Shown: piece after piece, positions 1 through 36,472 of the stretch
Position numbering within the stretch: position 1 is the first letter of the stretch
Layout of the letters: the number at the start of each line of letters is the position of its first letter
Source: a virus
Taxonomy: Duplodnaviria; Heunggongvirae; Uroviricota; Caudoviricetes
IMG/VR virus record: IMGVR_UViG_2700989508_000025
Direction: 5' to 3' (one strand)
DNA: 36,472 nucleotides
The notes under the pieces: model-generated
The model's input: only the letters and a program-made list of their open reading frames with translations
Databases searched by the model: none
What the model was told of the DNA's origin: nothing
Made by a program: the position numbers and the translations under genes

Positions 1-141
1 TTACTGCTTACACTGTAAGAACGCCGCAAACTCCGCTCCCCAGAAGCTCATCCGTATTTCGCACAGCGAACCGTGCAACATCCAGATGATGAGGATTGCC
101 GTCACGCAGAACGTGATGGCCGTAAGCGATTTTTGCGACAT
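1..141 (-). CDS. Hok/Gef-family-like small membrane toxin (46 aa), candidate type I toxin
   Basis: Minus-strand ORF below the track length cutoff: ATG at 139-141, TAA at 1-3. My translation is MSQKSLTAITFCVTAILIIWMLHGSLCEIRMSFWGAEFAAFLQCKQ: an N-terminal hydrophobic helix followed by C-E-I-R ... E-x-A-A-F, which matches the Hok/Gef pattern as I recall it. Fully overlapped by a longer out-of-frame ORF (8..241), as in mok/hok. Confidence 0.5.
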   Translation of the reverse strand: MSQKSLTAITFCVTAILIIWMLHGSLCEIRMSFWGAEFAAFLQCKQ

Positions 142-241
142 AGCACTTGCTCCTTTTCCGGAGAGGCGCTAACCTTTCACTTGTCAAGGTAATGCGGTTA
201 GGGCCTCGGTTAAACAGAAATGTTTTCCGGGGCCTTTCCAC
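8..241 (-). CDS. mok-like overlapping reading frame covering the hok-like ORF (candidate)
   Basis: 77-aa track ORF in a different frame that starts upstream of and overlaps almost all of the hok-like ORF, the arrangement described for mok/hok. No independent sequence evidence for function. Confidence 0.25.
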   Translation of the reverse strand: MERPRKTFLFNRGPNRITLTSERLAPLRKRSKCYVAKIAYGHHVLRDGNPHHLDVARFAVRNTDELLGSGVCGVLTV

Positions 242-331
242 ATCTGGCCTTCAGGTATTCCCTCCGACCATCAGCCGAAAGGCACCCGCGCGTAATCTAT
301 CTCTTTTTTGTTACTCCGGCAATTCTGCCTG

Positions 332-592
332 TTAATTTTGAGGTAAGGGCAAACTCATCTGATTGTTTCCTTTGTGTGAAGCTGGCAGTTCATGCCACGG
401 GATACCTTCTGAAGAGTGAGCGCCGGAGGCGTGTTTCGATGTGAATTTATGGAAAGCTTCCAGTGTTGAGAAGCATACGCCGCATTCTAGGTTGTTACAT
501 TGGTAATACTTTTGCCGCACAGTGTTTGAATCATTTTCCGGACGACTAGTGCGGATACGGGCAGATGCGCCACAAAGTGGACAACGGAACAT
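332..592 (-). CDS. ogr: Ogr/Delta-family zinc-finger late gene transcriptional activator
   Basis: 86-aa ORF starting MFRCPLCGASARIRTSR...YYQCNNLEC, i.e. a Cys4 finger (CxxC...CxxxxC) like P2 Ogr. Strong SD (AAGGGAGG) sits just upstream of the ATG at 592. Confidence 0.85.
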   Translation of the reverse strand: MFRCPLCGASARIRTSRPENDSNTVRQKYYQCNNLECGVCFSTLEAFHKFTSKHASGAHSSEGIPWHELPASHKGNNQMSLPLPQN

Positions 593-746
593 AGCGACCT
601 CCCTTACTGTGGTGCTTCCTCTATTCTAAGTTGTACTGATACAGATTCCAATTAACAGCTTGTCTTGTGTGAAAAGTGGAAGTTCACAATTGTGATAGCC
701 ATTACTAACGTTGTGATGTATTAGTCAACGGGAAACAAGGCATCTG

Positions 747-768
747 TAACATATCTATGGATATGTTA
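747..768. promoter_or_regulatory. Perfect 9-bp inverted repeat TAACATATC-N4-GATATGTTA in the ogr/hxsD divergent intergenic region (candidate operator)
   Basis: Read directly: arm 747-755 taacatatc, spacer tatg, arm 760-768 gatatgtta. Lies about 35 bp upstream of the hxsD-like start at 803. Confidence 0.4.
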
Positions 769-802
769 TATTATTGTTGCCATAGGAAAAATCCGCTTTA
801 AA

Positions 803-1117
803 GTGGTTGCTGATCATGAATATTTGTATTGGAAGATAATTGCAATGAGCGAAAGAGTGTTTGAGAAAGAACTATATTCTGAATGGGTTATACGCAATAG
901 TCTATATTGGATGACTCCGCTTACTCGATGGAAACTCCATGAAGACGTTTCCCACTGGATAATCTCTTTTGAAAACGATAATCCCAAATTCCTTTATGAA
1001 TTCGATAGGCTGCTTAATGATTACTCTTTGCGAGAAAAGCTACAGCATAAAACAGGGGCGTTGAGAGACTCTATTGTCCATAAAGTGCTTCGCAGTGTTG
1101 ATGAGAGGCTTTCATAA
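803..1117 (+). CDS. Small protein, first gene of the hxs-like operon (HxsD-like candidate)
   Basis: 104-aa ORF whose TAA stop overlaps the ATG of the next gene (1117). No recognisable motif; the assignment is by operon position only. Confidence 0.4.
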   Translation: MVADHEYLYWKIIAMSERVFEKELYSEWVIRNSLYWMTPLTRWKLHEDVSHWIISFENDNPKFLYEFDRLLNDYSLREKLQHKTGALRDSIVHKVLRSVDERLS

Positions 1118-2505
1118 TGGAATTGATGCCATTTAATTTTGACAGATTGCCTAATGGACAGGTGTTTATAAGCAACCTTGCAGGTTTTCATCATTTCATT
1201 GGTGAGCAAGACCTTATTGATCTTTCTGATGAGCGAATTAGTTCGGAGCAATCAAACGTGCTAGAAAGTAAGCTTTTCATAACCAGTGAAAGCTCATCTG
1301 CTATAACTCCCTATGCTTTAAGTTCTGCTTTTGCAAAACGATTGATGAATGAACTGGCTGTCAGGCCAATTTTCATGATTGTACCCACATTACGTTGTGA
1401 CCATACATGCAAGTATTGCCAGGTTAGTAGAGCTTCTGTTAATGCCTCAGGTTACGACCTAAATCCTGAGCTCATCCCCGATATTATTTCGGCTATTAAA
1501 AAACTATCAACGCCACCTTACAAAATAGAGATACAGGGTGGGGAGCCTCTCTTGCGGTTTGATTTAATTCAGAGCATCTATGATCAATGTGCTGAAACGC
1601 TGGGAAGAACCAATTTTGAGATGGTGGTGGCATCAAGTCTGTCCGTCTTGAATGAGGATATGATTGAATGGTCGAGAGACCGGAACATAACGTTCTCTGT
1701 GTCGCTTGATGGTGAGGAAGTTGTTCACAACAGTAATCGAATTCTTGGTCGTGGGCTTGCGTACAGTAGAACAGTGTCAGGGGTAGAGGCTATCAAACAC
1801 TCTTTAGGTGCTGGCCGCGTTGCAACGGTTACTACAGTTACTAAAGAGCTTATCAAACGTCCTGAATCGATTGTTCAGGCTCACTTGTCTCTTGGTCTCA
1901 AGGACATGTTTATCCGACCTGTTAGTCCCTATGGGTTTGCACAAAAAGCTTCTTTCACCTTTTCTATGGACGAATACTTCAGCTTCTATGCCTCGTTGAT
2001 AGATGAAATCCTTAAGATTAATAATGAAGGGATAAGGGTTGTGGAACATTCGGCCTCCATTCATCTGAAAAGGATCTTCAATCCCGGTTTTAGTGGTTAT
2101 GCGGATTTAAAGTCTCCAAGTGGAGTCGTGCTTAACAGTATTCTTTTCAATTATGACGGTCGAGTATATGGTAGCGATGAGAGCCGTATGTTGCAGAAGG
2201 TGAATCCTGAAACGGAGTTCAGTGCGGGTGAAGTTAAGACGCTATCATTTTCTGATAGTCCTTACTATAACGCAGTATTGAGTTCATCGTTCAATTTTGC
2301 TCTGCCAGGTTGTGATACATGTGCATATCAACCATTTTGTGGTTCAGATCCATGCCAGAACATAAGTGTACAGGGTGAGCCTGTCGGTGATAGGAGTCGT
2401 TCAACGTTTTGTCAATATCACAAGGGGATGTTCAGGTATCTGATGAACTGCATCTCAGAGGGTGGTTCGAAGGCTGAGATGCTAAAAGGATGGGCATATG
2501 TCTGA
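1117..2505 (+). CDS. Radical SAM enzyme with C-terminal SPASM-type Cys cluster (HxsB-like maturase candidate)
   Basis: 462 aa. CxxxCxxC motif in LRCDHTCKYCQ, Gly-rich IQGGEPLL, and a C-terminal Cys-rich segment PGCDTCAYQPFCGSDPCQ typical of SPASM domains. Confidence 0.75.
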   Translation: MELMPFNFDRLPNGQVFISNLAGFHHFIGEQDLIDLSDERISSEQSNVLESKLFITSESSSAITPYALSSAFAKRLMNELAVRPIFMIVPTLRCDHTCKYCQVSRASVNASGYDLNPELIPDIISAIKKLSTPPYKIEIQGGEPLLRFDLIQSIYDQCAETLGRTNFEMVVASSLSVLNEDMIEWSRDRNITFSVSLDGEEVVHNSNRILGRGLAYSRTVSGVEAIKHSLGAGRVATVTTVTKELIKRPESIVQAHLSLGLKDMFIRPVSPYGFAQKASFTFSMDEYFSFYASLIDEILKINNEGIRVVEHSASIHLKRIFNPGFSGYADLKSPSGVVLNSILFNYDGRVYGSDESRMLQKVNPETEFSAGEVKTLSFSDSPYYNAVLSSSFNFALPGCDTCAYQPFCGSDPCQNISVQGEPVGDRSRSTFCQYHKGMFRYLMNCISEGGSKAEMLKGWAYV

Positions 2506-3610
2506 GGTTATCAGGAACGATATCTTTCATTTTGCTTCTACAGAGAACGTGCCCACGGGGTTCTATCGGTTATGCAAACAAAAACCAGTGAACCCTTTAT
2601 TCTTTTTGCCCAATTTGCTAGTAGTTGCTGAAGGCAATAATGATGCCATTCCACCATGCTTTGATTTCTCTGTTATTAGCACTGAATTATTTGAGTCAAT
2701 TGAAGATGGAGATATTGGGATAATCAACAATGGCAATATGATACGCGTTATTCTGTCACGCAAAGCCAATCATAATACTGTCTTAGTTACGGAACGCTGC
2801 AATAACTTGTGTCTGTTTTGTTCGCAGCCACCAAAGAAAATAAATGATGACTGGCTACTTACCCAATCAGCTCTTGCTATAGCTTCATTTGGCTTGAACG
2901 GAGTTGTTGGGGTCAGCGGTGGTGAACCTTTGCTATATGGGGATGACTTCCTTCACTTCATTGATTTTATCATCGAGAATTCACCAGATACTGCTTTACA
3001 TGTTTTAACAAACGGACGCAAATTTGCTGATATCAACTTTACACAGGAAATGGCAAAGCGAAGCAAAAAGATCAAAATCACCTTTGGTATCCCGCTCTAC
3101 TCATCAAGACCACTTGTGCATGATCATCTGGTAGGGAGTGATGGCGCATTTAATGAAACGGTTAAAGGGTTAATCAATGCAGGAAACTTGGGGATTAATA
3201 TCGAACTTAGAGTTATTCCTACACTGGCTAACTATACCGAATTGGATGATATTGTAGAATTCGCTGGCCGTGTGTTCTCCAACATCAATCAGATTTCCCT
3301 TATGGGGTTGGAGCCTATCGGTTGGGCACGAAAAAACTGGTCCACCATCTTCATTGATCACAGTAGTTATAGTGAGAAAATAATCTCTGCCATAGACGCT
3401 GCATACAGGTCAGGCATACCTCTGACAATTTTTAATTATCCTTTGTGTTATCTTCCTGAAAGGGCTAGGGAGCTTGCTGTTCAGTCGATCTCTGATTGGA
3501 AAAATTACTATCCAAAAGAATGTGATGAATGTACTCAGAAGCCTTCCTGTGCTGGCTATTTCAGTTCCTCAAAAGGCCGTTTTCATCAATCACCGAGACC
3601 AATTTTATGA
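2498..3610 (+). CDS. Radical SAM enzyme (HxsC-like maturase candidate)
   Basis: 370 aa. CxxxCxxC in TERCNNLCLFCSQ, Gly-rich VSGGEPLL, and C-terminal Cys residues (CDECTQKPSCAGYF). Overlaps the upstream gene by 8 nt and the downstream gene by ATGA. Confidence 0.75.
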   Translation: MSEVIRNDIFHFASTENVPTGFYRLCKQKPVNPLFFLPNLLVVAEGNNDAIPPCFDFSVISTELFESIEDGDIGIINNGNMIRVILSRKANHNTVLVTERCNNLCLFCSQPPKKINDDWLLTQSALAIASFGLNGVVGVSGGEPLLYGDDFLHFIDFIIENSPDTALHVLTNGRKFADINFTQEMAKRSKKIKITFGIPLYSSRPLVHDHLVGSDGAFNETVKGLINAGNLGINIELRVIPTLANYTELDDIVEFAGRVFSNINQISLMGLEPIGWARKNWSTIFIDHSSYSEKIISAIDAAYRSGIPLTIFNYPLCYLPERARELAVQSISDWKNYYPKECDECTQKPSCAGYFSSSKGRFHQSPRPIL

Positions 3611-4242
3611 AAAAGTTTAATTTTGCTGCTCTACTTCCGGGATTTTTGGCTCTCAACAATTCTGTATGGGCAAGCGATTCATCTACAGGAGCGAGTGATT
3701 TACCTGGTATGACTCTTAATGAGCATGATTTAGTGATAGCTCCACTTAACACGGAAGTCCCATTTTATATCGCAGGGCATCGAAGCCATAGCTCTCATAG
3801 GAGCCATAGCTCTCATAGATCCTCATCAGGTGGTGGATACTATGGTGGAAGTACCCCCTATTATCCAAAAACATACAGCTCACCACGTTCATCTGGTTCT
3901 TCAAGTTCAGGTGCAAGTTCCTCATCGTCCTCTTCCTCGGTGCGTGCACTTCGTTCTAACGATAATAATAGAACCACTAACACGAGTTCTGTTGGAACTT
4001 CAGAGGTTAACCGTACGAGTAATGGGCTTGCTTCTGATGCAGAGAAACGTAAGCGATTGATTATGCGAGTTCAGTTCGCATTGCTGGACAGGGGATTTTA
4101 TAACGGAAATATTGACGGCATAATGGGGCCATCCACAAGGCTGTCTGTGAAAAATTACCGCATTGCGAATGGATTACCGATTCCTGCAACTGAAACACTC
4201 GACACTCAATTGTTAAATTCTTTGAATATATTAGCTCGCTAA
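3607..4242 (+). CDS. Secreted His-Xaa-Ser repeat protein with C-terminal peptidoglycan-binding-like domain (HxsA-like precursor candidate)
   Basis: ATG at 3607 overlaps the hxsC-like stop. N-terminal signal-peptide-like MKKFNFAALLPGFLALNNSVWA. Five consecutive H-x-S triplets (HRSHSSHRSHSSHRS), then a Gly/Tyr and Ser-rich low-complexity stretch. The C-terminus (RVQFALLDRGFYNGNIDGIMGPSTRLSVKNYRIANGLPIPATETLD) resembles the PG_binding_1 fold. Confidence 0.7.
   Translation: MKKFNFAALLPGFLALNNSVWASDSSTGASDLPGMTLNEHDLVIAPLNTEVPFYIAGHRSHSSHRSHSSHRSSSGGGYYGGSTPYYPKTYSSPRSSGSSSSGASSSSSSSSVRALRSNDNNRTTNTSSVGTSEVNRTSNGLASDAEKRKRLIMRVQFALLDRGFYNGNIDGIMGPSTRLSVKNYRIANGLPIPATETLDTQLLNSLNILAR
3784..3819 (+). 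repeat. Tandem 18-bp direct repeat (agccatagctctcatag + g, two copies) encoding the His-Xaa-Ser triplets
   Basis: Read directly from the sequence: 3784-3800 and 3802-3818 are identical 17-mers. Confidence 0.8.
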
Positions 4243-4406
4243 ATCTCAGTGAGGTATAAATAAAAAGCAATAAATTATATTAGTCGCGCGTCCATTATTA
4301 GTGGGTAAGATCAAGGACCGTCTGCTCTGTGTTAGGGGCAGATGGTCAGATAAGACTGTGCCGTTTAGCCCGCTAGTACGTGTCTGGACTAATACATTTA
4401 AGAGTC

Positions 4407-5510
4407 TCATTCTGCTATCCATTCCGGGATTTTTGCCTCAAGCTCAAGCTGCGTGGTAAAGCCGCTGTTATCAATGGTGTGCTCGGCTTTCGCAATAATC
4501 CAGTCCTGATTATCAATCTCGCTTTTAAAGCCTGTTACCGTGCCATGCATTTCGGGGTAGAGTTCTGCGCGTCCACGTGCCAGTGTGATGGAGAACGCTG
4601 CGGCTCCGCGTTGTAGCTGCTGCCACTTTGCCGCCGCTGCGCGTCTTGCTGCCTGCTCGTTCTGATAAGTCTTGCGTAACACAAACACATTGCCTTCCGC
4701 GCCTTCCATATAATCACCTTCACGGCTGCTGCTTTTCTCCTTTTTGGGTTTTGGCGGTTTACGGCGTTTCACGCTGACTTTTTTCTTTTTCCCGTAATTA
4801 AGATCAAGCCAGTAGGCGCGTACCCCCGTATACGCCTCGCGGTCAGCAATACGGAACTGATGGCGATCGCCGCTGCTGCGTGTAATGGCGAACGAGGGCA
4901 ACGGCTGGCCCTGTGCGTTCACGCCACCACCTGGCATGATGAATAACAGATTGCCGCTTTTTACTGTGGTGATTGCGCCCAGCATTTCCGCCATGCGCGT
5001 AAGGAAGGACATGTCGCTTTCTTCGGTCTGGTCGGCGTGGTCGATTTCGATATCCATCAGCATTTCGCTGATTTGCGGTTTCAGACCATACCGATGAGCG
5101 ATGGCGGATACCACACGCTCAACGGTCACATCATGCCAGGACACCTCACGTTTAACGTTAAATTCATCCCGAAAATCTGCGCTTCTGGCTGAAACAGTCA
5201 GCCTGTCCGGCGGTCCTTCGTGAGCGATTTCATCAACAATGTAAGTGCCTTTTTCTGTCAGCGGTTCTCCTTTCCAGCCAATGAGAACCGTCAGGCGCGC
5301 GCCCCGTGGCGGTAGCTGCAACTGACCATCCGCATCATCCAGCGTGATGGTGAGCTGGTCCGCTTCAAATCCCCGGTTGTCGGTCAGTGACAGGCTCATC
5401 AGGCGCTCTGCCACGCCTGACAGCGTTTTACCCTCCGCGAGAATATCAAAATCCGGCATTTTCACGGGGTCTGTGCCCTGACTGAGCAATTGCATGGTGG
5501 TGTCGGTCAT
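4407..5510 (-). CDS. D: Tail protein D (late control gene D family)
   Basis: Track ORF 4407..5642 trimmed to the ATG at 5510 (MTDTTMQLL...), which is preceded by GGGAGGG. Similarity to gpD recognised by eye. Carries a Lys/Pro-rich insert (GKKKKVSVKRRKPPKPKKEK). Confidence 0.8.
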   Translation of the reverse strand: MTDTTMQLLSQGTDPVKMPDFDILAEGKTLSGVAERLMSLSLTDNRGFEADQLTITLDDADGQLQLPPRGARLTVLIGWKGEPLTEKGTYIVDEIAHEGPPDRLTVSARSADFRDEFNVKREVSWHDVTVERVVSAIAHRYGLKPQISEMLMDIEIDHADQTEESDMSFLTRMAEMLGAITTVKSGNLLFIMPGGGVNAQGQPLPSFAITRSSGDRHQFRIADREAYTGVRAYWLDLNYGKKKKVSVKRRKPPKPKKEKSSSREGDYMEGAEGNVFVLRKTYQNEQAARRAAAAKWQQLQRGAAAFSITLARGRAELYPEMHGTVTGFKSEIDNQDWIIAKAEHTIDNSGFTTQLELEAKIPEWIAE

Positions 5511-5667
5511 CTGTTCCCTCCCTGTGCGGCATGGTCGCATGTGCGTGCGGAGGGGGTTACTGCTTTTTGTTGTCGCCGTGGCGGGAGAACGGCGCAGGAG
5601 TGAGATTACGCGCGTGGTGGGTGATGATTGTTGCCGAATCATTTAACGGATACAAGGGGCTGAAGCT

Positions 5668-6852
5668 ATGAGTGAAACTCGTTTTCATGGTGCCCGTGTT
5701 ACGGAAAGTACCGACCTGGTAACAGCGATTAATGATGTTGATTCCAGTGTTATCGGTATCGTGGCAACGGCGGATGATGCGGACGCGGAGCTGTTCCCGC
5801 TGAACAAGCCCACACTGCTGACCCGCGTCAATGACGTGCTGGGAAAATGCGGGACAACGGGGACGCTTTATCGTGCGCTTAAGGCCATTGCAGACCAGGT
5901 GAGCACAAAGGTGATCGTCGTTCGCGTGGCTGAACACAAAGAAGAAGACGGAAAGACGCAGGATCAACTGGTTATCGGTGGTTCTGAATCTGACGGCAGC
6001 TATACGGGGATGTATGCGCTGCTTGTTGCAGAGCAGGATGAAAGCATCGGATACCGTCCGCGTATTCTGGCCGCGCCGGAGCTGGATACGGAGGCGGTGA
6101 CAAAATCCCTGTGCGTGATTGCGGGTAAACTGCGCGCGTTTGTGTATGCCTCATGTCATGGCTGTGACACGATGGCTGATGCGATTACCTACCGCCAGAA
6201 ATTCAACGAACGTGAGGTGATGCTCTTATGGCCGGACTTCATCGCCTACAACCCGAAAAGTGGCAAAAACGAAACGTTCCCCGTGCCTGCCTATGCGTGC
6301 GGCCTTCGTGCGTACATTGACCATGAGCAGGGATGGCACAAATCACTCTCCAACGTTCCGGTTAAGAATGTGCTGGGGATGTCGAGGCATGTGTTCTGGT
6401 CGTTGCAGGCCGAAGACAGTGATGCCAACAGCCTCAACAACAAAGAAATCACGACCATTATTCGTCGCAACGGGTTCCGCTTCTGGGGCAACCGCACACC
6501 GGAAACGAACGCCTACATCTTTGAGGTGTATACCCGAACCGCACAGGTGCTGGCTGATTCAATTGCGGAAGCGCAGTTTGAAACCATCGACAGTCCACTG
6601 ACGCCTGCGAACGTGAAAGATGTTATCAGTGCCATCAGGGCAAAACTGGATTCACTGGTTACTGCCGGGAAACTGATTGGGGCGTCGTGCTGGTATGACG
6701 TGGTGGATAACGGCACCACGGATTTACGTCAGGGGCGTGTGCGTATTCGCTACAAATATACGCCCGTTCCGCCACTGGAAGACATGGAGCTTTACCAGAC
6801 GTTTACTGATGAATTCTTTGGTCCCGCATTTGCGGTGCTGGGAGGTGCCTGA
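5668..6852 (+). CDS. FI: Contractile tail sheath protein FI
   Basis: 394 aa, the size of P2 FI (about 396 aa), followed immediately by the tube gene. Sheath-like sequence recognised by eye. Confidence 0.85.
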   Translation: MSETRFHGARVTESTDLVTAINDVDSSVIGIVATADDADAELFPLNKPTLLTRVNDVLGKCGTTGTLYRALKAIADQVSTKVIVVRVAEHKEEDGKTQDQLVIGGSESDGSYTGMYALLVAEQDESIGYRPRILAAPELDTEAVTKSLCVIAGKLRAFVYASCHGCDTMADAITYRQKFNEREVMLLWPDFIAYNPKSGKNETFPVPAYACGLRAYIDHEQGWHKSLSNVPVKNVLGMSRHVFWSLQAEDSDANSLNNKEITTIIRRNGFRFWGNRTPETNAYIFEVYTRTAQVLADSIAEAQFETIDSPLTPANVKDVISAIRAKLDSLVTAGKLIGASCWYDVVDNGTTDLRQGRVRIRYKYTPVPPLEDMELYQTFTDEFFGPAFAVLGGA

Positions 6853-7364
6853 TGGCTGTGCCAAAACATCTTCGCTTTTTTACGCTGTTTGTGGATGGTG
6901 AAAACGAAGTGGGTAAGGTGACGTCCGTCACTCTGCCTAAGCTGACGCGCAAAACCGACAGCTACCGGGGTGGTGGCATGATGGGTGCGGTAAGTATTGA
7001 TCTCGGTCTGGACGACTCCGCGCTTGATGCGAGCTTTGTCATGGGGGGCGCAGTTCGTGAGCTGTTCCTTAAGTATGGCGGCACGATTGACGGCACGCTG
7101 CTGCGTTTTGCGGGTGAATATTACACCGATGCAGAAAGCGACCTGTATGAAGTCGAAATGCGCGGACGTGTGACGGAAATTGATATGGGGGAAGCCAAAC
7201 AGGGCGAAGCCACATCACACACTTACGCCATTAAAAACACCTACTACAAGCTGAGTGTTAACGATCGCCCGTTGTGGGAGATTGACCTGCTGAACTTCAT
7301 TTACCGGAAGGACGGCAAGGACATTGTGCCCGATCGCATCCGTTCCGCGCTCGGGCTTGGCTGA
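6852..7364 (+). CDS. FII: Tail tube protein FII
   Basis: 170 aa, immediately downstream of the sheath gene (ATGA overlap). Size and position match P2 FII. Confidence 0.85.
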   Translation: MAVPKHLRFFTLFVDGENEVGKVTSVTLPKLTRKTDSYRGGGMMGAVSIDLGLDDSALDASFVMGGAVRELFLKYGGTIDGTLLRFAGEYYTDAESDLYEVEMRGRVTEIDMGEAKQGEATSHTYAIKNTYYKLSVNDRPLWEIDLLNFIYRKDGKDIVPDRIRSALGLG

Positions 7365-7418
7365 TAAGTAATATGCAGGCGGCGCAGTGCGTCGCCTCTG
7401 ACTGAAAGGAGTTTCCTG

Positions 7419-7784
7419 ATGAAAGAGACGAAAAACATCGATACCGAAAACACGGTCGTTGCTGACACTGTGAAAGAAACCAGTGAGCGTGGCGTAAAAC
7501 TTACCCAACCAATTGAGCGAGGCGGCGAAAAAATCACGTATGTGGAGATCACCGGAGCTATTGAGCAGGCTGGATCTCTGCGAGATTTGTCGCTGTCTGA
7601 TGTGCTGAATCTGAAAGCGGAATCCATGTTTACGCTGCTGTCACGCGTGACATCACCGCGACTGGATGAAGTGACGATCAAAAAAATGGCATCCCGTGAC
7701 TTTATTCAGTTATGTGTGGTTGCCGTAAATTTTTTGAGCGGTGCGGACTCTGGCGGGAAGAACGAACAGGCGACGGAAGCCTGA
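7419..7784 (+). CDS. E: Tail assembly chaperone E
   Basis: 121 aa, positioned between the tube and tape-measure genes. Contains the T6G slippery site near its 3' end. Confidence 0.75.
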   Translation: MKETKNIDTENTVVADTVKETSERGVKLTQPIERGGEKITYVEITGAIEQAGSLRDLSLSDVLNLKAESMFTLLSRVTSPRLDEVTIKKMASRDFIQLCVVAVNFLSGADSGGKNEQATEA

Positions 7785-7948
7785 TCACGGTTGTGTGCTT
7801 TGAGCACATAGAAGACTTTGTGGCAGATATTGCCGTTATTTTTAACTGGTCGCCCGCCGAAATCTTCATGATGACGCCCGGCGAAGTGGTTAGCTGGCGT
7901 GAGCGGGCGGCACTTCGCAGCGGGAATGCAGACAATGAAGACTCTTGA
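7419..7948 (+). CDS. Tail assembly chaperone E+E' (predicted -1 programmed frameshift product)
   Basis: The E frame (start 7419) and the downstream ORF 7712..7948 are related by a -1 shift. TTTTTTG at 7730-7736 lies in the overlap, as in the P2 E/E' site. Confidence 0.55.
7730..7736 (+). other. Slippery heptamer TTTTTTG (candidate -1 ribosomal frameshift site for E/E')
   Basis: Read directly: T-run 7730-7735, G at 7736, in frame context V-N-F-L of E. Confidence 0.55.
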
Positions 7949-10742
7949 TATCCGGGTCGCTTTCAGCGCCGTTGACAGGCTGACCCGGCCTGCCGAAAAC
8001 GCCCGCCGCCTGATGGGGCAGTTTGGTGACTCCATCCAGCGAACGCAGGGGGCGATCAAAAATCTCGAGCGTCAGGCGCGTTCATTTGAGCGCGCCCGCG
8101 ACGCTGTCAGTAAAGCGGATGCGGGTATCGTGAAAGCACGACGCCAGCTTAACGCCCTTAATCAGTTACAACGCACGGGTACAGTGCTCAGCGAAAAACA
8201 ACAAAAGCTGATGCAGCAGTTAAGCACCCGGCTTGAACGCCTGAATGAATCGCGCACACGGGAAATTCAGAAAATGCGGGAGCTTGGCGGAGAGCTGAAA
8301 CGCCACGGCATTTCCCTGACAGGCAGCGATAACACCATCCAGCAGGCCATCAGACGCACCGAACAGTACAACAACCAGCTTGAACGCGAACGGCAGGCGC
8401 TTGCGCGTGTAACGCGGGCGCGTGAGCGGTATTCGCGCGTGCAGGAAACCGCGGGAAAACTGAAAACAGGTGGTGCGCTGGCAATTGGTGCGGCAGCGGC
8501 TGGCGGCTATGCTGCCGGGCGTTTTTTACAGCCTGCGATCGGGTTCGGCAAAGAGATGTCCCGCGTTCAGGCACTGACGCGAATCGACAAAAACAGCCCG
8601 CAGTTTAAGGCTCTGCGTGAGCAGGCGTTAAAACTTGGCTCTGAAACGCAGTTCACCGCAGGCGATGCCGCCAGTGGGCAGGCATTTCTTGCAATGGCTG
8701 GCTTCACTCCGCAGGCCATTCAGGCTGCGCTTCCGGGCGTGCTGAGCATGGCAACGGCTGGCGGCATGGATCTCGGCGAGACGGCGGATATTGGCTCAAA
8801 TATCCTGACGCAGTTCGGCCTTTCTGCTGACCAGATGGACCGGGTTGGCGACACGCTCACCGCAGCATTTACCCGTACCAACACTGACCTTCGCGCACTG
8901 GGCGAAACCATGAAATATGCAGGTCCGGTGGCGGGCAAGCTGGGAATATCGCTGGAGCAGGCCGCAGCGATGGCGGGCGTGCTGGCGAATATGGGTATCA
9001 GAGGGAGTGATGCCGGGACGGCAATGCGTGCCAGCCTGGCTCGTCTGGCATCACCGCCAAAGGCGGCAGCAGAGGCGCTGAAAGAGCTTGGCGTGTCTGT
9101 CTCGGATGCCGGGGGCAAAATGCGTCCGATGGAGGATGTGCTGGCTGACCTTTATAAAGCTACCCGCAAATACGGGGAAGTTGACCGGGTATCGTTCTTT
9201 AAGGACATTGCCGGAGAAGAGGCTTTCACATCATTTATGGCCCTCGTTGATGCGGCAGGTGACGGCTCCTTACCCAAACTGAGAAAAGAACTTGAAGGTG
9301 CGCGCGGTGAGGCTGAACGCACGGCAAAGGTTATGGCCAACAACCTTGACGGCGATCTGAAATCACTCAGCAGTGCATGGGAAGGGTTGCGCATCCGCAT
9401 TGCAGATCTGATTGACGGTCCGCTGCGTTCTGTCACGCAGTGGCTCACGCGTGTGGTATCAAAGGTGACGGCGCTGGCGCAGGCCCATCCCGCACTGACG
9501 CGCCAGCTACTGATTGCAGGCGGTGCACTGCTGGCAATGACTGCAACGGTTGGCTCGTTGTCGCTGGCTATTGGTGTGCTTGCTGGCCCGCTGGCAAAAC
9601 TGCGTCTTGGTTTTTCCCTCCTGACCGGATCAATGAATGCTGTCAGGGTTCTGCCAGCACTATGGGGAATGGTGACGGGTTCCGTTTCTTTGCTGGGAGG
9701 CGCTATCGGGGCGTTGTTCAGTCCGGTTGGTCTTATCGTGGCTGCGCTTGCCGGAGCTGCCGTTCTTATCTGGAAATACTGGGATCCCATCAGGGCATTT
9801 TTTGCCGGGGTGTTCAGCGGGATTATGGAAAGGCTGACCCCGTTGCGCGAAACCTTTGAACGGTTTAGTCCTGTTTTTGACGCAATCGGGAGTGGGATCA
9901 GCCAGGTGTTTAACTGGTTTAAATCGCTGCTGTCACCGATGGAGTCCAGCAAGGAAACTCTGGATAAATGTACCAGTGCTGGCGAGATATTCGGTAACGT
10001 TCTTGGCGGTGCGTTACAACTTGTTCTGACACCTGCAAAAATGTTGCTGGATACGCTGGCGTGGATACTTGAAAAGCTTGGTGTGCTTCCGGATGAAGCG
10101 GAAAGGGCGCGCAAGAAAATCGAAGACGCACAGCGTGCGGCCATTCTTCAGGACAAGGTTGCCTTGCTTCAGGGGGACCTGGCGAAAATCAATCCGCCGA
10201 AGCCTGTGGAAAATGGCAATGGCACCGGAGGTGATAACCCCAAAGACAATAAACCGCTCACAGACAGCAATACCGGTACGCTGCGCAGACTCAGCAAAAT
10301 TGCTGATAACACAGGTAAGCTGGTTGAGGAGACGAAAAAACGCATTGGCCCCGGCGATATTGTCTTTAAAAACCTGCCCCGGGCACTTGCTGTTCGTGGG
10401 GAGTGGCAGGAGCGGAAGATTGCGCAGGTCAGTAAGCCTGCCCCCGCAATTAATATCACACCCGTGGTCCCGGCTCCGCTGCCTCCGGCGCTGGTCACTG
10501 TTGTTGCGGCCAGCTCCCGCCCGGTGGCGGAGGCTATACGATCTCCAGTGGCATCAGTTCCTGTAACTTCCCGTAACCGGGAGCCTGTTGCCTCCGAATT
10601 TGGTGGTGAAATTCATGTTCATCTGCATAACGTTGTTACGCAGAATCCCCGCGAACTGGCGAAACTGGTCGGTGAAATGGTCAGGGCAGAAATGGAACGG
10701 CGCGCCCGTGCCGGGCGTGGCAGTTTTTACGATAAAGATTGA
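7899..10742 (+). CDS. T: Tail tape measure protein T
   Basis: 947-aa ORF, coiled-coil-rich N-terminus and Gly/Ala-rich hydrophobic segments typical of tape measure proteins. Start is uncertain: alternative ATGs at 7926 and 7935, all overlapping the end of E'. Confidence 0.8.
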   Translation: MSGRHFAAGMQTMKTLDIRVAFSAVDRLTRPAENARRLMGQFGDSIQRTQGAIKNLERQARSFERARDAVSKADAGIVKARRQLNALNQLQRTGTVLSEKQQKLMQQLSTRLERLNESRTREIQKMRELGGELKRHGISLTGSDNTIQQAIRRTEQYNNQLERERQALARVTRARERYSRVQETAGKLKTGGALAIGAAAAGGYAAGRFLQPAIGFGKEMSRVQALTRIDKNSPQFKALREQALKLGSETQFTAGDAASGQAFLAMAGFTPQAIQAALPGVLSMATAGGMDLGETADIGSNILTQFGLSADQMDRVGDTLTAAFTRTNTDLRALGETMKYAGPVAGKLGISLEQAAAMAGVLANMGIRGSDAGTAMRASLARLASPPKAAAEALKELGVSVSDAGGKMRPMEDVLADLYKATRKYGEVDRVSFFKDIAGEEAFTSFMALVDAAGDGSLPKLRKELEGARGEAERTAKVMANNLDGDLKSLSSAWEGLRIRIADLIDGPLRSVTQWLTRVVSKVTALAQAHPALTRQLLIAGGALLAMTATVGSLSLAIGVLAGPLAKLRLGFSLLTGSMNAVRVLPALWGMVTGSVSLLGGAIGALFSPVGLIVAALAGAAVLIWKYWDPIRAFFAGVFSGIMERLTPLRETFERFSPVFDAIGSGISQVFNWFKSLLSPMESSKETLDKCTSAGEIFGNVLGGALQLVLTPAKMLLDTLAWILEKLGVLPDEAERARKKIEDAQRAAILQDKVALLQGDLAKINPPKPVENGNGTGGDNPKDNKPLTDSNTGTLRRLSKIADNTGKLVEETKKRIGPGDIVFKNLPRALAVRGEWQERKIAQVSKPAPAINITPVVPAPLPPALVTVVAASSRPVAEAIRSPVASVPVTSRNREPVASEFGGEIHVHLHNVVTQNPRELAKLVGEMVRAEMERRARAGRGSFYDKD

Positions 10743-10748
10743 GGAGTC

Positions 10749-11243
10749 ATGGCCATGATGATGATCTACGGCATGTTTGTTTTTGAGCTGCGCACGCTGC
10801 CGCATCAGCAGTTACAGCAAAACAAAAGCTGGCGGCATGTGAAAAATGAACGCGTTAACCGTTCAGCAAGCTGGCAGTATATCGGTGCAGGTGATGATCG
10901 CATCGTTCTTTCTGGTGTGCTTTATCCTGAAATTACAGGTGGCGAAGTGTCGCTGTCGCTGCTGACCACGCAGGCGTATACAGGACGACCCTGGCCTTTG
11001 ATTGATGGCGTCGGGCAGATTTACGGCATGTATGTCCTGACCGGAACGAATACGACCCGTTCCGAGTTTGATCGCTACGGTAAGGCGAAAAAGATAGAAT
11101 TTTCACTGACTCTTGAACGCTGTGATGAGGATTTGCGGGAGCGCCTGCAATCCTCATCGTTCAGCGATATGTTGTCCGGCTTCAAAGATAAGGTGACATC
11201 ATCCCTTAATAGCGCGACCAGCTCAGTTAAGGGGCTGCTCTGA
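10749..11243 (+). CDS. U: Tail protein U
   Basis: 164 aa, immediately after T. Resembles P2 gpU by my recollection (N-terminal MMM...FVFEL...SWRH pattern). Confidence 0.8.
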   Translation: MAMMMIYGMFVFELRTLPHQQLQQNKSWRHVKNERVNRSASWQYIGAGDDRIVLSGVLYPEITGGEVSLSLLTTQAYTGRPWPLIDGVGQIYGMYVLTGTNTTRSEFDRYGKAKKIEFSLTLERCDEDLRERLQSSSFSDMLSGFKDKVTSSLNSATSSVKGLL

Positions 11244-11319
11244 TTTAACGTATGTCGCCAATTTCCTGATGAAGGTGACTGGCGACTTGCTGTTGTATGT
11301 CCTTCTCAGAAAATTGTTT

Positions 11320-11348
11320 TTGAATAACAAACAACAGGATTTTATAAT
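11320..11348 (+). promoter_or_regulatory. Near-consensus sigma70-type promoter TTGAAT-17 bp-TATAAT upstream of the acetyltransferase gene
   Basis: Read directly: TTGAAT at 11320-11325, 17-bp spacer, TATAAT at 11343-11348. About 50 bp upstream of the GTG start at 11400. Confidence 0.45.
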
Positions 11349-11399
11349 CTCTTAACCTTATAATATGTGTCGTCTGAAATAATAATTAAGGAGATTATC

Positions 11400-11972
11400 G
11401 TGCTGTCTTACTTAATGGCAATTCACTTTGTTTTATTTGGGAACTCTACTAATTTAAAAAACTTCTGGAAATATGAAGTAATTCGGCGGAAACGTATGGA
11501 TATCTGGAGGCTTTTAAGAGAGAAAAAACAGCGTAACCGGAATTTCCTTTTCTGGTGGCGGTTGGCTAACGAAATGTATATTAATGGTAATAAATTACAT
11601 AAGAAAGCAGCCAAAAAGTTAAACAGTAAAATAATTAACAAATTTGGTTGTGAAATTGGATTGGGCGCAAATATTGGAAAAGGGTTAACAATTCCCCATC
11701 ATGCTGGAATTGTTGTTCATTTTGCTGTTGATGCTGGTGAAAATCTGGTGTTACGACAGAATACGACCATTGGACAGATAGATGGTGACATACCTGGTTC
11801 AAGAGTAAAAATTGGTAGCAACGTTGATATCGGAGCTAATTGTTGCATCATTGGATTATCCCGTAAAATTGGGGATAATGTAAAAATAGGTGCAATGTCT
11901 TTTATAAATAAAGATATACCATCGAACTGCACATATATAACTAAAAAGAGCGGTGCTGTATTGTATAAATAG
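11400..11972 (+). CDS. Hexapeptide-repeat (left-handed beta-helix) acetyltransferase, serine/sugar O-acetyltransferase-like
   Basis: Repeated [LIV]-G-x-x-x-x-I motifs (GANIGKGLTI, KIGSNVDIGANCCIIG, KIGDNVKIGA). Start placed at GTG 11400, preceded by AAGGAG at 11388-11393; the track ORF starts at an earlier GTG (11367). Region is AT-rich by eye. Confidence 0.7.
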   Translation: MLSYLMAIHFVLFGNSTNLKNFWKYEVIRRKRMDIWRLLREKKQRNRNFLFWWRLANEMYINGNKLHKKAAKKLNSKIINKFGCEIGLGANIGKGLTIPHHAGIVVHFAVDAGENLVLRQNTTIGQIDGDIPGSRVKIGSNVDIGANCCIIGLSRKIGDNVKIGAMSFINKDIPSNCTYITKKSGAVLYK

Positions 11973-11980
11973 AGTACATA

Positions 11981-12018
11981 AAGCCATCGATATTTCTATC
12001 GATGGCTTTTTCTTTTTA
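11981..12018. terminator. Hairpin with flanking T-runs between the convergent acetyltransferase and G genes (candidate bidirectional intrinsic terminator)
   Basis: aagccatcgata-tttc-tatcgatggctt followed by tttctttttatt. Read directly. Confidence 0.55.
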
Positions 12019-12594
12019 TTGTGGGGCGACTGGCCACTCAATATCTGCTGCTACTGTTGTATCAACACGATGCAACAATACTCGATATGTCTTCCATGCA
12101 GCCAGTAACGATGTCTCTTCCTCCGTCGCAATATCTAAATCTATAGCATCCTGAAGTGGTGCAATATGCTCACTGGCTACCTGCATCAGGCTGTTTTTTG
12201 TTTCTTCCGCCTCCCTTATCCGAAATAGTTTGTCTGCTTCTGCATCTTTCACCCAGGATGTGCCGTTCCACTTCTGATACTCTTCATACGGCGACAACCA
12301 GGTAACATTTTCCGGTAACGGACCGAGTTCAGAAATAAATAACGAGTCCCCTGATGCCACGTCATAAACCGTTTTACCCCGATGGTCTTCAACGAGATGC
12401 CACGATGCCTCATCACTGTTGAAAACGGCCACGAAGCCAGCCGGAATATCTGGCGGGGCAATATCGGTACTGTTTGCAGGCAGACCTGTATGAGGTGGAA
12501 TGTATGCATCACCTTCACCAATAAACTCATTGGTTCCGGTCAGTAGATTATAAATTTTTATGGTCCGTGATTGTTCACTCATTCTGAATGTCAT
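12016..12594 (-). CDS. G: Tail fibre assembly protein G
   Basis: 192 aa, directly downstream of the tail fibre gene (ATGA overlap at 12592-12596). Position matches P2 G. Confidence 0.7.
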
Positions 12595-14726
12595 TATGCA
12601 AGCCTCACAATATAGTTAAATGCGATGTTTTTTACGGTGTTTTCTGCGTTCCCCGTAGCATTAACGGTGATGGTGTGTCCGTGGGGACCAATAATGACAG
12701 AATGGGCATGAGCACCAATGCCGATAGTGTGGTTATGGGCACCGATATATACATTGTGAGCATGCTCTCCTGCGCTCGACGTGGTACCAGTACCTAACGC
12801 AGCGTTATAACCGGCTGATACACCATTCCCCGCGCCAGTGTGACCAACAGGTATATTGTGTGAATGAGCTCCTGCGCTATTTGTGGTTTTTGTGCCGTAA
12901 TCAAATGAACTGGTCGTTTTAGTACCGTAATCAAACGACGATGTGGTTTTCGTCCCCAAATCCGTACTGGATGCGCTGGCGCTGTGGGTGTGCGATTTTA
13001 TGCCGTCCTGTTCCTGAGACAATACGGCCCGACCACTGGCAGGTTTGCCCTTAATCGTCCAGCCACGCATATCAGGGATCACGCCTGACGGATAAGCGGC
13101 TGCAAGTTTCGGGTATGCAGATTTGTCAAAAGTCTGCCCCTGCATCAGGGCATAACCAGACGGAACGGTATCTGATGGCCACGGGATTGGTGCACCGACT
13201 GGATAAAACTCTGCAGGAGGATGAGCCGAGGTGTAAAGCTGCGCCCACGGCGACCAGTTTGCGTCGATCGTATCCCGTCGTGAACGAATAAATGCCGGAG
13301 CATGAGCACCGCTTGTACCACTCCAGCCGATGAGTAACTCACCTTCGCCAACGGCTGTCATCCCTTTCAGGTGAATGATATTTCCATACGTTGTTGGATA
13401 TCCGTTGTTATACGCCTCGTATAACTCCAGACCTGTGGCCCCCTGCATATTATCTGTCAGGGCGGTCAGCCGACCTTTTGAAGCCAGATTAACTGACGAT
13501 ACTGCTGTCCCATCTGACGGTAACGCCCCGATCTCTGATGCTGTTGGCTTATTCCTGGAGTTATAGTCCCTTCGCCAGCCAGGAGCATAAGCATCACCAT
13601 GATTAATATAAGTAAATTGAGCATTAGGGATGCCTTCACCGCTGGATGTACTCGGTGTGGTAATGCGTATGGTCATTGCGCCGCGGGTGCCAATAACTTC
13701 CACAACAGCACCTGCAAGACAAATATTTCCGCAACCTGTATCTGTAATGACCTTATTACTTGCATAAGCCCATGAGCCTTTGCACATCCAGTAAGGATGG
13801 TTAAATGCCCCCTGACTCTCTAGCCAAAAAATCAACTGCGCAGTTGTCCATGCTTCACTATCTCCACCAATATTCAGCTCTGCACTATATGCACGGCAGG
13901 CACCGATATTTTTCGTAAAGGTGTCTTTGTCAGAGATATCCTCACCATTCTTAGCTTTCTGCAGACGTTTTTCAGCATTGTCATAGGCAGCTTTTACTGC
14001 ATTTGATGTTGCCGCCAGCGTTTCAGATGTACTGTTGGTTGCACTACTAAGCTGGACAAGGCCTTTTCGCGCTGTTGTGGCATCCTGCGCTGTATATTTT
14101 CCGTTAGCAAGATCATACGCGACCTTAACCGCTTTCGGCGTTGCAGCCAGCGTTTCAGAATCGCTGTTAGTGGCGCTACTGAGTTGAACAAAGCCTTTTG
14201 CGGTCAGCGAGGCATCCGGGTGACGTCGTGACTGTTCATGCTCTTTCAGTTTGTTATCCACGTAATCCACTGTGGCCATAACCATGGTGTTATCCACGGT
14301 AAGCGCCACGGTGGCAGTGCTGGATACTGTCAGAATGGTGCGAAATGTTTGTGCACGTCCGGACCCTTCGGCAACGGCTGGCTTGTAACTTTCGGCAGTA
14401 TTGCCCACCGCGATTAAATCGCCGTGCTCATCAAACACACCAATTTCCCGGATCCAGAATCCTCCCGTTTCAGGAGGAATAACCAGCTCCGCAATAATGC
14501 GGTTCTGATGTGTTGCGTCCAGGATGACGCGATTAACAGTATGTCGCCACACCTCATGCACCAGACGGGTCTGCTTACTGTCTGGTGTGGGCAACGTGCC
14601 GCCACCGTCGCCCACGGCCATGTGAGTCAGGCGGACAGGATTACCATCTGGCGCGGCTGCCTGAGCTAATTTTTTGGCACCAGTATCAGTGATAATGGTT
14701 TTAAATTTTCGTGTTGTGGTACTCAT
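12594..14726 (-). CDS. H: Tail fibre protein H
   Basis: 710 aa. Internal roughly 40-aa repeats (LSSATNS.SETLAAT...KAAYD), and a C-terminal tip with [10 protein letters not shown] repeats and His-rich HxH-type repeats ([23 protein letters not shown]), as seen in P2 and T-even fibre tips. Confidence 0.85.
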
Positions 14727-14728
14727 GC

Positions 14729-15259
14729 TTAATCGTCCGGATAAATGGTAATGACTTCACCGTCGTAAGTTGCTGCCGCCGCGAAAATATCCCCCGGGAT
14801 CTCCTGAATGATATTCAGCCCTGTCATGTGGCGGCTGACCGGGCGGGCATCAGCAATCAACCGCTCCATTTCCAGATACATTTCCTCCGTCACGCCACTG
14901 TCCAGCGTGCCGACTTCAACGGTAAATGTTCCCGGTTCTCCGCCGAACTCCCACCACTCAGACACACGAATGAGGTATCCCAGCGGCTCAATGGCCCGGC
15001 GCAGTGCGCTGATGGTCCCTTTGTGTCGGTGTATCAGCCATGCATCACGAATCACTTGTCGCTTTGTCTCTTCCGGCCAGTTGCGATCCCAGCGGTCAAC
15101 GGAAAATGCCCAGGCGAGATAAGGCAGCAGATGCACCGGGCAGGTGTCCGGCGACCACAGCGTGTTGAGGTCTACCGGAGTGTCTGTAATGCGCGTTCCG
15201 ACAGCTTCGGCACAACGCATGAAATTGCTGGCTGATGGCGGTAACAGTGAATTACTCAT
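14729..15259 (-). CDS. I: Baseplate protein I
   Basis: Track ORF 14729..15292 trimmed to the internal Met (MSNSLLPP), giving 176 aa, the size of P2 gpI. Sits between J and H. Confidence 0.7.
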
Positions 15260-16148
15260 TACGCCCACCTTCGCTGATGGTGAATGACTCACAGCGCGCC
15301 GCCTGTATGTCGCTGATGGCCATATTTTGTGTGGGTTCGATTATCTCCACGCGTTGCACACCGTGCACATGCAGTGCGGCAGCAATGGCTGACAACGCCA
15401 CGTCCTGACCGATAAGCCCCTGCTCAGACAGCCACTTCCTGAACGACGATTCCGCCGCGGCCAGAATAGGTTCGGATTCCGGGCCGGGGTAAAAGTACAG
15501 TTTTGCATTCAGCCGCCATGTCACGATTCTGGCACTCTGTACGGTCAGGCGGTCGGCCACCGGGCGGGTATCCTCTGCATTCAGAACGGCGCGAACGGTA
15601 TTAAGCAACGCCTCCGTTGCTGTGCCGTCGCCCTCAGTGGACAGGATGGAAACCGTCACACAGGCCGGAGACGGGCTGATGGCCCGCGCATCACGCATCA
15701 GACCGCTGGCGCTGCGTGCAAAATACTCGTATGCACCTGACGGGCCAGCAACACTCAGGCCGTCATACGCCCGTTGCGCCCGCAATCTCAGCGAGGTGTC
15801 GCTCTCCATCACCGCGTCGGTGGTATCCGTTGCCGGAGTGATAACCAGGCGCTTTGTGTTCATATTGCCCGCGAGGTTGTCCAGGTTTGTCCCTGAACCG
15901 TGGCTTAACATGCAGGCGCGTGCGCCCTCGTTAACCCGCTGGCGTAACAGCATTTCACGAAAAGACATGGTTTGAGCGATAACGTTCAGGGGTTCCGATT
16001 CCAGCTCCAGCGCGGCGGAGACGGCTTCACGCTGTTCGGCAGGATAGGACGCAATCATCATGGCCTTTGTGTCAGCCAGAATTGCCTCAAAATCAGGCTC
16101 CGCGATGATGGCGGGTTCCGGTAACTGGGAAAGGTCAACAGCAGGCAT
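15252..16148 (-). CDS. J: Baseplate protein J
   Basis: 298 aa (P2 J is about 302), between W and I. Confidence 0.8.
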   Translation of the reverse strand: MPAVDLSQLPEPAIIAEPDFEAILADTKAMMIASYPAEQREAVSAALELESEPLNVIAQTMSFREMLLRQRVNEGARACMLSHGSGTNLDNLAGNMNTKRLVITPATDTTDAVMESDTSLRLRAQRAYDGLSVAGPSGAYEYFARSASGLMRDARAISPSPACVTVSILSTEGDGTATEALLNTVRAVLNAEDTRPVADRLTVQSARIVTWRLNAKLYFYPGPESEPILAAAESSFRKWLSEQGLIGQDVALSAIAAALHVHGVQRVEIIEPTQNMAISDIQAARCESFTISEGGRNE

Positions 16149-16151
16149 GAT

Positions 16152-16502
16152 TTACTCTCTCAGCGTGATGGTTAATTCAACATTCTGCATGGTCTGCATG
16201 ACAGTGCCCGACAGCGTCACCCCGGCGCGGCCTCCTGCCTTCCAGACAACGTCGATGGCGTCCAGGGCAATGCGGGGTTCCCATCGTGTCAGCGCAATCA
16301 CGGCAGCACTCATGCATTGCAGACGAGTTGTGTTATTCATGGGTTCGTCAATCAAATCAGGCACAAGGCTGCCATATTCCCGTCGCATAACCCGGCTTGC
16401 CAGCGGGGTGATCAGGATGTCCCTGACTGACTGTTTCAGGTGCTCCATATCGTTCAGGTTTCCCGTCCCGTCCGGATTCATTCCTGTGTAGCGGGTTGTC
16501 AC
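16152..16502 (-). CDS. W: Baseplate protein W (gp25-like)
   Basis: 116 aa, size and position of P2 W. Confidence 0.8.
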   Translation of the reverse strand: MTTRYTGMNPDGTGNLNDMEHLKQSVRDILITPLASRVMRREYGSLVPDLIDEPMNNTTRLQCMSAAVIALTRWEPRIALDAIDVVWKAGGRAGVTLSGTVMQTMQNVELTITLRE

Positions 16503-17080
16503 TGCGGGCCTCCTGTCGAATCGCTGCCACCTTTAACGCCACCGTGCTTATGCGTATGCACTGTGATGCCGTTTGAGGTGAAATCGCCGCCGCTGTGCGT
16601 GATATTGCCGCTCATCTTTCCCCCTTTTGTGACGTCAAGCGTCGCCGTTCTCAGAAGGTTTGTGCATTCCACGACGGGCGTGTCCAGTTTCACGCTGACG
16701 GATGCCTGTAAAGTGGCCGTTTTCATGCCGCTGGCGCTCAGTGCGCCTGCGTCCGCGTCGTAGCGGAACACCGCGCCGTCCGGCGCGCTGATCACGATTT
16801 CTTTCAGGCTTTTGCCGGGGGCCGGATTGGCATCACTCCACAGGCTGCCAATTATCATGGCGGTTTCCGGGTTGCCGCCAATGCAGGCAATTACCACCTG
16901 TTCGCCAGGTGATGGCGGCAGCCACACATTGAAGGCTCCCGCGCGCGTGGTGTTCCAGCGCAGCCAGCCTGTTTCCAGTTCGCCGCTGCGAACGCGCACG
17001 CGCCAGGACTTCTCGTCAACTTCAGAGATGATCCCGGTGCGGATGATATTGCTCAGCAGTCGCATGAGTTCTGCGCTCAC
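16499..17080 (-). CDS. V: Baseplate spike/assembly protein V
   Basis: 193 aa, overlapping W by 4 nt; position of P2 V. Confidence 0.75.
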   Translation of the reverse strand: MSAELMRLLSNIIRTGIISEVDEKSWRVRVRSGELETGWLRWNTTRAGAFNVWLPPSPGEQVVIACIGGNPETAMIIGSLWSDANPAPGKSLKEIVISAPDGAVFRYDADAGALSASGMKTATLQASVSVKLDTPVVECTNLLRTATLDVTKGGKMSGNITHSGGDFTSNGITVHTHKHGGVKGGSDSTGGPQ

Positions 17081-17721
17081 CGTACAGCCTCCGCAATCCG
17101 GCCCAGCACCGTGTTATAAATCAGGCGTTCATCTGCCTGACTGATACCCAGCAGCTCACGTACCGGGTAATCGGTGAAAATGCCCGGCGCAACCTGATCG
17201 CGCTCACCAAACTGATGAACGCGTGCAATACGTGCGGCCACGCCGCTGTAACCCACCGTCACACCGGAAGCATCTGCACGGGCTTTCAGGTAGCGGGCGG
17301 TGCGCAGTTTTACGAACATGGGGACGCGCTTTGTGCTGTCCTGGTTGATGCGCCGGGTGCGTATTTCCAGAAAACGGTCGATGTCATCCCGGTAAAACAT
17401 GCGGATATTGTTTTTATCCTCATCCCACCCGGTAATGGTTCGCCCGTATTTCCCCGTGTCGTGATGCCAGTTTTTCAGCGTGCGTGCTTCGTTATTCCAG
17501 ATAAAGCGAATGCGTTCCTGTATCCGGGTTACGCGGCGTCTGCGTGGTGTCCATGCGGTCCCGTCTGGCGCTTTCTGTGACCGGATGCGCGCCTGCTGGG
17601 CGCGGCGTAAATCCTGTGCCAGCTTTCTGGCGATGTTATTGATGGCCTGCTGATTCAGGCTGTCGCGGATGGCCTCAAAGGTTTCATCCACGCGGGTGAA
17701 TGCCTTATCCATCGCTTTCAC
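17077..17721 (-). CDS. S: Virion morphogenesis / tail completion protein S family
   Basis: 214 aa, between R and V. Resemblance to the gpS family is by eye. Confidence 0.65.
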   Translation of the reverse strand: MKAMDKAFTRVDETFEAIRDSLNQQAINNIARKLAQDLRRAQQARIRSQKAPDGTAWTPRRRRVTRIQERIRFIWNNEARTLKNWHHDTGKYGRTITGWDEDKNNIRMFYRDDIDRFLEIRTRRINQDSTKRVPMFVKLRTARYLKARADASGVTVGYSGVAARIARVHQFGERDQVAPGIFTDYPVRELLGISQADERLIYNTVLGRIAEAVR

Positions 17722-18172
17722 CCCACGTCACATCCTGGAATACATGCGACCAGTCGCCTTCGGAAGAGGGCAGGCGGGGTTTTGGCTCCGGCAGGTGTTC
17801 TGCCTGCGGTGTGCCCTGACTGCTGCGCGTGATGCGAACGCGTTCCCGCAGGGGGAGCGTAAACAGGAGATCGGCGCTGTCATCGTCATTGATAACGGCG
17901 GAAAATTTGATGTCCTGATTACGCTCAGGGTTGAGCAACAACTGTGGCTGATTTTCGGATAACCACGCCAGCAGCGGCAGCGTGAGGTCGTCCAGCTCCC
18001 CGGCGTAATCCATGACAAACATCACCATCTGATAGCGGTAAACAAACGATGGGGTTTCTCCTGTCGTTTCAATGTTGCCGCTCTCCACGAAAATGGTGAA
18101 TTTTTCCGGGTTGGCCTGACACCATCGGCATGAACGGGTCATGGCTTCACGCAGGGAATCAGTTTTCAGCAT
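17705..18172 (-). CDS. R: Tail completion protein R
   Basis: 155 aa, same size as P2 R; N-terminal MLKTDSLR resembles P2 R by my recollection. Confidence 0.7.
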   Translation of the reverse strand: MLKTDSLREAMTRSCRWCQANPEKFTIFVESGNIETTGETPSFVYRYQMVMFVMDYAGELDDLTLPLLAWLSENQPQLLLNPERNQDIKFSAVINDDDSADLLFTLPLRERVRITRSSQGTPQAEHLPEPKPRLPSSEGDWSHVFQDVTWGESDG

Positions 18173-18449
18173 AGTTGTTGTCCTCGTTGTTCAGTCGTTG
18201 CAGTCTGCGCTGTTCCAGTAATTCAATGGCCCGTTTATCCGCGTTACAGGTTTCCAGTGCATCCAGAAGGCGGTCGCCCCATATACCGAGATTTCCCCAT
18301 GTGGGAGTGTCAGGGAAGGGGGGAGGTGTTACCGGTATGGTCAGCGTCTGCGGTATAAGCCGGACTGACGGCGCTGGCCGTGGCGCGTTCTGCGTGCCTG
18401 CGCAACCTGTCAGTAAAACGAGCGTCAGGCAAAGCGTGGGCGCATTCAT
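18159..18449 (-). CDS. lysC: Outer-membrane lipoprotein spanin (LysC/Rz1-like), embedded out of frame in lysB
   Basis: Track ORF 18159..18479 trimmed to MNAPTLCLTLVLLTGC (lipobox L-L-T-G-C); Pro-rich mature part. Overlaps the 3' half of the LysB ORF in another frame. Confidence 0.6.
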   Translation of the reverse strand: MNAPTLCLTLVLLTGCAGTQNAPRPAPSVRLIPQTLTIPVTPPPFPDTPTWGNLGIWGDRLLDALETCNADKRAIELLEQRRLQRLNNEDNNYAEN

Positions 18450-18717
18450 CTTTTGCAATATCGTTGCGTAGCTGTTCACGTCTGGCCTCTCCGTCCTGAT
18501 TTCGCTGTTGATTTTCCACGCGGAGTTGCGCCAGCACCTGCTGCATATCCTGTACCCCGGTGCTGATGATATTCAGGTTGTCGACGGTGCTTTTCAGGGC
18601 GCTGGCCTGCGCTTCGTTTCTGGCGTTCTCCCGGCCCAGCGACCACGACAGACGCATGGATGTTCCCCATGCGGCAATCAGAAGGAAAGCGACGCCCAGC
18701 GTGGGCCAGAGCTTCAT
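18310..18717 (-). CDS. lysB: Inner-membrane spanin (LysB/Rz-like)
   Basis: Track ORF trimmed to MKLWPTLGVAFLLIAAWG (N-terminal TM anchor), followed by a coiled-coil-like region. The start overlaps the endolysin stop. Confidence 0.6.
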   Translation of the reverse strand: MKLWPTLGVAFLLIAAWGTSMRLSWSLGRENARNEAQASALKSTVDNLNIISTGVQDMQQVLAQLRVENQQRNQDGEARREQLRNDIAKDECAHALPDARFTDRLRRHAERATASAVSPAYTADADHTGNTSPLP

Positions 18718-19106
18718 GCCGGATAGGCTCCGTGTGGTAACTGATAATGCGGTCCGTCTTTCAGGGTCTTCCAGTCGCCGCCCCATTCCACCGGAATATT
18801 CAGTTCCCGGCTGGCCTGTCTGAATGCTGCTGCGATTTTTTCGTACAGCGGCCACTCCCATGACACCTGGCTGCCGATATAAGCCACAACATCCACGGCA
18901 TGTCCCGTAAGGTGGCGGCTGTTCATGGTCTGGCTCTTACCTGTGGCCACAAGTTGCTTCTGGCGGTAACGGCTGCGCAACCCTTCGGTGATACCAAAAT
19001 CCACTTCCGAAATTTCCAGTGCCCGTCGGGTCACTTTCACCAGATCAGGATTTACGCCCTGCAAATTCTTTTCGCTCCGGCTGCTGAATTTAAATGTGTT
19101 GCTCAT
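18714..19106 (-). CDS. Endolysin, peptidase M15 (L-alanyl-D-glutamate / D-Ala-D-Ala carboxypeptidase-like) family
   Basis: 130 aa with SRHLTGHAVDV and PHYQL-type motifs typical of M15 zinc peptidase endolysins. Its start overlaps the holin stop (ATGA). Confidence 0.75.
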   Translation of the reverse strand: MSNTFKFSSRSEKNLQGVNPDLVKVTRRALEISEVDFGITEGLRSRYRQKQLVATGKSQTMNSRHLTGHAVDVVAYIGSQVSWEWPLYEKIAAAFRQASRELNIPVEWGGDWKTLKDGPHYQLPHGAYPA

Positions 19107-19426
19107 TCGTCCTTCTCCTTCACCCTGCGATTAAAGGCTGCAATAACCTTGTCGCGTGCTTTCTCTGCGCCCATAAAACCGATTGATGCGCCGATAAACG
19201 TCACGGCATCTTCAGGAAAACCGAAGAAGCGCAACGACCCGGCCACGGCCATGGCAAGAACGCCGCACGCCAGCGATCCCGTTACGGTCTGAACCAGTGT
19301 TCGTCCGTCATAAAGACTCATCAGCGCGGAAATGCTGACCGCCGCGCCTACTGCATACACCGTTGGCAGGTGGTCAAAGAGCCACGCAATAACCTGCTCT
19401 GTGATCCCTGTTTGAATGGTGCTCAC
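19103..19426 (-). CDS. Holin (candidate)
   Basis: ORF in the holin position between X and the endolysin. Proposed GTG start at 19426 preceded by GGGGGGAG. About 107 aa with two to three hydrophobic helices and a charged C-terminus (RRVKEKDE). Confidence 0.5.
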   Translation of the reverse strand: MSTIQTGITEQVIAWLFDHLPTVYAVGAAVSISALMSLYDGRTLVQTVTGSLACGVLAMAVAGSLRFFGFPEDAVTFIGASIGFMGAEKARDKVIAAFNRRVKEKDE

Positions 19427-19428
19427 TG

Positions 19429-19629
19429 CTACTCCCCCCACAACTGAATCATTTCTCGTTTCTTCTTCTCCGGCTCCGGCATCTCCACTTCCTGCCCGGC
19501 GTCCAGAAATACCTGCTGACAGAGTCCGGGGTTGGCATCCAGCACCTTTTCGGTGACGCCCTGCGTCGTGCCGTAGTACCGGAAACAGAGCGAATCCACG
19601 GTGTCGCCTTCCAGTGCCTTCACTTTCAT
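19429..19629 (-). CDS. X: Tail protein X (LysM-like)
   Basis: Track ORF trimmed to MKVKALEGDTVDSLCFRYYGTTQGVTEKVLDANPGL, which closely resembles P2 gpX (67 aa). Confidence 0.8.
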   Translation of the reverse strand: MKVKALEGDTVDSLCFRYYGTTQGVTEKVLDANPGLCQQVFLDAGQEVEMPEPEKKKREMIQLWGE

Positions 19630-20132
19630 CAGCACAACTCCGCAAAGATTCGCGGGCGGCACAGAATGTCAGAGATGGCCCAGCTCACATCGCGCCACAA
19701 ATCCGATGTCTGTATATCCAGTGCGTCCGCCCGGCGGTCGCCCTTGTCCGTTGTGTCCGCATCGCGGTAACGCTCCAGAATCAGGGCGCGTGTGGCGGTG
19801 TAAACCGCATTGCGCCAGTGCCAGAGATTGACGCTTTCTCCGTTAATTACGGGTGCCGGAACATCGGCCAGCGTCTGATGGCCAGCCGCCTGCTGTTCCT
19901 TCTGCCATGCTTCCAGCTCGCGGGTAACGTGTGCCACAGCTCCGGTGGCGGTATGCAGCAGGCGGGAGGTGGTCACGCGCCCCGGCAGTCGTACCGCCAG
20001 ACGCAGTTCACGCAGCACAATATCCGGCCAGAATGCACCCGCTGAAATACGGGTATCACCATCATCGGTATCGGTGATGTCGTCCTCTGCGGGGCCGGGG
20101 TTGGTTCTGGCAACCATACTCATGGGGTTCAC
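19629..20132 (-). CDS. L: Head completion/stabilisation protein L
   Basis: 167 aa (P2 L is about 169), between M and X. Confidence 0.75.
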   Translation of the reverse strand: MNPMSMVARTNPGPAEDDITDTDDGDTRISAGAFWPDIVLRELRLAVRLPGRVTTSRLLHTATGAVAHVTRELEAWQKEQQAAGHQTLADVPAPVINGESVNLWHWRNAVYTATRALILERYRDADTTDKGDRRADALDIQTSDLWRDVSWAISDILCRPRIFAELC

Positions 20133-20224
20133 TCCTGAAAAAATCGGGCGGTGGGTGCGCGGTGTAAACGGTCACGGAGTCAAACCGGAACACCGCGCAC
20201 GCCGCCCGCTGACGGGGTCAGTCG

Positions 20225-21025
20225 TTAACCGCGCTTCGCCTTCTGCGTCGCGGTGGTTTTTCGTGTTGCAGGCTTCCGCGTTGTCTTTTTACTTTTGCTG
20301 CTTTCGTCCTGCGCCTGCTGTGCGCTGGCGTCTTCTGGTGCGGCTGCGGAATCGGCTTTTTTCAGGGCGCGGGAAAGGGTTGCAATCTCGCGTTTCACAC
20401 CTGCGTTCGGGTTCAGGTGCATTGCTTCGCGCAGCAGCTTCAGTGACAGGGCCATGCTGTCCGCATCACTCAGGCCACGGCGGGCAAAGGCGCACGCTTT
20501 GCATAATTTGGCGCGCACTTCGTCCGGCATGTCCTGGTCGGTGACAATCTCCCGGAGGGTGTCCAGTGGTTCGATAAAGGCGGACAAATCCGCGTCGGCA
20601 TCCGTCCCGGCCTGCGTCAGTACCGGATTACAGATTTCTTCGGTCAGTACCGTGGCAGCAGTACGGCCAAAGTTATCCGGCATGATGAGGTTGTGACGGA
20701 CCACATACGCGCCGATACGCAGCGCAAGCGGAAGATCGCCACAGTCAATCGCCCACACCATCAGCGTGGCAATCACTTCATCCTGCTGCCCGCCGTCAGC
20801 CTCCAGCGTTCCCTCAATCCAGCCGGAAAAATCCGGCAACAACTCTTTTTTGATGGCGGCTTTCGCGCTTCTGGCCTGTACACCCTTAAGCCGGGCCTGT
20901 GCCAGACGCAGACGATACAGCACCTCTTCATGCGCGGTACGCGCGGCGTGGTCCACGCCTTCATTCGCCCGGCCTGCGCGCTGTGCCATCACGTTCTGCC
21001 AGTGTTGCTGTGCAGGAGTAATCAT
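20225..21025 (-). CDS. M: Terminase endonuclease (small) subunit M
   Basis: 266 aa with a basic C-terminal tail; position and size of P2 M. Confidence 0.8.
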   Translation of the reverse strand: MITPAQQHWQNVMAQRAGRANEGVDHAARTAHEEVLYRLRLAQARLKGVQARSAKAAIKKELLPDFSGWIEGTLEADGGQQDEVIATLMVWAIDCGDLPLALRIGAYVVRHNLIMPDNFGRTAATVLTEEICNPVLTQAGTDADADLSAFIEPLDTLREIVTDQDMPDEVRAKLCKACAFARRGLSDADSMALSLKLLREAMHLNPNAGVKREIATLSRALKKADSAAAPEDASAQQAQDESSKSKKTTRKPATRKTTATQKAKRG

Positions 21026-21070
21026 TTGTTCTCTCCGTTACTGGCGGGCATGATGCCCGCCGTGAGTTGA

Positions 21071-22123
21071 TTAGCTGTCGGCGAACTTCAGGCCAGTGAC
21101 CATCGCGCACTTGCCATAGTCTTCAACGACATAAGCGTCATTGATGGACTGGTAGGTGGCGATGCGGTTGTATTCCGGCTCGTCTTTCATCAGGCGACGC
21201 ATTGAACCTTTCTGCCAGTAAATCGACAGGTTGTTGAACGAGGTGATCAGCATCGTTGCATCCGGGAAGAACGGCGCAAGGAACACGCCCAGCCCGCCAA
21301 TGGTGCGCGATGACAGGATGAGCTGCCCGGCAAGTAATTCCGCATTGGGATTCTGGCCGCTGATGCTGTTCAGCACGGGCAGACGCAGCGAGTTAAACAG
21401 GTTGCGCCCCATAATCACCACAAGGTCGTCAGCTTCCTTGTGCCATTCATCCAGCAGGGATGAACGCGCGTCCTGTACCAGTGCATCAGCGTTCGCATAC
21501 TTACCCGCGTGCGCCACGGTGTTGTCCATGTTGCGGGAGGTCAGCGTCACGTCATTCATAACGCGTTCGCTGGCGTCGGTTCTGATGTGCTCCAGCCATC
21601 CCACGTTAACGTCCTGAAGCAGCTTGTTGGTGCTGAAGTTGGACTCATCCGCGTGAGACGTGCCGTTGAAACCGATCATGATGCGGTCAAGCGCCACCTG
21701 TCGGGCAATCTGTGCGCTGATGCGGGACTGAAAATCAGGATGTGCCGCCCAGGCATCAAGCTGCGGATATGAAATAAACGTGTCGTAGTTCACCTGTTCG
21801 CACTGGTATTTGCGGTTTTTCAGATCAACCACGTTATTCGGGTTACGGCGTTTTGTGCCGTCATAACTGGTATTCGTGCGTGCAATTGGCCCGGTGGTGT
21901 CCAGGAGGATTTTTTCGCCTTTCTGGTCGGTCACGCCGATCACGTTAATTCTTTTTGTAAATTCGGTGCTTTCCTTTGAGGCGTTTTCAAAACGCTGCTG
22001 CACCGAGGGTTCCACGGTAAATCGCGATACCAGTGCGGAAACCGGAATATTATTAAGCGACGCCTGCTGCGCCATATAGCAACCCAGCTTGTTGCGGGTA
22101 ATATCTGACATCACCAGATTCAT
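21071..22123 (-). CDS. N: Major capsid protein N
   Basis: 350 aa (P2 N is about 357), immediately downstream of the scaffold gene. Confidence 0.85.
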   Translation of the reverse strand: MNLVMSDITRNKLGCYMAQQASLNNIPVSALVSRFTVEPSVQQRFENASKESTEFTKRINVIGVTDQKGEKILLDTTGPIARTNTSYDGTKRRNPNNVVDLKNRKYQCEQVNYDTFISYPQLDAWAAHPDFQSRISAQIARQVALDRIMIGFNGTSHADESNFSTNKLLQDVNVGWLEHIRTDASERVMNDVTLTSRNMDNTVAHAGKYANADALVQDARSSLLDEWHKEADDLVVIMGRNLFNSLRLPVLNSISGQNPNAELLAGQLILSSRTIGGLGVFLAPFFPDATMLITSFNNLSIYWQKGSMRRLMKDEPEYNRIATYQSINDAYVVEDYGKCAMVTGLKFADS

Positions 22124-22146
22124 AAAAAATTTGCTCCTTTGTCTTA

Positions 22147-22983
22147 TCAGAAGTCAGCCAGCTGGTCGGAGGCTGCACCTGTTGCGGTGAACCGGTTCTG
22201 CGGATCGCCGTCCTGCGTGCGCAGTTTTTCCTTCAGTGCTGCCAGCTCTGTGGTCAGTGACGTAATTTTCTGGCTGTCCTGCTGATGGCGGGTTTCCAGC
22301 ACATTAAAACGGTCGATAATGTCGGCCTGTGACGTTGCGACGCCTTCCACCGCTTCCTGAATACGGGAAAAACTGGCGTCATCCGCTTTGCGGCCACGGC
22401 CAATAATCCCCATTACGCGGTTAAACCACTGGGTGCCTTCTTCCTGGCGTTGTTCTGCCATTTCGATGATTTCAGACTCGATGGCTTCGGAGATAAGCGG
22501 CGCTTCACCCTGGATACTGTTGAACGTCATCACCGCCTGACGTTGCTGTGCCGTGAATTTCAGGCGCTCAGTGCCCAGGCTTGCCGGGGTGTCGGTCATC
22601 GCCAGCCCGACCAGATAGGCGCGCCCGTTAACGGAGAACTGCGGGTGCAGTTCGATACTGGAATAGATTTTCTTGCCGTCCGCGACAAGCTGCTTCATGC
22701 GCTCGGTCGGTTCGATTTCTGCATACAGCGCAGTACGTCCGGCCAGCGGACCTTCCGTAATGTCTTCCGTACTCAGTGCGGTGACATCGCCCATTGCGGA
22801 AAATTCGCTTGACGGGCATGGCGAGAGATAGTGCTCAACGTTCACGCGGGCAGCGTAAACATCCGGGTTGAAGTTCTCGGCGGCTTCACGCAGATGCACC
22901 GGACTGATTTCACGGCCATCAACAGTTGATCCGGAGACAGCCACGCGAAACTTTTTGCGGGATGTCTTTTTTTCATTAGCCAT
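22147..22983 (-). CDS. O: Capsid scaffolding protein O
   Basis: Track ORF trimmed to MANEKKTSRKKFRVAVSG..., which aligns by eye with the P2 gpO N-terminus. SD GAGGGG lies 9 nt upstream. Confidence 0.8.
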   Translation of the reverse strand: MANEKKTSRKKFRVAVSGSTVDGREISPVHLREAAENFNPDVYAARVNVEHYLSPCPSSEFSAMGDVTALSTEDITEGPLAGRTALYAEIEPTERMKQLVADGKKIYSSIELHPQFSVNGRAYLVGLAMTDTPASLGTERLKFTAQQRQAVMTFNSIQGEAPLISEAIESEIIEMAEQRQEEGTQWFNRVMGIIGRGRKADDASFSRIQEAVEGVATSQADIIDRFNVLETRHQQDSQKITSLTTELAALKEKLRTQDGDPQNRFTATGAASDQLADF

Positions 22984-23137
22984 AGTTTTTGCCCCTCTGA
23001 CTGGTTCTTCAGTCATGATGGCAAAGCGTAACAGGCTGATACAAAGGGTTTTTGTTGTAAGAAAACGGCCAGAACAGGGGGTTAAGGAGAACAGTTTCGC
23101 GCGCGGGTAATCTTCCTGTAATTACTCAGGGGGAGCA

Positions 23138-24889
23138 ATGATTCAGGACGCTTTTGTGCGCCAGCGTGCGCGGCAACTTTACTGGCAGGGTTATCCGCCC
23201 GCAGAAATATCACGTCTGATGGGAATAAACCCGAACACGATTTATGCGTGGAAAAAACGTGACCAGTGGGATGAAACGCCACCCGTGCAGCGTGTCACGC
23301 AGTCCATCGATGCGCGCCTCATCCAGCTTACTGAAAAACAGAATAAAACAGGCGGTGACTTTAAGGAAATAGACCTGCTGACCCGGCAGCTTAAAAAGCT
23401 GCATGATGGCCAGCCGGATGTGATGGCCGCAGGAAAGAAAGGCCGGGCGAAAAAACTCAAAAATCATTTCACGCCGGAACAGATTGCCGCACTGCGGGAA
23501 AAAATCATCAGCAGGCTGGAGTGGCATCAGCGGGGCTGGTTTGACTCCCTGACCCTTTGCAGGGAAGCCGGGATACGTAACAGGATGATCCTGAAATCCC
23601 GACAGATTGGGGCGACCTGGTATTTTGCACAGGAAGCGCTGCTGATGGCGCTGCGTGACGATGTGGCGCAACCTTACCAGCGTAACCAGATTTTTTTGTC
23701 TGCGTCGCGTCGTCAGGCGTTCCAGTTTAAAAGCATTATTCAGAAGGCCGCGGCTGAAGTTGATGTGGAGCTGAAAGGGGGCGATAAAATCATCCTCTCC
23801 AACGGCGCAGAGCTGCATTTTCTCGGCACTTCTGCTGCGTCGGCACAGTCCTATACGGGCAATTTTTATTTTGATGAATTTTTCTGGGTCAGTCGCTTTG
23901 CTGAACTGCGCAAGGTGGCTGGCGCTATGGCAACCCTCAGCGGACTGCGGCGCACCTACTTCTCCACGCCATCCACCGAAACGCACGAGGCATACGCCTA
24001 CTGGAATGGCGACCGCTGGAACGAGAAAAAGGCCTCGCATAAACGCCAGCGTTTTTCTGTGGACTGGAAAACGCTGCATAACGGGCTTATCTGCCCTGAC
24101 CGGACGTGGCGGCAAATTGTCACGCTGGAAGATGTGGTTAATCACGGCTGGAAACACACCGATATCGACGAAATTCGTGATGAAAACACCGAAGACGAGT
24201 TCCTCAATCTCTATATGTGTGAGTTTGTCCGCGAAGGGGAATCGGCATTTAACCTGAATATCCTGATTGGCTGCGGTGTTGACGGATACGACGACTGGAA
24301 AGACTGGAAACCTTTTGCTCCCCGACCGATGGGGAATCGTCCGGTATGGATTGGGTATGACGCAAACGGCAGTAGTGGCAACGGCGACAGCGGCGCTGTG
24401 TCCGTTGTGGTTCCTCCGGCTGTTCCTGGTGGCCGTTTTCGAACGGTGGAGACTCGACGCGTTCAGGGGCTGGAGTTTGAAGAGCAGGCCAGAGTCATTG
24501 AAGAGTTCACGTATCGCTACAACGTGGAACACATCGGCATTGATGTGACGGGCGGGAACGGGGAGGCTGTTTATCAGATAGTGAAGCGGTTTTTCCCTGC
24601 TGCTATTCCGTACACCTTCACGCTGTCATCAAAACGGTCGCTGGTACTGAAAATGCTGCAAATAATGCGTGCCGGGCGGTGGGAATACGATCGCGCCGAA
24701 CGCGAGCTGGTCGCGGCCTTTAACGCCGTGCGTAAGGTGAAAACACCGGGCGGCTTTATCACTTACGAAACGGACCGAGCGAGGGGGATCAGCCACGGCG
24801 ACCTTGCGTGGGCAACCATGCTTGCTGTCATTAACGAACCGATTGGCGGCGAAGGAGAAAACGAGCGTTTCACGGTTATGGAGTTCTGA
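23138..24889 (+). CDS. P: Terminase ATPase (large) subunit P
   Basis: 583 aa (P2 P is about 590). N-terminal HTH-like segment and a Walker-A-like KSRQIGATWY. Divergent from O as in P2. Confidence 0.85.
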   Translation: MIQDAFVRQRARQLYWQGYPPAEISRLMGINPNTIYAWKKRDQWDETPPVQRVTQSIDARLIQLTEKQNKTGGDFKEIDLLTRQLKKLHDGQPDVMAAGKKGRAKKLKNHFTPEQIAALREKIISRLEWHQRGWFDSLTLCREAGIRNRMILKSRQIGATWYFAQEALLMALRDDVAQPYQRNQIFLSASRRQAFQFKSIIQKAAAEVDVELKGGDKIILSNGAELHFLGTSAASAQSYTGNFYFDEFFWVSRFAELRKVAGAMATLSGLRRTYFSTPSTETHEAYAYWNGDRWNEKKASHKRQRFSVDWKTLHNGLICPDRTWRQIVTLEDVVNHGWKHTDIDEIRDENTEDEFLNLYMCEFVREGESAFNLNILIGCGVDGYDDWKDWKPFAPRPMGNRPVWIGYDANGSSGNGDSGAVSVVVPPAVPGGRFRTVETRRVQGLEFEEQARVIEEFTYRYNVEHIGIDVTGGNGEAVYQIVKRFFPAAIPYTFTLSSKRSLVLKMLQIMRAGRWEYDRAERELVAAFNAVRKVKTPGGFITYETDRARGISHGDLAWATMLAVINEPIGGEGENERFTVMEF

Positions 24890-25935
24890 TGAGCAGAAAA
24901 AATAAAAAAGTGCGCATGAGTTCACGCATTGATCTCGCTGATGCGCTCAGGAAAGAATCATCGCTCAGTGCATTCACATTTGATGGTCCTTATCGCCTGA
25001 CCGGGCATGACCTGCTGGACAATATGTACTGTGCTGATAACGGGCGGTGGTATGAAACCCCGGTGGACTGGTACGGTCTGGCAAGAGCCGCCCGGCAAAC
25101 GTCCTGGCATCAGTCTGCGCTTTACTTTAAGCGCAATGTATTGCTCGGTTGCTACATCCCGCACCCGCTGCTTTCCCGGCAGGATTTCTCGGCGCTGGCG
25201 CTGGACTGGTTTGTGTTCGGTAACGCATTCCTTGAGCTTCGGAGCAATATGCTCGGCGAACCACTTAAATTACGGCACGCACTGGCGAAATACATGCGAC
25301 GCGGAAGCGATCTTGAATCATGGTGGTATGTGCAGGATGGCAAGGACGCGTTTCAGTTTCGCCCTGGCAAAGTGTGCCACCTGATGAATCCGGACATTAA
25401 CCAGGAAATTTACGGCATGCCGGAATATCTTGGCGCATTACTCTCGGCCAGCCTGTCTCATTCGGCGGACATGTTCAGAAAACTGTATTACGACAATGGA
25501 TCCCACGCCGGGTGCATCATCTACATCGGTGCAGCGCAGGTAAACCGCGAAAGCATGGACTCCCTGAAAGAAACGTTACAGGGTGCGCGTGGTGGTGGTG
25601 CGTTTAAAAACGTGCTCATCCATGCGCCCAACGGGGGCAAAGAGGGGGTGCAAATTTTGCCGTTCCAGCAGATCACCGCAAAGGATGAGTTCATGAATGT
25701 TAAGGCGGCATCCCGTGATGATGTGCTGGCTGCGCACCGCGTTCCGCCGCAACTGATGGGGGCGATGCCGGGCGAAAAAAGTGCGTTTGGTGATGTGGAG
25801 AAGGCTGCGCGGGTTTACGCAATTAACGAGCTGATGCCCGTCATGGAGGCCATGAAGCACATCAATGACTGGCTTGGCGAAGAGGTGATCCGCTTTAACC
25901 CTTACGCACTGTTAGACACCCAGCCCACATCCTGA
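24889..25935 (+). CDS. Q: Portal protein Q
   Basis: 348 aa (P2 Q is about 344), downstream of P with ATGA overlap; the last late gene before the presumed cos region. Confidence 0.85.
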   Translation: MSRKNKKVRMSSRIDLADALRKESSLSAFTFDGPYRLTGHDLLDNMYCADNGRWYETPVDWYGLARAARQTSWHQSALYFKRNVLLGCYIPHPLLSRQDFSALALDWFVFGNAFLELRSNMLGEPLKLRHALAKYMRRGSDLESWWYVQDGKDAFQFRPGKVCHLMNPDINQEIYGMPEYLGALLSASLSHSADMFRKLYYDNGSHAGCIIYIGAAQVNRESMDSLKETLQGARGGGAFKNVLIHAPNGGKEGVQILPFQQITAKDEFMNVKAASRDDVLAAHRVPPQLMGAMPGEKSAFGDVEKAARVYAINELMPVMEAMKHINDWLGEEVIRFNPYALLDTQPTS

Positions 25936-26358
25936 CGCGCTTCGCTTGTCTGCTGCTTCGCCGGGGCATAAAAAATTTATGCCCCGACTCTCCAGCTCCT
26001 GTATCAGTCAGATAATTTCACGACGCCTTCCAGTTTATCGCCACCATCGACGGTCAGACTCTTACGCAATCCCACCGCGTTGACTGTATGTTCTCGCCGC
26101 CTCAGTGCGATTTTGACGGCCTTACCTTTCACCCCATCAAATCAAAAGCCCTCACGCCTTTTTCACGCTCAGCGTGAGAAATACAGCCATTCTGTTGTGT
26201 CGCTGCGACATCGTTCAGGGAATGCTATTTACCCCCTGAAACGCGGGCTGTTCCCCCGTCACCTGCGCGCAGAAAAAGCGCGTTTTTTTGTGCACGCACG
26301 GATCCTTGACGGATCCAGCCGCAACGCGGGCCGGAAGGGCAAAAAGTCGTTCAAAAAA

Positions 26359-26388
26359 ATTGTGCAAATTTGTGCACTATTGTGCATT
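26359..26388. repeat. Three helically phased direct repeats of TTGTGCA (10-bp periodicity) in the Q-proximal non-coding region
   Basis: Read directly: TTGTGCA at 26360-26366, 26370-26376 and 26380-26386. Confidence 0.6.
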
Positions 26389-26419
26389 GAAATAAACGCC
26401 ATGGAGGAGGGCGTTTTAC

Positions 26420-26611
26420 TTATCTTTTATAGCCTTGCCCCTTCCTGGCCAGCGTCCTGATGGCCGGGCGTGCCAACATCATATTTTGGCAATGATGAAT
26501 TGCCCGGCAAAATTCATCTCTACCCATTGGATGCTCAACTGGCAATGTTAAATACAGGTTCCATGCGTCGCCTAAAAGTTGGGCTATCTTTTGTTCTTCA
26601 GATGTCAGCAA
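26420..26611 (-). CDS. Hypothetical small protein (63 aa), TTG start; weak call
   Basis: Track ORF overlapping the end of the 72-aa ORF. Non-ATG start and no clear SD. Confidence 0.2.
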   Translation of the reverse strand: MLTSEEQKIAQLLGDAWNLYLTLPVEHPMGRDEFCRAIHHCQNMMLARPAIRTLARKGQGYKR

Positions 26612-26823
26612 GCGGTATCCGTAAAATAATCATACTTTTCATGTATGTTATTTAACGGTTTTGTCTGTAGTGCAGCCTGAGCTATACGGTATGCCTGAAG
26701 CATACGGGCGTCGTTGATATCCATTCCGAACGGAATTTCTGATGATTGTGACTCTGCATCTTCAAGCCTGGCAATTTCTTTACGTAAGAAGTATTTCAAC
26801 TCTTGTTTCTGTTTTCTGTTCAT
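26605..26823 (-). CDS. Hypothetical small basic protein (72 aa)
   Basis: ATG at 26823 preceded by AAAGGAAAA about 8 nt upstream; charged, helical-looking sequence. No family recognised. Confidence 0.4.
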   Translation of the reverse strand: MNRKQKQELKYFLRKEIARLEDAESQSSEIPFGMDINDARMLQAYRIAQAALQTKPLNNIHEKYDYFTDTAC

Positions 26824-26921
26824 GCTTTTTTTCCTTTTTCTCTGTCAATGTGTTGCATTTTGTCCCCCTTGTTTATGTTCCCGGATTAAAGTCATCAGGG
26901 CGGATGCGCCCTGATGTTGTG

Positions 26922-27233
26922 TTATTCGGGAAATAATGCCCGGATATTTCCGGCCATCTGACTGGTTATCTGTGCGGTTGATACTGGCTGTGACGCGGGG
27001 CATTCTGTCCTGGTTTGTGTCACTGATAACGCCTCATCGTCAGCCCATGCAGCCAGTCGGTAAGCCTCTGCTGGATTCATTTTCAGAAGTGCCAGCCCGG
27101 CCAGAAAAGCCACGCGTTGGCCGCTTTTGCGGGCTTCTGGTGTAAGGCTGTCCAGCCAGGCGCATGCTTCGCTTTCGTTCTTGACGGCCGCAGGCTTCAG
27201 ATAGAAACTTATCCGTCTGGTTGGTGTCGTCAT
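26922..27233 (-). CDS. parR: ParR-like centromere-binding adaptor (plasmid partition / StbB-like)
   Basis: Track ORF trimmed to MTTPTRRISFYLKPAAVKNESEACAWLDSL...AFLAGLALLK, which resembles the N-terminal ribbon-helix-helix region of R1 ParR (RRTIAFKLNP...ALTAGLALYR) from memory. Lies immediately downstream of parM. Confidence 0.6.
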   Translation of the reverse strand: MTTPTRRISFYLKPAAVKNESEACAWLDSLTPEARKSGQRVAFLAGLALLKMNPAEAYRLAAWADDEALSVTQTRTECPASQPVSTAQITSQMAGNIRALFPE

Positions 27234-27237
27234 TGGT

Positions 27238-28197
27238 TTACTCCTTGTCCATTGCGTACAGCCCATTAACCAGAGCAAACTGTGGCACCCCGTCCGCGAT
27301 GAAAGTCGCATTAACTCCGCAGGCTTCGCGGATAGCGGGTGCCACAATCTCCGCCCCTCCACCGACAACCATCACCCGCCCGTAACCCGAAAAAACCGCC
27401 AGCGCGCGGATCACGCGTTGTTTCAGTGTTTCTTCCTTTTCACGAATAACCGCCATCAGGCTGGCGTAATGCGCGTCATTGTGGATGTGCTGGCGCAGCC
27501 AGGCTTCATCATGGCGATGTTCGATAATGGTATTGGCGATGTGGTGACTGGTGCGCATACCGTTAGTGGCCATCACCGCCAGTACGGCATCGGCCATCAG
27601 AGAAACGCCTACGTGTGGATCGCAAAACACCTGGCTGATACCTGCCAGGTGCCCCTGAACCTTTGCCACATCCAGCGTGGTTCCGCCCAAATCCACAATC
27701 AGCAGGGATTCAAACGGACTCATGTCAGCCAGTGCCTTAAAGCCAGCCGGAATGGATTCAGGCATAACCCGCACGTTACGGATAGTGAATGCTTCGCCGT
27801 TCTGGTACTCCACCGGGCGCATAACGTTCGCTTTTTTGCGGTTGATGTTGGCCATGTCCGGCTGTGCGTTTGTGTCGAAATACTCGCTCAGTGGCAGGGT
27901 GACAACCACATCCACCTCCTGTGGTGTGATGCCTGATTTGACCAGCGCGTGATGAATGGCAATGACATTCACATCGCTGTATTGGTATTGCGTGTCGGTC
28001 GTCTGGACAAAGCGATCGCTGACCGGATCAAAACCATAGCGCACGCCATCAAGCATGTAGTTCGCGGGCTGCGTGCCACCGAACGGCGCAGACCATTCCG
28101 ACTTGAAGCTGTTCGGGCTGATGGCGTTGCGGCGTTCGCCGTTCTCAGTCCATGCCAGCTTGATGTTGGTGGAGCCGTCGTCGATACAAATTTTCAT
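27238..28197 (-). CDS. parM: ParM/StbA-family actin-like segregation ATPase
   Basis: 319 aa. Strong resemblance to R1 ParM throughout (MKICIDDGSTNIKLAW, SDVNVIAIHHAL, VMPESIPAG, DLGGTTLD, VVGGGAE). SD AAGGAAAAG sits upstream of the ATG at 28197. Confidence 0.85.
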   Translation of the reverse strand: MKICIDDGSTNIKLAWTENGERRNAISPNSFKSEWSAPFGGTQPANYMLDGVRYGFDPVSDRFVQTTDTQYQYSDVNVIAIHHALVKSGITPQEVDVVVTLPLSEYFDTNAQPDMANINRKKANVMRPVEYQNGEAFTIRNVRVMPESIPAGFKALADMSPFESLLIVDLGGTTLDVAKVQGHLAGISQVFCDPHVGVSLMADAVLAVMATNGMRTSHHIANTIIEHRHDEAWLRQHIHNDAHYASLMAVIREKEETLKQRVIRALAVFSGYGRVMVVGGGAEIVAPAIREACGVNATFIADGVPQFALVNGLYAMDKE

Positions 28198-28228
28198 GTC
28201 GCTTTTCCTTATGTTGATTAATTAATCG

Positions 28229-28338
28229 TTTACGGGATTCTGAAATCCCGTTTTTGCCTGTTTTGTGCGCGCTTCATATATCGCTGCGCGTTTTTTGCTC
28301 ATTTACGGGATTCGTGAGTCCCGTTTCTGTCTGTTTTT
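28229..28338. repeat. Two copies of a ~37-bp direct repeat, each containing a hairpin followed by a T-rich tract, upstream of parM and overlapping the 3' end of gene A
   Basis: Read directly: copy 1 at 28229-28264 (tttacgggattctgaaatcccgtttttgcctgtttt), copy 2 at 28302-28338 (tttacgggattcgtgagtcccgtttctgtctgtttttt), 73 bp apart. Confidence 0.7.
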
Positions 28339-31141
28339 TGTTTCCACTGGTCAGGCCACCCCGCAGCAGGTCTGCTTTGCGGCTGGCGCGTTCAGTGGTT
28401 TCACTGATTCTCTGTGCGTGCTCTGCGTCGCGGATGGCGCGCAGCATGTCAGAAAGCACGGTAACGGGTGTTTTCATGGTGTTCTGGTCCTGCTGAAGTG
28501 TGGATGCCAGGCGTGCGGCGGCTTCAGGGTCTGATGCCCCCAGCTGTGTCAGATAGCTGGCGACCGGGTTATGGCGGATCTCCGTGCTGCTTACGCCATG
28601 ATTACGGCTCAGGCGCTGCCAGAGCTGCGTGATTCGGCTGTCCGGGCGGGTATCCGGTTTGCGTACAATTTCAAATCCCTGCGGTGCAATGATGCTGCCG
28701 TCAACGTACAGACTGCCGCCCCGTAACAGGTGCTGCATCTGTTGTTCACCGATATGCAGGCCGAGAGATTCAGCAGACTCCCGCCATTCTTTAGCGAGTA
28801 ATTCGTGGTTATCAGGCAAAGGCCGCTGCTGTTTGCGGCTCTGTGTCCAGCTCTGCATTTCATCACTGCTGTTTTTTGCCTGTTTGTCACGAAGCGAACG
28901 CATCAGCGCCCGGCGTTCGTGCCGTTTCAGTGAGCGCATCCATTCATCCACATCAACGCCGTCAGGGAGCTGCGGCCACGGTGCTGGCCGTTCTTCCGGC
29001 TGTTTTGTCCCGTTGTTGTCCGTTTCCTGTACACGGGGACAGTTATTGCCACGAGTCCAAGGGGCGGCAGGGCCGCCCTGAAGGTCAAAACCATTTTCGC
29101 GGGAGCTGTCTTCCGCTTCCGGTTTGCGTCTTACCAGCTTCCAGTTATCCGGATGCGTGCATACGCGGGAAGACTCCCCGATGAGCGGCGACCAGATCCC
29201 GTAAATCTGTACACTCTGCTCACCGTAATCGTTCAGCTCATTTGCGAGGTCGTAGGCGGTGCGAATCAGGTAGTCCTTGCGTGGAACAAGCACGCCACCC
29301 TGTTTTTCAATGTAGGTGGCAAAACACCCGGCATCGGCGGCAGCGAGTACCGCATCCATTGCATCATCTTTCAGCCGTTGCGGGCCTTCCGGATTGCGTG
29401 CCATCTGGCTGGCAAGGCGGCGCAGTTCACGCCACACCTGACGGGAGGGGATGCCAAAGAACTGGAACTGACGGACCCGGTGAAGGCGCGCCCAGCCGAT
29501 GGCGCGCTCCACGCTCTCGGCCATTGATTTTCCGGTTTCGTGGTCAACGCGTGGCTTGCCCGTTTTCGGGTCGATGCCATCCACGGCGCGGCTGTCCAGG
29601 TTCTTTCCGATGTAGGTGGCGATGTAGCTGGTTGGTGTGCCTTTTGAGCCGTCGACATACTCCGCCTTAAAACGCGGAGTTATGTCATCGCCCAGCTCGT
29701 GGCGGTCCTCCTGAATGGCAATATCGCAGACGTGGGACACGATGGTTTCAATCTCGTCCGGATGTGCAAAGACCATCATATGCCAGTGCACAGTGCCGTC
29801 ATGGTGAGGCTCCACCGTGCGGATGCCATACCAGCGCAGGCCGTCGCGGTTCAGTTTTTTGCGGACCGCCGCAAAAAACGTGTTAACCAGGTAATCGCTG
29901 GAGTCGCGCATGGTGGCCCCGTTCCATTTGGGGTTCGGATGACCGTTCTCCGTTGTTGCGTGGTATTTTGACGGGCAGGTGACGGTCAGAAACACCGCTC
30001 TGTCGCCACGGGCTTCGGCCAGAAGTTCCAGTCCCTTCATGGTGGCCATCATTTCTGCCTTACGGTGAACCGGGTTACTTACTCCCGCGTAATACACCGT
30101 CTCGAGATCAATCGTGAATCCGTCTTCATTTTCCAGCATGAAACTTTTCAGGAAATCGCGTGTTTTCTCGCGCTGTGCGCGAAACTCGCTTAACGCGTCC
30201 TGGCTCAGATAGGGGGATGTTTTTCTGGAAACCAGACAGGCGGCGCGGAGTTGTTCTTCCCGCCACTCACAACGTAACAGCCACAGTTTGCGTTTCCACC
30301 ATTCCGCACAGGTCAGGCGAAGGATTGCGCCCGGCAGCAGCTCCGTGTCCGGTTCGTTCCTCCGGTCTTTGTCTGTTGTCAGTGCGTCATAATGTGGAGG
30401 CATGGCGTGCAGGTGTAACGCCATGCGGGCCAGCATCTGATACGCCTTCAGCGTTACATCCATGGTCAGCTCGCCATCAGTCGCGCCAAAGCCATCGCAG
30501 AGTTTTTCGAAGGTGCTGCTGAACATCGCCGCTGTCATGGTGGCCAGCGTCTGTATCTGGTGTTTGTTGAGCTGCGGCAGGTAAAGCAAATCATCCAGGC
30601 GTTCGCGTCCGGCAAGGGAGCGATAACCCGGTGTCAGCCAGCGGTGGTCGGTGCGGTCCAGACGTTCGAATATTTTGCGCAGGGTTCCGCACGCGTAGCG
30701 TTCAGCCTGCCAGCTCTTTTTGCCTTTCTGGCGATCGGCTTCCTGTTTTTTGCGCAGGAAAGAGAGGTGGCGGCTCAGAGGTTCACGCAGATAAACGGGA
30801 AGCACCTTCAGTGTGGCAAAAGCACGGGCCACCGAGTCTTGTTCTGTTGCCTGACGCTTGCTGATGATGCTTTGTGCCAGCTTTTCACGCTGTCCGGCTT
30901 CCTCAAGGGATGCCATGAGTTTTTTACCCACGGTGGATTGTGCGAAAAAGGCTTCCTCCTTCGCTTCCTGTTCTTCCAGAGCCTTTTTGTCTGCCTCAAG
31001 GTAGTAACGGATGGCGCGTTGCAGGTCGGTTTCAGTTTCCTGCCTGTGCTCCGTAAATCTGGCCGGATCAATGGCTGGCCGTGGTTCATTCCAGCTCCAT
31101 GTAAACTCATTCATGGCTGGTATCCCGTCACGCGCTGCCAC
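28274..31141 (-). CDS. A: Replication initiation endonuclease A (rolling-circle, HUH family)
   Basis: 955 aa. HUH motif in VEPHHDGTVHWHMMVF and active-site Tyr motif TSYIATYIGKN, as in P2 gpA. Alternative start at ATG 31114 (MNEFTWSW), coupled to the upstream ORF's stop. Longer than P2 A (about 760 aa). Confidence 0.85.
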   Translation of the reverse strand: MAARDGIPAMNEFTWSWNEPRPAIDPARFTEHRQETETDLQRAIRYYLEADKKALEEQEAKEEAFFAQSTVGKKLMASLEEAGQREKLAQSIISKRQATEQDSVARAFATLKVLPVYLREPLSRHLSFLRKKQEADRQKGKKSWQAERYACGTLRKIFERLDRTDHRWLTPGYRSLAGRERLDDLLYLPQLNKHQIQTLATMTAAMFSSTFEKLCDGFGATDGELTMDVTLKAYQMLARMALHLHAMPPHYDALTTDKDRRNEPDTELLPGAILRLTCAEWWKRKLWLLRCEWREEQLRAACLVSRKTSPYLSQDALSEFRAQREKTRDFLKSFMLENEDGFTIDLETVYYAGVSNPVHRKAEMMATMKGLELLAEARGDRAVFLTVTCPSKYHATTENGHPNPKWNGATMRDSSDYLVNTFFAAVRKKLNRDGLRWYGIRTVEPHHDGTVHWHMMVFAHPDEIETIVSHVCDIAIQEDRHELGDDITPRFKAEYVDGSKGTPTSYIATYIGKNLDSRAVDGIDPKTGKPRVDHETGKSMAESVERAIGWARLHRVRQFQFFGIPSRQVWRELRRLASQMARNPEGPQRLKDDAMDAVLAAADAGCFATYIEKQGGVLVPRKDYLIRTAYDLANELNDYGEQSVQIYGIWSPLIGESSRVCTHPDNWKLVRRKPEAEDSSRENGFDLQGGPAAPWTRGNNCPRVQETDNNGTKQPEERPAPWPQLPDGVDVDEWMRSLKRHERRALMRSLRDKQAKNSSDEMQSWTQSRKQQRPLPDNHELLAKEWRESAESLGLHIGEQQMQHLLRGGSLYVDGSIIAPQGFEIVRKPDTRPDSRITQLWQRLSRNHGVSSTEIRHNPVASYLTQLGASDPEAAARLASTLQQDQNTMKTPVTVLSDMLRAIRDAEHAQRISETTERASRKADLLRGGLTSGNKKQTETGLTNPVNEQKTRSDI

Positions 31142-31500
31142 TCCTGCGAGAAGAGGGCAGAAAGGCGGTTAAATTCAGCGGTGTATTCACTCAGCGAGGC
31201 ACACCCGCCAGCAGTGCGATGCGCCAGCATTGCCGCAAATACGGAGGCCGGGGAGTCGTAATACGCCAGCAGTGATTCTCCGTGTGGTGTCAGGCAGTGC
31301 AACGCCAGCCCGTGTGGTGTGAAGTCCACGCGGTAGCAGTCGTCTACTGTGAAATAAAGGGTGTCTGCATTCTCCGGTTTTGTGGTGCGTGCTCTGTTGT
31401 CACGACCACGGATGTAGAGATCAAATAATCCCTGAAGAACGGGAGCCAGACGGGTGTCCTGTGTGCGCACCCATCTTGTGAAGTCATGAGCGTCAATCAT
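31111..31500 (-). CDS. Hypothetical early protein (129 aa), translationally coupled to A
   Basis: Stop overlaps an in-frame ATG of A (ATGA). No family recognised. Confidence 0.45.
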   Translation of the reverse strand: MIDAHDFTRWVRTQDTRLAPVLQGLFDLYIRGRDNRARTTKPENADTLYFTVDDCYRVDFTPHGLALHCLTPHGESLLAYYDSPASVFAAMLAHRTAGGCASLSEYTAEFNRLSALFSQEWQRVTGYQP

Positions 31501-31572
31501 GCTGCAATTCTCTTTACTACAGATGTGCGAAGGCCTCCCGCCGCAAGGTGCAGGAAAGGCCCGGAACAGGAA

Positions 31573-31803
31573 TTAATGGAGTTTGTTTTGCTGCTGGAAG
31601 AGTTGTTGCAGCTCGCGCAGATCATCCGCCAGATAGCTGAAAACAGAGGCGGAATAGATGTTCGATAGCGCGTGGCTGCGCTCATGCAGCATATTGATGT
31701 GCATGATTTGCGCGACGCGTGATGCGCGGAAAAGTCTACGGTTGATTTCAGTCTGGATGTGACGACGCGCAGCGTATGCGCGCTGTTGTTTGCGGTTTGC
31801 CAT
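31573..31803 (-). CDS. Hypothetical small basic protein (76 aa)
   Basis: ATG with an AGAGG SD upstream; Arg/Gln-rich N-terminus. No family recognised. Confidence 0.4.
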   Translation of the reverse strand: MANRKQQRAYAARRHIQTEINRRLFRASRVAQIMHINMLHERSHALSNIYSASVFSYLADDLRELQQLFQQQNKLH

Positions 31804-31982
31804 GGTGTGGCCTCTTTGCTCGGTGATAGAAATAGCTCACCATCCAGAGTTGAGAATCTCGGGGTGGCGAGACGTACAGGGTTCTCAACACCGGAGAGCA
31901 AAGAATCCGGCCCGACCGAAGTCGGCCCCGTACGCCCCGCCATAATTCTGACGCGAAAAAGACGTGGCAATACAGTACGCAC

Positions 31983-32003
31983 AAAAAAACCGCTGGCGCG
32001 GTT
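31983..32003 (-). terminator. Candidate rho-independent terminator on the minus strand (aaccgc-gcca-gcggtt followed by T7)
   Basis: On the plus strand: A7 at 31983-31989, then aaccgc/tggc/gcggtt. On the minus strand this reads as a hairpin followed by TTTTTTT, about 120 nt after the 99-aa ORF. Confidence 0.5.
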
Positions 32004-32125
32004 ATGCGCTTTGCTCTGTATCGGGTTGAGAATCCCGGCACCCGTTTTATGAGGTGCAGCGGAAATGTAACCTGACCGATTGCGGCATGGCAAGCGGTTT
32101 TTTTGTGTGTGCATGTTCTGGTTTC

Positions 32126-32425
32126 TTACTGGTTCAGAAAAAAATCAAAAACCTTGTCAATGCGTTGCAGCAGCTCTTGCTGCATTGCTTCCGGCGTTTC
32201 CGGTTCGCCAGGTGCTCCCAGCGTTGCGCAGAAATCAGCGATTTCATGATGGAGCGTCAGGCGAATGGCAGGGGCCGTGGTTTTGGCGTGCTCCAGCTGA
32301 TCCAGCAGTGCCAGCACAGCAGACGGCGAGAGCATTGCGCGAAATGCCAGTAATTTTTGAGGCGTTGCCATTCGTTGCAGGGCAAATGCCAGTTCGCGTA
32401 GCTTCTGGTGGTTGATGGTGCTCAT
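32126..32425 (-). CDS. Hypothetical early protein (99 aa)
   Basis: Start overlaps the upstream gene's stop (ATGA at 32422-32425). Confidence 0.45.
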   Translation of the reverse strand: MSTINHQKLRELAFALQRMATPQKLLAFRAMLSPSAVLALLDQLEHAKTTAPAIRLTLHHEIADFCATLGAPGEPETPEAMQQELLQRIDKVFDFFLNQ

Positions 32426-32688
32426 GTTCTGGCTTCCTTCAGTAGCTGGTTAAACATGTGAGTAAGTGGATTGCTACACCCGAACGGCATCGGGTTTGCG
32501 TGGTAAGAAGCCTGGCCTCCAGTTTTGCGAGCGCGACCACCTGTGCTGCGGTTTGTTCTGATGACTAAGCCGCCGCGCCAAAGTCGGCGTAACTCAGCAT
32601 TAATAGCTGTGGTTGGGGTGTTCAGTGCTGCGGCGATTTCTCCGCCGCTACAACCCGGATGTGTAGTGATGTAGTCCAGAATGGTCAT
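32422..32688 (-). CDS. Hypothetical early protein, possible winged-helix DNA-binding fold (88 aa)
   Basis: Coupled to neighbours by 4-nt overlaps. LDYITTHPGCSGGEIAAALN...ELRRL looks like a wH recognition region; this is inference only. Confidence 0.4.
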   Translation of the reverse strand: MTILDYITTHPGCSGGEIAAALNTPTTAINAELRRLWRGGLVIRTNRSTGGRARKTGGQASYHANPMPFGCSNPLTHMFNQLLKEART

Positions 32689-32888
32689 TTGCGTGGCTCC
32701 TGTACCTGTCGGATAAGATTCACCCGCGCCACGTTGGTGGCGCAGAAGTAAGTGCCGTCAGTGAGGTAGATGTGGTGTGCATCCTTTTCCGAACGGTGTT
32801 TGTCGATTGTGGTAATCAGGCGTTCGTCGACTTCGTATTCACGTCCTCTGGAGGTAAAACGAACGACAGGAAAATGCTTAATTGCCAT
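32685..32888 (-). CDS. Hypothetical early protein (67 aa)
   Basis: ATG at 32888 preceded by AAGGAGG; overlaps the downstream gene by ATGA. Confidence 0.45.
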   Translation of the reverse strand: MAIKHFPVVRFTSRGREYEVDERLITTIDKHRSEKDAHHIYLTDGTYFCATNVARVNLIRQVQEPRK

Positions 32889-32974
32889 TACGCCTCCTTG
32901 GCGTGTGTGAATACCTCCGCGAATGCGGATTGTTTTTACATTTTCTTATTTAACCTGTGGTTTTATTTGCGCCG

Positions 32975-33088
32975 TTATTCGCCAGTGAAAAAGCGTTCAA
33001 TCTTTTTCACTGAATTAATAATTCGCATAATCCCAATGGCGCAGGCCACCGAAATAATCAGAACAAGCCATGAGATAAATATACTCAT
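32975..33088 (-). CDS. Small hydrophobic peptide (37 aa) translationally coupled to the upstream ORF
   Basis: Not in the track (too short). ATG at 33086-33088 overlaps the TGA of the 80-aa ORF. My translation is MSIFISWLVLIISVACAIGIMRIINSVKKIERFFTGE: a single TM helix with a basic C-terminus. Confidence 0.35.
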   Translation of the reverse strand: MSIFISWLVLIISVACAIGIMRIINSVKKIERFFTGE

Positions 33089-33327
33089 GCGATATTTCCC
33101 AGCTTATACGGTTCAATATGTTCCCCGCATTCTGCGGCGCAGATAAGCTCAGAAAGTTCGTTAAGTGCATCCAGATCATCAGCGTAAAAAGCCACGTCAT
33201 ACAGACTCCGGATTGCCCTGGTCAATGAGTCACGGGCTGCACGTTCAGCATGAGCGCCTGATGCACTTAAGCGAAAATAAAAACGCTCAAGTGCTTTGTT
33301 AATGAGAGTTTTATATTCTTTGCCCAT
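33085..33327 (-). CDS. Hypothetical early protein (80 aa)
   Basis: Track ORF in the early-gene string. No family recognised. Confidence 0.4.
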   Translation of the reverse strand: MGKEYKTLINKALERFYFRLSASGAHAERAARDSLTRAIRSLYDVAFYADDLDALNELSELICAAECGEHIEPYKLGNIA

Positions 33328-33338
33328 CGCAACGCCTT

Positions 33339-33617
33339 TTAATCTGCTTTCTGAATTTCAGCTTCTGAATCCATACAAATAATTTCGATATAGGGTTCAT
33401 CGCCATTAACCTGACGTGCCTTTTCAGCTTCACTGGTGATTTCTCGTACGGTCTGGTACGGAAGTTCCACAAGCAGTCGCGTACCGTTCAGATAAACGTA
33501 AGTAGCTGCGTTTTTTTCGGATGGAACAACTCCGTCAATGGCTGATGCGCGTAATAACAGTTCACCGCGAAAATCAATAAAACGGATAAATACACCTTGT
33601 GCATGCTCTTTGGTCAT
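33339..33617 (-). CDS. Hypothetical early protein (92 aa)
   Basis: Track ORF trimmed to the internal Met MTKEHAQGVF... Confidence 0.4.
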   Translation of the reverse strand: MTKEHAQGVFIRFIDFRGELLLRASAIDGVVPSEKNAATYVYLNGTRLLVELPYQTVREITSEAEKARQVNGDEPYIEIICMDSEAEIQKAD

Positions 33618-33627
33618 AAAGCACCTG

Positions 33628-33978
33628 TTATAAATCAGCCTGTTTAATAAAACTTTGCCCGTGAAGCAGACGATCAACCGTGCGAAGTGCTTCGTATAAT
33701 GTGAAATCCTGCCCGAACTGATTGTCGCCGTTGCTCAGTGCAAAAATGCGGTTTCCGGTAAATGGGTTGCGCTGGCATCTGTGAACCACGATTCCTGCTT
33801 TCTCAATCAGCCAGGCATGCTCGCCGATTTGTTTTACTGGGTAGCCATCCGGCGTTGCGTGTGTTTCGCTCAGGCTGTAGCGAGAGTTGCTGCGTGATGC
33901 ACTGGTAGTGAAACGGTTAGCGTGGTGTTCCGCACCGTTGCGGAAACGCTGCTGTGGAGAATTGCGTCGTTGTTTCAT
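33628..33978 (-). CDS. Hypothetical early protein (116 aa)
   Basis: Track ORF trimmed to MKQRRNSPQQ... Confidence 0.4.
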   Translation of the reverse strand: MKQRRNSPQQRFRNGAEHHANRFTTSASRSNSRYSLSETHATPDGYPVKQIGEHAWLIEKAGIVVHRCQRNPFTGNRIFALSNGDNQFGQDFTLYEALRTVDRLLHGQSFIKQADL

Positions 33979-34077
33979 ACAAAAATATCCTGCCGCTGTT
34001 ACGAATTGGTGCCGGGTTTTAGCCATGCCCGGCGCATGGTATTCTGTTGTTTCCACACAAACAGAAAGGAGATTAAT

Positions 34078-34314
34078 ATGTCCCAAAAAGAAGTACCTAT
34101 CTATATTCCTGCTGGGCTTGAATGTGTTACTGCAAACAATCTTGCCTGTTTACGTTTCCACTATCATTTAGCCAATAATGCAAAACTTCCTGAGGCTGGC
34201 GAGCTATTCACTGGTTTAACTCTTGAGCAAGCAAAAGACCTCGTTGCATTCTTGCAGGAATATATTGTTAAAGCTGAATTGGTCGGGGCTGTAATGCCGA
34301 ATCGTAGACACTGA
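34078..34314 (+). CDS. Hypothetical protein (78 aa) on the opposite strand within the early region
   Basis: ATG at 34078 preceded by AAAGGAG with ideal spacing, and followed by a hairpin plus T-tract (34356-34392). Conflicts with a weaker minus-strand ORF at 34216..34404. Confidence 0.45.
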   Translation: MSQKEVPIYIPAGLECVTANNLACLRFHYHLANNAKLPEAGELFTGLTLEQAKDLVAFLQEYIVKAELVGAVMPNRRH

Positions 34315-34355
34315 TTTAACTTTTCCTGCATAACGACCATTTTCAAAGTACTTAC

Positions 34356-34392
34356 GGCGAAACCTCGTGTAACGGGGTTCGCTGTTTTTCTT
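34356..34392 (+). terminator. Candidate rho-independent terminator downstream of the 78-aa plus-strand ORF
   Basis: ggcgaaacc ... ggggttcgc imperfect stem followed by tgtttttcttctg. Read directly. Confidence 0.4.
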
Positions 34393-34551
34393 CTGCTTAT
34401 TCATTTTCGTTTATACCCCTGCATGACAACCGCAAGGCCCAATAAAACCCCAAAGTTAACTGATAGTGTTATGATTAAGAAAAGATCCATCTTATCCAGT
34501 CCACACATAACGACTCTCCTTGCTACAATGATTATGAATTACTGAGATTTT

Positions 34552-34755
34552 TCATGATAAACGGAGAACAATCGCTATAAGCACCGAGCCAATGGCAGCC
34601 GGAAAAAGCCCTTTGGTATAAGCGGCAATGAACTCAATGCTGAGATCAACAAAACGCTCATCATGTCCGGTTAGTTTGCGAAACAGATAAATCGCTGCGA
34701 CGCCCACTTCGATAAACACGAGTGCCAAGATGGCGTTGATGATGTTGCTGACCAT
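34552..34755 (-). CDS. Small membrane protein (67 aa)
   Basis: Two hydrophobic helices; directly downstream of the Cox-like gene with no spacer. Confidence 0.4.
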   Translation of the reverse strand: MVSNIINAILALVFIEVGVAAIYLFRKLTGHDERFVDLSIEFIAAYTKGLFPAAIGSVLIAIVLRLS

Positions 34756-35040
34756 TCAATTAAGTCCTGTCATCTGAACGTACTTCTCTGCGTTCCTGAT
34801 GGTTTTCAGAAAAATCGCGTAGAGATTTACTGTTCGCTTCCCACCTTTTTCGCCCTGATTGATGGGTATTAGTGCTCTGTCAGCCTGCCTTTTTACTGCG
34901 TTAACAGTTTGATTGGTGCGCTTTGCGTAATCCTTCAGACTCTCTTCAAGTATTGGTAATCCATGCGCATCGCGGTATGGATAGAACGCCGCCAAACGCT
35001 CAAAGTCTGCCTGTTCGTGTGTGTTCAGGACTTTTGCCAT
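34756..35040 (-). CDS. Cox/Apl-like early regulator (excisionase/repressor-of-Pc position)
   Basis: First gene of the minus-strand early operon, divergent from C. HTH-like segment YAKRTNQTVNAVKRQADRALIPIN resembles the P2 Cox motif (AVRRMIDKGKLPVI) from memory. Confidence 0.5.
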   Translation of the reverse strand: MAKVLNTHEQADFERLAAFYPYRDAHGLPILEESLKDYAKRTNQTVNAVKRQADRALIPINQGEKGGKRTVNLYAIFLKTIRNAEKYVQMTGLN

Positions 35041-35078
35041 GTGTGATAACCTGCGCTATCTGTGGTTGTTTGTGACTT

Positions 35079-35132
35079 GGTGTACTTATGAGTACACCTT
35101 GTGCGCAAGCTTAGTGTACTTATAGGAACACT
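35079..35132. promoter_or_regulatory. Pe/Pc switch region with two operator-like copies of GTGTACTTAT(G/A)
   Basis: Read directly: ggtgtacttatgagtacacc at 35079-35098 (itself palindromic) and agtgtacttataggaacact at 35113-35132, between the divergent Cox-like and C genes. Confidence 0.5.
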
Positions 35133-35136
35133 GTCA

Positions 35137-35445
35137 ATGCTTATCGGTGAAAAAATTAGAGTGATTCGTGAATCAGAGGATTTAACGCGCGAAGAATTTT
35201 GCGGCCTGATTGATGTGCCTATCGGCACTTTGCGTCGTTATGAAACGGGGCGGATTGAAAACATAGGGGGCGAAGTGCTTATCAAGATTGTTAATCACCC
35301 TCGCTTTTTTAAGTACATGAATTGGCTTATGACGGGAAAAACAAATGAGGCTGCTGGGCAGATCAGTCCCTCTCTCTCCCCTGATGGGCCAGAAAACACA
35401 TCGTCTTCTCAAAAATCCCGCAAGACTGGTACACAGCCCGGCTAA
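35137..35445 (+). CDS. C: Immunity repressor C (HTH_XRE, P2 C-like)
   Basis: Track ORF trimmed to MLIGEKIRVIRESEDLTREEFCGLIDVPIGTLRRYETGR...PRFFKYMNWLMTGK, which closely parallels P2 C (about 99 aa). Start choice is uncertain (the track starts at GTG 35101). Confidence 0.8.
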   Translation: MLIGEKIRVIRESEDLTREEFCGLIDVPIGTLRRYETGRIENIGGEVLIKIVNHPRFFKYMNWLMTGKTNEAAGQISPSLSPDGPENTSSSQKSRKTGTQPG

Positions 35446-35494
35446 TCATGGAACGCTGGGGGCATGGTGGTCTTGTAACGCTGGGGTTTCACGA

Positions 35495-36472
35495 ATGAGC
35501 ATAAAATCAATTCCGGGAGGGTATCTTCTTGACATGCGCCCTGAGGGGCGTAAAGGCAAACGCATTCGCAAAAAATTTAAAACGAAATCGGATGCAGTTT
35601 TATATGAGCGGTGGGTGCTGGCGCAACAGCATAACAATGAGTGGAAAGGAAACTCTATTGATCGCCGTCCTCTGTCAGTGCTTATTGACTTGTGGTGGAA
35701 ATACCACGGCCAGCTAATGAAGTCAGGGCATAACACGCGCCTTAAATTGCTGCGCTTGAGTGAAGCAATGGATGACCCGTGCGTGCATAAACTTAATACA
35801 ACGATGCTCACCGAGCTACGTGTGTCCAGGATAGAGCAGGGGATACAGCCCAGCACCATAAATCGAGAGATTGGGGCGTTAAGCGCGATGTTTACCGCAC
35901 TCATCTCATCCGGCCATTTTCTTAACGATAACCCCGTTCAAGGCCTTAAAGGAATGAAGGTTAACGAGCGCGAAATGGGATATCTGAGTAAGTCTGAATG
36001 TGTTCAGTTGCTGGATGCACTGGCTGAAAATCCCGATGAACGACTGGCTGTCGAAATCCTTCTGTCGACCGGGGCGCGATGGGGAGAGGTAGCGGCACTG
36101 GAGCAGCGCCGTGTTCTTCATTGTCGAATCACTTTTTCAAAAACAAAGAACAGTAAAAACCGTACCGTCCCAATCTCCGAAGATTTGTTTGAAAAGATCA
36201 AAAAACGGGGCGGGAAACAGGTGTTTCCGACGCTGGATTATCCATTGGTTCGCGATGTCATCAAAACGGTCGCACCTGATGTTCCTGATGGCCAGGCTGT
36301 TCATGCGCTGCGCCACACCTTCGCCAGTCATTTCATGATGAACGGCGGCAATATTCTGACGCTCCAGAAAATTCTGGGGCACGCAAAGATTCAGACAACA
36401 ATGATTTATGCCCATCTTGCGCCGGATTACCTGCAGGATGCGGTGAGATTTAATCCGCTAGGAGGTGCTTAA
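35495..36472 (+). CDS. int: Tyrosine integrase (P2 Int-like)
   Basis: Track ORF trimmed to MSIKSIPGGYLLDMRPEGRKGKRIRKKFKTKSDA, which parallels the P2 Int N-terminus. C-terminal catalytic region HALRHTFASHFMMNGGNILTLQKILGHAKIQTTMIYAHL carries the R...HxxR...Y signature. Stop codon is the last triplet of the window. Confidence 0.9.
   Translation: MSIKSIPGGYLLDMRPEGRKGKRIRKKFKTKSDAVLYERWVLAQQHNNEWKGNSIDRRPLSVLIDLWWKYHGQLMKSGHNTRLKLLRLSEAMDDPCVHKLNTTMLTELRVSRIEQGIQPSTINREIGALSAMFTALISSGHFLNDNPVQGLKGMKVNEREMGYLSKSECVQLLDALAENPDERLAVEILLSTGARWGEVAALEQRRVLHCRITFSKTKNSKNRTVPISEDLFEKIKKRGGKQVFPTLDYPLVRDVIKTVAPDVPDGQAVHALRHTFASHFMMNGGNILTLQKILGHAKIQTTMIYAHLAPDYLQDAVRFNPLGGA

Follow-up and report, generated by a model that had tools for sequence, protein, structure and literature searches.

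A probable hok/sok cassette without a conserved mok and with a predicted RNA switch beside ogr in a P88-like Escherichia coli prophage

The ogr-proximal end of the prophage sequence analyzed here (IMG/VR record IMGVR_UViG_2700989508_000025; its full length of 36,472 nucleotides is referred to as the window) very probably carries a known type of hok/sok toxin cassette in a P88-like prophage, a cassette of a cluster that does not conserve mok, in which the toxin gene is combined with a predicted RNA switch and a predicted Sok antisense RNA. The hok gene is real and ordinary; it is already annotated in RefSeq and has been sampled experimentally in a published survey of Hok homologs. In this P88-like (Xuanwuvirus, P2-like) E. 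coli prophage the cassette is a moron, located between ogr and the attachment site. The window contains nucleotides 1 to 287 of its predicted hok mRNA of approximately 406 nt together with the putative promoter; the 3′ third of the cassette, with the fbi element and the terminator, lies outside. The missing 3′ part was taken from an identical copy in E. coli O26:H11 and from related copies, and not from the window itself.

The Hok toxin gene and its place in the prophage

Three open reading frames at this end of the window are relevant to the cassette:

1–141, minus strand: hok coding sequence with an ATG start, encoding a Hok/Gef toxin of 46 amino acids (survey entry 72_1621; RefSeq WP_000078916.1)
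8–241, minus strand: overlapping open reading frame of 77 amino acids with a GTG start (mRNA nt 47), taken from the list of open reading frames; it lacks conservation and is unlikely to be a gene
332–592, minus strand: gene for an ogr/delta-type late transcription activator of 86 amino acids (Pfam PF04606, Ogr/Delta zinc finger, 52.3 bits; RefSeq), a neighbor of the cassette and not a member of it

The original prediction, made from the DNA sequence without database searches, had described a Hok-like reading frame of 46 codons with a transmembrane helix and a C-E-I-R / E-x-A-A-F pattern, and these features are present in the encoded peptide, MSQKSLTAITFCVTAILIIWMLHGSLCEIRMSFWGAEFAAFLQCKQ, which combines a hydrophobic stretch (residues 6–22) with the motifs LCEIR (residues 26–30) and EFAAF (residues 37–41). 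A profile search, the check proposed for this assignment, returned the Pfam HOK_GEF family (PF01848) at 29.9 bits against a gathering threshold of 22 (E = 4.1e-7), with residues 7–44 aligned to positions 5–42 of the 42-position profile; PHROG 251 (“MokW-like host killing”) matched the peptide over its full length (E = 1.3e-22). Among NCBIfam models the best match was HokA (NF007290), yet its score of 34 bits is far below the equivalog cut-off of 89; the toxin thus belongs to the Hok family but is not HokA, which is known from E. coli K-12. In the published Hok sequence logo, more than 80% of peptides share M1, C16, T18, L30, C31, E32, and E41 (Escalera-Maurer et al., 10.1101/2025.08.07.668861); all seven have counterparts in the 46-residue peptide (M1, C12, T14, L26, C27, E28, and E37), with a constant offset of −4 from the logo numbering. 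The 46-residue product is a Hok-family membrane toxin.

In RefSeq, the 100% identical copy in E. coli O26:H11 str. 11368 is annotated as WP_000078916.1, “Hok/Gef family protein.” Both the peptide and its coding DNA are also identical to entry 72_1621 (construct LRP137) in the “high-abundance cluster” 72 of the Hok survey (Table S2, Escalera-Maurer et al.), so that at the protein level there is no difference between the window toxin and this member of a 60%-identity cluster. The survey assayed toxicity by arabinose-induced overexpression, and among the homologs tested only 19_179, 60_1482, and 69_1540 were non-toxic (Escalera-Maurer et al., 10.1101/2025.08.07.668861). Since the identical peptide and coding sequence were sampled and the entry is outside the three non-toxic ones, the toxicity test on induction that had been suggested for this reading frame has in effect already been carried out by others, with a positive outcome. 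The hok frame showed a median dN/dS of 0.22, and in 60 of the 61 leader variants hok remained 44–48 codons long.

The first base of the window belongs to the hok stop codon and the last to the integrase stop codon; the prophage segment was cut at gene boundaries, and many prophage contigs in IMG/VR begin at the same base. Over its first 4.7 kb the window matches the chromosome of E. coli O26:H11 str. 11368 at 100% identity; equating the window throughout with that prophage was rejected, as identity falls to 98% at the integrase end and the two are not of equal length. In phage P88 (P2-like, Xuanwuvirus), which was induced from E. coli strain K88 according to the P88 paper, gp52 is the same cassette at 94% identity, and at least 80% of a 700-bp ogr–hok query was found in 1179 of 5426 complete E. 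coli genomes. Homology shared among IncI1/IncF plasmids, Stx phages, and other prophages extends from approximately −120 to 309 in window coordinates (approximately 3880 to approximately 4309 in extract L001 of the O26:H11 chromosome); because homology among these contexts is confined to this interval, the unit is taken to be a cassette of approximately 430 bp that reaches from the −35 box to the terminator.

The locus directly adjoins ogr, as had been proposed: the ogr stop codon and the hok −35 box are 10 nt apart, and a scan reported no terminator-like site between the two genes. The accompanying expectation that attachment-site sequence would be found in positions 1–331 was not borne out. 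The O26:H11 11368 prophage sits between ihfA and btuC, and comparison with K-12 identified a 25-bp direct repeat, GGCCGCTCTGCGGCCTTTTTTCTTT, at both of its ends (extract L001, 3713–3737; extract L012, 4490–4514); this repeat is the ihfA terminator. No copy of the 25-bp core occurs anywhere in the window; in the identical O26:H11 copy the core occupies window-equivalent positions −287 to −263, approximately 265 nt beyond the window start and approximately 145 nt past the hok terminator. The hok cassette is placed between ogr and the attachment site and does not replace the latter.

Predicted folds of the hok mRNA and the antisense unit

The elements of the predicted hok mRNA and of its antisense counterpart are as follows, with mRNA positions counted from a putative +1 at window position 287:

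294–322, minus strand: putative hok promoter, with −35 TTGCCG (322–317), a 17-nt spacer, and −10 TAGATT (299–294); read from the sequence
273–287, minus strand: tac element GGGUGCCUUUCGGCU at the 5′ end of the mRNA, placed by the start of the RF01794 match and by its pairing with fbi
229–239, minus strand: ucb-like box GGAAAGGCCCC, mRNA nt 49–59; folds, with 98.6% of the tac/ucb helix cells of the 74 variants paired
203–207, minus strand: GAGGC box, mRNA nt 81–85, the positional equivalent of the R1 mok Shine-Dalgarno sequence; Rfam alignment, comparison with the hokC leader, and folds
160–167, minus strand: dcb-like box GCCUCUCC, mRNA nt 121–128; folds and pair counts across 74 variants
150–153, minus strand: hok Shine-Dalgarno sequence GGAG, mRNA nt 135–138, 8 nt before the ATG; read from the sequence
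Outside the window, just past the hok stop codon, minus strand: GC-rich hairpin, from the O26:H11 copy
Outside the window, mRNA nt 337–352, minus strand: fbi element AAGGCACCC, complementary to the 5′ end GGGUGCCUU, from the O26:H11 copy
Outside the window (O26:H11 extract L001, 3914–3887), minus strand: intrinsic terminator, from the O26:H11 copy
147–175, plus strand: putative sok promoter, with −35 TTGCTC (147–152), a 17-nt spacer, and −10 TAACCT (170–175); read from the sequence
183–240, plus strand: predicted Sok RNA, complementary to hok mRNA nt 48–105, with a single-stranded 5′ tail of approximately 17 nt and a 10-bp hairpin (200–236); from folding, both ends being predicted

The Rfam covariance model RF01794 matched positions 287 to 128 on the minus strand over its full length (model positions 1–157) with 48.3 bits (E = 1.5e-9), a score below the gathering threshold of 59; the corresponding scores are 47.9 bits for P88, 33.1 bits for a Stx-phage copy, and 118.3 bits for K-12 hokC. 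Although this family is named “sok,” it models the hok-sense leader, since the 118-bit match is on the hokC strand and sokC is annotated on the opposite strand. The −10 hexamer of the putative hok promoter ends 6 nt before +1, and both hexamers are retained in nine copies whose flanks further upstream are unrelated; with 8 of 12 consensus positions, the promoter falls just under the threshold of the sigma-70 scan. The putative sok promoter agrees poorly with the consensus (6 of 12 positions); the bases complementary to it are invariant or nearly so in the 74 variants. The sigma-70 scan reported neither the hok nor the sok promoter, and both are consequently placed by position and conservation only.

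Folding of the 406-nt RNA from position 287 to the terminator gave −179 kcal/mol (z = −9.24), with nucleotides 1–15 paired to nucleotides 337–352 in the minimum free energy structure as well as in the centroid. A 5′ fold-back of this kind had been anticipated in the original prediction, and structure prediction recovers it, with a partner strand for tac that is located outside the window. In the closed fold, GAGG (nt 81–84) is held by GGCC(CC) at nt 54–59, and the hok GGAG (nt 135–138) is held by CUCC at nt 125–128. A truncated RNA ending at nt 318–334, after the 3′ hairpin, is predicted to refold in such a way that nucleotides 1–11 pair with nucleotides 49–59 and GAGGC (nt 81–85) pairs with GCCUC (nt 121–125). 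A hairpin sequestering tac in the nascent transcript is also predicted.

Comparative support for these structures was sought in 74 distinct cassettes obtained from IMG/VR, by a scan with a 20-nt tac pattern, and from phage and plasmid records; the variants are close relatives, and most helices are nearly invariant among them. Base pairs specific to the full-length fold were paired in 88% of cases, compared to 32–46% with slid partners, and those specific to the truncated fold in 94%, compared to 30–52%, with 10 pairs changed on both sides; the contrast with the slid controls is inflated, because the tested structures were derived from one aligned sequence. The tac/fbi helix was paired in 93.3% of cases, and the long-range helix adjoining it contains compensatory changes from GC to AU in 14 sequences and from AU to GC in 22. 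Both folds are retained across the 74 variants, the truncated form being a prediction from modeling.

An antisense promoter had been expected on the plus strand at approximately 150–330, and candidates for both the promoter (147–175) and its RNA (approximately 183–240) could be placed there. The layout and position of the putative promoter resemble those of the R1 sok promoter (TTGCGC-17-TATCCT). The predicted Sok fold has a free energy of −24.1 kcal/mol (z from −3.7 to −4.2); its loop-proximal hairpin pairs covary, and only three U residues follow the hairpin. In size and position the predicted RNA is similar to the annotated K-12 sokC (59 nt), and its initial nucleotides complement the GAGGC/GCCUC hairpin loop. 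The loop sequence, UUGA, is presumably a YUNR-type motif. From these models we infer an antisense Sok unit on the plus strand.

Taken together with the R1 precedent, these elements outline a possible sequence of events. The weak promoter at 322–294 is predicted, with comparative support, to produce an mRNA of approximately 406 nt starting at 287, in which tac would pair with fbi approximately 340 nt downstream; the leader would be locked, with neither the GAGG box nor the hok ribosome-binding site left unpaired. By analogy with R1, slow trimming from the 3′ end would remove fbi, after which tac would pair with ucb (239–229) and GAGGC (207–203) with GCCUC (167–163), yielding a form that may be translated and that would be sensitive to Sok. 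The short plus-strand Sok would pair with leader nucleotides 48–105 and, for as long as it is made, would silence or destroy the hok mRNA.

The overlapping frame and the translation of hok

The original prediction had the hok frame completely overlapped by an out-of-frame reading frame of 77 codons, in imitation of mok/hok. The different frame stands, and its offset, in which the hok ATG begins at position 2 of a codon, is that of R1 mok/hok; the overlap is nearly but not fully complete, as hok bases 1–7 are outside. The proposed equivalence with mok was not supported by comparison. Leader reading frames that start with ATG, GTG, or TTG and reach the hok Shine-Dalgarno sequence were sought in 60 distinct variants with intact hok, representing 20 different peptides, and hokC/mokC was recovered as a positive control; all three frames were tested since K-12 mokC shares its frame with hokC. 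In 37 of these 60 variants, the P88 and Stx-phage copies among them, no such reading frame was found in any frame, and in 39 of the 60 the 77-codon frame lacks even a near-cognate start. Within the nine copies compared at the outset, the O26 copy, identical to the window, was alone in having a start upstream of hok in this frame; the P88 and Stx-phage copies have stop codons in this frame and no start.

For these reasons the canonical hok/mok/sok arrangement, in which the 77-codon frame, or a shorter form of it starting from the TTG at nt 101, would be a working mok that opens the hok ribosome-binding site as in R1, is considered unlikely. The reading frame is real and has the R1-like offset, GAAGG is found 6 nt before its GTG, between 20 and 23 of the 60 variants retain some leader reading frame in this frame that reaches the hok Shine-Dalgarno sequence, and the GAGG box, equivalent to the R1 mok Shine-Dalgarno sequence, is conserved; yet the majority of intact-hok variants lack a leader reading frame as described above, and the starts that do exist vary in position (nt 17, 45, 47, 72, or 101–103). 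Hok cluster 72 has no start codon 8 nt past GAGG, the site of the ATG in R1 mok and in K-12 mokC. The overlapping frame evolves neutrally, with a dN/dS of 1.84, and is interrupted by an early stop in 33 of 44 coding-sequence variants, and the 77-residue product has no Pfam or NCBIfam match. The conservation of the GAGG box is explained by its RNA pairings in both folds. Most likely, the 77-codon frame is an accident of this leader variant; the variant in the window has in-frame starts at nt 47 (GTG) and nt 101 (TTG), and a lineage-specific mok may be used here. On the sequence comparisons, and in contrast to R1, this Hok cluster does not conserve a mok leader reading frame. Translation of hok probably begins directly at its own GGAG once the anti-Shine-Dalgarno sequence is displaced.

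How hok would be translated without mok is addressed by a tentative proposal, which we regard as possible but hold with less than even confidence. According to this proposal, cluster-72 cassettes in P88-like prophages, Stx phages, and some IncI/IncF plasmids would be naturally mok-less; GAGGC would be kept only as an RNA switch that, after tac has captured ucb, frees the hok Shine-Dalgarno sequence from GCCUCUCC, Hok would be translated directly, and Sok would block this relay and direct RNase III cleavage, rather than blocking mok translation. In the closed RNA, the anti-Shine-Dalgarno CUCC would cover GGAG; in the truncated RNA, GAGGC would pull GCCUC away; and Sok bound to nt 48–105 would restore the anti-Shine-Dalgarno pairing. 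The modeled probability that the hok Shine-Dalgarno sequence is unpaired is 0.00 in full-length RNA, 0.00–0.34 in truncated RNA (0.10 for the window variant), and again 0.00 when the Sok target is blocked; in three of nine variants there is no opening. In these calculations, thermodynamics favors direct exposure of the hok Shine-Dalgarno sequence only weakly, and inconsistently between variants.

The loss of a canonical mok start could alternatively have left hok untranslatable; the locus would then be a decayed, silent relic comparable to several chromosomal hok loci of K-12, in which the toxin reading frame survives unexpressed and is of no use to the phage. The weak consensus match of both promoters is compatible with this view, and truly decayed relatives exist, for example, an E. 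albertii plasmid copy with ATG-TAG and a deletion. Decay is nevertheless improbable, as hok remains under purifying selection and its length is maintained (see above), the peptide is toxic on expression according to the survey, the cassette has spread over many different mobile elements, and the promoter hexamers, tac, ucb, GAGG, dcb, fbi, and the terminator are all kept in plasmid, Stx-phage, and P2-like contexts. Still more remote, to the point of being negligible, is the notion of chance reading frames in a non-coding attachment-site arm without any toxin gene; the reading frames are indeed short and lie at the very end of a predicted prophage, a place in which attP arm sequence would be expected, but the att core is found elsewhere, the profile and covariance-model matches and the fold all reach high significance, and the Pfam, RF01794, and PHROG 251 matches refute this explanation. 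The preferred reading remains that of a hok/sok cassette with a predicted RNA switch and without a conserved mok.

Relation to known hok systems and possible roles in the phage

The paradigm for the architecture of the cassette is the hok/mok/sok (parB) system of plasmid R1, with which it shares a Hok toxin and, as predicted features, an mRNA of approximately 400 nt, closure by tac/fbi, and the switch to tac/ucb and GAGG/dcb pairing once the 3′ end is lost. A stable hairpin where the truncated RNA is predicted to end, a putative antisense promoter that overlaps the region of the hok Shine-Dalgarno sequence, and a predicted Sok consisting of a 5′ tail and one hairpin would be further points of likeness. 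The differences include the size of the toxin (46 amino acids in the window, 52 in R1), the length of the leader (146 nt compared to about 173 nt), and the location on a P2-like prophage instead of a plasmid. In R1, the mok AUG follows approximately 8 nt past the GAGG Shine-Dalgarno sequence, and mok translation must reach the hok Shine-Dalgarno sequence; the cluster represented in the window has neither a start after GAGG nor a conserved mok. By blastn, R1 was too dissimilar to be matched, and the plasmid matches (74–97% identity) were annotated only as Hok/Gef or ogr. The hokC locus of K-12 has a clear mokC, with an ATG 8 nt after GAGG and in frame with hokC; cluster 72 has no such mok. The survey of Hok homologs deliberately left out mok, Sok, and mRNA structure, the parts that are treated here. 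We found no description of mok-less hok loci in the literature.

Another hok/sok cassette on an E. coli prophage is hokW-sokW of the Stx2 prophage Sp5 (PMC8621323). On induction of Sp5, Sok falls, Hok is produced earlier than endolysin, and release of phage rises approximately twofold (Takada et al., 2021; PMC8621323). It is the only prophage-borne hok for which a phage-related role has been shown, and hokW-sokW offers the best functional analogy for the present cassette. The two loci are nonetheless distinct: HokW is HokD-like, has 51 amino acids, and differs in length and in its N-terminus (the cloning primer encodes MKQQKAM). Equating the window locus with hokW-sokW was rejected; the label “MokW-like” on P88 gp52 and on the 46-residue reading frames of Stx phages derives from the name of a PHROG family and is no proof of identity. 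In Stx phages, the cluster-72 cassette occupies a separate location, adjacent to lom. The likeliest roles of the cassette in the phage are addiction or stabilization of the prophage, help with lysis and release, as the analogy with hokW-sokW would suggest, or keeping other phages out.

For P88-type prophages, the ogr-proximal end can accordingly be annotated, from ogr outward, as ogr, the hok/sok cassette, an arm of approximately 145 nt, and the 25-bp att core within the ihfA terminator; prophage predictions that are cut at gene ends slice the hok/sok cassette in two. A mok-type leader reading frame is missing from about two thirds of the variants in this cluster, yet all elements of the RNA switch are kept; if the proposal of mok-independent translation is true, the textbook requirement for mok would not be universal in the hok family.

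Cassettes of Hok cluster 72 in other phages and on a plasmid

Cassettes coding for members of the same 60%-identity cluster as the window's peptide (cluster 72), and a decayed hok cassette, were located on other replicons as follows.

L005 (Shigella phage 75/02 Stx), 1500-1640: cluster-72 hok; similar Stx2 phages likewise
L029 (IMG/VR contig), 4318-4732 and 5040-5454: two cluster-72 hok cassettes
L100 (IMG/VR contig), 5545-5959 and 6000-6414: two cluster-72 hok cassettes
L009 (Escherichia albertii plasmid pEA5_1), 165-579: decayed hok cassette

In Stx-converting phages the cassette (83% identical, entry 72_1589) adjoins lom; its 46-aa product differs from HokW of the Stx2 prophage Sp5, which is HokD-like and 51 aa long. 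The tandem cassettes on L029 and L100 lie 455-720 nt apart and share one orientation within each pair, and all four copies differ in DNA sequence. On pEA5_1, codon 2 of hok is TAG, the coding sequence carries a 16-nt deletion, and the 3' hairpin is disrupted; the RefSeq annotation persists at this decayed copy as a shorter "hok/gef family protein".

The mok frame and the Rfam match in K-12

L004 (E. coli K-12), 752-1054: hokC/mokC/sokC

As annotated, K-12 mokC is in frame with hokC and starts 57 nt upstream, in contrast to mok of R1, which is read in a different frame from hok, so that the frame of mok varies among family members. The match to Rfam RF01794 ("sok antitoxin") in K-12 falls on the hok-sense strand of the leader, opposite to the annotated sokC strand.

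His-Xaa-Ser genes between ogr and tail gene D

Window 845-4242, + strand: His-Xaa-Ser system of four genes, hxsD, hxsB, hxsC and hxsA (RefSeq names)

Placed between ogr and tail gene D, this gene set comprises, by RefSeq naming, two radical-SAM maturases and one His-Xaa-Ser repeat protein; with PADLOC, the block showed only weak, generic radical-SAM (pVip) similarity. Since the alignment of the P2-like phage P88 to the window covers only 1-632 and 4410-6407, the 3.8-kb hxs block represents variable cargo at the junction of ogr and tail gene D.

The attachment site and the ends of predicted prophages

L001 3713-3737 and L012 4490-4514 (E. coli O26:H11 11368): att core of the P88-like prophage, a 25-bp exact direct repeat
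Window 268-287, - strand: tac motif

The 25-bp att core and the ihfA intrinsic terminator coincide, and prophage integration restores the terminator on the ihfA side. The two ends of the window fall exactly at stop codons, that of hok at position 1 and that of the integrase gene at position 36472; the same starting base recurs in at least 12 IMG/VR prophage contigs, which have the tac motif at 268-287 on the minus strand. Prophage predictions trimmed to the ends of genes therefore lose the fbi element and the terminator of the hok cassette, together with both att sites.

Follow-up and report, generated by a model that had tools for sequence, protein, structure and literature searches.

A four-gene HXS system between ogr and tail gene D

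We analyzed a stretch of 36,472 nucleotides (IMGVR_UViG_2700989508_000025), which we will call the window. It consists of an entire P88-like prophage (Xuanwuvirus, P2 family) that lies between ihfA and btuC. Between the late-gene activator ogr and tail gene D, the prophage contains a complete four-gene HXS system (Table 1). A first-pass annotation had described this block as hxsDBCA-like, with four tightly coupled plus-strand genes that are divergent from ogr and convergent with D. Both the identity and the arrangement hold. All four proteins score above the curated equivalog cut-offs of NCBIfam (50 bits for TIGR03976, 370 bits for TIGR03978, 267.9 bits for TIGR03977, and 121.65 bits for TIGR03979). 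The successive open reading frames, all on the same strand, overlap by 1, 8, and 4 bases and are translationally coupled. Their order, D-B-C-A, is the canonical one, and it is found in 99.6% of HXS systems (PMC13128918). The block was also thought to be AT-rich, and its G+C content is indeed about 41%, while the remainder of the window is at about 53% (0.532). Escherichia coli O26:H11 11368 has a sequence with 100% identity to the cassette, and its genes already bear the names hxsDBCA in RefSeq.

Table 1. Features around the HXS cassette, in window coordinates.
Feature	Position	Strand	Description	Evidence
ogr	332-592	-	late-gene activator; left boundary of the hotspot	Pfam Ogr_Delta 52.3 bits; PGAP annotation
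inserted block relative to P88	633-4409	none	3,777 bp	blastn; G+C 0.414
transferable HXS module	741-4245	+	promoter region and hxsDBCA	common with ssrA-island HXS copies
candidate hxs promoter	746-774	+	GTAACA-17-TATTAT	9 of 12 consensus positions
palindrome	747-768		TAACATATC-tatg-GATATGTTA	perfect 9-4-9
hxsD	845-1117	+	90-aa accessory protein	TIGR03976 90.6 bits
hxsB	1117-2505	+	462-aa radical SAM maturase	TIGR03978 560 bits; Pfam Radical_SAM
hxsC	2498-3610	+	370-aa radical SAM maturase	TIGR03977 397.5 bits; phrog_15140 E = 2e-164
hxsA	3607-4242	+	211-aa effector precursor	TIGR03979 161.8 bits
13-bp hairpin	4316-4347	+	GACCGTCTGCTCT-6-GGGGCAGATGGTC; between convergent hxsA and D	unique right flank
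tail gene D	4407-5642	-	411-codon open frame; right boundary of the hotspot	Pfam Phage_GPD 62.7 bits; 97.6% nt identity to P88 D

The open frame of hxsD extends upstream to a GTG at position 803. We rejected this as the start codon: the frame upstream of 845 lacks conservation and is interrupted by a stop codon in a cassette class that is 91% identical. We place the start of hxsD at the ATG at 845, as PGAP does. HxsD contains the motifs LYW (residues 20-22) and LLNDYSLRE (residues 56-64), and L20, Y21, W22, N58, D59, and L62 are invariant across 45 homologues. The AlphaFold2 model of HxsD (pLDDT 94.9) does not have a PqqD-like RRE fold (three strands and then three helices).

HxsB and HxsC were both expected to have a CxxxCxxC motif and GGEPLL, and they do: HxsB has C94-x3-C98-x2-C101 and QGGEPLL, and HxsC has C101-x3-C105-x2-C108 and SGGEPLL. 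Both C-termini had also been labelled as SPASM-like. The C-terminal part of HxsB has six cysteines (C399, C402, C408, C413, C432, and C445), with a CX2CX5CX4C pattern, while HxsC has three (C342, C345, and C351). Models of peptide-modifying radical SAM/SPASM maturases, such as PapB, anSME, and CbpB, align to the whole length of HxsB, and the nearest relative of HxsB with a known structure is CteB (5WGG), a thioether-forming maturase. The nearest relative of HxsC with a known structure is SkfB (6EFN). Even at E <= 10, Pfam's SPASM family does not match the C-terminal 91 amino acids of HxsB or the C-terminal 69 amino acids of HxsC, so the SPASM-like label rests on the spacing of the cysteines and on the full-length alignment of HxsB. 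For HxsC, the label is not supported.

HxsA was described as a secreted protein with five consecutive His-Xaa-Ser triplets, and its sequence agrees with this. It begins with a 22-residue Sec-type signal peptide (MKKFNFAALLPGFLALNNSVWA; residues 1-22 were assigned by eye and in the published study), which is followed by an acidic segment (23-57), the HxS repeats (58-72, HRSHSSHRSHSSHRS), a serine-rich linker, and a peptidoglycan-binding domain (~150-205). The match of this domain to PG_binding_1 is 22.3 bits, which is slightly below the gathering score of 23. The sequence SHRSS lies at the end of the HxS array (69-73). Across 32 loci from many Enterobacterales, the N-terminal ~100 residues of HxsA are nearly invariant, even where HxsD is just ~48% identical.

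Upstream of hxsD, a palindrome overlaps the candidate promoter, which is a weak match to the -35 and -10 consensus. The first-pass annotation took the palindrome to be operator-like and the region to be a promoter region that is shared with ogr. Neither reading is supported, and the two promoter-like sites are about 95 bp apart. Promoter-like matches are not enriched in this region (13, versus 8.9 +/- 2.7 in shuffled sequences). In a comparison of cassette classes, the -35 half of the candidate promoter and the left arm of the palindrome are conserved in all of the classes and the right arm is conserved only in part; the palindrome is perfect in this sequence class only. Homology to the other cassette classes extends from TGTAACAT (near 745) to 3 bases past the stop codon of hxsA. 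Beyond that point, the right flank of the cassette occurs, within the complete E. coli genomes, only in the 46 genomes that have the cassette. The terminator scan called no intrinsic terminator between hxsA and D, and the hairpin in this flank is not followed by a T-run. Positions 4240-4410 have a predicted folding energy of -53.5 kcal/mol (z = -3.87).

The D-ogr junction and other HXS copies

The cassette was proposed to be cargo, and comparison of the D-ogr junction across related phages supports this. In P88, PhiR44_2, Shae_phiSM, P884B11, and Chuche, D lies beside ogr without the insert. In a blastn alignment to P88, positions 1-632 and 4410-6500 of the window match, and these segments are separated by only 11 bp in P88. 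The insert starts 41 bp upstream of the start codon of ogr. Its last three bases (4407-4409) are the stop codon of D, which is where the P88 alignment ends. Phages 500465-2 and 520873 have unrelated inserts at the same point.

To quantify this, we used 5,426 complete genomes of E. coli, of which about 1,530 have this D/ogr backbone. HXS is present at the junction in 46 of them. We also sampled 26 junctions, evenly spaced among the E. coli matches with both flanks: 16 were empty and 10 contained other cargo, such as PIN, DUF3800, ComF, or YecA proteins. From these comparisons, a single acquisition is probable, in which a 3.8-kb block of low G+C content entered a variable cargo site between D and ogr.

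Some of the other cargos at D-ogr might themselves be defence genes. These include PIN-domain proteins, a 340-amino-acid protein with a weak match to HEPN, DUF3800 proteins, and ComF-family proteins.

Around 30% of the HXS-positive complete genomes of E. coli have the D-ogr prophage type. The other E. coli copies that we examined are in mobilisable islands at ssrA. These islands, which encode an integrase and a relaxase and are also found in other Enterobacterales, have the module from 741 to 4245 in common with the prophage, including the promoter region, at either 91% nucleotide identity (35 E. coli genomes) or ~72-75% (58 genomes). Unlike the prophage cassette, the islands have a DUF6119/TIGR04141 gene about 20-70 bp after hxsA. 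Among 29 species representatives, at least 17 have this gene after hxsA, as do all four of the E. coli island examples. In a search for D/ogr-linked HXS in other genera, we found no D, ogr, or sheath genes next to HXS in any of the 29 species representatives. Since HXS is found both in a prophage and in ssrA islands, it travels on mobile elements, and the form described here would act for the benefit of the phage.

At the DNA level, we found no deposited phage genome with HXS. At the protein level, the only matches were to a Leptospira LE1-like phage (35% identity, annotated as hxsC) and to a faecal contig (27% identity). PADLOC-DB v2 has no model for HXS. Its only matches to the cassette were weak ones to radical SAM models of pVip (28 bits).

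Likely function of the cassette

The first-pass annotation stated that the function of HXS had not been established experimentally, and it offered an anti-phage role as one of three possibilities. The statement is out of date: HXS blocks the entry of phage DNA (Li et al., Nat Commun 2026, PMC13128918; also on bioRxiv, January 2026), and the anti-phage role is the one that has been established experimentally for the HXS system. According to that study, 110 of 113 coliphages were restricted by HXS. The phages adsorbed normally, infection was not abortive, and the entry of phage DNA was delayed. Defence required all four genes. HxsA is matured by HxsB, HxsC, and HxsD and, once mature, works in the periplasm; HxsD binds HxsC. 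Maturation involves cleavage of the N-terminus and a modification of +8 Da in the last HxS repeat (SHRSS); this was described for the operon of E. coli MEM only, and the mutants could not be examined for the modification. Binding of DNA by HxsA was seen in vitro only, binding to T7 gp15 or gp16 was not detected, and Li et al. left open how entry is blocked.

The operon from E. coli MEM (CP012378) has the same four families as our cassette, the same D-B-C-A order, the same numbering of the cysteines in HxsB and HxsC, and the same HxsD motifs. The layout of HxsA is also the same, with a signal peptide, five HxS repeats that end in SHRSS, and a peptidoglycan-binding domain. Our cassette retains all of the residues that Li et al. 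mutated or showed to be needed. These are C98/C101 and C399/C402 of HxsB and C105/C108 and C342/C345 of HxsC, which keep the published numbering; LYW and LLNDYxLRE of HxsD; and, in HxsA, the signal peptide (1-22), the segment 23-47, the five HxS repeats, and SHRSS. MEM's HxsD appears to be 92 amino acids (its numbering is offset by +2), versus 90 in the prophage, and its HxsA is 214 amino acids instead of 211, so the MEM operon probably belongs to a different sequence class. Because the first ~100 residues of HxsA are near-identical across loci, the HxsA that was tested very probably has the same substrate region as ours.

Given these similarities, we think it highly probable that a P88-like temperate phage of the P2 family carries this block as accessory cargo, and that it encodes an intact anti-phage system of the HXS type. 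In a lysogen, a dedicated promoter upstream of hxsD would drive transcription of the four genes, and this would not depend on the late genes of the phage. By analogy to the homologous operon (PMC13128918), HxsB, HxsC, and the HxsC-binding protein HxsD would process the HxsA precursor in the cytoplasm, by cleaving its N-terminus and adding 8 Da in SHRSS. Mature HxsA would be exported and held on peptidoglycan by its C-terminal domain. There, the basic HxS array may hinder the translocation of incoming phage DNA, so that infection would stop before entry and the cell would not be killed. For the prophage, the cassette would be a broad-spectrum superinfection-exclusion module that protects both the host and the resident phage.

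The relationship of HxsB to PapB, anSME, CbpB, and CteB, and of HxsC to SkfB, would also fit a RiPP-like pathway whose main role is something other than defence, such as metal binding, remodelling of the envelope, or lysogenic conversion that alters the cell surface. The histidines and serines of the repeats are plausible metal ligands. Resistance to phages would then be secondary, caused by over-expression of plasmid-borne genes, and the published phenotypes were indeed obtained with a plasmid clone in MG1655 and BL21. But the clone was described as expressed from its endogenous promoter, and HxsB, HxsC, and HxsD were below detection by Western blot (PMC13128918), which makes over-expression unlikely. 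Also, the defence is broad, and every gene and motif was needed for it. In all of the genomes that we examined, the cassette is either on mobile elements beside defence-type cargo (such as ABC-three-component systems) or in the prophage hotspot. We consider a non-defence role to be improbable. We give slightly less credence still to an inactive passenger, a block of recent acquisition that would be silent in the lysogen or in decay there. In its favour, we found no canonical terminator, the promoter match is weak, and insertion sequences disrupt some copies (strain B1S11 has ISVsa5 in hxsC, and two copies of the 91% class have IS3). Against it, none of the four reading frames of our cassette is broken, and they are coupled in translation; the complete copies listed are 99.4-100% identical and have kept their frames, although the pathotypes and hosts that they come from are unrelated (O26 STEC, porcine ETEC, poultry, and armadillo); and all of the functionally tested residues are conserved.

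The D-ogr junction of P88-like (Xuanwuvirus) prophages could be a defence hotspot in its own right, with HXS as one of several interchangeable immunity cargos, and the prophage's HXS could provide broad superinfection exclusion that spares its own contractile-tailed type of phage. We offer this combined proposal tentatively. The sparing is suggested by the myoviruses T4 and P1, which are among the three phages that escaped HXS (PMC13128918).

HXS has already been named, annotated, and functionally described, and what we add is modest: the exact hotspot, the minimal four-gene unit, and the location of the other E. coli copies that we examined in mobilisable islands at ssrA. What makes HXS unusual as a defence is that a periplasmic protein, matured by radical SAM enzymes, stops phage DNA from entering. 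In at least 46 complete genomes of E. coli, including O26:H11 STEC and porcine ETEC, HXS is cargo of an apparently complete P2-family prophage. HXS was described as typically chromosomal, with 77% of operons outside of geNomad's prophage calls (PMC13128918), whereas the cassette that we describe is inside a P88-like prophage. This qualifies the picture of HXS as an intrinsic chromosomal defence that is distinct from phage-encoded exclusion. HXS in prophages is also relevant to phage therapy and to phage typing of these pathotypes.

Comparison with known systems

Like HxsB and HxsC, the RiPP maturases CteB and SkfB combine a radical SAM core with C-terminal cysteine clusters, and they act on a ribosomally made substrate. 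In contrast to those systems, the substrate in HXS is an exported protein of 211 amino acids, HxsB and HxsC lack a detectable Pfam SPASM domain, and HxsD lacks the PqqD/RRE fold.

The D-ogr junction resembles old/tin and Z/fun, the hotspots for accessory and defence genes in P2-like phages (Rousset et al.). Each is a variable slot between conserved core genes, where different cargos of low G+C content are found in otherwise near-identical phages. The slot that we describe is D-ogr in the P88/Xuanwuvirus lineage, instead of old/tin or Z/fun. Neither Rousset et al. nor a 2026 preprint on P2 and P4 (10.64898/2026.02.27.708500) mentions HXS, radical SAM proteins, or ogr.

If HXS functions in the prophage as published, then it is also similar to the exclusion proteins Imm and Sp of T4 (discussed in PMC13128918), which are likewise phage-encoded, act at the envelope, and block entry without killing the cell. 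Imm and Sp have no sequence relationship to HXS. Unlike them, HXS has a broad spectrum, and its effector needs to be matured by radical SAM enzymes.

An HXS operon in a P88-like prophage

The window covers an entire prophage, which sits between ihfA and btuC and has an integrase, an immunity region, a replication endonuclease, and head, lysis, and tail genes. Around its His-Xaa-Ser (HXS) cassette, the sequence is similar to Escherichia phage P88 and to other Xuanwuvirus/Peduoviridae phages (95-97%). The cassette itself matches E. coli O26:H11 str. 11368 (NC_013361.1, 2405960-2409773), as well as other strains, at 100% identity, and in 11368 the RefSeq names of the genes are already hxsD, hxsB, hxsC, and hxsA.

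The first-pass annotation had identified this cassette correctly: all four proteins score above the curated equivalog cut-offs of NCBIfam (see the table). Its description of four overlapping plus-strand genes, divergent from ogr and convergent with D, also holds (consecutive reading frames overlap by 1, 8, and 4 bases), as does the AT-richness: G+C is 0.36-0.45 along the block versus 0.51-0.60 in the phage genes, or 0.414 for the entire inserted block versus 0.532 for the remaining window. For hxsD, we use the ATG at 845, which gives 90 amino acids and is also the PGAP start. We rejected a GTG at 803, which is not conserved and whose frame contains a stop codon in the cassettes that are about 91% identical to this one.

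The expected motifs are present as well. HxsB contains C94-x3-C98-x2-C101 and QGGEPLL, HxsC contains C101-x3-C105-x2-C108 and SGGEPLL, and HxsA has a Sec-type N-terminus (MKKFNFAALLPGFLALNNSVWA) and the His-Xaa-Ser repeats at residues 58-72 (HRSHSSHRSHSSHRS). In Pfam, Radical_SAM matched both HxsB and HxsC, SPASM was detected in neither, and PG_binding_1 in HxsA (22.3 bits) fell slightly below its gathering score of 23. PHROGs contains families that are near-identical to the cassette proteins, labeled only as "radical SAM domain-containing protein" or as unknown function; HxsC matches phrog_15140 (E = 2e-164) and the C-terminal half of HxsB matches phrog_24150. PADLOC-DB v2 has no HXS model and gave only weak pVip matches.

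Features of the cassette, its surroundings, and other loci (window positions unless a locus is named)
Feature	Position	Strand	Remark
hok/sok-type locus	1-287	-	type I toxin-antitoxin; prophage end adjoining ihfA
Hok/Gef ORF	1-141		46 aa
sok match (Rfam)	128-287		48.3 bits, below gathering score 59; E = 9e-9
ogr	332-592	-	left neighbor of cassette
Candidate ogr promoter-like site	651-623	-
Inserted block	633-4409
Segment common to HXS contexts	741-4245		-35 region to 3 bases past hxsA stop codon
Predicted hxs promoter	746-774		GTAACA-17-TATTAT; sigma-70 match 9/12
Palindrome	747-768		perfect; TAACATATC-4-GATATGTTA
hxsD	803/845-1117	+	TIGR03976, 90.6 bits (cut-off 50)
hxsB	1117-2505	+	TIGR03978, 560 bits (cut-off 370)
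hxsC	2498-3610	+	TIGR03977, 397.5 bits (cut-off 267.9)
hxsA	3607-4242	+	TIGR03979, 161.8 bits (cut-off 121.65)
Near-invariant part of hxsA	3607-3906
Right flank	4246-4409		164 bp
Hairpin	4316-4347		13 bp
Tail gene D	4407-5642	-	right neighbor of cassette
Hexapep-like ORF	11367-11972	+	201 aa (PGAP: 190 aa)
ParM and partition protein	26922-28197	-	StbA_N + ParM C-terminal domain (E = 1e-82); Plasmid_stab_B
340-aa protein of phage 500465-2	L002:2284-3306		at D-ogr point
DUF6119/TIGR04141 genes	L005:12530-14173; L006:11447-13054; L007:12517-14121		also in many of the further HXS loci compared (L018-L045)

Cargo status and other contexts of HXS

In a blastn comparison with P88, positions 1-632 and 4410-6500 align, and just 11 bp separates the two segments in P88. 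The alignment break therefore delimits an inserted block of 3,777 bp. D also adjoins ogr in PhiR44_2, Shae_phiSM, P884B11, and Chuche, while phage 520873 has a 132-amino-acid gene at this point. The ogr/D backbone was matched by 1,531 of the 5,426 complete E. coli genomes, and only 46 of these contain ogr-HXS-D over its full length. We sampled the ranked matches at even spacing; where both flanks were present (26 junctions), 16 were empty and 10 held other cargo. As the first-pass annotation had proposed, the cassette is cargo and not a conserved core component of this phage lineage. The right flank is found only in the 46 cassette-bearing genomes, which argues for a single acquisition, with later spread along with the prophage lineage.

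The other cargo in the sampled E. coli genomes includes PIN-domain, DUF3800, ComF-family, and YecA-family proteins, as well as hypothetical proteins, some of them in pairs. Phage 500465-2 has an unrelated 340-amino-acid protein at this position, with a weak HEPN RiboL-PSP match. None of these alternative cargo proteins had a PADLOC match; we consider their genes to be candidates for defense genes.

By nucleotide identity to the window, E. coli cassettes fall into a class of 95% or above (50 genomes, the prophage type), a class of about 90-91% (35 genomes), and a class of about 75% (58 genomes). The four copies from the latter two classes that we examined all lie in islands that also encode an integrase and a relaxase. 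Integration at ssrA was seen for three of the four islands (L005, L006, and L008); in the stretch examined of the other (L007), we found neither ssrA nor a tyrosine-type integrase. ABC-three-component genes lie beside HXS in two (L005 and L008). Eight IMG/VR contigs with close HxsC relatives divide evenly between the same P88-like prophage and such islands (four each). Of the E. coli hxs operons, 77% were reported to lie outside geNomad prophage calls, and the system was called typically chromosomal (Li et al., Nat Commun 2026, PMC13128918). Our count of prophage-borne HXS (46 of about 155 HXS genomes) agrees in magnitude, and our small sample of islands suggests that the remaining E. coli copies are also on mobile elements. 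Across 29 GTDB species representatives, HXS never had D, ogr, or sheath genes beside it.

In all four examined islands, hxsA is directly followed by a DUF6119/TIGR04141 gene, which also lies next to hxsA in at least 17 of the 29 species representatives. It begins about 20-70 bp after hxsA and encodes a "sporadically distributed" protein of ~530-550 amino acids with no PADLOC match. The prophage copy lacks this gene, which could be an optional fifth partner of HXS or a defense gene in its own right. Given the segment that is common to these contexts, the prophage has a minimal module of four genes, in agreement with the published experiments, where four genes sufficed (PMC13128918).

Regulatory features and other loci in the prophage

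The palindrome overlaps the sigma-70 match upstream of hxsD. All cassette classes keep the -35 half and the left palindrome arm, and the right arm is partly conserved. Promoter-like matches are not enriched (13 observed versus 8.9 ± 2.7 expected from shuffles), so it is the position and the conservation of this site that make the predicted hxs promoter plausible. The palindrome is at most a putative operator. The divergent promoter-like sites of ogr and hxs are about 95 bp apart and therefore do not overlap.

Downstream of hxsA, we found no canonical terminator. A hairpin that lacks a T-run lies where hxsA and D converge, in the unique right flank; it is part of a structured stretch of 170 nt (z = -3.87). 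Because three of its pairs are G-U, the hairpin is stronger as plus-strand RNA, and it may act as a 3'-end stabilizer or as an atypical terminator, or be a scar of recombination.

D is an uninterrupted frame of 411 codons (366 amino acids in the P88 annotation). PGAP calls only a 265-amino-acid "VgrG/Pvc8 family" protein there, plus a partial pseudogene on the opposite strand, in sequences that match this region exactly (01_3327) or at about 99.6% identity (O26 11368). The short call looks like an annotation artifact rather than a truncated gene.

Three other loci stand out. PGAP labels the small protein of the hok/sok-type locus as Hok/Gef family, and many Stx phages carry related sequence. 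The Hexapep-like ORF (a weak Pfam match; serine acetyltransferase in PGAP) lies between a tail-fiber assembly gene and the tail gene that follows the tape-measure gene. Because P2 has its Z/fun-type hotspot at this position, the ORF may be cargo for surface modification or defense. The ParM and partition genes lie between the replication and portal genes, in the classical hotspot where P2 has old/tin. Such a pair is unusual as cargo of an integrated P2-like prophage.

Published function and comparison with known systems

The first-pass annotation held that the function of HXS had not been established experimentally, which is superseded by a 2026 study (PMC13128918). In that study, hxsDBCA cloned from E. 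coli MEM (GenBank CP012378) restricted 110 of 113 coliphages; the escapees were T4, a second Tequatrovirus, and P1. Adsorption was unaffected and infection was not abortive; the phage DNA entered with a delay, and each of the four genes was required. N-terminal cleavage of HxsA needs HxsB, HxsC, and HxsD, and HxsC binds HxsD. A +8 Da modification was found on SHRSS of matured HxsA but could not be assayed in the mutants; the processed protein is periplasmic and binds DNA in vitro. HxsA requires its signal peptide, residues 23-47, each of the five HxS repeats, and the PG-binding domain (PMC13128918).

Every residue that was mutated in that study is present in the window's proteins. The numbering is the same for HxsB (C98/C101 and C399/C402) and HxsC (C105/C108 and C342/C345). 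The HxsD motifs are offset by -2, which fits the 92-amino-acid "MAMCER..." variants in other cassette classes.

In a comparison of 32 loci from many Enterobacterales, HxsA varied hardly at all over its first ~100 residues. This stretch includes the signal peptide, the acidic segment 23-57, the HxS array, and a GGGYYGG stretch. In the same loci, the identity of HxsD falls to about 48% and that of HxsB to about 72%, and the Ser-rich linker of HxsA is variable. Judging from these alignments, the constraint on the substrate part of HxsA is unusually strong, and the window very probably encodes the substrate region that the published work tested.

By sequence, HxsB has CteB (5WGG) as its nearest solved relative, and HxsC has SkfB (6EFN). 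Although HXS fails a specific RRE test, it is similar in outline to RiPP maturation. The system was already named, annotated by RefSeq at this exact sequence, and functionally characterized in 2026. We found no mention of HXS or ogr in Rousset et al. 2022 or in the 2026 P2/P4 survey. What this prophage adds to the known system is its phage-borne context, along with the other cargo of the D-ogr hotspot.

What the first reader, a model, noticed from the sequence alone, without database searches (positions are those of the whole stretch)
3607..4242. HxsA-like substrate combines a signal peptide, His-Xaa-Ser repeats, Ser-rich low complexity and a peptidoglycan-binding-like C-terminus
The putative precursor is not a short leader-core peptide but a roughly 211-aa exported protein. 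It has an N-terminal signal-like sequence, an HRSHSSHRSHSSHRS block encoded by a perfect tandem 18-bp DNA repeat, a GGGYYGG and poly-Ser tract, and a C-terminal domain resembling PG_binding_1. This implies the modified repeat region is anchored to the cell wall in the periplasm. The tandem DNA repeat could also allow repeat-number variation.
Basis: partly seen in the sequence, partly recalled or inferred. Interest (0 to 1): 0.65.

Follow-up and report, generated by a model that had tools for sequence, protein, structure and literature searches.

The report
Known HxsA antiphage effector precursor
This gene encodes HxsA, the exported, cell-wall-anchored His-Xaa-Ser repeat protein of the HXS antiphage system, which was annotated years ago and characterised experimentally in 2026; it is an ordinary family member, notable only for sitting as cargo inside a P2-like prophage.

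Summary
Window 3607-4242 (+) is a 211-codon ORF. It has a Sec-type N-terminus (cleavage motif VWA|S after residue 22), five His-Xaa-Ser repeats (aa 58-72), GGGYYGG, a Ser-rich linker and a C-terminal three-helix PG_binding_1-type domain (aa ~144-210).

It matches NCBIfam TIGR03979 (HxsA) end to end, above the curated cutoff. It is the last gene of a translationally coupled hxsD-B-C-A operon, and RefSeq already annotates it as hxsA. Li et al. (Nat Commun 2026, PMC13128918) showed for an E. coli operon of the same layout that HxsB, HxsC and HxsD mature HxsA. Maturation comprises N-terminal processing and a +8 Da modification on SHRSS. They also showed that the periplasmic protein blocks phage DNA entry.

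One sub-claim fails. The 18-bp DNA repeat (1.9 copies) belongs to this allele only. Other E. coli alleles encode the same peptide with different synonymous codons. All 46 genomes carrying this allele have exactly 636 bp. Family-wide, the repeat count stays between 4 and 6.

A small addition from this work: the operon here is a 3.8-kb low-GC insert placed exactly between gpD and ogr of a P88-like prophage.

Verdict: already known, low interest.

The parts
845..1117 (+). hxsD, the small accessory protein (RefSeq start; an upstream in-frame GTG lies at 803)
   Evidence: TIGR03976 scores 90.6 bits against a cutoff of 50. It is annotated hxsD in NC_013361.1. The LYW and LLNDYSLRE motifs are present.
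1117..2505 (+). hxsB, a radical SAM/SPASM maturase
   Evidence: TIGR03978 scores 560 bits against a cutoff of 370. It carries C94/C98/C101 and C399/C402, the numbering mutated in Li et al..
2498..3610 (+). hxsC, a radical SAM maturase; it overlaps hxsB by 8 bp and hxsA by 4 bp
   Evidence: TIGR03977 scores 397.5 bits against a cutoff of 267.9. It carries C101/C105/C108 and C342/C345.
3607..4242 (+). hxsA, the 211-aa precursor of the periplasmic effector (the finding)
   Evidence: TIGR03979 scores 161.8 bits against a cutoff of 121.65, matched end to end. RefSeq annotates it as WP_012817792.1 hxsA.
3607..3672 (+). Sec-type signal peptide, aa 1-22 (MKK / hydrophobic core / VWA|S)
   Evidence: Rule-based analysis. 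The segment is unusually conserved for a signal peptide (mean top-residue frequency 0.53). SignalP 6.0 gave residues 1-22 for an E. coli HxsA in PMC13128918.
3673..3747 (+). Pro-region, aa 23-47, removed or processed in an HxsBCD-dependent way
   Evidence: The paper found it was not recovered by MS yet is required for defence. It is variable across the family (0.18) but invariant among E. coli alleles despite 29-35 synonymous differences over codons 1-92.
3778..3822 (+). Five His-Xaa-Ser repeats, HRSHSSHRSHSSHRS, aa 58-72
   Evidence: H58, S69, H70 and S72 are invariant across 107 homologues. Mean column conservation is 0.90.
3784..3818 (+). 18-bp perfect tandem DNA repeat, 1.9 copies
   Evidence: Tandem Repeats Finder. 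It is specific to this allele and is already broken by one synonymous change in a 99.4% identical allele.
3811..3825 (+). SHRSS, aa 69-73, the published site of the +8 Da modification
   Evidence: The motif is present. The modification was mapped by MS/MS in PMC13128918. These are the most invariant columns here.
3829..3849 (+). GGGYYGG, aa 75-81
   Evidence: SSGGGY is conserved across the family (0.72).
3877..3939 (+). Ser-rich low-complexity linker, aa 91-111
   Evidence: The poly-Ser part (aa ~103-112) is an insertion confined to the enterobacterial clade (column occupancy ~0). It is disordered in the model. The paper found residues 114-139 of its HxsA dispensable.
4036..4236 (+). C-terminal PG_binding_1-type three-helix domain, aa 144-210
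   Evidence: Pfam scores 22.3 bits against a gathering score of 23. 102 of 107 homologues match. The SleB domain 6tci is found by sequence and by fold. Block-mean pLDDT is 86-97 over aa 141-210.
634..4409 (.). Inserted cargo segment carrying the hxs operon, between gpD and ogr of the prophage
   Evidence: Homology to phage P88_4B11 stops at 633 and resumes at 4410, and the phage has only 10 bp at this position. GC is 0.37-0.44 here against 0.53-0.60 in the neighbouring tail genes.
741..4245 (+). Core hxs module shared with copies in other E. coli mobile islands
   Evidence: blastn against seven other loci: ~90% identity over 741-4245 for five of them and ~72% over 821-4243 for two.
332..592 (-). 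ogr/Delta-like late-gene activator of the prophage (left flank of the insert)
   Evidence: Pfam Ogr_Delta scores 52.3 bits. RefSeq annotation.
4407..5642 (-). gpD tail/baseplate hub gene of the prophage (right flank; the true start is probably internal)
   Evidence: Pfam Phage_GPD scores 62.7 bits. It is 97.8% identical to gene D of Xuanwuvirus P884B11.

Best explanation
The ORF is hxsA, the substrate and effector of the four-gene HXS (His-Xaa-Ser) antiphage system.

Proposed mechanism, step by step:
1. The 211-aa precursor is made in the cytoplasm.
2. The radical SAM enzymes HxsB and HxsC, with HxsD, process its N-terminal region. They also install a small covalent modification (+8 Da) on the last repeat, SHRSS.
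3. The Sec-type N-terminus takes the protein to the periplasm.
4. The C-terminal PG_binding_1 domain holds it on the murein layer.
5. The disordered Ser-rich linker lets the basic, modified HxS block reach incoming phage DNA or the ejection channel and stall genome entry.

What is shown here by sequence: family membership, domain order, operon structure, the catalytic Cys motifs, and conservation.

What is shown in the literature for a homologous E. coli operon: all four genes are required; processing depends on HxsB, HxsC and HxsD; the protein is periplasmic; the +8 Da modification exists; DNA entry is delayed.

What is inferred only: that this particular allele is active, that the domain actually binds peptidoglycan, and that DNA is engaged electrostatically.

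In this window the operon is cargo inserted between gpD and ogr of a P88-like (P2-family) prophage. It probably serves the lysogen, and so the prophage, as a broad block to superinfection.
For: - All four proteins pass the curated NCBIfam equivalog cutoffs: HxsA 161.8/121.65, HxsB 560/370, HxsC 397.5/267.9, HxsD 90.6/50.
- The gene order D-B-C-A with overlapping stop and start codons is the order the paper reports for 99.6% of systems.
- The Cys residues mutated in the paper occur at the same positions here: HxsB C98/C101 and C399/C402, HxsC C105/C108 and C342/C345.
- The chymotryptic peptide 48-78 containing SHRSS maps exactly onto N48-Y78 of this protein.
- The invariant columns S69, H70 and S72 coincide with the modified and essential motif.
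- Residues 1-92 are identical in six of the eight other E. coli alleles (one substitution in each of two; one of the six also lacks seven residues), despite 29-35 nucleotide differences in the divergent alleles.
- The C-terminal fold matches solved PG_binding_1 domains.
- Published function: PMC13128918.
- Prophage cargo.
Against: - The experimentally tested operon (strain MEM, HxsA of 214 aa) was not retrieved. The C-terminal half of this allele differs from the other E. coli alleles examined (5-13 aa differences in the last 70 residues for the seven divergent alleles), so activity of this allele is assumed.
- Pfam PG_binding_1 is 0.7 bits below the gathering score for this sequence.
- No peptidoglycan pull-down exists in the sections of the paper I read.
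- The paper itself lists several alternatives to electrostatic DNA capture and could not reconstitute the modification in vitro.
- PADLOC 2023 has no model for the system, so the defence role rests on one study.
Confidence: 0.9

Rival explanations
1. HxsA is a RiPP-type natural-product precursor. A small modified peptide containing the HxS block is cut out and released as a secreted bioactive compound, and the rest of the protein is a carrier. This was, to my recollection, the original in-silico reading of the system.
For: HxsB resembles SPASM peptide maturases (PapB family 71 bits, CbpB, and others). Short HxsA variants without a C-terminal domain exist: the NCBIfam HxsA2 and HxsA3 profiles are 96 and 81 positions long, and Leptospira phage LE1 carries a 99-aa HxsA.
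Against: The C-terminal domain is as conserved as a folded functional domain (0.55). Mutating it abolishes the phenotype. MS recovered nearly all of residues 48-214 as one processed protein, and no antibiotic-like activity has been reported.
Confidence: 0.05
2. HxsA is a periplasmic, wall-attached metal-binding protein. The His-rich block would chelate Ni, Zn or Cu, and the antiphage effect would be indirect or an overexpression artefact.
For: The block holds five His in 15 residues with flanking Ser, a pattern common in metal-binding tracts. The paper did not test metals in the sections I read.
Against: The operon travels with defence genes on mobile islands (Gabija-like nuclease plus helicase, an Abi family protein, ABC-three-component genes) and on a prophage, not with metal transporters. 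Two radical SAM enzymes would not be needed for simple chelation. The published escape mutants map to the T7 ejectosome proteins gp15 and gp16.
Confidence: 0.04
3. The repeat block is a contingency (phase- or length-variable) locus. Slippage on the 18-bp DNA repeat would change repeat number and tune or switch the system.
For: A perfect 35-bp tandem exists in this allele. One metagenomic singleton (P0004) lacks exactly one 6-aa unit.
Against: There is no length change in 46 genomes with this allele. The DNA repeat is absent from the other alleles while the peptide is identical. Two copies of 18 bp make a poor slippage substrate. Every repeat is reported essential.
Confidence: 0.02
4. The operon in this prophage is a silent or decaying passenger with no current function.
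For: IS elements interrupt or abut hxs operons in some strains (H12, H74, L009). No strong promoter or terminator was detected.
Against: All four ORFs are intact and the coupling overlaps are preserved. The allele is 99.4-100% conserved in 46 genomes from varied hosts. The substitution pattern shows strong purifying selection.
Confidence: 0.05

Closest known systems
HxsA of the HXS antiphage system (NCBIfam TIGR03979; Li et al., Nat Commun 2026, PMC13128918)
   Same: End-to-end profile match. It shares the signal peptide (1-22), five HxS repeats ending in SHRSS, the Ser-rich linker, the PG-binding C-terminus, the D-B-C-A operon and the Cys motifs of both maturases.
   Different: This allele has 211 aa against the 214 aa of the tested protein, and its linker and C-terminal domain diverge from the other E. 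coli alleles. It lies in a P88-like prophage rather than a chromosomal island. The paper frames HXS as an intrinsic bacterial system, with 77% of operons outside predicted prophages.
Short HxsA variants (NCBIfam HxsA2 NF038296, HxsA3 NF038309; the 99-aa HxsA of Leptospira phage LE1, KF114877)
   Same: They share the HRSHSSHRSHSSHRS-type block and neighbouring hxsD, hxsB and hxsC genes.
   Different: They have no Ser-rich linker and no PG_binding_1 domain, and the gene order is A-D-B-C in LE1. The window protein scores only 25 and 18 bits on these models, below their cutoffs of 48 and 65.
Phage-encoded superinfection exclusion at the DNA-entry step (T4 Imm/Sp, as cited in PMC13128918)
   Same: It is encoded on a phage genome here, acts in the envelope, and the published phenotype of the family is blocked or delayed genome entry.
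   Different: There is no sequence relationship. HXS needs enzymatic maturation by two radical SAM proteins and is reported to be broad-spectrum (110 of 113 coliphages), whereas Imm and Sp are narrow.
PG_binding_1 (PF01471) domains of SleB, SltB2/SltB3, CtpB and phage endolysins
   Same: The three-helix bundle aligns over 55-62 columns at rmsd 1.7-2.7 A with 25-34% identity. The shared sequence pattern is seen in the SleB alignment.
   Different: Here the domain is attached to a disordered, post-translationally modified repeat region rather than to a hydrolase or protease domain.
RiPP precursors matured by SPASM radical SAM enzymes (ranthipeptide/PapB, sactipeptides, and others)
   Same: The substrate gene is co-operonic and translationally coupled, the target motif is repeated, and SPASM-type auxiliary cluster cysteines are present in HxsB.
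   Different: The product is a ~160-190-aa protein with a folded domain, not a short peptide. The N-terminus is a Sec signal rather than a classical leader.

Membership tests
HxsA (TIGR03979), HXS system | Full-length match to the equivalog model above the curated cutoff | tested here: met
   161.8 bits against 121.65; protein residues 4-209 match profile positions 4-189 of 190.
HxsA (TIGR03979), HXS system | Contiguous His-Xaa-Ser repeat block (HRSH...SHRS) about 50-60 residues from the N-terminus | tested here: met
   Five repeats at aa 58-72. In the 108 full-length homologues counted the runs have 4-6 units in 104, almost always starting at aa 49-63.
HxsA (TIGR03979), HXS system | Encoded next to hxsB, hxsC and hxsD | tested here: met
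   hxsD 845-1117, hxsB 1117-2505 and hxsC 2498-3610 are all above cutoff and have overlapping ends.
HxsA (TIGR03979), HXS system | N-terminal signal peptide | tested here: met
   Rule-based only: MKK, a 13-residue hydrophobic core, VWA|S, no lipobox, no twin-Arg. No SignalP run was possible. The paper reports SignalP 6.0 residues 1-22.
HxsA (TIGR03979), HXS system | Radical SAM CxxxCxxC and auxiliary-cluster cysteines in both maturases | tested here: met
   HxsB C94/98/101 and C399/402; HxsC C101/105/108 and C342/345.
HxsA (TIGR03979), HXS system | HxsBCD-dependent processing, +8 Da modification on SHRSS, periplasmic location, inhibition of phage DNA entry | not testable with these tools
   These are known only from experiments on another E. 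coli operon (PMC13128918). The SHRSS motif is present here at aa 69-73.
PG_binding_1 (PF01471) | Score at or above the Pfam gathering threshold | tested here: inconclusive
   22.3 bits against 23 for this sequence. 102 of 107 homologues match, best E 6.6e-19.
PG_binding_1 (PF01471) | Three-helix fold superposable on solved PG_binding_1 domains | tested here: met
   AlphaFold2 helices 144-161, 175-188 and 200-205, with block-mean pLDDT 86-97. Top Foldseek matches are 6tci, 5anz, 7qvd, 4c2c and 5tv7, each with prob 0.98-1.00. E-values are weak (0.024-0.76) because the domain is small.
PG_binding_1 (PF01471) | Actual binding to peptidoglycan | not testable with these tools
   No pull-down here, and none in the sections of PMC13128918 that I read; only loss of function on mutation.
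Contingency locus (slippage-variable tandem repeat) | Repeat copy number differs among closely related strains | tested here: not met
   46 of 46 genomes with the >=99% allele have 636 bp. All nine E. coli alleles have five repeats. The DNA repeat is not conserved.
Prophage-encoded superinfection exclusion module | Located within a prophage as an accessory insert absent from close relatives | tested here: met
   The insert at 634-4409 lies between gpD and ogr, where P88_4B11 has 10 bp. The low-GC island is shown. 44 E. coli genomes share the ogr-hxsD junction.
Prophage-encoded superinfection exclusion module | Expressed from the lysogen and excludes incoming phages | not testable with these tools
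   Only weak promoter-like matches lie upstream of hxsD (746-774 and 777-804).

The most novel reading that the evidence does not exclude
The HXS operon here is a genuine phage-borne, broad-spectrum superinfection-exclusion moron. It would have been acquired as a tight ~3.5-kb module (about 741-4245) at a gpD/ogr insertion point of P88-like temperate phages. Current P2 hotspot surveys did not register it because their tools (DefenseFinder, PADLOC) apparently did not model HXS; PADLOC 2023 has no HXS model. A further speculative point concerns the N-terminus. It is unusually conserved and under strict purifying selection (0-1 aa changes against 29-35 nt changes in codons 1-92), and it may serve both as Sec signal and as recognition leader for HxsB, HxsC and HxsD.
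Probability: 0.45. Interest if true: 0.35.

Novelty: already known. Interest (0 to 1): 0.15.

Why it matters
For the finding as written, it matters little. The architecture is the textbook definition of a curated family and its biology was published in 2026.

The residual value is contextual. About 28% of hxs-positive complete E. coli genomes (44-46 of 156) carry this allele inside a P88-like prophage. A system described as an intrinsic bacterial barrier to phage DNA entry is therefore also spread by temperate phages, for which it would act as a broad exclusion device.

The allele comparison gives a clean natural experiment. The whole N-terminal 92 residues are frozen, while the linker and the anchor domain drift.

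Tried and rejected
- PADLOC-DB 2023 holds no HXS model. Only weak viperin-type hits to the two radical SAM proteins appeared, so it was of no use for classification.
- A DNA search of 50,697 phage records with the operon found nothing. tblastn with HxsB found only Leptospira phage LE1 and one faecal contig.
- I tried to locate the experimentally tested allele (strain MEM, CP012378) among complete E. coli genomes by searching with the 214-aa allele. It did not appear in the 60 rows listed, so direct identity to the tested protein is not established.
- The promoter and terminator scans were no better than shuffled controls (13 against 9.1 promoter-like sites; 4 against 3.5 terminator-like sites). 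No intrinsic terminator was found after hxsA.
- I first suspected that the FI-U tail block was inverted relative to P2. I rejected this as a rearrangement because the same order is the norm in P88-like phages.
- Rfam found no RNA family inside 600-4400.
- The opposite-strand and alternative-frame ORFs within 3607-4242 (63-76 aa) lie inside a gene under strong purifying selection. I did not search them for homologues and did not pursue them.
- I searched two P2 hotspot papers for ogr, Hxs and radical SAM. Neither mentions them.
Full report
**What is at the coordinates.** Window 3607-4242 (+) is an intact ORF of 211 codons. Its ATG overlaps the stop codon of the upstream gene (ATGA), and it ends in TAA at 4240-4242. 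The translation reads: MKKFNFAALLPGFLALNNSVWA|SDSS...AGHRSHSSHRSHSSHRSSSGGGYYGG...SSGSSSSGASSSSSSSS...EKRKRLIMRVQFALLDRGFYNGNIDGIMGPSTRLSVKNYRIANGLP...LNILAR.
- The N-terminus has two Lys, a 13-residue hydrophobic core (maximum 9-residue Kyte-Doolittle mean 2.18), and V at -3 and A at -1 before Ser23. It has no Cys and no twin-Arg motif. That fits a Sec / signal peptidase I substrate, but this is a rule-based call because no SignalP was available.
- Tandem Repeats Finder reports an 18-bp period with 100% match over 3784-3818, but only 1.9 copies. The first and fifth HxS units use other codons.

**The C-terminal domain.**
- For this sequence alone, Pfam PG_binding_1 reaches 22.3 bits (aa 154-191, E 1.6e-4) against a gathering score of 23.
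- The family settles the matter: 102 of 107 aligned homologues match PF01471, best E 6.6e-19.
- phmmer of the last 70 residues against the PDB finds the SleB peptidoglycan-binding domain (6tci, E 1.9e-4).
- An AlphaFold2 model built on the 107-sequence alignment is confident only for aa 144-210 (block-mean pLDDT 86-97; helices 144-161, 175-188, 200-205). Residues 1-143 are low-confidence and lack regular secondary structure.
- Foldseek against the PDB returns SleB, SltB3, SltB2, CtpB and a C. difficile peptidoglycan-binding protein as the top hits, and ten of the eleven best are murein-acting or peptidoglycan-binding proteins. They align over 55-62 columns at rmsd 1.7-2.7 A. E-values are weak (0.024 and above), as expected for a 65-residue domain in a mostly disordered query.

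**What it is.**
- The protein matches NCBIfam TIGR03979, 'His-Xaa-Ser repeat protein HxsA', from end to end (161.8 bits, cutoff 121.65, profile positions 4-189 of 190).
- The three upstream genes match HxsD (90.6 bits, cutoff 50), HxsB (560, cutoff 370) and HxsC (397.5, cutoff 267.9).
- The combination of signal peptide, HxS repeats, low-complexity linker and PG-binding C-terminus is therefore not an unusual feature of this gene. It is the family's defining architecture.
- The region is 100% identical over 600-4400 to E. coli O26:H11 str. 11368 and ten other complete genomes. There RefSeq already annotates the genes as hxsD, hxsB, hxsC and hxsA.

**What is known about function.** Li et al. (Nat Commun 2026, PMC13128918) cloned an E. 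coli hxsDBCA operon and reported the following.
- It gave protection against 110 of 113 coliphages, and all four genes were required.
- Adsorption was unaffected. T7 DNA entry was delayed, and escape mutations mapped to the ejectosome proteins gp15 and gp16.
- HxsA has a signal peptide (1-22) and a PG-binding region, both needed for defence.
- An N-terminally processed form was recovered from the periplasm, and processing needed HxsB, HxsC and HxsD.
- A +8 Da modification lies on SHRSS within peptide 48-78.
- Replacing any one HxS repeat with AAA abolished defence.
- Periplasmic HxsA bound DNA in vitro.

The window proteins fit that description position for position. Peptide 48-78 here is NTEVPFYIAGHRSHSSHRSHSSHRSSSGGGY, bounded by chymotryptic sites. 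SHRSS lies at aa 69-73. The mutated cysteines (HxsB C98/C101 and C399/C402; HxsC C105/C108 and C342/C345) are present at the same numbers.

I could not retrieve the tested strain (MEM, CP012378), whose HxsA has 214 aa. Identity to the tested protein is therefore not established.

**Independent evidence from homologues.** The large protein search returned 617 relatives. In an alignment of 107 full-length sequences:
- H58, S69, H70 and S72 are invariant, and R59, S60, H61, S63, H64, S66, H67, R71, S73 and G75 are at least 90% conserved.
- By region, mean top-residue frequency is 0.90 for the HxS block and 0.72 for SSGGGYY. It is 0.57 for the preceding APLN..P.Y.AG segment and 0.55 for the C-terminal domain.
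- It is an unusually high 0.53 for the signal peptide, but only 0.18 for residues 23-43 and 0.26 for the linker.
- The poly-Ser run is an insertion confined to the enterobacterial clade.
The invariant residues coincide with the published modification site.

**Repeat-number variation.** This is the one part of the interpretation that fails.
- Among the 108 full-length homologues counted, the longest contiguous run has 5 units in 66, 6 in 24, 4 in 14, 3 in 2 and 2 in 2. Some clades carry two blocks.
- The counts follow clades, for example 6 in the Proteus/Providencia entries. They are not scattered.
- I extracted eight other E. coli alleles with 78-99.4% nucleotide identity. All nine alleles, counting the window's, encode exactly HRSHSSHRSHSSHRS. 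The other alleles spell it with different synonymous codons, so the perfect 18-bp DNA repeat exists only in the window allele. A 99.4%-identical allele already has an AGC/AGT mismatch within it.
- All 46 complete genomes with the >=99% allele have a 636-bp gene.
- One metagenomic singleton (P0004) lacks exactly one 6-aa unit, so slippage can happen. There is no sign that it is used.
- In codons 1-92 the divergent alleles differ from the window at 29-35 nucleotides but at 0-1 amino acids. In the last 70 codons they show 26-58 nucleotide and 5-13 amino-acid differences. The repeat is held by selection on the peptide, not by DNA homogenisation.

**Genomic setting.**
- The window is a P2-family prophage lying between btuC and ihfA.
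- Its tail genes are 95-98% identical to P88-like phages of the genus Xuanwuvirus. These share the arrangement in which the FI-U block is divergent from gene D.
- In phage P88_4B11, gene D and ogr are 43 bp apart. Against that phage, homology ends at window 4410 and resumes at 633, with only 10 phage bases between. Window 634-4409 is therefore a 3,776-bp insert carrying the hxs operon in the opposite orientation.
- Its GC content is 0.37-0.44, against 0.53-0.60 in the adjacent tail genes.
- The part shared with other E. coli copies is tighter, about 741-4245, ending at the hxsA stop codon.
- Those other copies lie in integrative, mobilisable islands, four of the seven next to ssrA. The islands carry relaxases and defence-type genes.
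- 44 genomes share the ogr-hxsD junction, out of about 1,200 with an ogr homologue and 156 with hxsA. That agrees with the paper's figure of 23% of operons overlapping predicted prophages.
- No deposited phage genome holds this operon at the DNA level. PHROGs, however, contains unannotated families equal to HxsC and to the HxsB C-terminus. Leptospira phage LE1 carries hxsA-D-B-C with a 99-aa HxsA that has five HxS repeats but no PG-binding domain.

**Mechanism and rivals.**
- The best-supported reading is the published one: cytoplasmic maturation by HxsB, HxsC and HxsD, then export, wall anchoring, and interference with genome entry.
- Membership and anatomy are shown here. Maturation, location and phenotype are shown elsewhere for a homologue. 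Peptidoglycan binding and electrostatic DNA capture remain inferences.
- I rate the rivals low: a released RiPP product, a metal-binding protein, a slippage-variable contingency locus, and a silent passenger. The reasons are given with each rival.

**Verdict.** The repeat-variation idea is not supported. The only modest additions from this work are the precise prophage insertion point, the allele-level evidence of selection on the first 92 residues, and the fact that the DNA-level repeat is incidental. Novelty: already known. Interest: low.

Noticed in passing
window 634-4409: The hxs operon is a 3,776-bp low-GC insert placed exactly between the gpD stop codon and ogr of a P88-like (Xuanwuvirus) prophage, where phage P88_4B11 has only 10 bp. 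The module shared with other E. coli islands is about 741-4245. The two P2 hotspot papers I searched do not mention ogr, Hxs or radical SAM.
   Followed up: partly
window 11367-11972 (+) and 12053-12251 (-): A second low-GC (0.35) cargo gene lies after gpU. It is a hexapeptide-type 'serine acetyltransferase', and it sits where P88 phages carry a DNA invertase and alternative tail-fibre genes. An Rfam IS009 match (173 bits) lies next to it.
   Followed up: no
window 31860-31947 (-) and 31983-32057 (-): Rfam matches to C4 antisense RNA (78.5 bits) and isrK Hfq-binding RNA (62.8 bits) lie in the early region of the prophage.
   Followed up: no
window 27238-28197 (-) and neighbours: A ParM-like gene and a 'plasmid partitioning/stability' gene occupy the gpA-gpQ accessory hotspot of the prophage, where P2 carries old and tin.
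   Followed up: no
window 3607-3882 (hxsA codons 1-92): Between divergent E. coli alleles there are 29-35 nucleotide differences but 0-1 amino-acid differences. This includes the signal peptide and the 23-47 pro-region, which is variable across the wider family. The signal peptide is also as conserved family-wide as the folded domain, which hints at a role beyond Sec targeting.
   Followed up: partly
L005:9001-9615 (E. coli O55:H7 RM12579 hxsA): This allele lacks seven residues (SDSSTGA, between two ASD triplets). They fall inside the 23-47 region that Li et al. report as required for defence. Whether it is still active is unknown.
   Followed up: no
H12 (NZ_CP035860.1), H74 (NZ_CP155523.1), L009:9977-12592: IS elements interrupt or abut hxs operons in some strains: IS2 within the hxs operon (between or in hxsB/hxsC by the annotation order), an IS3-family element in hxsA, and an IS66-family element between hxsA and gpD with a partly deleted tail region.
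   Followed up: no
L012:3242-6551 (Leptospira phage LE1, KF114877): This deposited phage or plasmid-prophage genome carries hxsA-D-B-C. Its HxsA is 99 aa, with five HxS repeats (HRSHSSHRSHSSHRS) but no linker or PG-binding domain.
   Followed up: partly
window 4407-5642 (-): RefSeq annotates gene D of this prophage as only 265 aa plus a pseudogene fragment. The window has an uninterrupted ORF that is 97.8% identical to the 369-aa gene D of P88_4B11, so this is probably an annotation artefact.
   Followed up: no
window ~7364-7784: ORF ends downstream of this stretch are shifted by about 10 bp relative to NC_013361.1 coordinates. The window may therefore come from a different strain carrying the same prophage.
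   Followed up: no

Follow-up and report, generated by a model that had tools for sequence, protein, structure and literature searches.

A probable P88-like prophage carries its FI-FII-E-T-U tail genes in an orientation fixed throughout its clade

In a large clade of P2-related phages of Enterobacterales, the tail genes FI-FII-E-T-U have a fixed orientation, opposite to that of P2. The window analysed here, the whole 36,472-nt stretch of DNA in IMG/VR record IMGVR_UViG_2700989508_000025, is very probably an intact P88-like (Xuanwuvirus-type) prophage of the family Peduoviridae in Escherichia coli, with this clade-fixed orientation derived from a single old inversion and with an Ogr-type box that works in two directions. 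An earlier note on this DNA had implied that the arrangement is anomalous, an unusual rearrangement or possibly an artefact, and that part of it gives way here to a finding that the note itself had named as refuting it, that related phages are normally so arranged. Because this is the standard fixed order of working P88-like phages, the finding is an ordinary one. The arrangement is already known, and as the outcome of a genome scan it carries little weight, since a phage group that is common, classified, and propagated in experiments has this order as its standard.

We placed genes by tblastn of the annotated P2 proteins (NC_001895) against the window, using PHROG and Pfam profiles as a cross-check. 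The minus-strand matches to O, N, M, L, X, R, S, V, W, J, I, H, and G lie between 22971 and 12019, and those to D (4422-5456) and ogr (395-592) are on the same strand; the plus strand carries FI (5686-6819), FII (6852-7358), E (7485-7739), T (7944-10103), and U (10755-11135) in their P2 internal order, the layout that the earlier note had described. The genes concerned are as follows:

332-592, minus strand: ogr, Ogr/Delta-type zinc-finger late-gene activator (PF04606, E=5e-14; 38% identity to P2 Ogr; PGAP, ogr/Delta-like zinc finger protein)
4407-5510, minus strand: D, tail/baseplate hub (PHROG 52, E=1e-165; Pfam Phage_GPD; 48% identity to P2 D)
5668-6852, plus strand: FI, tail sheath (PHROG 23, E=2e-124; 45% to P2 FI)
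6852-7364, plus strand: FII, tail tube (42% to full-length P2 FII; major tail tube protein in P88 and PGAP annotations)
7419-7948, plus strand: tail assembly chaperone pair, E (7419-7784) and the E' extension (7793-7948) (PHROG 103; P2 E tblastn match)
7935-10742, plus strand: T, tape measure (PHROG 28, E=7e-217; 33% to P2 T; start as in PGAP)
10749-11243, plus strand: U, tail protein, final gene of the inverted block (Pfam Phage_P2_GpU, E=1.5e-38; 46% to P2 U)
12016-17080, minus strand: G (tail fibre assembly), H, I, J, W, and V, fibre and baseplate genes convergent with U (profiles and tblastn; Pfam Caudo_TAP for G)

On the complementary strand, D begins with the codon at 5508-5510, a start at 5510 that agrees with the P88 annotation, and the FI ATG lies at 5668; D and FI thus diverge across a 157-bp spacer (5511-5667), as had been proposed. 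The further claims that U (stop at 11243) and G (stop at 12016) converge across an acetyltransferase locus (11400-11972, plus strand), and that FI-FII-E-T-U is inverted relative to P2 such that flipping it back restores the P2 order, also hold. Because the homology with P88 stops at 11249, we place the conserved inverted block at approximately 5511-11249; the acetyltransferase is part of a separate variable cassette outside it. The E' frame is -1 relative to E by coordinate arithmetic, and the E' segment of the window is what PGAP calls a 'GpE family phage tail protein' (locus 22994-23149). PHROG 55 labels FII as 'head closure', which we regard as a library mislabel given the P2 FII match and the P88 and PGAP annotations.

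The assignment to Peduoviridae draws on gene content and late control. Genes Q, P, O, N, M, and L, which serve the head and packaging, match their P2 counterparts at 36-47% identity (tblastn), with Q and P on the plus strand and divergent from the minus-strand O-N-M-L. The P2 genes for a contractile tail and its baseplate (V, W, J, I, H, G, FI, FII, E, T, U, D, R, S, and X) likewise all have a match, with tblastn E-values of 2e-9 to 1e-110 and agreement from PHROG and Pfam. An Ogr/Delta zinc finger and TGT-N12-ACA-type boxes at 5571 and 23056 supply the late-control features of the family. The synteny is not that of Peduovirus, where FI-FII-E-T-U-D are co-oriented after V-W-J-I-H-G, FI-U being here on the strand opposite to D and V-G; it is that of the Xuanwuvirus type phage, with D and ogr sharing a strand, FI-U pointing away from D, and the fibre genes pointing towards FI-U. 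P88 and the window are collinear at 88-98% nucleotide identity (blastn), and one unbroken 6840-bp match spans D, the D|FI spacer, and FI-U. Segments of at least 300 bp matching P88 cover about 26.8 kb of the 36.5 kb (73%), for an overall similarity of about 70%, which is below full because of the cargo and the fibre cassette. The ICTV guideline for a genus is approximately 70% nucleotide similarity. A 1601-bp query across the D|FI junction is 100% identical in E. coli 03_3013, where the element lies beside ihfA, and a tRNA scan of the window found none.

P88 and the Citrobacter phage phiSM are annotated with this order, and so are phages of three other Peduoviridae genera: phiT5282H (Novemvirus), 3LV2017 (Reginaelenavirus), and ST16-OXA48phi5.4 (Reipivirus); P88 is plaque-forming and has been imaged by electron microscopy (PMC5285337), and phiSM is plaque-forming and lysogenises (PMC6456863). 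The D|FI junction is found at 95-100% identity in 1116 of 5426 complete E. coli genomes (about a fifth). The canonical U-to-D joined junction, sought with a chimeric probe made of the U 3' end and the D 5' end from the window's own sequence, occurs in none of the 1414 genomes with a match among those 5426. A survey of Enterobacterales using one genome per species yielded 59 inverted and 20 canonical loci, the inverted ones from about 30 genera. D is at least 61% identical to that of the window in the inverted loci (all 59 loci at this level are inverted) and at most 53% identical in the canonical loci. Gene order cleanly divides the sampled enterobacterial P2-related phages into two lineages, and can be used as a simple clade marker.

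It is hardly credible, then, that the orientation reflects misassembly, or a recent inversion confined to this strain, perhaps leaving the prophage tail-defective: nothing beyond the departure from P2 order speaks for this, the junction recurs in complete genomes of E. coli produced by many laboratories and also in phage genomes that were sequenced independently, and the canonical junction is absent from all E. coli genomes examined. Phages with the same order (P88 and phiSM) form plaques, and, except for the exchanged G and H C-terminal fibre cassette, each of the window's own tail genes aligns with its P2 homologue in full or for the most part. For annotators, an inverted FI-U block warrants no misassembly flag. 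A literature search for an explicit account of the inversion in P88-like phages found none, and the P88 paper presents the P88 modules as P2-like (PMC5285337).

As to its origin, we infer one old inversion, with breakpoints just upstream of the activator box of the PF promoter and between U and D, that was then inherited. The FI-U block is 32-46% identical to P2 and the remainder 26-72%, and identity does not shift abruptly at either edge of the block (tblastn); the inverted loci form one clade without a canonical member in the D, FI, and U trees (unbootstrapped neighbour-joining, rooted on P2, as was the J tree). The J tree is incongruent with these three, which indicates mosaicism. Phage genomes are mosaic, and this disagreement of a baseplate gene, together with the neighbouring fibre cassette that has clearly been exchanged with lambdoid and other phages, could be taken to suggest that the FI-U module was acquired by recombination from another contractile-tail phage and inserted by chance in the opposite orientation. 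We consider such an acquisition unlikely, since FI, FII, E, T, and U resemble P2 to the same degree as do the head, baseplate, and D genes on either side, one and the same inverted clade emerges from each of the FI, U, and D trees, and the box ahead of FI is, as in canonical relatives, of the P2 type. A single inversion and module replacement by recombination are nevertheless not formally distinguishable.

Could the FI-U block instead be a programmed invertible segment, flipped by a site-specific recombinase like the Mu G, P1 C, and P88 fibre segments? The suggestion has some appeal in that, in P88 and phiSM, the gene for a serine DNA invertase sits precisely at the U|G junction, and gix-like crossover sites flank the fibre segment. 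We think it exceedingly improbable, however, for the window. No DNA invertase gene is present among its ORFs at either junction, and a query with the gix-like sites of P88, allowing up to three mismatches, gave no matches in the window. The earlier note saw no obvious inverted repeats by eye, and the systematic search that it proposed (region 5300-12200, seed 8, minimum length 12) agrees: it found only short chance-level pairs of 71-93% complementarity, none of them linking 5511-5667 with 11244-12015. Moreover, a single orientation is found in the 1414 E. coli genomes and the 59 loci from other species, and a flip would part D from its predicted promoter.

The elements of the D|FI spacer, and a related box elsewhere in the window, are:

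5511-5667, no strand assigned: D|FI divergent spacer, proposed two-way late promoter region (157 bp; alignment across four genera; offset analysis)
5571-5588, no strand assigned: Ogr-type activator box TGTCGCCGTGGCGGGAGA (TGT-N12-AGA), centred at 5579.5, the single such box in the spacer
5531-5536, minus strand: predicted D -10 hexamer GACCAT, preceded by TGc, 46 bp from the box centre, with a predicted start near 5524
5623-5628, plus strand: predicted FI-operon -10 hexamer GATGAT, 46 bp from the box centre, with a predicted start near 5635
23056-23073, no strand assigned: second Ogr-type box TGTAAGAAAACGGCCAGA, in the O|P divergent spacer (22984-23137)

TGT-N12-ACA is given as the consensus of P2 late promoters in a passage of PMC3931495 that cites Christie and Calendar 1985 and Julien and Calendar 1995. 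The strict form has three matches in the window (17382, 25454, and 26193), none of them in the D|FI spacer; the match at 26193 falls in a non-coding stretch after Q. The box at 5571-5588 has AGA rather than ACA as its right half-site, and it is recognised only by comparison with relatives: it is preceded by an invariant TTTTTGT, and TTTTTGTTGT is unchanged in six aligned D|FI spacers from four genera. In form it resembles the activator sites that are annotated in P2. The 5571 and 23056 boxes are near-identical, and are the only two such boxes in the window with an adjoining -10-like hexamer.

We scored -10-like hexamers (A at position 2 and T at position 6) in 44 distinct spacers. The fraction with such a hexamer has a sharp peak at the 46-bp offset, 0.98 towards FI and 0.86 towards D, compared with at most 0.20 at other offsets, and on the D side a further 11% have it at 47 bp; because these spacers are related by descent, part of this conservation reflects shared ancestry. 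The spacer sequences have diverged, and the box-to-hexamer spacing is kept. Among canonical relatives, an FI-side hexamer is found beside 12 of 13 boxes and a far-side hexamer beside two of the 13. Thirteen of the 59 inverted loci, mostly in Xenorhabdus, Providencia, and Yersinia, lack a strict box under the pattern used. A search of the D|FI spacer for a sigma-70 consensus promoter found none, which fits an activator-dependent promoter, and the layout matches that of Ogr-dependent late promoters: an activator dyad about 55 bp upstream of the predicted start, a -10 element, and no good -35. A start near 5524 would leave D a leader of only about 14 nt.

From this conservation we infer that the D|FI spacer acts as a two-way late promoter, which would explain how D is expressed. 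A single Ogr-binding box that arrived with the FI promoter would now stand between FI and D, and the rearrangement presumably works because this one box acts in both directions. Rightward, the site would recruit RNA polymerase to the -10 at 5623-5628 for transcription from near 5635 of FI through U; leftward, the same site would recruit it to the -10 at 5531-5536 for transcription of D from near 5524. Late transcription may then issue from two two-way regions, O|P and D|FI. We lean towards the broader view that the inversion was accompanied by a rewiring of late transcription, in which the PF box became two-way, serving FI-U and the newly separate D, V-G fused with the O operon, and two symmetric Ogr boxes came to serve all late genes, as compared with the three boxes and four late promoters of P2. 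The literature searched contains no statement of such rewiring. If true, the rewiring would be a natural case of one activator site making a large operon inversion tolerable, and the conserved, symmetric D|FI spacer offers a testable model of one Ogr box serving two divergent promoters.

The convergent U|G junction contains two further features:

11254-11286, plus strand: hairpin just 3' of U, candidate FI-U operon terminator (fold of 11240-11310, -22.3 kcal/mol, z=-3.5)
11320-12009, plus strand: cargo gene, hexapeptide (serine-type) acetyltransferase at 11400-11972 (weak Pfam Hexapep; PHROG 2154; PGAP, 'serine acetyltransferase')

As the U run after the first hairpin is weak, its role as a terminator is putative. 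The acetyltransferase has its own sigma-70-like promoter (11320-11348, match 10/12), and the strong hairpin that follows it (11980-12009; plus-strand z=-6.9, minus-strand z=-8.2) faces G as well. We suggest that this convergent junction serves as a slot for variable cargo. Between ogr and D lies the hxsDBCA defence operon, identified from PGAP names and PMC13128918; PADLOC gave only weak, generic radical-SAM matches for the cargo genes. The U|G and D/ogr junctions, made or exposed by the rearrangement, would be cargo slots, filled here by an acetyltransferase and an HXS anti-phage system.

The block resembles the Gin/gix (Mu), Cin/cix (P1), and Hin/hix (Salmonella) switches in being of opposite orientation and adjoining tail fibre genes, with an invertase at one junction in relatives; it differs from them in lacking an invertase, crossover sites, and flanking repeats, and in its one orientation in the genomes examined. 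P88 (KP063541, the Xuanwuvirus type species) and phiSM match the window in order and strand for ogr, D, FI-FII-E-E'-T-U, the fibre, baseplate, lysis, and head genes, P, and Q, and their D|FI spacers are nearly identical to that of the window (two to seven differences in 187 nt). P88 and the window differ in what the U|G junction holds: a DNA invertase and an alternative, invertible fibre cassette in P88, and the acetyltransferase, a lambda-like H C-terminus, and tfa in the window. In the ogr-D interval, where the window has hxsDBCA, P88 has nothing.

P2 shares with the window its gene set, the internal order of each block, the Ogr activator, and TGT-N12-ACA-type boxes. Its order is V-W-J-I-H-G, FI-FII-E-E'-T-U-D, ogr, with FI-D forming one PF operon on the V-G strand; the window departs from this in its inverted FI-U, in a D gene that stands apart and is divergent, and in the overlap of S with V, and no separate PV box was found there. 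A close parallel to the proposed D|FI arrangement is the PP/PO region of P2, which likewise has one central shared box with promoter elements placed symmetrically around it, in a spacer of 173 bp, similar in length to those of the window (D|FI, 157 bp; O|P, 154 bp). The mapped P2 starts at 3016 and 3127 are exactly equidistant (55.5 bp each) from the annotated centre of the PP/PO activator site (3071.5). The P2 layout is experimentally mapped and serves head genes, whereas that of D|FI is predicted from sequence and would serve FI-U and D.

The window holds a complete P2-related prophage. Its content, listed below, was read from its ORFs, from scans against PHROG and Pfam, and from a tblastn search with annotated P2 proteins.

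1-141, minus strand, Hok/Gef
332-592, minus strand, ogr
845-4242, plus strand, four-gene cargo operon hxsD-hxsB-hxsC-hxsA (His-Xaa-Ser system, two radical-SAM maturases), between ogr and D
4407-5510, minus strand, D
5668-6852, plus strand, FI
6852-7364, plus strand, FII
7419-7948, plus strand, E/E'
7935-10742, plus strand, T
10749-11243, plus strand, U
11400-11972, plus strand, acetyltransferase gene
12016-22983, minus strand, G, H, I, J, W, V, S, R, lysis genes, X, L, M, N, O
23138-25935, plus strand, P and Q
right end, early region, with C and integrase last

The earlier note had described FI-FII-E-T-U as inverted relative to P2, and its observations are borne out: P2 proteins place FI, FII, E, T, and U on the plus strand with their P2 internal order kept, and O through G, D, and ogr on the minus strand (tblastn); D and FI are separated by 157 bp (5511-5667), U and G converge with the acetyltransferase gene between them, and we likewise found no inverted repeats joining the two junctions. 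The conserved block ends at ~11249, six bases past the U stop codon, where P88 homology also ends, and the acetyltransferase belongs to a separate variable cassette outside it. The E. coli 03_3013 chromosome is 100% identical to the window across a 1601-bp D|FI junction query, with ihfA adjoining the element. In the PGAP (RefSeq) annotation of an identical prophage, D is split into a 'VgrG/Pvc8 family' protein, cut short at 265 aa, and a fragment marked as a pseudogene (window 4407-5642; 19608-20455 in that prophage's locus, L008); the D reading frame is open in the window and its alignment to P2 D spans residues 15-378, so this looks like an annotation quirk and not a broken gene.

A megablast search of phage genomes with 4300-12700 gave single unbroken matches from the D 3′ end through the spacer to the end of U, at 94.6-97.8% identity, in P88, PhiR44_2, P884B11, phiSM, 500465-2, and Chuche; in 520873 and 503458 an IS100 element breaks the match into two pieces. 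The deposited P88 and phiSM annotations have every tail gene on the same strand as in the window, and the two phages are viable: after induction, P88 was plaque-purified, propagated, and imaged by electron microscopy (PMC5285337), and phiSM forms plaques and lysogenised K-12 (PMC6456863). When the junction region alone (4800-6400) was used as a blastn query at higher sensitivity, divergent D|FI junctions with 67-72% identity emerged in Enterobacter phage phiT5282H (Novemvirus), Serratia phage KSP20, Klebsiella phages 3LV2017 (Reginaelenavirus) and ST16-OXA48phi5.4 (Reipivirus), and many more Klebsiella prophage records. The annotations of phiT5282H, 3LV2017, and ST16-OXA48phi5.4 agree throughout: D and the fibre genes run leftward, as does ogr wherever it is annotated, and FI to U run rightward. 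The inversion holds as a comparison with P2. As an anomaly it is refuted by the condition that the earlier note itself set, since relatives carry this orientation normally; published, classified, and propagated phages already have the arrangement, and what is new is only a model, drawn from sequence, of a late promoter lying between D and FI, shared by both and acting in two directions.

The orientation is fixed. The D|FI junction is present in 1116 of 5426 complete E. coli genomes (coverage at least 80%), nearly all at 95-99% identity. We also made an artificial canonical junction by fusing the final 600 bp of T and U to the opening 600 bp of D, co-oriented; 1414 E. coli genomes match one or both halves, and in none of them are the two joined. 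Scanning a D-protein alignment against one genome per bacterial species yielded 80 loci, which we classed by tblastn with the window's own proteins: 59 are inverted (D identity to the window 61-99%), 20 are canonical (47-53%), and one lacks FI-U. Hosts of the inverted loci span ~30 genera across Enterobacterales, including Salmonella, Klebsiella, Enterobacter, Citrobacter, Kosakonia, Pantoea, Erwinia, Brenneria, Pectobacterium, Serratia, Yersinia, Hafnia, Edwardsiella, Morganella, Providencia, Xenorhabdus, and Photorhabdus. Among these survey loci, L010 (NZ_JBQPOM010000071.1, 'Vagococcus sp. WN89Y') is a P88-like prophage with D 98% identical to the window's on a contig assigned to a Gram-positive, and is probably enterobacterial contamination of the Vagococcus assembly. 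Two Yersinia loci, L082 (Yersinia sp. HM-2024) and L088 (Yersinia nurmii), have V-W-J(-I) immediately before D, except that U intervenes in L082; FI, FII, and T were not detected in either, and these may be degraded prophages or have a different tail-gene layout.

Neighbour-joining trees rooted on P2 were built for D, FI, and U; in each, the inverted loci all fall into a single clade that includes no canonical locus. The J tree is mixed, which shows the usual module exchange. In that tree (loci L009-L088), some Rahnella, Yersinia, and Pantoea prophages of canonical order have a J that falls among those of the inverted clade, with identity reaching 77.5%, showing that baseplate modules have been exchanged between inverted and canonical lineages. 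FI-U identity to P2 is 32-46%, comparable to the remaining genome, which argues more for an inversion in place than for a module imported from elsewhere. Most simply read, a single old inversion occurred and has been inherited since.

Both the U|G and ogr-D junctions are cargo slots. At the U|G junction, the counterpart of the Z/fun position in P2, a hairpin follows U and a strong hairpin faces both ways; the acetyltransferase gene is low-GC with its own sigma-70-like promoter. The region 11250-13973 is a variable host-range cassette of the acetyltransferase, a lambda-like tail fibre assembly gene (tfa), and the H C-terminal part, all with 92-93% identity to the unrelated E. coli phages vB_EcoM-Ro157c2YLVW and JL22; tfa and the H C-terminal part also have ~89% identity to lambda stf/tfa. 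P88 and phiSM instead carry an invertase with a gix-like invertible fibre cassette there (in P88 the invertase is of the serine type, and the invertible segment, which encodes an alternative fibre, has gix-like sites at 8889-8953 and 11929-11993 of its locus, L001), and ST16-OXA48phi5.4 a DUF262 gene. At the other slot, ogr directly follows D in P88, whereas hxsDBCA sits there in the window. Recent work showed that the hxs operon encodes the HXS anti-phage system, which keeps phage DNA from entering, and according to the same paper most hxs operons lie outside prophages (PMC13128918). The window's operon is prophage cargo, and is common to the ogr-D site of 89 of the 5426 E. coli genomes, O26:H11 11368 among them; in other genomes this site holds a PIN-domain gene or is empty.

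In P2, U and D abut as annotated and D closes the PF operon; cut off by the inversion, D would need its own promoter. Aligned D|FI spacers of four genera share an invariant TTTTTGTTGT, which starts a TGT-N12-A(G/C)A box, the form annotated in P2 as activator binding sites; TGT-N12-ACA is the consensus of Ogr-dependent late promoters (PMC3931495). The predicted elements are as follows.

5531-5536, other strand, -10-like hexamer GACCAT preceded by TG, exactly 46 bp left of the box centre, D side
5571-5588, predicted Ogr-type box in the D|FI spacer, centre 5579.5
5623-5628, -10-like hexamer GATGAT, exactly 46 bp right of the box centre, FI side

This region would act as a two-way Ogr-dependent promoter, reading FI-U one way and D the other, with a short predicted D leader of 14 nt. 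Hexamers whose second base is A and whose sixth is T were counted per offset from the box centre in 44 distinct inverted-clade spacers; at 46 bp the FI side has a fraction of 0.98 and the D side 0.86 (plus 0.11 at 47 bp), and other offsets reach at most 0.20. Where canonical relatives have the box upstream of FI, the FI-side hexamer is present in 12 of 13 and the far-side hexamer in 2 of 13. Of the more distant inverted loci, 13 have no strict box.

Only one further box of this form with an adjacent -10-like hexamer is found in the window, in the O|P spacer at 23056. From these comparisons, we propose two two-way Ogr-dependent promoter regions, from which four late transcription units would be read: P-Q, O through G, FI-U, and D. 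A perfect TGT-N12-ACA match (TGTTGTGTCGCTGCGACA) also lies past the portal gene Q, in non-coding DNA (26193-26210); it may be a further Ogr-type site, be related to cos, or have arisen by chance. Whereas P2 has a separate PV promoter, no separate Ogr-type box for V was found in the window (17077-17080 and 16499-22983), where the V start overlaps the S end; the baseplate and fibre genes may belong to one long O-to-G operon. The window encodes Ogr, and its D|FI spacer repeats the design of the P2 P/O box, whose centre at 3071.5 is the exact midpoint of the mapped transcription starts at 3016 and 3127.

Follow-up and report, generated by a model that had tools for sequence, protein, structure and literature searches.

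The prophage-encoded enzyme NeuO, of phage CUS-3, is a beta-helix O-acetyltransferase which acts upon polysialic acid, that is, upon the K1 capsule (PMC3046976), and K1 capsule O-acetylation by NeuO has been reported to enhance phage resistance (PMC13001214). Also described is neaT, an AT-rich acyltransferase gene found antisense in the G/FI moron slot (position 2) of a P2-like prophage of CFT073, a gene which the lysogen expresses and by which surface behaviour is altered (PMC3573123). Phage O-acetyltransferase homologues, those of Sf6 and phiV10 along with NeaT itself, are listed in the same paper, having been retrieved by their relatedness to a membrane acyltransferase (PF01757; PMC3573123). 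For the gene considered here, the original prediction had been of a beta-helix acetyltransferase of a kind 'commonly' used by phages in O-antigen conversion. That generalization was overstated, as Sf6, phiV10, and NeaT are PF01757 relatives, with NeuO serving as the clear beta-helix precedent. The literature search returned no functional study of the present acetyltransferase family, which in the two papers found to mention it is only unexplained cargo, i.e., it is described as cargo of unknown role (PMC9603915) or as a gene listed under 'fitness' (PMC6456863). An RNA-seq review (PMC7067206) does not cover the gene.

The window, by which is meant the entire 36,472-nucleotide stretch of viral DNA that was analysed, is a P2-like prophage, and over the query it matches E. 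coli PV0838 with 100% identity. In that strain the prophage adjoins ihfA. Its gene order is ogr (-), hxsDBCA (+), D (-), then FI, FII, E, E', T, and U (+), then the acetyltransferase gene (+), and finally G, H, I, J, W, and V (-). The sheath-to-U operon, that is, is inverted relative to that of P2, and the acetyltransferase gene sits between gpU and gpG/tfa, where the 3' ends of both operons converge. The features of this region are as follows.

10749-11243, + strand: gpU tail protein, last of the inverted FI-FII-E-E'-T-U operon and left neighbour (Pfam Phage_P2_GpU, 1.5e-38; RefSeq 'phage tail protein').
11246-11295, + strand: hairpin just 3' of the gpU stop codon, then a partly U-rich stretch (RNA fold).
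11320-11348, + strand: sigma-70-like candidate promoter, TTGAAT-17-TATAAT (10 of 12 consensus matches).
11388-11393, + strand: Shine-Dalgarno sequence AAGGAG, 6 nt 5' of the GTG start (read from the sequence).
11400-11972, + strand: acetyltransferase gene, 190 aa, with a predicted helical N-domain and then a left-handed beta-helix, CysE/WcaB/EpsC branch (PHROG 2154; RefSeq name 'serine acetyltransferase').
11980-12019, no strand assigned: hairpin plus T-run between the convergent acetyltransferase and tfa genes (stem of 13 bp, folding on both strands).
12016-12594, - strand: tail-fibre assembly chaperone gpG/Tfa, convergent right neighbour (Pfam Caudo_TAP, 3.2e-39; RefSeq).
12594-13207, - strand: C-terminal tip of tail fibre gpH (Pfam on gpH; blastn against loci L002, L003, and L137).

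The gene had been placed at the Z/fun position, between the fibre and sheath operons. It does lie beside tail-fibre genes, and the gpG flank matches that slot, but in this window the opposite flank is gpU rather than FI, as the FI-U operon is inverted here. This inverted arrangement is not an artefact, since dozens of IMG/VR contigs share it (L084-L125). A search of 3500-12700 for inverted repeats bounding the inverted FI-U segment returned only short, chance-level pairs, and no inversion mechanism emerged. P2-like relatives of canonical gene order (L145-148 and L159) carry a 65%-identical copy arranged as FI (-), acetyltransferase (+), tfa (-), and H (-), and those copies occupy the true G/FI (Z/fun) slot, in antisense orientation.

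Of the ORFs between positions 11244 and 12018 just one, on the + strand, is convincing as a gene. It is listed at 11367-11972, with the start codon being the GTG at 11400, which is identical to the RefSeq start (WP_000954204.1, 190 aa). Minus-strand ORFs within this same interval are short (55-72 aa) and without any support. Neither TRF, run over 11200-12050, which found zero tandem repeats and so none of the NeuO type, i.e., 5' coding repeats for phase variation, nor an Rfam scan of 10500-12700 added anything in the gene or its flanks, the sole Rfam match being IS009, within the tfa coding region. The GC content of the acetyltransferase region is 0.35-0.36, versus 0.50-0.61 in the flanking tail genes, with the coding sequence itself at 0.35 and a GC3 of 0.31. 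What is found, in other words, is an extra gene amid conserved phage genes, of deviant GC content, and with a promoter-like site and a strong terminator. This is an AT-rich and self-contained accessory gene, a moron as originally proposed, which is both real and selectively maintained.

The signals surrounding this gene differ in how well they hold up. The near-consensus promoter of the original prediction is indeed present, as TTGAAT at 11320-11325, a spacer of 17 nt, and TATAAT at 11343-11348, with a further TATAAT found at 11359-11364. Six promoter-like matches, however, were found in the AT-rich stretch, versus 5.3 +/- 2.7 expected from shuffles, i.e., there is no enrichment, and the site is not conserved across phage backbones. 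Specifically, the two hexamers are found unchanged only in the nearest P2-like relative or relatives (L143), are degraded to TTAAAT/TTACAC in L133, L140, and L142, and are replaced in P1-like phages. As promoter-like matches are no commoner than in shuffles, the site is best described as a good consensus match rather than as a demonstrated promoter. The consensus Shine-Dalgarno sequence stands as predicted, and AAGGAG is conserved in L133, L140, L142, and L143.

The predicted downstream hairpin terminator stands as well. The hairpin proper, 11980-12009, consists of a 13-bp stem with a 4-nt loop, followed by TTCTTTTTAT. It folds at -18.8 kcal/mol on the + strand (z = -5.2) and at -19.5 kcal/mol on the - strand (z = -7.7), A's and T's flank the stem, and the T-run shares bases with the stop codon of tfa (12016-12018). 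Given this folding on either strand, and the overlap of the T-run with the end of the convergent tfa gene, the element at 11980-12019 looks like a shared bidirectional terminator. On the other side of the gene, RNA folding of 11240-11320 yields -22.3 kcal/mol (z = -3.46), with no shuffle folding as well, and the hairpin found there, at 11246-11295, may be a terminator of the FI-U operon, one which would keep late read-through out of the cargo gene. The P2 late-promoter dyad, TGT-N12-ACA, has 3 matches in the window versus 8.4 expected, with none near the acetyltransferase gene or FI. Expression of the acetyltransferase gene is predicted, from its promoter-like site and terminator, to be independent of the late genes.

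At the level of family the encoded protein is, by sequence and model, a left-handed beta-helix (hexapeptide) acetyltransferase of the CysE/WcaB/EpsC branch. The Pfam Hexapep match of this protein on its own falls below the gathering score (23.6 versus 27), but a family profile built from 38 homologues, the AF2 model, and a Foldseek search of that model all agree upon the assignment, which is also that of the original prediction. The profile matches solved CysE structures in the PDB, down to 5e-24, and the match spans the final helix of the N-domain and the beta-helix. The AF2 model (pLDDT 79.5, pTM 0.80) has five helices and then a beta-helix, the latter of moderate confidence (pLDDT 60-75), and Foldseek ranks serine acetyltransferases first among its matches, at a probability of 1.00. 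Aligned with E. coli CysE and WcaB, H100 is the equivalent of the catalytic His158 of CysE and is at least 90% conserved, while E84 aligns with the acidic partner, CysE Asp143, with D or E found there in the rows shown. The protein also belongs to PHROG 2154 (2.1e-86, with residues 13-190 aligning to profile positions 3-181 of 185), but that adds no mechanism since this PHROG is without an assigned function.

Membership within any one named family of this branch is a different matter. The top NCBIfam matches are EpsC (74 bits), cysE (61), and WcaB (53), with cut-offs, at 150-211, that are all far above these scores. For the cysE models in particular the scores are 61 bits versus a cut-off of 210.65 (TIGR01172) and 36 versus 397 (NF008349), and for the WcaB model TIGR04016 the score is 52.4 bits versus 194.65. 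The HMM classification that the original prediction had proposed as a check thus does not return a housekeeping serine acetyltransferase. Pfam returned neither a SATase_N nor an Acyl_transf_3 (PF01757) match, PADLOC v2 defence models matched with 0 families at E <= 0.01, and chloramphenicol and streptogramin acetyltransferase models are absent among the 20 NCBIfam matches. Arg192 and His193 of CysE (E. coli numbering), which in published CysE structures bind the amino-acid substrate, serine, correspond in this family to columns of R/H/C/Y/V/P/I/Q/A and of V/I, respectively, and the HMM alignment to 6wye reads 'ekv' versus 'drh' in this region. CysE additionally possesses a C-terminal extension ending in Ile which has a role in CysK binding. 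The present protein terminates in ...SGAVLYK, and no family member has a counterpart of the CysE extension with its ...GDGI ending. By hhalign the family profile furthermore scores 142 with WcaB (35% identity) versus 114 with CysE (27%). A housekeeping serine acetyltransferase consequently was considered and rejected, i.e., upon the cysE cut-off, SATase_N, the Arg192/His193 columns, the C-terminal tail, and the higher WcaB score. The RefSeq name 'serine acetyltransferase' is, by these sequence comparisons, a family-level label which misleads, the sequence not supporting that name. A PF01757 membrane O-acetyltransferase (of Oac/GtrC/NeaT type) was rejected as well, upon the lack of a Pfam match and upon a model that has a soluble helical plus beta-helix fold.

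The gene is, by its sequence variation, under purifying selection, and is read as functional. In pairwise Nei-Gojobori comparison with six variants, dN/dS lies at 0.12-0.20, and all 12 of the 12 copies compared are intact and AT-rich (GC 0.32-0.39). ORFs remain intact in divergent copies down to about 57% identity, and there are sixteen invariant columns in the 38-sequence alignment.

The family is widely distributed. A large protein search returned 336 clusters at E <= 1e-5, nearly all of about 190 aa and mostly from Enterobacterales, Orbaceae and Pseudomonas contributing some. Close DNA copies are found in 530 of 5426 complete E. coli genomes (about 10%), at 534 chromosomal and 66 plasmid places. 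In phage contigs, the IMG/VR loci among them, the acetyltransferase gene nearly always lies just downstream of a tfa gene with which it converges, and this is so in several backbones, namely inverted-operon P2-like, canonical P2-like, P1-like, phiNP, and others. In P1-like phage-plasmids it is central in the invertible C-segment, i.e., between two alternative chaperone genes. In Citrobacter phiNP the order is dinI, hicAB, and then sat, convergent with tfa. In the L155-160 group the acetyltransferase and tfa genes are instead co-directional. Upstream ORFs of 77-90 aa that directly precede the acetyltransferase gene in five loci (L149, L150, L151, L161, and L163) are without a Pfam match and are without a counterpart in the window.

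Linkage with the fibre genes extends to exchange. A 1.8-kb block, 11408-13207, which comprises the acetyltransferase gene, terminator, tfa, and fibre tip, is by blastn 93% identical in nucleotide sequence to that of the P1-like JL22 and Ro157c2YLVW, while in L133, L140, and L142 homology to the window starts at 11316-11318, i.e., at the -35 hexamer. The linkage nevertheless is not obligate. When gene and tfa were used together as query, 4379 of 5426 genomes matched, with both parts found in only 528, and the tfa-only matches listed (88-89% identity) have alignments which start 5-14 nt past the stop of tfa. As related tfa genes occur without it, the acetyltransferase gene is an optional cassette which is not needed to make the fibre, and its linkage with fibre genes may simply reflect a favoured insertion site. 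Strict allelic co-variation of acetyltransferase and fibre tip was considered as well and rejected, as acetyltransferases of 97-99% identity occur with tips of 81-95% identity. Near-identical acetyltransferase alleles also are seen both with and without an extra Macro-domain gene.

Plasmids carry relatives too. Those of 50-56% identity are found on several hundred enterobacterial plasmids, with 437 plasmid records matching, 251 of them conjugative, and the two plasmid copies that were inspected adjoin a replicon, a toxin-antitoxin pair, and a ProQ/FinO gene. The acetyltransferase gene, that is, is horizontally mobile, both in phages of unrelated backbones, where it recurs at the 3' end of tail-fibre modules, and on plasmids. 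Elsewhere, one copy comes after the bfp operon of an EAF-type plasmid, another copy is found at a prophage edge where it adjoins hok, a Buttiauxella copy is convergent with the last tail gene of a tail cluster, and an Orbus copy is alone in the chromosome.

As to what might be acetylated, the nearest non-mobile relatives point, by their gene neighbourhoods, towards envelope glycans. A Leminorella relative (47% identity) resides in an LPS-core locus, in the order GT4, GT8, WaaY, DUF115-like, acetyltransferase, and WaaL, and the pairing of a DUF115-like gene with the acetyltransferase gene recurs in Halomonas. A Pseudomonas relative is flanked by GT2 glycosyltransferase and UDP-glucose dehydrogenase genes, and many relatives at 30-40% identity have GT2 genes nearby. 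Among the phage loci, L149 and L150 have an HtrL_YibB gene between the acetyltransferase and fibre genes, with K-12 htrL being located at the waa locus. Not every neighbourhood is of this sort: the Crp-like and Usp neighbours of an Erwinia relative are unrelated to glycans, as is the setting of the solitary Orbus copy, the plasmid neighbourhoods of relatives hold no glycan clue, and the phage of this window has no partner glycosyltransferase or flippase. A serotype-specific O-antigen target is argued against by carriers that include strains labelled O157:H7, O103, and O55:H7, plus 55989. With the gene present in so many O-serotypes, a conserved glycan probably is a more economical guess than is a particular O-antigen.

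In light of the above, the preferred reading, to which we assign a probability of roughly one half, is of a mobile moron whose product O-acetylates an envelope glycan, effecting lysogenic conversion, and which is not a serine acetyltransferase. The enzyme would be a cytoplasmic, acetyl-CoA-dependent O-acetyltransferase, expressed in the lysogen presumably from the gene's own promoter. The most likely acceptor would be a sugar of an envelope glycan during its assembly on a lipid carrier at the inner membrane face, and a conserved structure, whether LPS core, colanic acid, enterobacterial common antigen, or something similar, is a likelier candidate than any one O-antigen. Such acetylation would give the lysogen an altered surface, which is to say lysogenic conversion, and a plausible payoff would be altered recognition by phages, perhaps at adsorption, or by host immunity. 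The idea of receptor modification, as originally suggested, is plausible and somewhat better motivated than before.

A narrower form of this reading would have the gene encode a mobile 'receptor-editing' enzyme that O-acetylates a conserved glycan such as the LPS core, as part of an exclusion strategy common to phages and plasmids. The LPS core is read by P1/P2/Mu-type tail fibres, and the PilV adhesins that IncI-type conjugative plasmids encode read it as well. In phages the enzyme would travel with cassettes of fibre tip and chaperone, in plasmids next to the replicon, and it would exclude competitors that use the same receptor or, alternatively, prevent futile re-adsorption. So specific a scenario we view as doubtful.

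Explanations other than envelope-glycan acetylation may be considered in terms of what the enzyme acts upon and of whether it acts at all. A target that is not a glycan, e.g., a small molecule, signalling nucleotide, toxin or antibiotic, or protein, with the gene aiding mobile elements in general in defence, anti-defence, or establishment, is possible although on the unlikely side. Such a role would suit a family that is found on phages and on several hundred plasmids (251 of 437 records being conjugative), that in the two inspected plasmid copies lies beside replicon, toxin-antitoxin, and ProQ/FinO genes, that in phiNP lies beside dinI and hicAB cargo, and that in some close relatives shares its fibre locus with a Macro-domain gene. 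PADLOC is without a match, however, no chloramphenicol or streptogramin acetyltransferase model is among the 20 NCBIfam matches, there is no functional link to the neighbour genes, and those chromosomal relatives that have informative neighbours sit in LPS or glycan loci. That the product is instead a true serine O-acetyltransferase, an auxiliary metabolic gene boosting cysteine synthesis in the lysogen or during infection, is quite improbable, even with CysE supplying the closest solved structures and several of the NCBIfam matches, with the catalytic His/acid pair conserved, and with that name used in RefSeq and phage records. The cysE scores (61 versus 210.65 and 36 versus 397 bits) are far too low for that name, there is no SATase_N match to a protein of 190 rather than 273 aa whose N-domain is shorter, equivalents of Arg192/His193 are not conserved, the ...GDGI extension is absent, and comparison with WcaB outscores comparison with CysE.

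A virion role, with the enzyme acetylating the tail fibre or chaperone or being otherwise needed for making the accompanying fibre, could account for its directly adjoining tfa in at least four backbones and for its exchange with tfa and fibre tip as one block. It is scarcely credible, though, given related tfa genes (88-89% identity) that lack the acetyltransferase gene, the co-occurrence of both in only 528 of 4379 matching genomes, an orientation usually antisense to the late operon with the gene having its own promoter-like site and terminator, and homologues which, on plasmids and in chromosomes, have no fibres in their vicinity. A neutral or decaying hitch-hiker, one without current function, might be AT-rich, un-ameliorated, and variable in its promoter, but this explanation is very unlikely in view of a dN/dS of 0.12-0.20, ORFs intact down to about 57% identity, sixteen invariant columns in an alignment of 38 sequences, and a catalytic His that is at least 90% conserved.

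Returning to the preferred reading, of envelope-glycan acetylation, roughly one tenth of complete E. coli genomes carry a gene which is annotated almost everywhere under an unsupported name, 'serine acetyltransferase'. If a conserved envelope glycan is what is acetylated, then this gene would be a common and so far overlooked origin of variation at the cell surface, variation which could affect phage adsorption, and hence typing as well as phage therapy, and which possibly could affect conjugation and recognition by the immune system. Should receptor editing in particular be true, then phages and plasmids would have in common an exclusion strategy that is mediated by a soluble beta-helix enzyme. 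If no envelope glycan is acetylated, then a common item of prophage cargo would still have had its annotation corrected.

How this locus compares with known systems depends upon whether sequence, position, or function is being considered. In terms of sequence, WcaB like the present protein is a small beta-helix enzyme of the CysE branch, with an HH motif and an R(Q/H)xxTIG motif, and the likeness by hhalign has a probability of 99.5%, with 35% identity over 104 columns. The WcaB acceptor, going by product names, is a sugar in the Und-PP-linked colanic acid repeat unit, which is chemistry of the kind proposed here. The present protein nonetheless scores but 52-53 bits versus cut-offs of about 195 (TIGR04016 / NF007564), its N-terminal helical region differs and is longer, and its gene is found on phages and plasmids, outside of the wca cluster. 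CysE (TIGR01172; PDB 1t3d and 6wye) provides the best solved structural relatives, with a helical N-domain plus beta-helix and the catalytic His/acid pair, while differing from the present protein in its length (273 versus 190 aa), its longer N-domain, its SATase_N domain, and its C-terminal extension. The present gene, judged by these profile comparisons, is an uncharacterised acetyltransferase moron, one which falls outside of both WcaB and CysE, its closest sequence families.

In terms of position, the closest analogue is neaT, likewise an AT-rich gene beside gpG that is oriented against the late genes, and the canonical-order relatives carry the present family in that same slot and orientation. 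NeaT differs in being a PF01757 membrane acyltransferase, of unrelated fold, and the slot in the present window is bounded by gpU rather than by FI. In terms of function, the closest analogue is NeuO. NeuO is not among the best 60 of 99 PDB sequence matches of the family profile, however, and it is phase-variable via tandem repeats whereas the present gene is without them. The acceptor of NeuO, furthermore, is known and is specific to K1 strains.

Immediately before the acetyltransferase homologue, in both Leminorella and Halomonas, is a gene whose DUF115/MptE-like product is about 260 aa long (the Pfam match is weak), the two proteins being 36-37% identical. Here and below, L-numbers denote loci of other genomes, phages or plasmids which carry homologues of the prophage acetyltransferase:

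L005 (Leminorella relative, LPS-core locus), 7132-7908, DUF115/MptE-like gene
L013 (Halomonas), 7013-7798, DUF115/MptE-like gene

Because the gene holds this same position in both loci, a two-gene module is suggested, that is, one consisting of the DUF115/MptE-like gene along with the acetyltransferase homologue.

Several divergent phage loci carry a small ORF of 77-90 aa immediately 5' of the acetyltransferase and in the same direction, five of which were searched against Pfam with no match; the window has no counterpart of this upstream ORF:

L149, 613-882, small ORF
L150, 2775-3044, small ORF
L151, 1942-2208, small ORF
L163, 7639-7911, small ORF
L161, 886-1119, small ORF

Two of these same loci possess as well an HtrL_YibB-family gene (PF09612; Pfam, about 1e-77), found between the homologue and the fibre genes and convergent with the homologue. 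In K-12, htrL is located at the waa locus. In close relatives of the prophage, a gene for a protein of roughly 240-300 aa with a Macro domain (Pfam Macro, about 1e-19) stands between tfa and the tail-fibre gene; the window lacks this gene:

L149, 1591-2445, HtrL_YibB-family gene
L150, 3753-4610, HtrL_YibB-family gene
L099, 9204-10106, Macro-domain gene
L124, 9204-10094, Macro-domain gene
L111, 7311-8039, Macro-domain gene
L142, 6723-7532, Macro-domain gene

Homologues are found on enterobacterial plasmids too, with 437 plasmid records matching in all. Those listed here are 50-56% identical to the acetyltransferase:

L179, 2575-3165, plasmid homologue
L180, 6983-7570, plasmid homologue
L169, 6001-6594, plasmid homologue

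Two plasmid homologues directly follow a replicon and toxin-antitoxin pair, adjoining a ProQ/FinO gene, and one is downstream of the bfp operon of an EAF-type plasmid.

Within the prophage itself, the following features were noted:

window about 845-4242, hxsD-hxsB-hxsC-hxsA (His-Xaa-Ser system), between ogr and D
window 4407-5642 (-), D, 411-aa ORF
window 5668-11243 (+), FI-FII-E-E'-T-U tail operon
window 12053-12251 (-), Rfam IS009 (RF02111) match, 173 bits

The hxs genes, i.e., two radical-SAM maturases plus one repeat protein, are a second cargo block, inserted between ogr and D. PADLOC returned, for the radical-SAM proteins, weak matches to a viperin model and nothing more. RefSeq annotation of the identical locus of E. 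coli PV0838 also places a hok/gef toxin gene at the window's left end (about 1-141) and plasmid-type partition genes, ParM-like plus a stability gene, in the early region (about 26900-28200). The IS009 match falls inside the coding region of tfa, in its 3' portion. It appears to reflect a family model derived from a piece of prophage tfa and not to point to an sRNA at this site.

The FI start codon is only 25 bp from the start of the 411-aa D ORF; in RefSeq, D is represented by a protein of 264 aa together with a pseudogene fragment. No inverted repeats flanking the FI-U segment were found in a search of window 3500-12700. Relative to P2, that operon is inverted, unlike D and ogr, both of which are kept on the minus strand.

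Follow-up and report, generated by a model that had tools for sequence, protein, structure and literature searches.

What use is a plasmid-segregation motor to a phage that integrates into the chromosome of its host? This puzzle is posed by IMG/VR record IMGVR_UViG_2700989508_000025, a 36,472-nucleotide stretch of viral DNA that was analysed at its full length and is referred to here as the window. Between replication gene A and the portal gene, which is the position at which P2 carries tin and old, there lies what appears to be a complete, functional-looking type II (actin-type) ParMRC cassette made up of parC-like sites, parM and parR. The first-pass annotation considered such a system unexpected in a temperate phage, which is an overstatement, since RefSeq annotates both genes and it has already been remarked that a putative partition system, which may permit plasmid maintenance, is present in the gpA-gpQ hotspot of roughly one in four E. 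coli P2-like phages (Rousset et al. 2022, PMC9122126). By locus and frequency that system appears to be the same feature, and the present result is a correct re-discovery of a cassette already annotated and noted in the literature. The earlier treatment consists of one sentence, without analysis of the centromere, selection, phylogeny or operon (PMC9122126). New here are the purifying selection on parM and parR, the presence of related ParMs at the equivalent position of P2-like prophages in four other genera, the conserved geometry of a candidate centromere that is unlike the R1 iterons, the finding that the distal repeat and the end of gene A move with the cassette, and the lack of any promoter or terminator dividing gene A from parM.

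The features of the locus, in window coordinates, are the following.

26420..26823, minus strand: two small ORFs (72 and 63 aa) separating parR from cos/portal, matching PHROG 660 and 13916 only
26893..26916: GC-rich, terminator-like hairpin with a 10-bp stem, directly after the parR stop
26922..27233, minus strand: parR, 103 aa, predicted adaptor and centromere-binding protein (Pfam Plasmid_stab_B, 1.7e-24)
27238..28197, minus strand: parM, 319 aa, actin-fold segregation ATPase (Pfam and R1 ParM structure matches)
28198..28225, minus strand: parM leader, with ribosome-binding site AAGGAA and a conserved AT-rich box, TTAATTAATCAA
28226..28267: proximal 42-nt repeat, with palindrome ACGGGATTCTGAAATCCCGT at 28232-28251; candidate ParR operator and first candidate half of parC
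28299..28340: distal 42-nt repeat, inside the 3′ end of gene A, with palindrome ACGGGATTCGTGAGTCCCGT at 28305-28324; second candidate half of parC
28274..28389, minus strand: final ~38 codons of gene A, moving together with the cassette, whose upstream border is at ~28362-28390
28274..31114/31141, minus strand: replication gene A, rolling-circle initiator, upstream of and co-oriented with parM (Phage_GPA, 1.5e-129)

That the larger cassette gene is a parM homologue with ParM/StbA motifs, as had been claimed from the sequence at first reading, is confirmed by Pfam, by structures of R1 ParM and by the alignment of its nucleotide-binding motifs. Its product matches StbA_N (1.8e-82) and the ParM C-terminal domain (3e-68), both far above the cut-offs, and the closest PDB structure is R1 ParM (1mwk; E 2.8e-92, 46% identity over 317 columns, residues 2-316). 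The DDGST (phosphate 1), PES (catalytic), DLGGTT (phosphate 2) and GGGA (adenosine) motifs can be aligned position by position with those of R1 ParM and are unchanged in all 13 phage-clade ParMs compared. Every one of the 78 IMG/VR loci has a full-length parM (319 aa), and parR is intact in 76 of them. Both genes are under purifying selection, with a dN/dS of about 0-0.4 for parR; for parM, five of the six pairwise comparisons gave 0.04-0.17 and the sixth 0.45, a value with only 5 substitutions behind it.

The ParR-like gene reported after parM likewise holds up, its Pfam match being joined by one to the PHROG "partition protein" family (1.5e-57), so that the profile check proposed in the first-pass annotation finds both proteins in their expected families. 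A ParR profile made from phage sequences only has pB171 ParR (2JD3) as its top PDB match at E 0.0045, and with plasmid ParRs added the same structure is reached at E 2.7e-13. Because the AlphaFold monomer is poor (pLDDT 58) and a Foldseek search against the PDB gave nothing below E 5, membership of the ParR family rests on sequence profiles. All 77 IMG/VR ParR sequences begin with the same 14 residues, MTTPTRRISFYLKP, and a tail reading NI(R/Q)xLFPE is conserved at the other end; this N-terminal strand and NIxxLFPE tail would fit a ribbon-helix-helix domain plus a ParM-binding tail. With R1 parMRC (parA/stb) and its relatives on IncF and IncL/M plasmids, the phage cassette thus has in common the gene order centromere, parM, parR, a full-length ParM, and a ParR in the same Pfam family as StbB/ParR with its N-terminal strand, helices and C-terminal tail conserved. 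At 103 aa the phage ParR is smaller than its plasmid counterparts (117-147 aa), and whereas the R1-type systems are found on plasmids, this one is found in a phage that integrates into the chromosome.

One way out of the puzzle would be for the element to reside on a plasmid, as the first-pass annotation suggested. This location is rejected: the window is 100% identical to the chromosome of E. coli 03_3013, where it is a prophage between ihfA and btuC. The element is a P88-like (Xuanwuvirus) prophage whose cassette is 97.9% identical to phage P88, and the RefSeq annotation gives it an integrase and a full P2-like gene set (gene A, labelled replication endonuclease, with portal, terminase, capsid and tail in P2 order), in agreement with the original reading of an integrase-bearing P2-like phage with the cassette where P2 has tin and old. 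The cassette occurs in ~1330 of 5426 complete E. coli genomes, such that about a quarter of them, including O157:H7, O26 and ST131 strains, carry it in a prophage. Of the 1480 places at which it is found in these genomes, 1478 are chromosomal, which leaves room only for a brief or infrequent plasmid-like phase.

The same count weighs against a long-term plasmid lysogeny, in which the phage would be kept as a stable low-copy plasmid instead of integrating, for example where the attachment site is missing, a possibility suggested by Rousset et al. (2022, PMC9122126). Such a state is also suggested by a circular "plasmid" record of 34,461 bp (L009), which comprises a whole P88-like genome closed at attP, but this record contains many frameshifts, including in the sheath, tape-measure and portal genes, that reflect either sequencing errors or real decay, and it may represent the excised or induced state of the phage, or else an artefact of assembly. 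The remaining plasmid records are either an IS26-captured prophage fragment in an IncC plasmid or implausibly large "plasmids", and the integrase is kept in all members examined. A Hok/Gef toxin gene at window positions 1-141 of the same prophage speaks for plasmid-like maintenance, the pairing of a partition locus with an addiction gene being found in R1 and R391. However, plasmid maintenance needs controlled theta-type replication under repression, whereas P2 gene A is a rolling-circle initiator in a repressed early operon. All in all, we regard long-term plasmid lysogeny as improbable.

The first-pass annotation also envisioned that the phage had captured a stability module. As a recent event from a known plasmid this is rejected, since no PLSDB plasmid ParM is more than 52% identical to the phage protein and the candidate parC is on no true plasmid in PLSDB. 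It is further contradicted by ParMs 54-62% identical in P2-like prophages of Hafnia, Plesiomonas, Serratia and Enterobacter, where parM follows gene A at the equivalent position, either immediately or at a distance of one or two genes. (A one-protein search of genome contigs returned only three near-identical loci, and the remoter contexts came from contigs encoding homologues.) The phage ParMs form a lineage separate from every PLSDB plasmid ParM. Each of two phage subclades has a bootstrap of 200/200, and all eight of the context-checked ParMs outside the phage clade are in a plasmid, ICE or non-phage setting. Within E. coli, nearly all genomes with a P88-type gene A (~1390) also have the cassette (~1330), which would make it a near-core part of P88-like (Xuanwuvirus) P2-family phages and no random cargo. 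It has nevertheless been replaced in the relatives L006 and L008, and parM is truncated in L007, indicating that it is dispensable in some relatives.

Where P88-type phages with and without parMR are compared, homology breaks at ~28362-28390, and both candidate parC sites move together with the cassette. At the other end, homology to other P88-like phages stops at ~26896-26919 in many records, and the hairpin after parR is the probable downstream end. The truly variable cargo slot is the small-ORF interval beyond parR, which in other P88-like phages is occupied by DUF4760, Phd/Doc, HicAB or KAP NTPase genes and whose cargo is frequently on the opposite strand; the two ORFs found there in the window have no Pfam match. 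This arrangement bears on the proposal that the cassette serves competition or defence, excluding other elements through partition incompatibility or interfering with incoming DNA. Anti-phage systems have a documented hotspot between gpA and gpQ (PMC9122126), but the variable cargo lies past parR while the cassette lies on the gene A side, and the cassette is inherited with P2-like phages across genera, unlike rapidly exchanged defence cargo. PADLOC (E <=0.1) matched none of the four proteins, namely ParM, ParR and the products of the two small ORFs beyond parR, and a defence system is rejected on this basis. Given the absence from PLSDB of a true plasmid with this parC or of a ParM closer than 52%, there is also no obvious target for incompatibility, and we hold a role in exclusion to be very improbable.

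If the cassette is a partition system, it should have a centromere. The direct repeats that had been described upstream of parM are present (81% identical and 73 bp apart), although the distal one is not intergenic. Each contains a 20-bp palindrome, ACGGGAYT-N4-RRTCCCGT, which occurs twice in the 36.5-kb window, both times in the repeats, against a chance expectation of 0.09; none of 100 shuffles reached two. The hairpins attributed to these repeats exist as palindromes in E. coli but do not extend across genera. Site pairs of the form YGGG-N10-CCCR start at -53/-126 relative to the parM ATG in Escherichia/Salmonella, at -56/-129 in Hafnia and at -60/-132 in Plesiomonas, so that an offset of 72-73 bp is common to E. 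coli, Salmonella, Hafnia and Plesiomonas, whereas Hafnia and Plesiomonas, with ParMs at only 62% identity, have an inner 10 nt unlike that of E. coli. The element that the genera share upstream of parM is a pair of inverted half-sites with no stable hairpin. We take the two palindromes as a candidate centromere to which ParR presumably binds. In the plasmid loci examined, the repeats upstream of parM are likewise arranged in two blocks ~72-73 bp apart, but those blocks consist of 10-11-bp direct iterons (ten in R1), and the phage candidate further differs from the R1 type in having no consensus promoter and in the position of its distal site within the upstream coding region. Per-site variability over 76 upstream regions did not clearly distinguish the palindromes from their flanks, because the whole upstream region is very similar. 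A-tracts phased at ~10.5 bp are also seen in the candidate parC region, an observation that is suggestive only.

In E. coli both palindromes look like terminators on the plus strand, with 8-bp stems followed by T-rich tails, and the repeats could accordingly be viewed as tandem intrinsic terminators that shield gene A from antisense transcription, with parMR as a hitch-hiking remnant. This role is rejected for the repeats, since the Plesiomonas and Hafnia equivalents keep only the outer YGGG/CCCR, have a non-complementary centre of 10 nt and are terminator-like on neither strand. Moreover, natural variants break stem pairs without compensation, stronger plus-strand terminators lie upstream at 26265 and 26893, and a remnant would not be expected to show the purifying selection seen on both genes. 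We find this explanation extremely improbable.

How, then, is the cassette expressed? A scan for consensus promoters upstream of parM in E. coli, Plesiomonas and Hafnia found none, and no sense-strand terminator was found between gene A and parM. The ATTAATCAA box of the leader is common to the E. coli, Hafnia and Plesiomonas loci and nearly invariant in 76 IMG/VR copies; the AT-rich box has no match to a consensus sigma-70 promoter. Because gene A and the cassette are adjacent and co-oriented, with neither promoter nor terminator intervening, the early replication operon and the cassette are probably expressed together, and we infer co-transcription of parMR with gene A.

With no terminator after A, the cassette would be made whenever A is, lytic growth included. 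This opens the possibility that ParM and ParR position or disperse replicating circles for replication or packaging. P2-family phages replicate and package from monomeric circles, a plasmid-like substrate, and the near-core status of the cassette, together with its 3′-terminal place in the early replication operon, would also be in keeping with a lytic function. P2-like replication is not known to require positioning, and P2, 186 and others do without the cassette; the cassette-less relatives of the present phage otherwise look complete. The precedent is AlpC/AlpA of the Corynebacterium glutamicum prophage CGP3, also a prophage-encoded actin-like ATPase with an adaptor: AlpA is co-transcribed, recognises its own upstream region and tethers the circular phage DNA to the filaments, and AlpAC is expressed early after induction, both proteins being required for efficient phage replication (Donovan et al. 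2015, PMC4446434). It is for efficient replication that a role of AlpAC is established, segregation not having been demonstrated. AlpC belongs to another actin-like family, its host phylum and phage type differ, and the sole AlpC-like signal in the phage ParM is a weak match to ALP_N (1.4e-5, under the Pfam cut-off) in what are otherwise canonical R1-type proteins. A lytic role is, in our judgement, unlikely, without being far-fetched.

The reading that we favour, while giving it an even balance of belief and doubt, is that the cassette distributes replicating, extrachromosomal phage circles between the two daughter cells. ParR dimers would bind the two YGGG-N10-CCCR sites 73 bp apart via the invariant N-terminal ribbon-helix-helix strand, the conserved C-terminal helix would capture the ends of ATP-ParM filaments, and the growing filament would push two phage DNA copies apart. 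The proteins would be made with the early replication operon, at a time when the phage is an extrachromosomal replicating monomeric circle, either after infection and before integration or after excision, and the cassette would have no role during prophage residence in the chromosome. As a lone non-replicating circle cannot be partitioned, the benefit requires replication before the lysogeny decision or after excision, and it would consist of more lysogens or of an excised element that is not lost.

A precedent for the latter is found in SXT/R391 ICEs, whose excised form, while replicating, is stabilised by srpMRC (Carraro et al. 2015, PMC4489591). In both cases a type II partition locus is found in a normally integrated element with a tyrosine recombinase, is conserved across its element family and has an addiction partner (hipAB in SXT/R391, hok in the phage), and srpMRC acts on a transient rolling-circle-replicating excised circle, as is proposed for the phage. 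This likeness has its limits: the resemblance of SrpM and SrpR to the R1 proteins is distant while the phage pair is canonical, srpMRC is in the int operon under SetCD control whereas the phage cassette follows the replication gene, and the function of srpMRC is demonstrated whereas that of the phage cassette is proposed. For segregation count the family matches, selection, site geometry, association with gene A and operon context, with the srpMRC precedent, the Hok/Gef gene and the 34.5-kb circular record as precedent or circumstantial support; against it count the replacement or truncation of the cassette in some relatives, the near-exclusive chromosomal location, the need for some replication of the circle, the poor ParR structure model and the presence of two clear sites in place of the ten R1 iterons. 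What the sequence establishes is the identity, conservation and genomic setting of the parts, whereas the biological role of the cassette, like ParR binding at the two sites, is one that we infer.

If the cassette is active on excised or pre-integration circles, P2-family phages would have an actively partitioned extrachromosomal phase, and the boundary between prophage, phage-plasmid and ICE would be blurred further. A broader picture, offered tentatively and with rather more doubt than belief, is that of an old, lineage-specific, near-core part wired to the end of the replication operon and giving these phages actin-driven segregation, with a palindromic centromere of a new type and a ParR linker under diversifying pressure. 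The cassette could then serve a short plasmid-like carrier phase, through lysogen yield and the prevention of post-excision loss, or an AlpAC-like organisation of lytic replication. It would also be a compact natural ParMRC variant for the study of centromere recognition, in which a pair of palindromic sites is combined with a short ParR whose linker comes in dozens of natural alleles. The linker itself (residues 66-95) is hypervariable, and ParR allele class showed no linkage to the palindrome loop variants. ParR alleles with identities down to 56% retain the N-terminal strand and C-terminal tail, and the partner ParM is still 99% identical.

The two genes downstream of replication gene A match known actin-type partition proteins, and with the repeats upstream of them they are laid out as follows:

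26922..27233, minus strand: parR, 103 aa
27238..28197, minus strand: parM, 319 aa
28226-28267, upstream of parM: first 42-nt direct repeat
28299-28340, upstream of parM: second 42-nt direct repeat, inside the final codons of gene A (stop codon ending at 28274, minus strand)

The parM product matches the Pfam StbA_N (1.8e-82) and ParM C-terminal domain (3e-68) models, and ParM structures from plasmid R1, both crystal and cryo-EM, match it over its full length (E 2.8e-92, 46% identity); every one of the phosphate-1, catalytic, phosphate-2 and adenosine motifs aligns. After a gap of four bases parR follows in the same orientation and encodes a Plasmid_stab_B (StbB/ParR) protein (1.7e-24), and PHROGs labels both products 'partition protein'. 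A profile of 40 phage ParR sequences has ParR of pB171 (PDB 2JD3) as its best solved relative (E 0.0045), and the match to this structure reaches E 2.7e-13 when plasmid ParRs are included in the profile. The AlphaFold monomer of ParR is a poor model (pLDDT 58) that returned no fold match; its predicted layout, with an unstructured N-terminus, helices at residues 20-61, disorder at 62-85 and a C-terminal helix at 86-100, would fit the ParR architecture. The first-pass annotation, which had placed a ParM/ParR cassette at the tin/old position of a P2-like phage, is borne out by the Pfam matches to both proteins, by the R1 ParM structures and by gene order: the feature is real and its location correct.

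The window is 100% identical to positions 2469718-2506189 of the E. coli 03_3013 chromosome (NZ_CP074958.1) and constitutes an entire P2-like prophage with ihfA and btuC on either side, so the suggestion that the element might reside on a plasmid does not hold. A Hok/Gef-family toxin gene (1-141, minus strand, adjoining ogr; it passes the Pfam cut-off, at 4.1e-7) marks one edge of the prophage, and a tyrosine integrase its right end. Gene A is followed by parM, parR, two small ORFs, presumably cos, and the portal gene, which is the tin/old position of P2, and the cassette is 97.9% identical to that of phage P88 (genus Xuanwuvirus), a mitomycin-inducible phage that integrates in the chromosome (PMC5285337). 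Among 5426 complete E. coli genomes, 1330 contain the cassette, in 1478 chromosomal and 2 plasmid places, and it is present in 14 phage records. Stable lysogeny as a plasmid is unlikely given this near-exclusively chromosomal location and the universal presence of an integrase; a single record, a 34.5-kb circle spanning an entire P88-like genome, speaks for it, but that circle has many frameshifts. The record in question (NZ_CP148288.1, 1-34461; L009), from a cat E. coli isolate, is a complete P88-like genome deposited as a 34,461-bp circular 'plasmid' closed at attP, in which the sheath, tape-measure and portal genes are frameshifted; these frameshifts may stem either from errors in long reads or from genuine decay. 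A P88-like cassette that shares 97% identity with the E. coli one is also found on a 226-kb contig labelled Vagococcus sp., a Firmicute (NZ_JBQPOM010000071.1), probably as a result of assembly contamination or mislabelling.

RefSeq names the two products 'plasmid segregation protein ParM' and 'plasmid partitioning/stability family protein', a published survey covered precisely the gpA-gpQ interval in which they lie and remarked on a putative partition system, with maintenance as a plasmid as its possible use, in about a quarter of P2-like phages (Rousset et al. 2022; PMC9122126), and a paper on Citrobacter rodentium PhiSM counts the gene among 'fitness' factors (PMC6456863). Given the RefSeq annotation and the survey, both the observation and its main first-pass interpretation are already on record, and the feature, annotated and remarked upon as it is, is not novel as a discovery. 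Our literature search found no functional study of this cassette.

The cassette is not ordinary hotspot cargo; it is near-core in this phage family. Roughly 1390 genomes hold a P88-type gene A (at least 90% identity) and about 1330 hold the cassette, while parR, parM and A used together as a query find 1223 genomes with a place covering at least 80%. It is dispensable in some genomes, as seen from relatives that lack it or carry a truncated parM: three unannotated or hypothetical genes take its place after gene A in HD12481 (1387-3914), an AAA ATPase and S8 peptidase pair does so in STEC379 (395-3765), and in a third locus parM is truncated by a Phd/Doc module. The replacement genes in the first two are probably defence cargo. 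Beyond parR, cassette-bearing phages have variable genes (DUF4760, Phd/Doc, HicAB, KAP NTPase), frequently in the opposite orientation. In an alignment of P88-type phages with and without parMR, homology breaks at about 28362-28390, so that the unit being exchanged takes in the two repeats together with the final ~38 codons of A; on its downstream side the cassette ends near a hairpin at 26893-26916.

The repeats themselves are 81% identical and 73 bp apart, and each contains a 20-bp palindrome, ACGGGAYT-N4-RRTCCCGT, that is absent elsewhere in the 36.5-kb window (chance expectation 0.09 matches; none of 100 shuffles reached the observed count). The plasmid loci examined (R1-type, IncF, IncL/M and an Edwardsiella plasmid) have two blocks of 10-11-bp iterons offset by about 72-73 bp, whereas the phage carries two palindromic sites rather than iteron arrays, the 73-bp offset being common to both. 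In E. coli, Salmonella, Hafnia and Plesiomonas the motif YGGG-N10-CCCR occurs twice, 72-73 bp apart, with the following starts relative to the parM ATG:

E. coli and Salmonella: -53 and -126
Hafnia: -56 and -129
Plesiomonas: -60 and -132

Across these genera the inner ten bases vary and the surrounding DNA is unalignable, yet the site geometry is kept, and the distal site always falls within the upstream coding region. Natural variants of the palindrome change the loop and at times break stem pairs without compensation, and the equivalent Plesiomonas and Hafnia sites can form no good hairpin and have no terminator-like features. What is conserved is thus not a hairpin or terminator but two inverted half-sites at a constant distance from each other, the arrangement expected for ribbon-helix-helix dimers; we infer that these are candidate sites for ParR binding. 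Serratia and Enterobacter phages are arranged otherwise, with inverted arms of 14-20 nt set 26-28 nt apart, and in the N-terminal strand of their ParR NRK replaces TRR, a coincidence that hints at co-variation of ParR and its site. A-tracts phased near 10.5 bp over a 115-bp region might point to further weak sites or to curvature.

Purifying selection acts on both genes. In 78 IMG/VR loci (ParM 98-100% identical) parM is intact at 319 aa in every case and parR in 76, and pairwise dN/dS for parM is 0.04-0.17 in five of six comparisons; the sixth, with L009, gives 0.45 from only 5 substitutions. For parR the values are about 0-0.4. That the repeats are simply a terminator, or the cassette a remnant, is highly improbable, contradicted as it is by this selection and by the cross-genus site geometry. 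ParR is the more variable partner, with 39 distinct sequences among 77 IMG/VR copies and, in a wider protein search, identities down to about 42-56% where ParM is at 91-99%. The variation is concentrated at residues 66-95, the predicted disordered linker, for which there are at least three allele families (loci L026-L105), and some alleles, as read from the alignment, resemble mosaics of the two main families, which would suggest recombination. All 77 copies have the same residues 1-14 (MTTPTRRISFYLKP), where the DNA-reading strand is expected, and the C-terminal NI(R/Q)xLFPE, the expected ParM-binding helix, is kept, its N, I, F and P showing no variation among the 40 aligned sequences. Fixed ends joined by a variable linker are the pattern expected of a working adaptor, and the hypervariability may reflect either relaxed constraint on the disordered linker or diversifying selection, for example against cross-talk among co-resident prophages.

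The first-pass annotation had also proposed a captured stability module, and this option is wrong: recent capture does not fit the data. The best true plasmid ParM in PLSDB is only 52% identical, and the handful of PLSDB records at or above 95% consists of a phage A-parM-parR block on a Salmonella plasmid, a prophage fragment taken up by an IncC plasmid through IS26, the phage-sized L009 circle and implausibly large 'plasmids'. In a search of 5.8 billion proteins the next ParM relatives (54-62% identity) came from Hafnia, Plesiomonas, Serratia and Enterobacter, and all four that were looked up lie in a P2-like prophage downstream of gene A and have a Plasmid_stab_B gene after them (one gene separates A from parM in Hafnia, two in Enterobacter). 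Those at 49-53% identity belong to plasmid-like contigs, an ICE or a plasmid that has integrated. A neighbour-joining tree groups the phage ParMs in a clade adjoining the IncF- and IncL/M-type ParMs, with bootstrap values of 200/200 for Escherichia-Hafnia-Plesiomonas, 200/200 for Serratia-Enterobacter and 130/200 for both together. The best fit is that the cassette was acquired once or twice, long ago, and has since been inherited together with P2-like phages. The parC region found no match in true plasmids. A role in defence or incompatibility is very unlikely, there being neither a PADLOC match for the cassette nor a plasmid with the same centromere. The conjugative, KPC-bearing IncC plasmid pC-Ec2-KPC (NZ_MK439959.1) carries a rearranged piece of a P88-like prophage of the ST131 type, flanked by IS26 and including A, parM and parR, and so the phage cassette can reach resistance plasmids through IS26 capture.

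In E. coli, Plesiomonas and Hafnia, neither a consensus sigma-70 promoter upstream of parM nor a sense-strand terminator between parM and gene A (or the gene preceding parM) was found, and the stretch from the proximal site to the ribosome-binding site contains a conserved AT-rich box, ATTAATCAA. The simplest reading is that parMR is expressed by read-through from the early replication operon, possibly with modulation by ParR at the proximal site; ParM and ParR would then be made while the phage DNA is extrachromosomal and replicating, and not during quiescent lysogeny. The ParMRC-type locus srpMRC of SXT/R391 ICEs acts together with a toxin-antitoxin system and makes the excised circle, which replicates by the rolling-circle mode, less prone to loss (PMC4489591). 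By analogy, we give about an even chance to a similar role here, where a canonical ParMRC lies downstream of the gene for a rolling-circle initiator and a hok-family toxin is encoded by the same prophage, so that the element holds homologues of both classical R1 stability loci. ParMRC would push replicated phage circles into both daughter cells, which would increase the yield of lysogens upon infection and keep the element from being lost when excision is abortive. The main rival, for which prophage CGP3 of C. glutamicum sets the precedent with its actin-like AlpC and adaptor AlpA (PMC4446434), is that the cassette organizes lytic replication, a possibility we regard as rather improbable. Of moderate interest are what such a near-core segregation machine of the actin type would do for a very common family of integrating E. 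coli phages, and the unusual palindromic centromere candidate.

Between ogr and tail gene D the prophage has a 3.8-kb insertion (634-4409) with four ORFs:

803-1117, plus strand
1117-2505, plus strand
2498-3610, plus strand
3529-4242, plus strand

It encodes a His-Xaa-Ser system (HxsD/HxsB/HxsC/HxsA by RefSeq name) of two radical-SAM maturases and a repeat protein, for which PADLOC gave only weak viperin-like matches. The insertion was found neither in the L009 circle nor in any of 50,697 phage records, and it appears to be a second cargo slot of the prophage.

Follow-up and report, generated by a model that had tools for sequence, protein, structure and literature searches.

Two short repeats lying immediately upstream of the partition gene parM in a P88-like prophage probably constitute a split, two-dyad binding site for the adaptor protein ParR, in the manner of the plasmid locus parC, and would thus serve as the centromere and operator of the parMR module. 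We favor this reading because the position and spacing of the dyads are conserved in relatives whose ParM is just 62% identical, and because the dyads travel with parMR and are absent where parMR is absent. Further support comes from the genes themselves: a complete parM-parR pair lies directly downstream, in keeping with the known place of parC upstream of parM. A parC-like centromere or operator was among the options raised in a preliminary description of this region, alongside an insertion scar and an element of the replication origin, and it is the option that the comparative evidence supports best. What is known of type II partition comes almost wholly from plasmids, among them R1, pB171, and pSK41; the complete parM-parR pair studied here resides in an integrating P2-like phage. 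We found no paper on the cis site or on any function of P88-type parMR, and a comparison of phiSM and P88 lists the P88-type parMR gene merely as a putative fitness factor (PMC6456863).

The window—the whole 36,472-nucleotide stretch of DNA analyzed, IMG/VR record IMGVR_UViG_2700989508_000025—is a P88-like (Xuanwuvirus) P2-type prophage, with segment identities of 95–98% to Escherichia phage P88 and 13 other Xuanwuvirus records. The gene order A, parM, parR is common to P88 and all 13 of the other records compared, and every gene from parR through A lies on the minus strand. Gene A (28274–31096, minus strand), a P2-type replication endonuclease of 940 residues by the P88 annotation, was identified by its Pfam Phage_GPA domain (E = 1.5e-129) and by alignment to P2 A; its stop codon occupies 28276–28274, which leaves a gap of 76 bp before parM. 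The parM gene itself (27238–28197, minus strand) encodes an actin-like segregation ATPase of 319 residues (Pfam StbA_N, E = 1.8e-82; ParM C-terminal domain, E = 3e-68), and parR (26922–27233, minus strand) encodes a ribbon-helix-helix adaptor of 103 residues (Pfam Plasmid_stab_B, E = 1.7e-24). Directly after parR stands a strong terminator-like hairpin, CATCAGGGCGGATGCGCCCTGATG, at 26893–26916. Another strong hairpin of this kind, GCGCGCAGAAAAAGCGCGT followed by a T-run, lies at 26265–26283 near the presumed cos region and, given the A/T runs on both of its sides, is possibly bidirectional.

The repeats comprise two direct copies of 42 nt on the minus strand, one proximal to parM (28226–28267) and one distal (28299–28340), which were returned by a direct-repeat search. 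They start 73 bp apart, as first described, but agree at 34 of 42 positions, so that the identity originally put at about 85% is revised to 81%. Within each copy is a palindrome of 20 nt whose 8-pair stem encloses a loop of 4 nt: ACGGGATTCTGAAATCCCGT at 28232–28251 in the proximal copy and, with one G-T pair, ACGGGATTCGTGAGTCCCGT at 28305–28324 in the distal copy. Dyad cores of the form GGG-N10-CCC occupy 28234–28249 and 28307–28322, respectively. The palindrome followed by a T-rich tract on the plus strand, which had been reported for each copy, was recovered in both, and a terminator-like scan flags the two alike; on the parM-sense strand, an A-tract precedes the proximal repeat. Similarity between the copies is limited to the 42-nt cores and does not extend over whole 73-bp units. 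A 25-nt degenerate pattern, searched with up to three mismatches, matches only these two copies in the 36.5-kb window, and 100 dinucleotide-preserving shuffles yielded no match. The T-rich tail of the repeat has a third, partial counterpart, GTTTTTTGCCTGTTTG, within A at 28871–28886; no palindrome adjoins it, and it is probably due to chance.

Both copies fall within the 143 bp (28198–28340) upstream of the parM start. The proximal copy sits in the A-parM gap, where 34 bp separate the end of its palindrome, and 28 bp the end of the 42-nt repeat, from the parM ATG at 28197. The distal copy overlaps codons −22 to −8 of A, which bears out its earlier placement inside the 3′ end of that reading frame: it is contained in the last 22 codons, which close with KKQTETGLTNPVNEQKTRSDI and the stop, and the distal repeat, together with the spacer that follows it, supplies the final 20 or so codons of A. 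This spacer, 31 bp in length (28268–28298, minus strand), contains the A stop as well as a GC-rich dyad of its own, CGCGC-N13-GCGCG, enclosing GATATAT. The spacer varies in sequence from genus to genus, and some relatives have CCATAAAACATGAAGTGCGC in place of this block. A ATTAATCAA motif (28214–28222, minus strand), whose ATTAAT recurs in the other genera treated below, separates the proximal dyad from the ribosome-binding site (AAGGA, 28210–28206) and may be a candidate −10 element. In what was first termed the parM promoter region, consensus scans of the parM strand detected no sigma-70 promoter, whether in the window itself or in the loci of Hafnia, Plesiomonas, and Serratia introduced below. 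Since no such promoter was found near the dyads in any lineage, the operator part of our reading is unsupported; parMR may be cotranscribed with, or read through from, the early operon. AA dinucleotides between −150 and −20 relative to parM recur with a 10.5-bp period that was exceeded by none of 1000 shuffles, and R1-type parC has the same period, which favors the centromere reading. In the Hafnia and Plesiomonas loci, the phasing of A-tracts is not significant. The direct-repeat search detected no tandem array of iterons at a spacing of about one helical turn, only the two dyad-symmetric sites 73 bp apart.

The proteins encoded downstream leave little doubt as to the kind of module involved. 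ParM matches the R1 ParM structure 1MWK over its full length (E = 2.8e-92), with an identity of ∼46–47% to R1 ParM, and is 40–52% identical to thousands of plasmid ParMs. Across 69 unique relatives, third-codon positions of parM vary ∼2.5 times as much as the gene average, an excess consistent with purifying selection. ParR is less readily placed: the window protein alone returned no match when searched against the PDB with phmmer, and a profile of its family matches the pB171 adaptor StbB/ParR (2JD3) over the full length (E = 5.6e-16). The N-terminal strand TRRISFYLKP is retained and the C-terminal tail ends in NIRALFPE, the conserved N..LFPE element of which aligns with the end of R1 ParR. 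A proposal that the 103-residue protein is a truncated ParR devoid of its ParM-binding tail was rejected, as the N..LFPE tail could be aligned and just the linker is short. The gene-level features of a type II (ParMRC) locus are thus present, namely an actin-like ATPase and, directly downstream of parM, a ParR with a C-terminal tail. By these similarities, the adaptor is a bona fide ParR and the two genes are a genuine type II partition pair.

Variation within ParR bears on the identity of its site. The Escherichia proteins are mosaics in which the N-terminal ∼50 residues, the DNA-binding half, are near-identical and the C-terminal half is swapped, with the break near 27179. The swapped alleles, 52–58% identical overall, carry the tail KKNIQAFFPE or KKNIQTLFPE in place of NIRALFPE, and one of them is paired with a 98%-identical ParM and with unchanged dyads. 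An initial expectation that alleles of 52–58% identity would be accompanied by different sites was discarded, the N-terminal halves being identical and the sites unchanged. That the DNA-binding half is near-invariant while C-terminal halves swap and the dyads stay as they are counts in favor of the dyads being ParR sites.

Close relatives were represented by 80 IMG/VR loci and three genomes with parM 97–100% identical to that of the window. The preliminary description had observed that a centromere role would be undermined were the repeat lacking from such relatives; both copies are kept in nearly all 83 loci, and a single fused copy occurs in one. This exception, L018 (IMG/VR 2657245439_000011), has an exact 73-bp deletion that fuses the two copies upstream of parM, with the result that its gene A ends with TGFKNPVTD in the proximal copy, five codons past the palindrome. 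Within this clade, the palindromes were not conserved above their flanks among 69 unique E. coli-type sequences, a comparison rendered uninformative by a divergence of only 1–7%. Wider sampling is provided by complete E. coli genomes: the A-parM junction is present in 1321 of 5426 (∼24%), including O157:H7, O26:H11, and ST131 strains. At least 1299 of these 1321 cover at least 80% of the query, such that the two-copy state is kept, which supports the centromere reading in E. coli.

The cis site is inherited with parMR and is absent without it, as several junctions illustrate. L053 carries a divergent 3′ part of A: its sequence ceases to match the window at 28860 and matches it again from 28338, right at the outer boundary of the distal copy. 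The E. coli cS51a chromosome (L150), one of the genomes matching the junction query in part, presents the converse case, as it has the same A gene and neither parMR nor the repeats; here, homology to the window breaks at ∼28395, and parMR and the repeats are replaced, at 887–3414 of the locus, by three hypothetical genes (459, 112, and 269 residues) encoded on the other strand in the interval from portal to A. The prophage is P88-like in other respects, and the replacement genes stand where P2 has its cargo hot spot; a PADLOC search of the three returned no match. Seventy other P2-like phages in the phage collection share only ∼29009–29358 of the window, a segment of A around the candidate origin, and the repeats occur in none of them. 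Presence of the repeat in phages lacking parMR, which had been named at the outset as evidence against an insertion scar, was accordingly not found in either L150 or this collection. A different gene upstream of the dyads in Hafnia, described below, belongs to the same body of evidence. On these comparisons, the repeats are part of the parMR module, and A closes in module DNA, its ends being different in L150, L018, and L053.

More distant ParM relatives, 54–62% identical, are all found in P2-like prophages, between A and portal, each followed by a ParR gene. Such related parMR prophages occur in at least five other genera, a count made up of Hafnia, Plesiomonas, Serratia, Enterobacter, and one IMG/VR contig. 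The Hafnia and Plesiomonas loci, with ParM 62% identical to that of the window, are the most instructive, as the DNA surrounding the site has diverged almost wholly and yet exactly two GGG-N10-CCC dyads lie upstream of parM, against a background density of just 0.1–0.5 such motifs per kb in these loci. Their positions relative to parM are closely matched: distal −124 and proximal −51 in the window (−51 or −52 in E. coli), −128 and −55 in Hafnia, and −131 and −59 in Plesiomonas, giving spacings of 73, 73, and 72 bp, respectively. A four-way alignment has GGGA..CCC, CGGG..CCC, ATTAAT, and ATG as its contiguous invariant blocks, the other invariant columns being scattered single bases; of these blocks, ATTAAT stands just before the ribosome-binding site in all three genera (E. 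coli, Hafnia, and Plesiomonas). The Plesiomonas distal dyad overlaps the last codons of A, as it does in the window. The gene found upstream in Hafnia is an unrelated ORF of 167 residues that reads through both dyads; that it might be a split-off C terminus of A was considered and rejected, there being no significant similarity. The two copies at a locus resemble one another more closely than they do their orthologs (76% versus at most 55% in E. coli), and over the inner 10 nt in Plesiomonas the copies are 80% alike versus at most 50% to orthologs. Such a pattern would be expected of sites that track a single binding protein.

A further clade, represented by Serratia and Enterobacter, carries a variant ParR N-terminal strand (NRKISFYLKP) and a different architecture in the same place, with inverted arms of 19–20 nt set 28 nt apart. 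The arms, GGGAACGAAATAGAAAAAT and ATTTTTCTATTTCGTTCCC, span approximately −120 to −50 of parM (L096, L099, L097, L103, and L104) and form a putative centromere; in L104, the region extends to a near-palindrome of 66 nt. The sequence ACAGGCAAAAACGGGA is common to this region and to the E. coli proximal copy. Efforts to add lineages met with limited success. A scan of contigs yielded only three loci, all 97–99% identical, and ParMs of the Hafnia and Plesiomonas types are essentially absent from IMG/VR. Two pattern scans for the proximal dyad together with ATTAATCAA returned 45 loci, only two of which encode ParM, both P88-like, and the rest are chance matches.

Comparison with characterized systems clarifies what is familiar about the site and what is not. 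Known parC sites are loci of repeats that sit directly upstream of parM, in one continuous stretch or in two parts on either side of the promoter, to which ParR dimers bind and from which they present their C-terminal tails to ParM (PMC5016525); that of R1 is described as ten 11-bp direct iterons (Dam & Gerdes 1994, as cited in PMC5016525). The window resembles R1 and NR1 in having a split, repeat-bearing cis site immediately upstream of parM-parR, in the 10.5-bp A-tract phase, in a ParR of the same Pfam family with an N-terminal strand and a C-terminal tail, and in a ParM that is a full-length homolog of R1 ParM; the closest solved relative of its adaptor is pB171 ParR (StbB, 2JD3). The pSK41 centromere is a continuous repeat array. 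In R1-type plasmids, two clusters of 11-bp direct iterons flank a promoter that is recognizable by eye rather than by scan, whereas the window has two dyad-symmetric sites with no recognizable promoter between them, and the distal site is inside the coding end of another gene. It is also much smaller than the characterized centromeres of this ParR family, with two dyads (four half-sites) as against the ten direct iterons of R1. The repeats may be best described as an uncharacterized variant of the ParMRC-type cis site, one that has the gene-level hallmarks of these loci and lacks the direct iteron array.

The pOXA-48-type IncL plasmids offer a comparison of a different sort. These have two repeat clusters upstream of a parM 52% identical to that of the window, also with 73 bp from start to start, although the clusters (L083, 1356–1478) consist of 10-bp T-rich direct CTRTATTTTT iterons rather than GC-cored dyads and flank a clear TTTACA-17-TAATAAT promoter. 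The spacing common to these iterons and the phage dyads may reflect a common geometry of the ParR complex. That repeats also precede parM in the R1-type and pOXA-48-type plasmids and in the Serratia/Enterobacter clade lends the centromere reading further weight. Among integrating elements, the closest functional analogs would appear to be srpMRC of the SXT/R391 ICEs and AlpAC/alpS of the Corynebacterium prophage CGP3. The former is likewise a type II partition module in a normally integrated element, and its srpC site upstream of srpM comprises four short direct and inverted repeats in two pairs, which bind the adaptor, with the locus stabilizing a test plasmid; the host element, however, is an ICE and not a phage, SrpR has no recognizable similarity to ParR, and the 13-bp repeats differ in sequence (PMC4489591). 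In CGP3, an actin-like filament and an adaptor that binds promoter-region repeats upstream of the operon have been proposed to move replicating phage DNA after induction, but the actin-like protein and adaptor are unrelated to those studied here, and alpS is a 7-nt TTAAnnG element repeated many times (PMC5539076).

How might so small a site function? We envisage that each 16-bp dyad, (C)GGG-N10-CCC(G), which in the E. coli phages is the core of a 20-bp palindrome, would be bound by ParR. At 72–73 bp apart, or approximately seven helical turns, the two dyads would present themselves on the same face of the DNA, and in the E. coli phages their placement within phased A-tracts could help the DNA to wrap or loop. 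Bound ParR could then bridge or wrap the ∼115-bp segment into one complex, from which the conserved ParR C-terminal tails would capture ParM filaments, thereby conferring the centromere activity that we predict. ParR bound to the proximal dyad, which ATTAAT and the ribosome-binding site closely follow, would in addition dampen parMR expression, a form of autoregulation that we likewise infer.

The hairpin-forming capacity of the repeats invites the suggestion that they act as RNA, either as tandem plus-strand intrinsic terminators, antisense to A and parM, or as stabilizing or processing hairpins in the sense A-parM transcript. Both copies do satisfy the terminator pattern on the plus strand—an 8-pair stem, a 4-nt loop, and a T-rich tail—with fold energies of approximately −9 to −11 kcal/mol on either strand, the commonest proximal-copy changes among E. 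coli variants (A1 to G and C18 to T) still permit G-U pairs on the sense strand, and in the Serratia clade terminator-like hairpins occur on the antisense strand upstream of parM. Even so, an RNA role strikes us as improbable. No plus-strand transcription unit ends at the repeats, the nearest genes on that strand (terminase and portal) ending at 25935 with a terminator-like site of their own at 26265–26283. The Hafnia and Plesiomonas sites keep just the outer GGG/CCC, leaving stems of 3–4 pairs with 10-nt loops at −3 to −8 kcal/mol, no T-run, and no terminator-like call; among the 69 unique E. coli-clade sequences there are no compensatory double changes, and several variants break a pair; and an Rfam scan returned no match. 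Conservation of a dyad across genera does, on the other hand, leave the identity of its binder unspecified, and the comparative data show just a linkage to the parMR module, so that the sites might be occupied not by ParR but by a different protein, for example a regulator of parMR expression or of module exchange that phage or host encodes. We consider this no more probable than a role in RNA, as no DNA-binding protein except ParR is found with the sites in every case, other neighbors differing between lineages, and the clade with the other ParR N-terminal strand has the other repeat architecture. The P2 Ogr/Delta late-promoter element is TGT-N12-ACA, which the dyad, by inspection, does not resemble.

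The history of the locus raises the prospect that the repeats are a functionless by-product of the joining of parMR to the end of A, left by local duplication or recombination at a cargo hot spot. Mosaic breakpoints indeed fall at or near the distal copy, at 28338 in L053 and ∼28395 in L150, and the end of A is plastic, one variant having lost 73 bp by recombination between the copies. An insertion scar, as originally proposed, holds only in the weak sense that the last codons of A are module DNA, and the proposal fares poorly in other respects: the two copies are found together on one side of parMR with none past parR, such that the insert is not flanked; similarity is confined to the 42-nt cores rather than the 73-bp units; and the two-site layout is old, with a paired spacing of 72–73 bp that persists at 62% ParM identity amid randomized flanks, as would be unexpected of neutral DNA. 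A scar without function is therefore unlikely in our estimation. Less credible still, to the point of being very nearly discounted, is that the hairpins serve A in rolling-circle replication, for instance as an accessory site of the origin or a single-strand origin. Hairpins are common in rolling-circle origins, and the P2 origin lies inside A according to its rep_origin annotation; yet a search for the P2 nick site at the repeats, with up to three mismatches, gave no match, the prophage L150 has the same A gene and no repeats, the hairpin is not conserved in other genera, and a homolog of the nick site is found ∼700 bp away.

This homolog, whose existence counts against the earlier suggestion of a replication-origin element at the repeats, is gccgccccttggactcgtggcaataactgt at 29037–29066 (minus strand). 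It encodes AAPWTRGNNC and aligns with the P2 sequence GCCGCGCCTCGGAGTCCTGTCAATAACTGT; it was located only through alignment of the A proteins, starting from the P2 rep_origin annotation at 29892, after a sequence search allowing up to three mismatches had found nothing. We regard 29037–29066 as a candidate nick site of the replication origin. Just downstream of it, the homology that P2-like A genes share comes to an end in DNA and protein alike, and the ∼250 codons of A that follow are lineage specific.

Should the dyads prove to be a ParR-binding centromere, several implications would follow. The need for one is not obvious in an element that is normally integrated, 1464 of the 1466 junction locations in E. 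coli being chromosomal. It is possible, although we advance this tentatively and hold it to be less probable than not, that P88-like prophages carry a working and unusually small ParMRC, with a two-dyad centromere fused to the end of the replication gene, that is used to move or space rolling-circle-replicated genomes after induction, or to hold the excised or not-yet-integrated circle, rather than for inheritance in the style of a plasmid. Were this so, it would be the P2-family counterpart of CGP3 AlpAC and SXT srpMRC, and four half-sites would suffice as an attachment point between ParR and ParM. As a centromere, the ∼115-bp segment would offer a compact test object for the minimum number of ParR sites capable of capturing ParM filaments, and could reveal the use to which a normally integrating phage puts an actin-like segregation machine. 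The annotation of these prophages is sharpened as well: the end of A is read from putative centromere DNA, and a candidate origin is placed ∼700 bp upstream.

Two further occurrences of the locus are of note. A 97%-identical P88-type parM locus is present in an assembly labeled Vagococcus sp. WN89Y (L089), a Firmicute, and is probably contamination. A 99%-identical copy lies on a 272-kb plasmid of Salmonella enterica (NZ_CP110658.1), indicating that a P88-type prophage can sit in plasmids.
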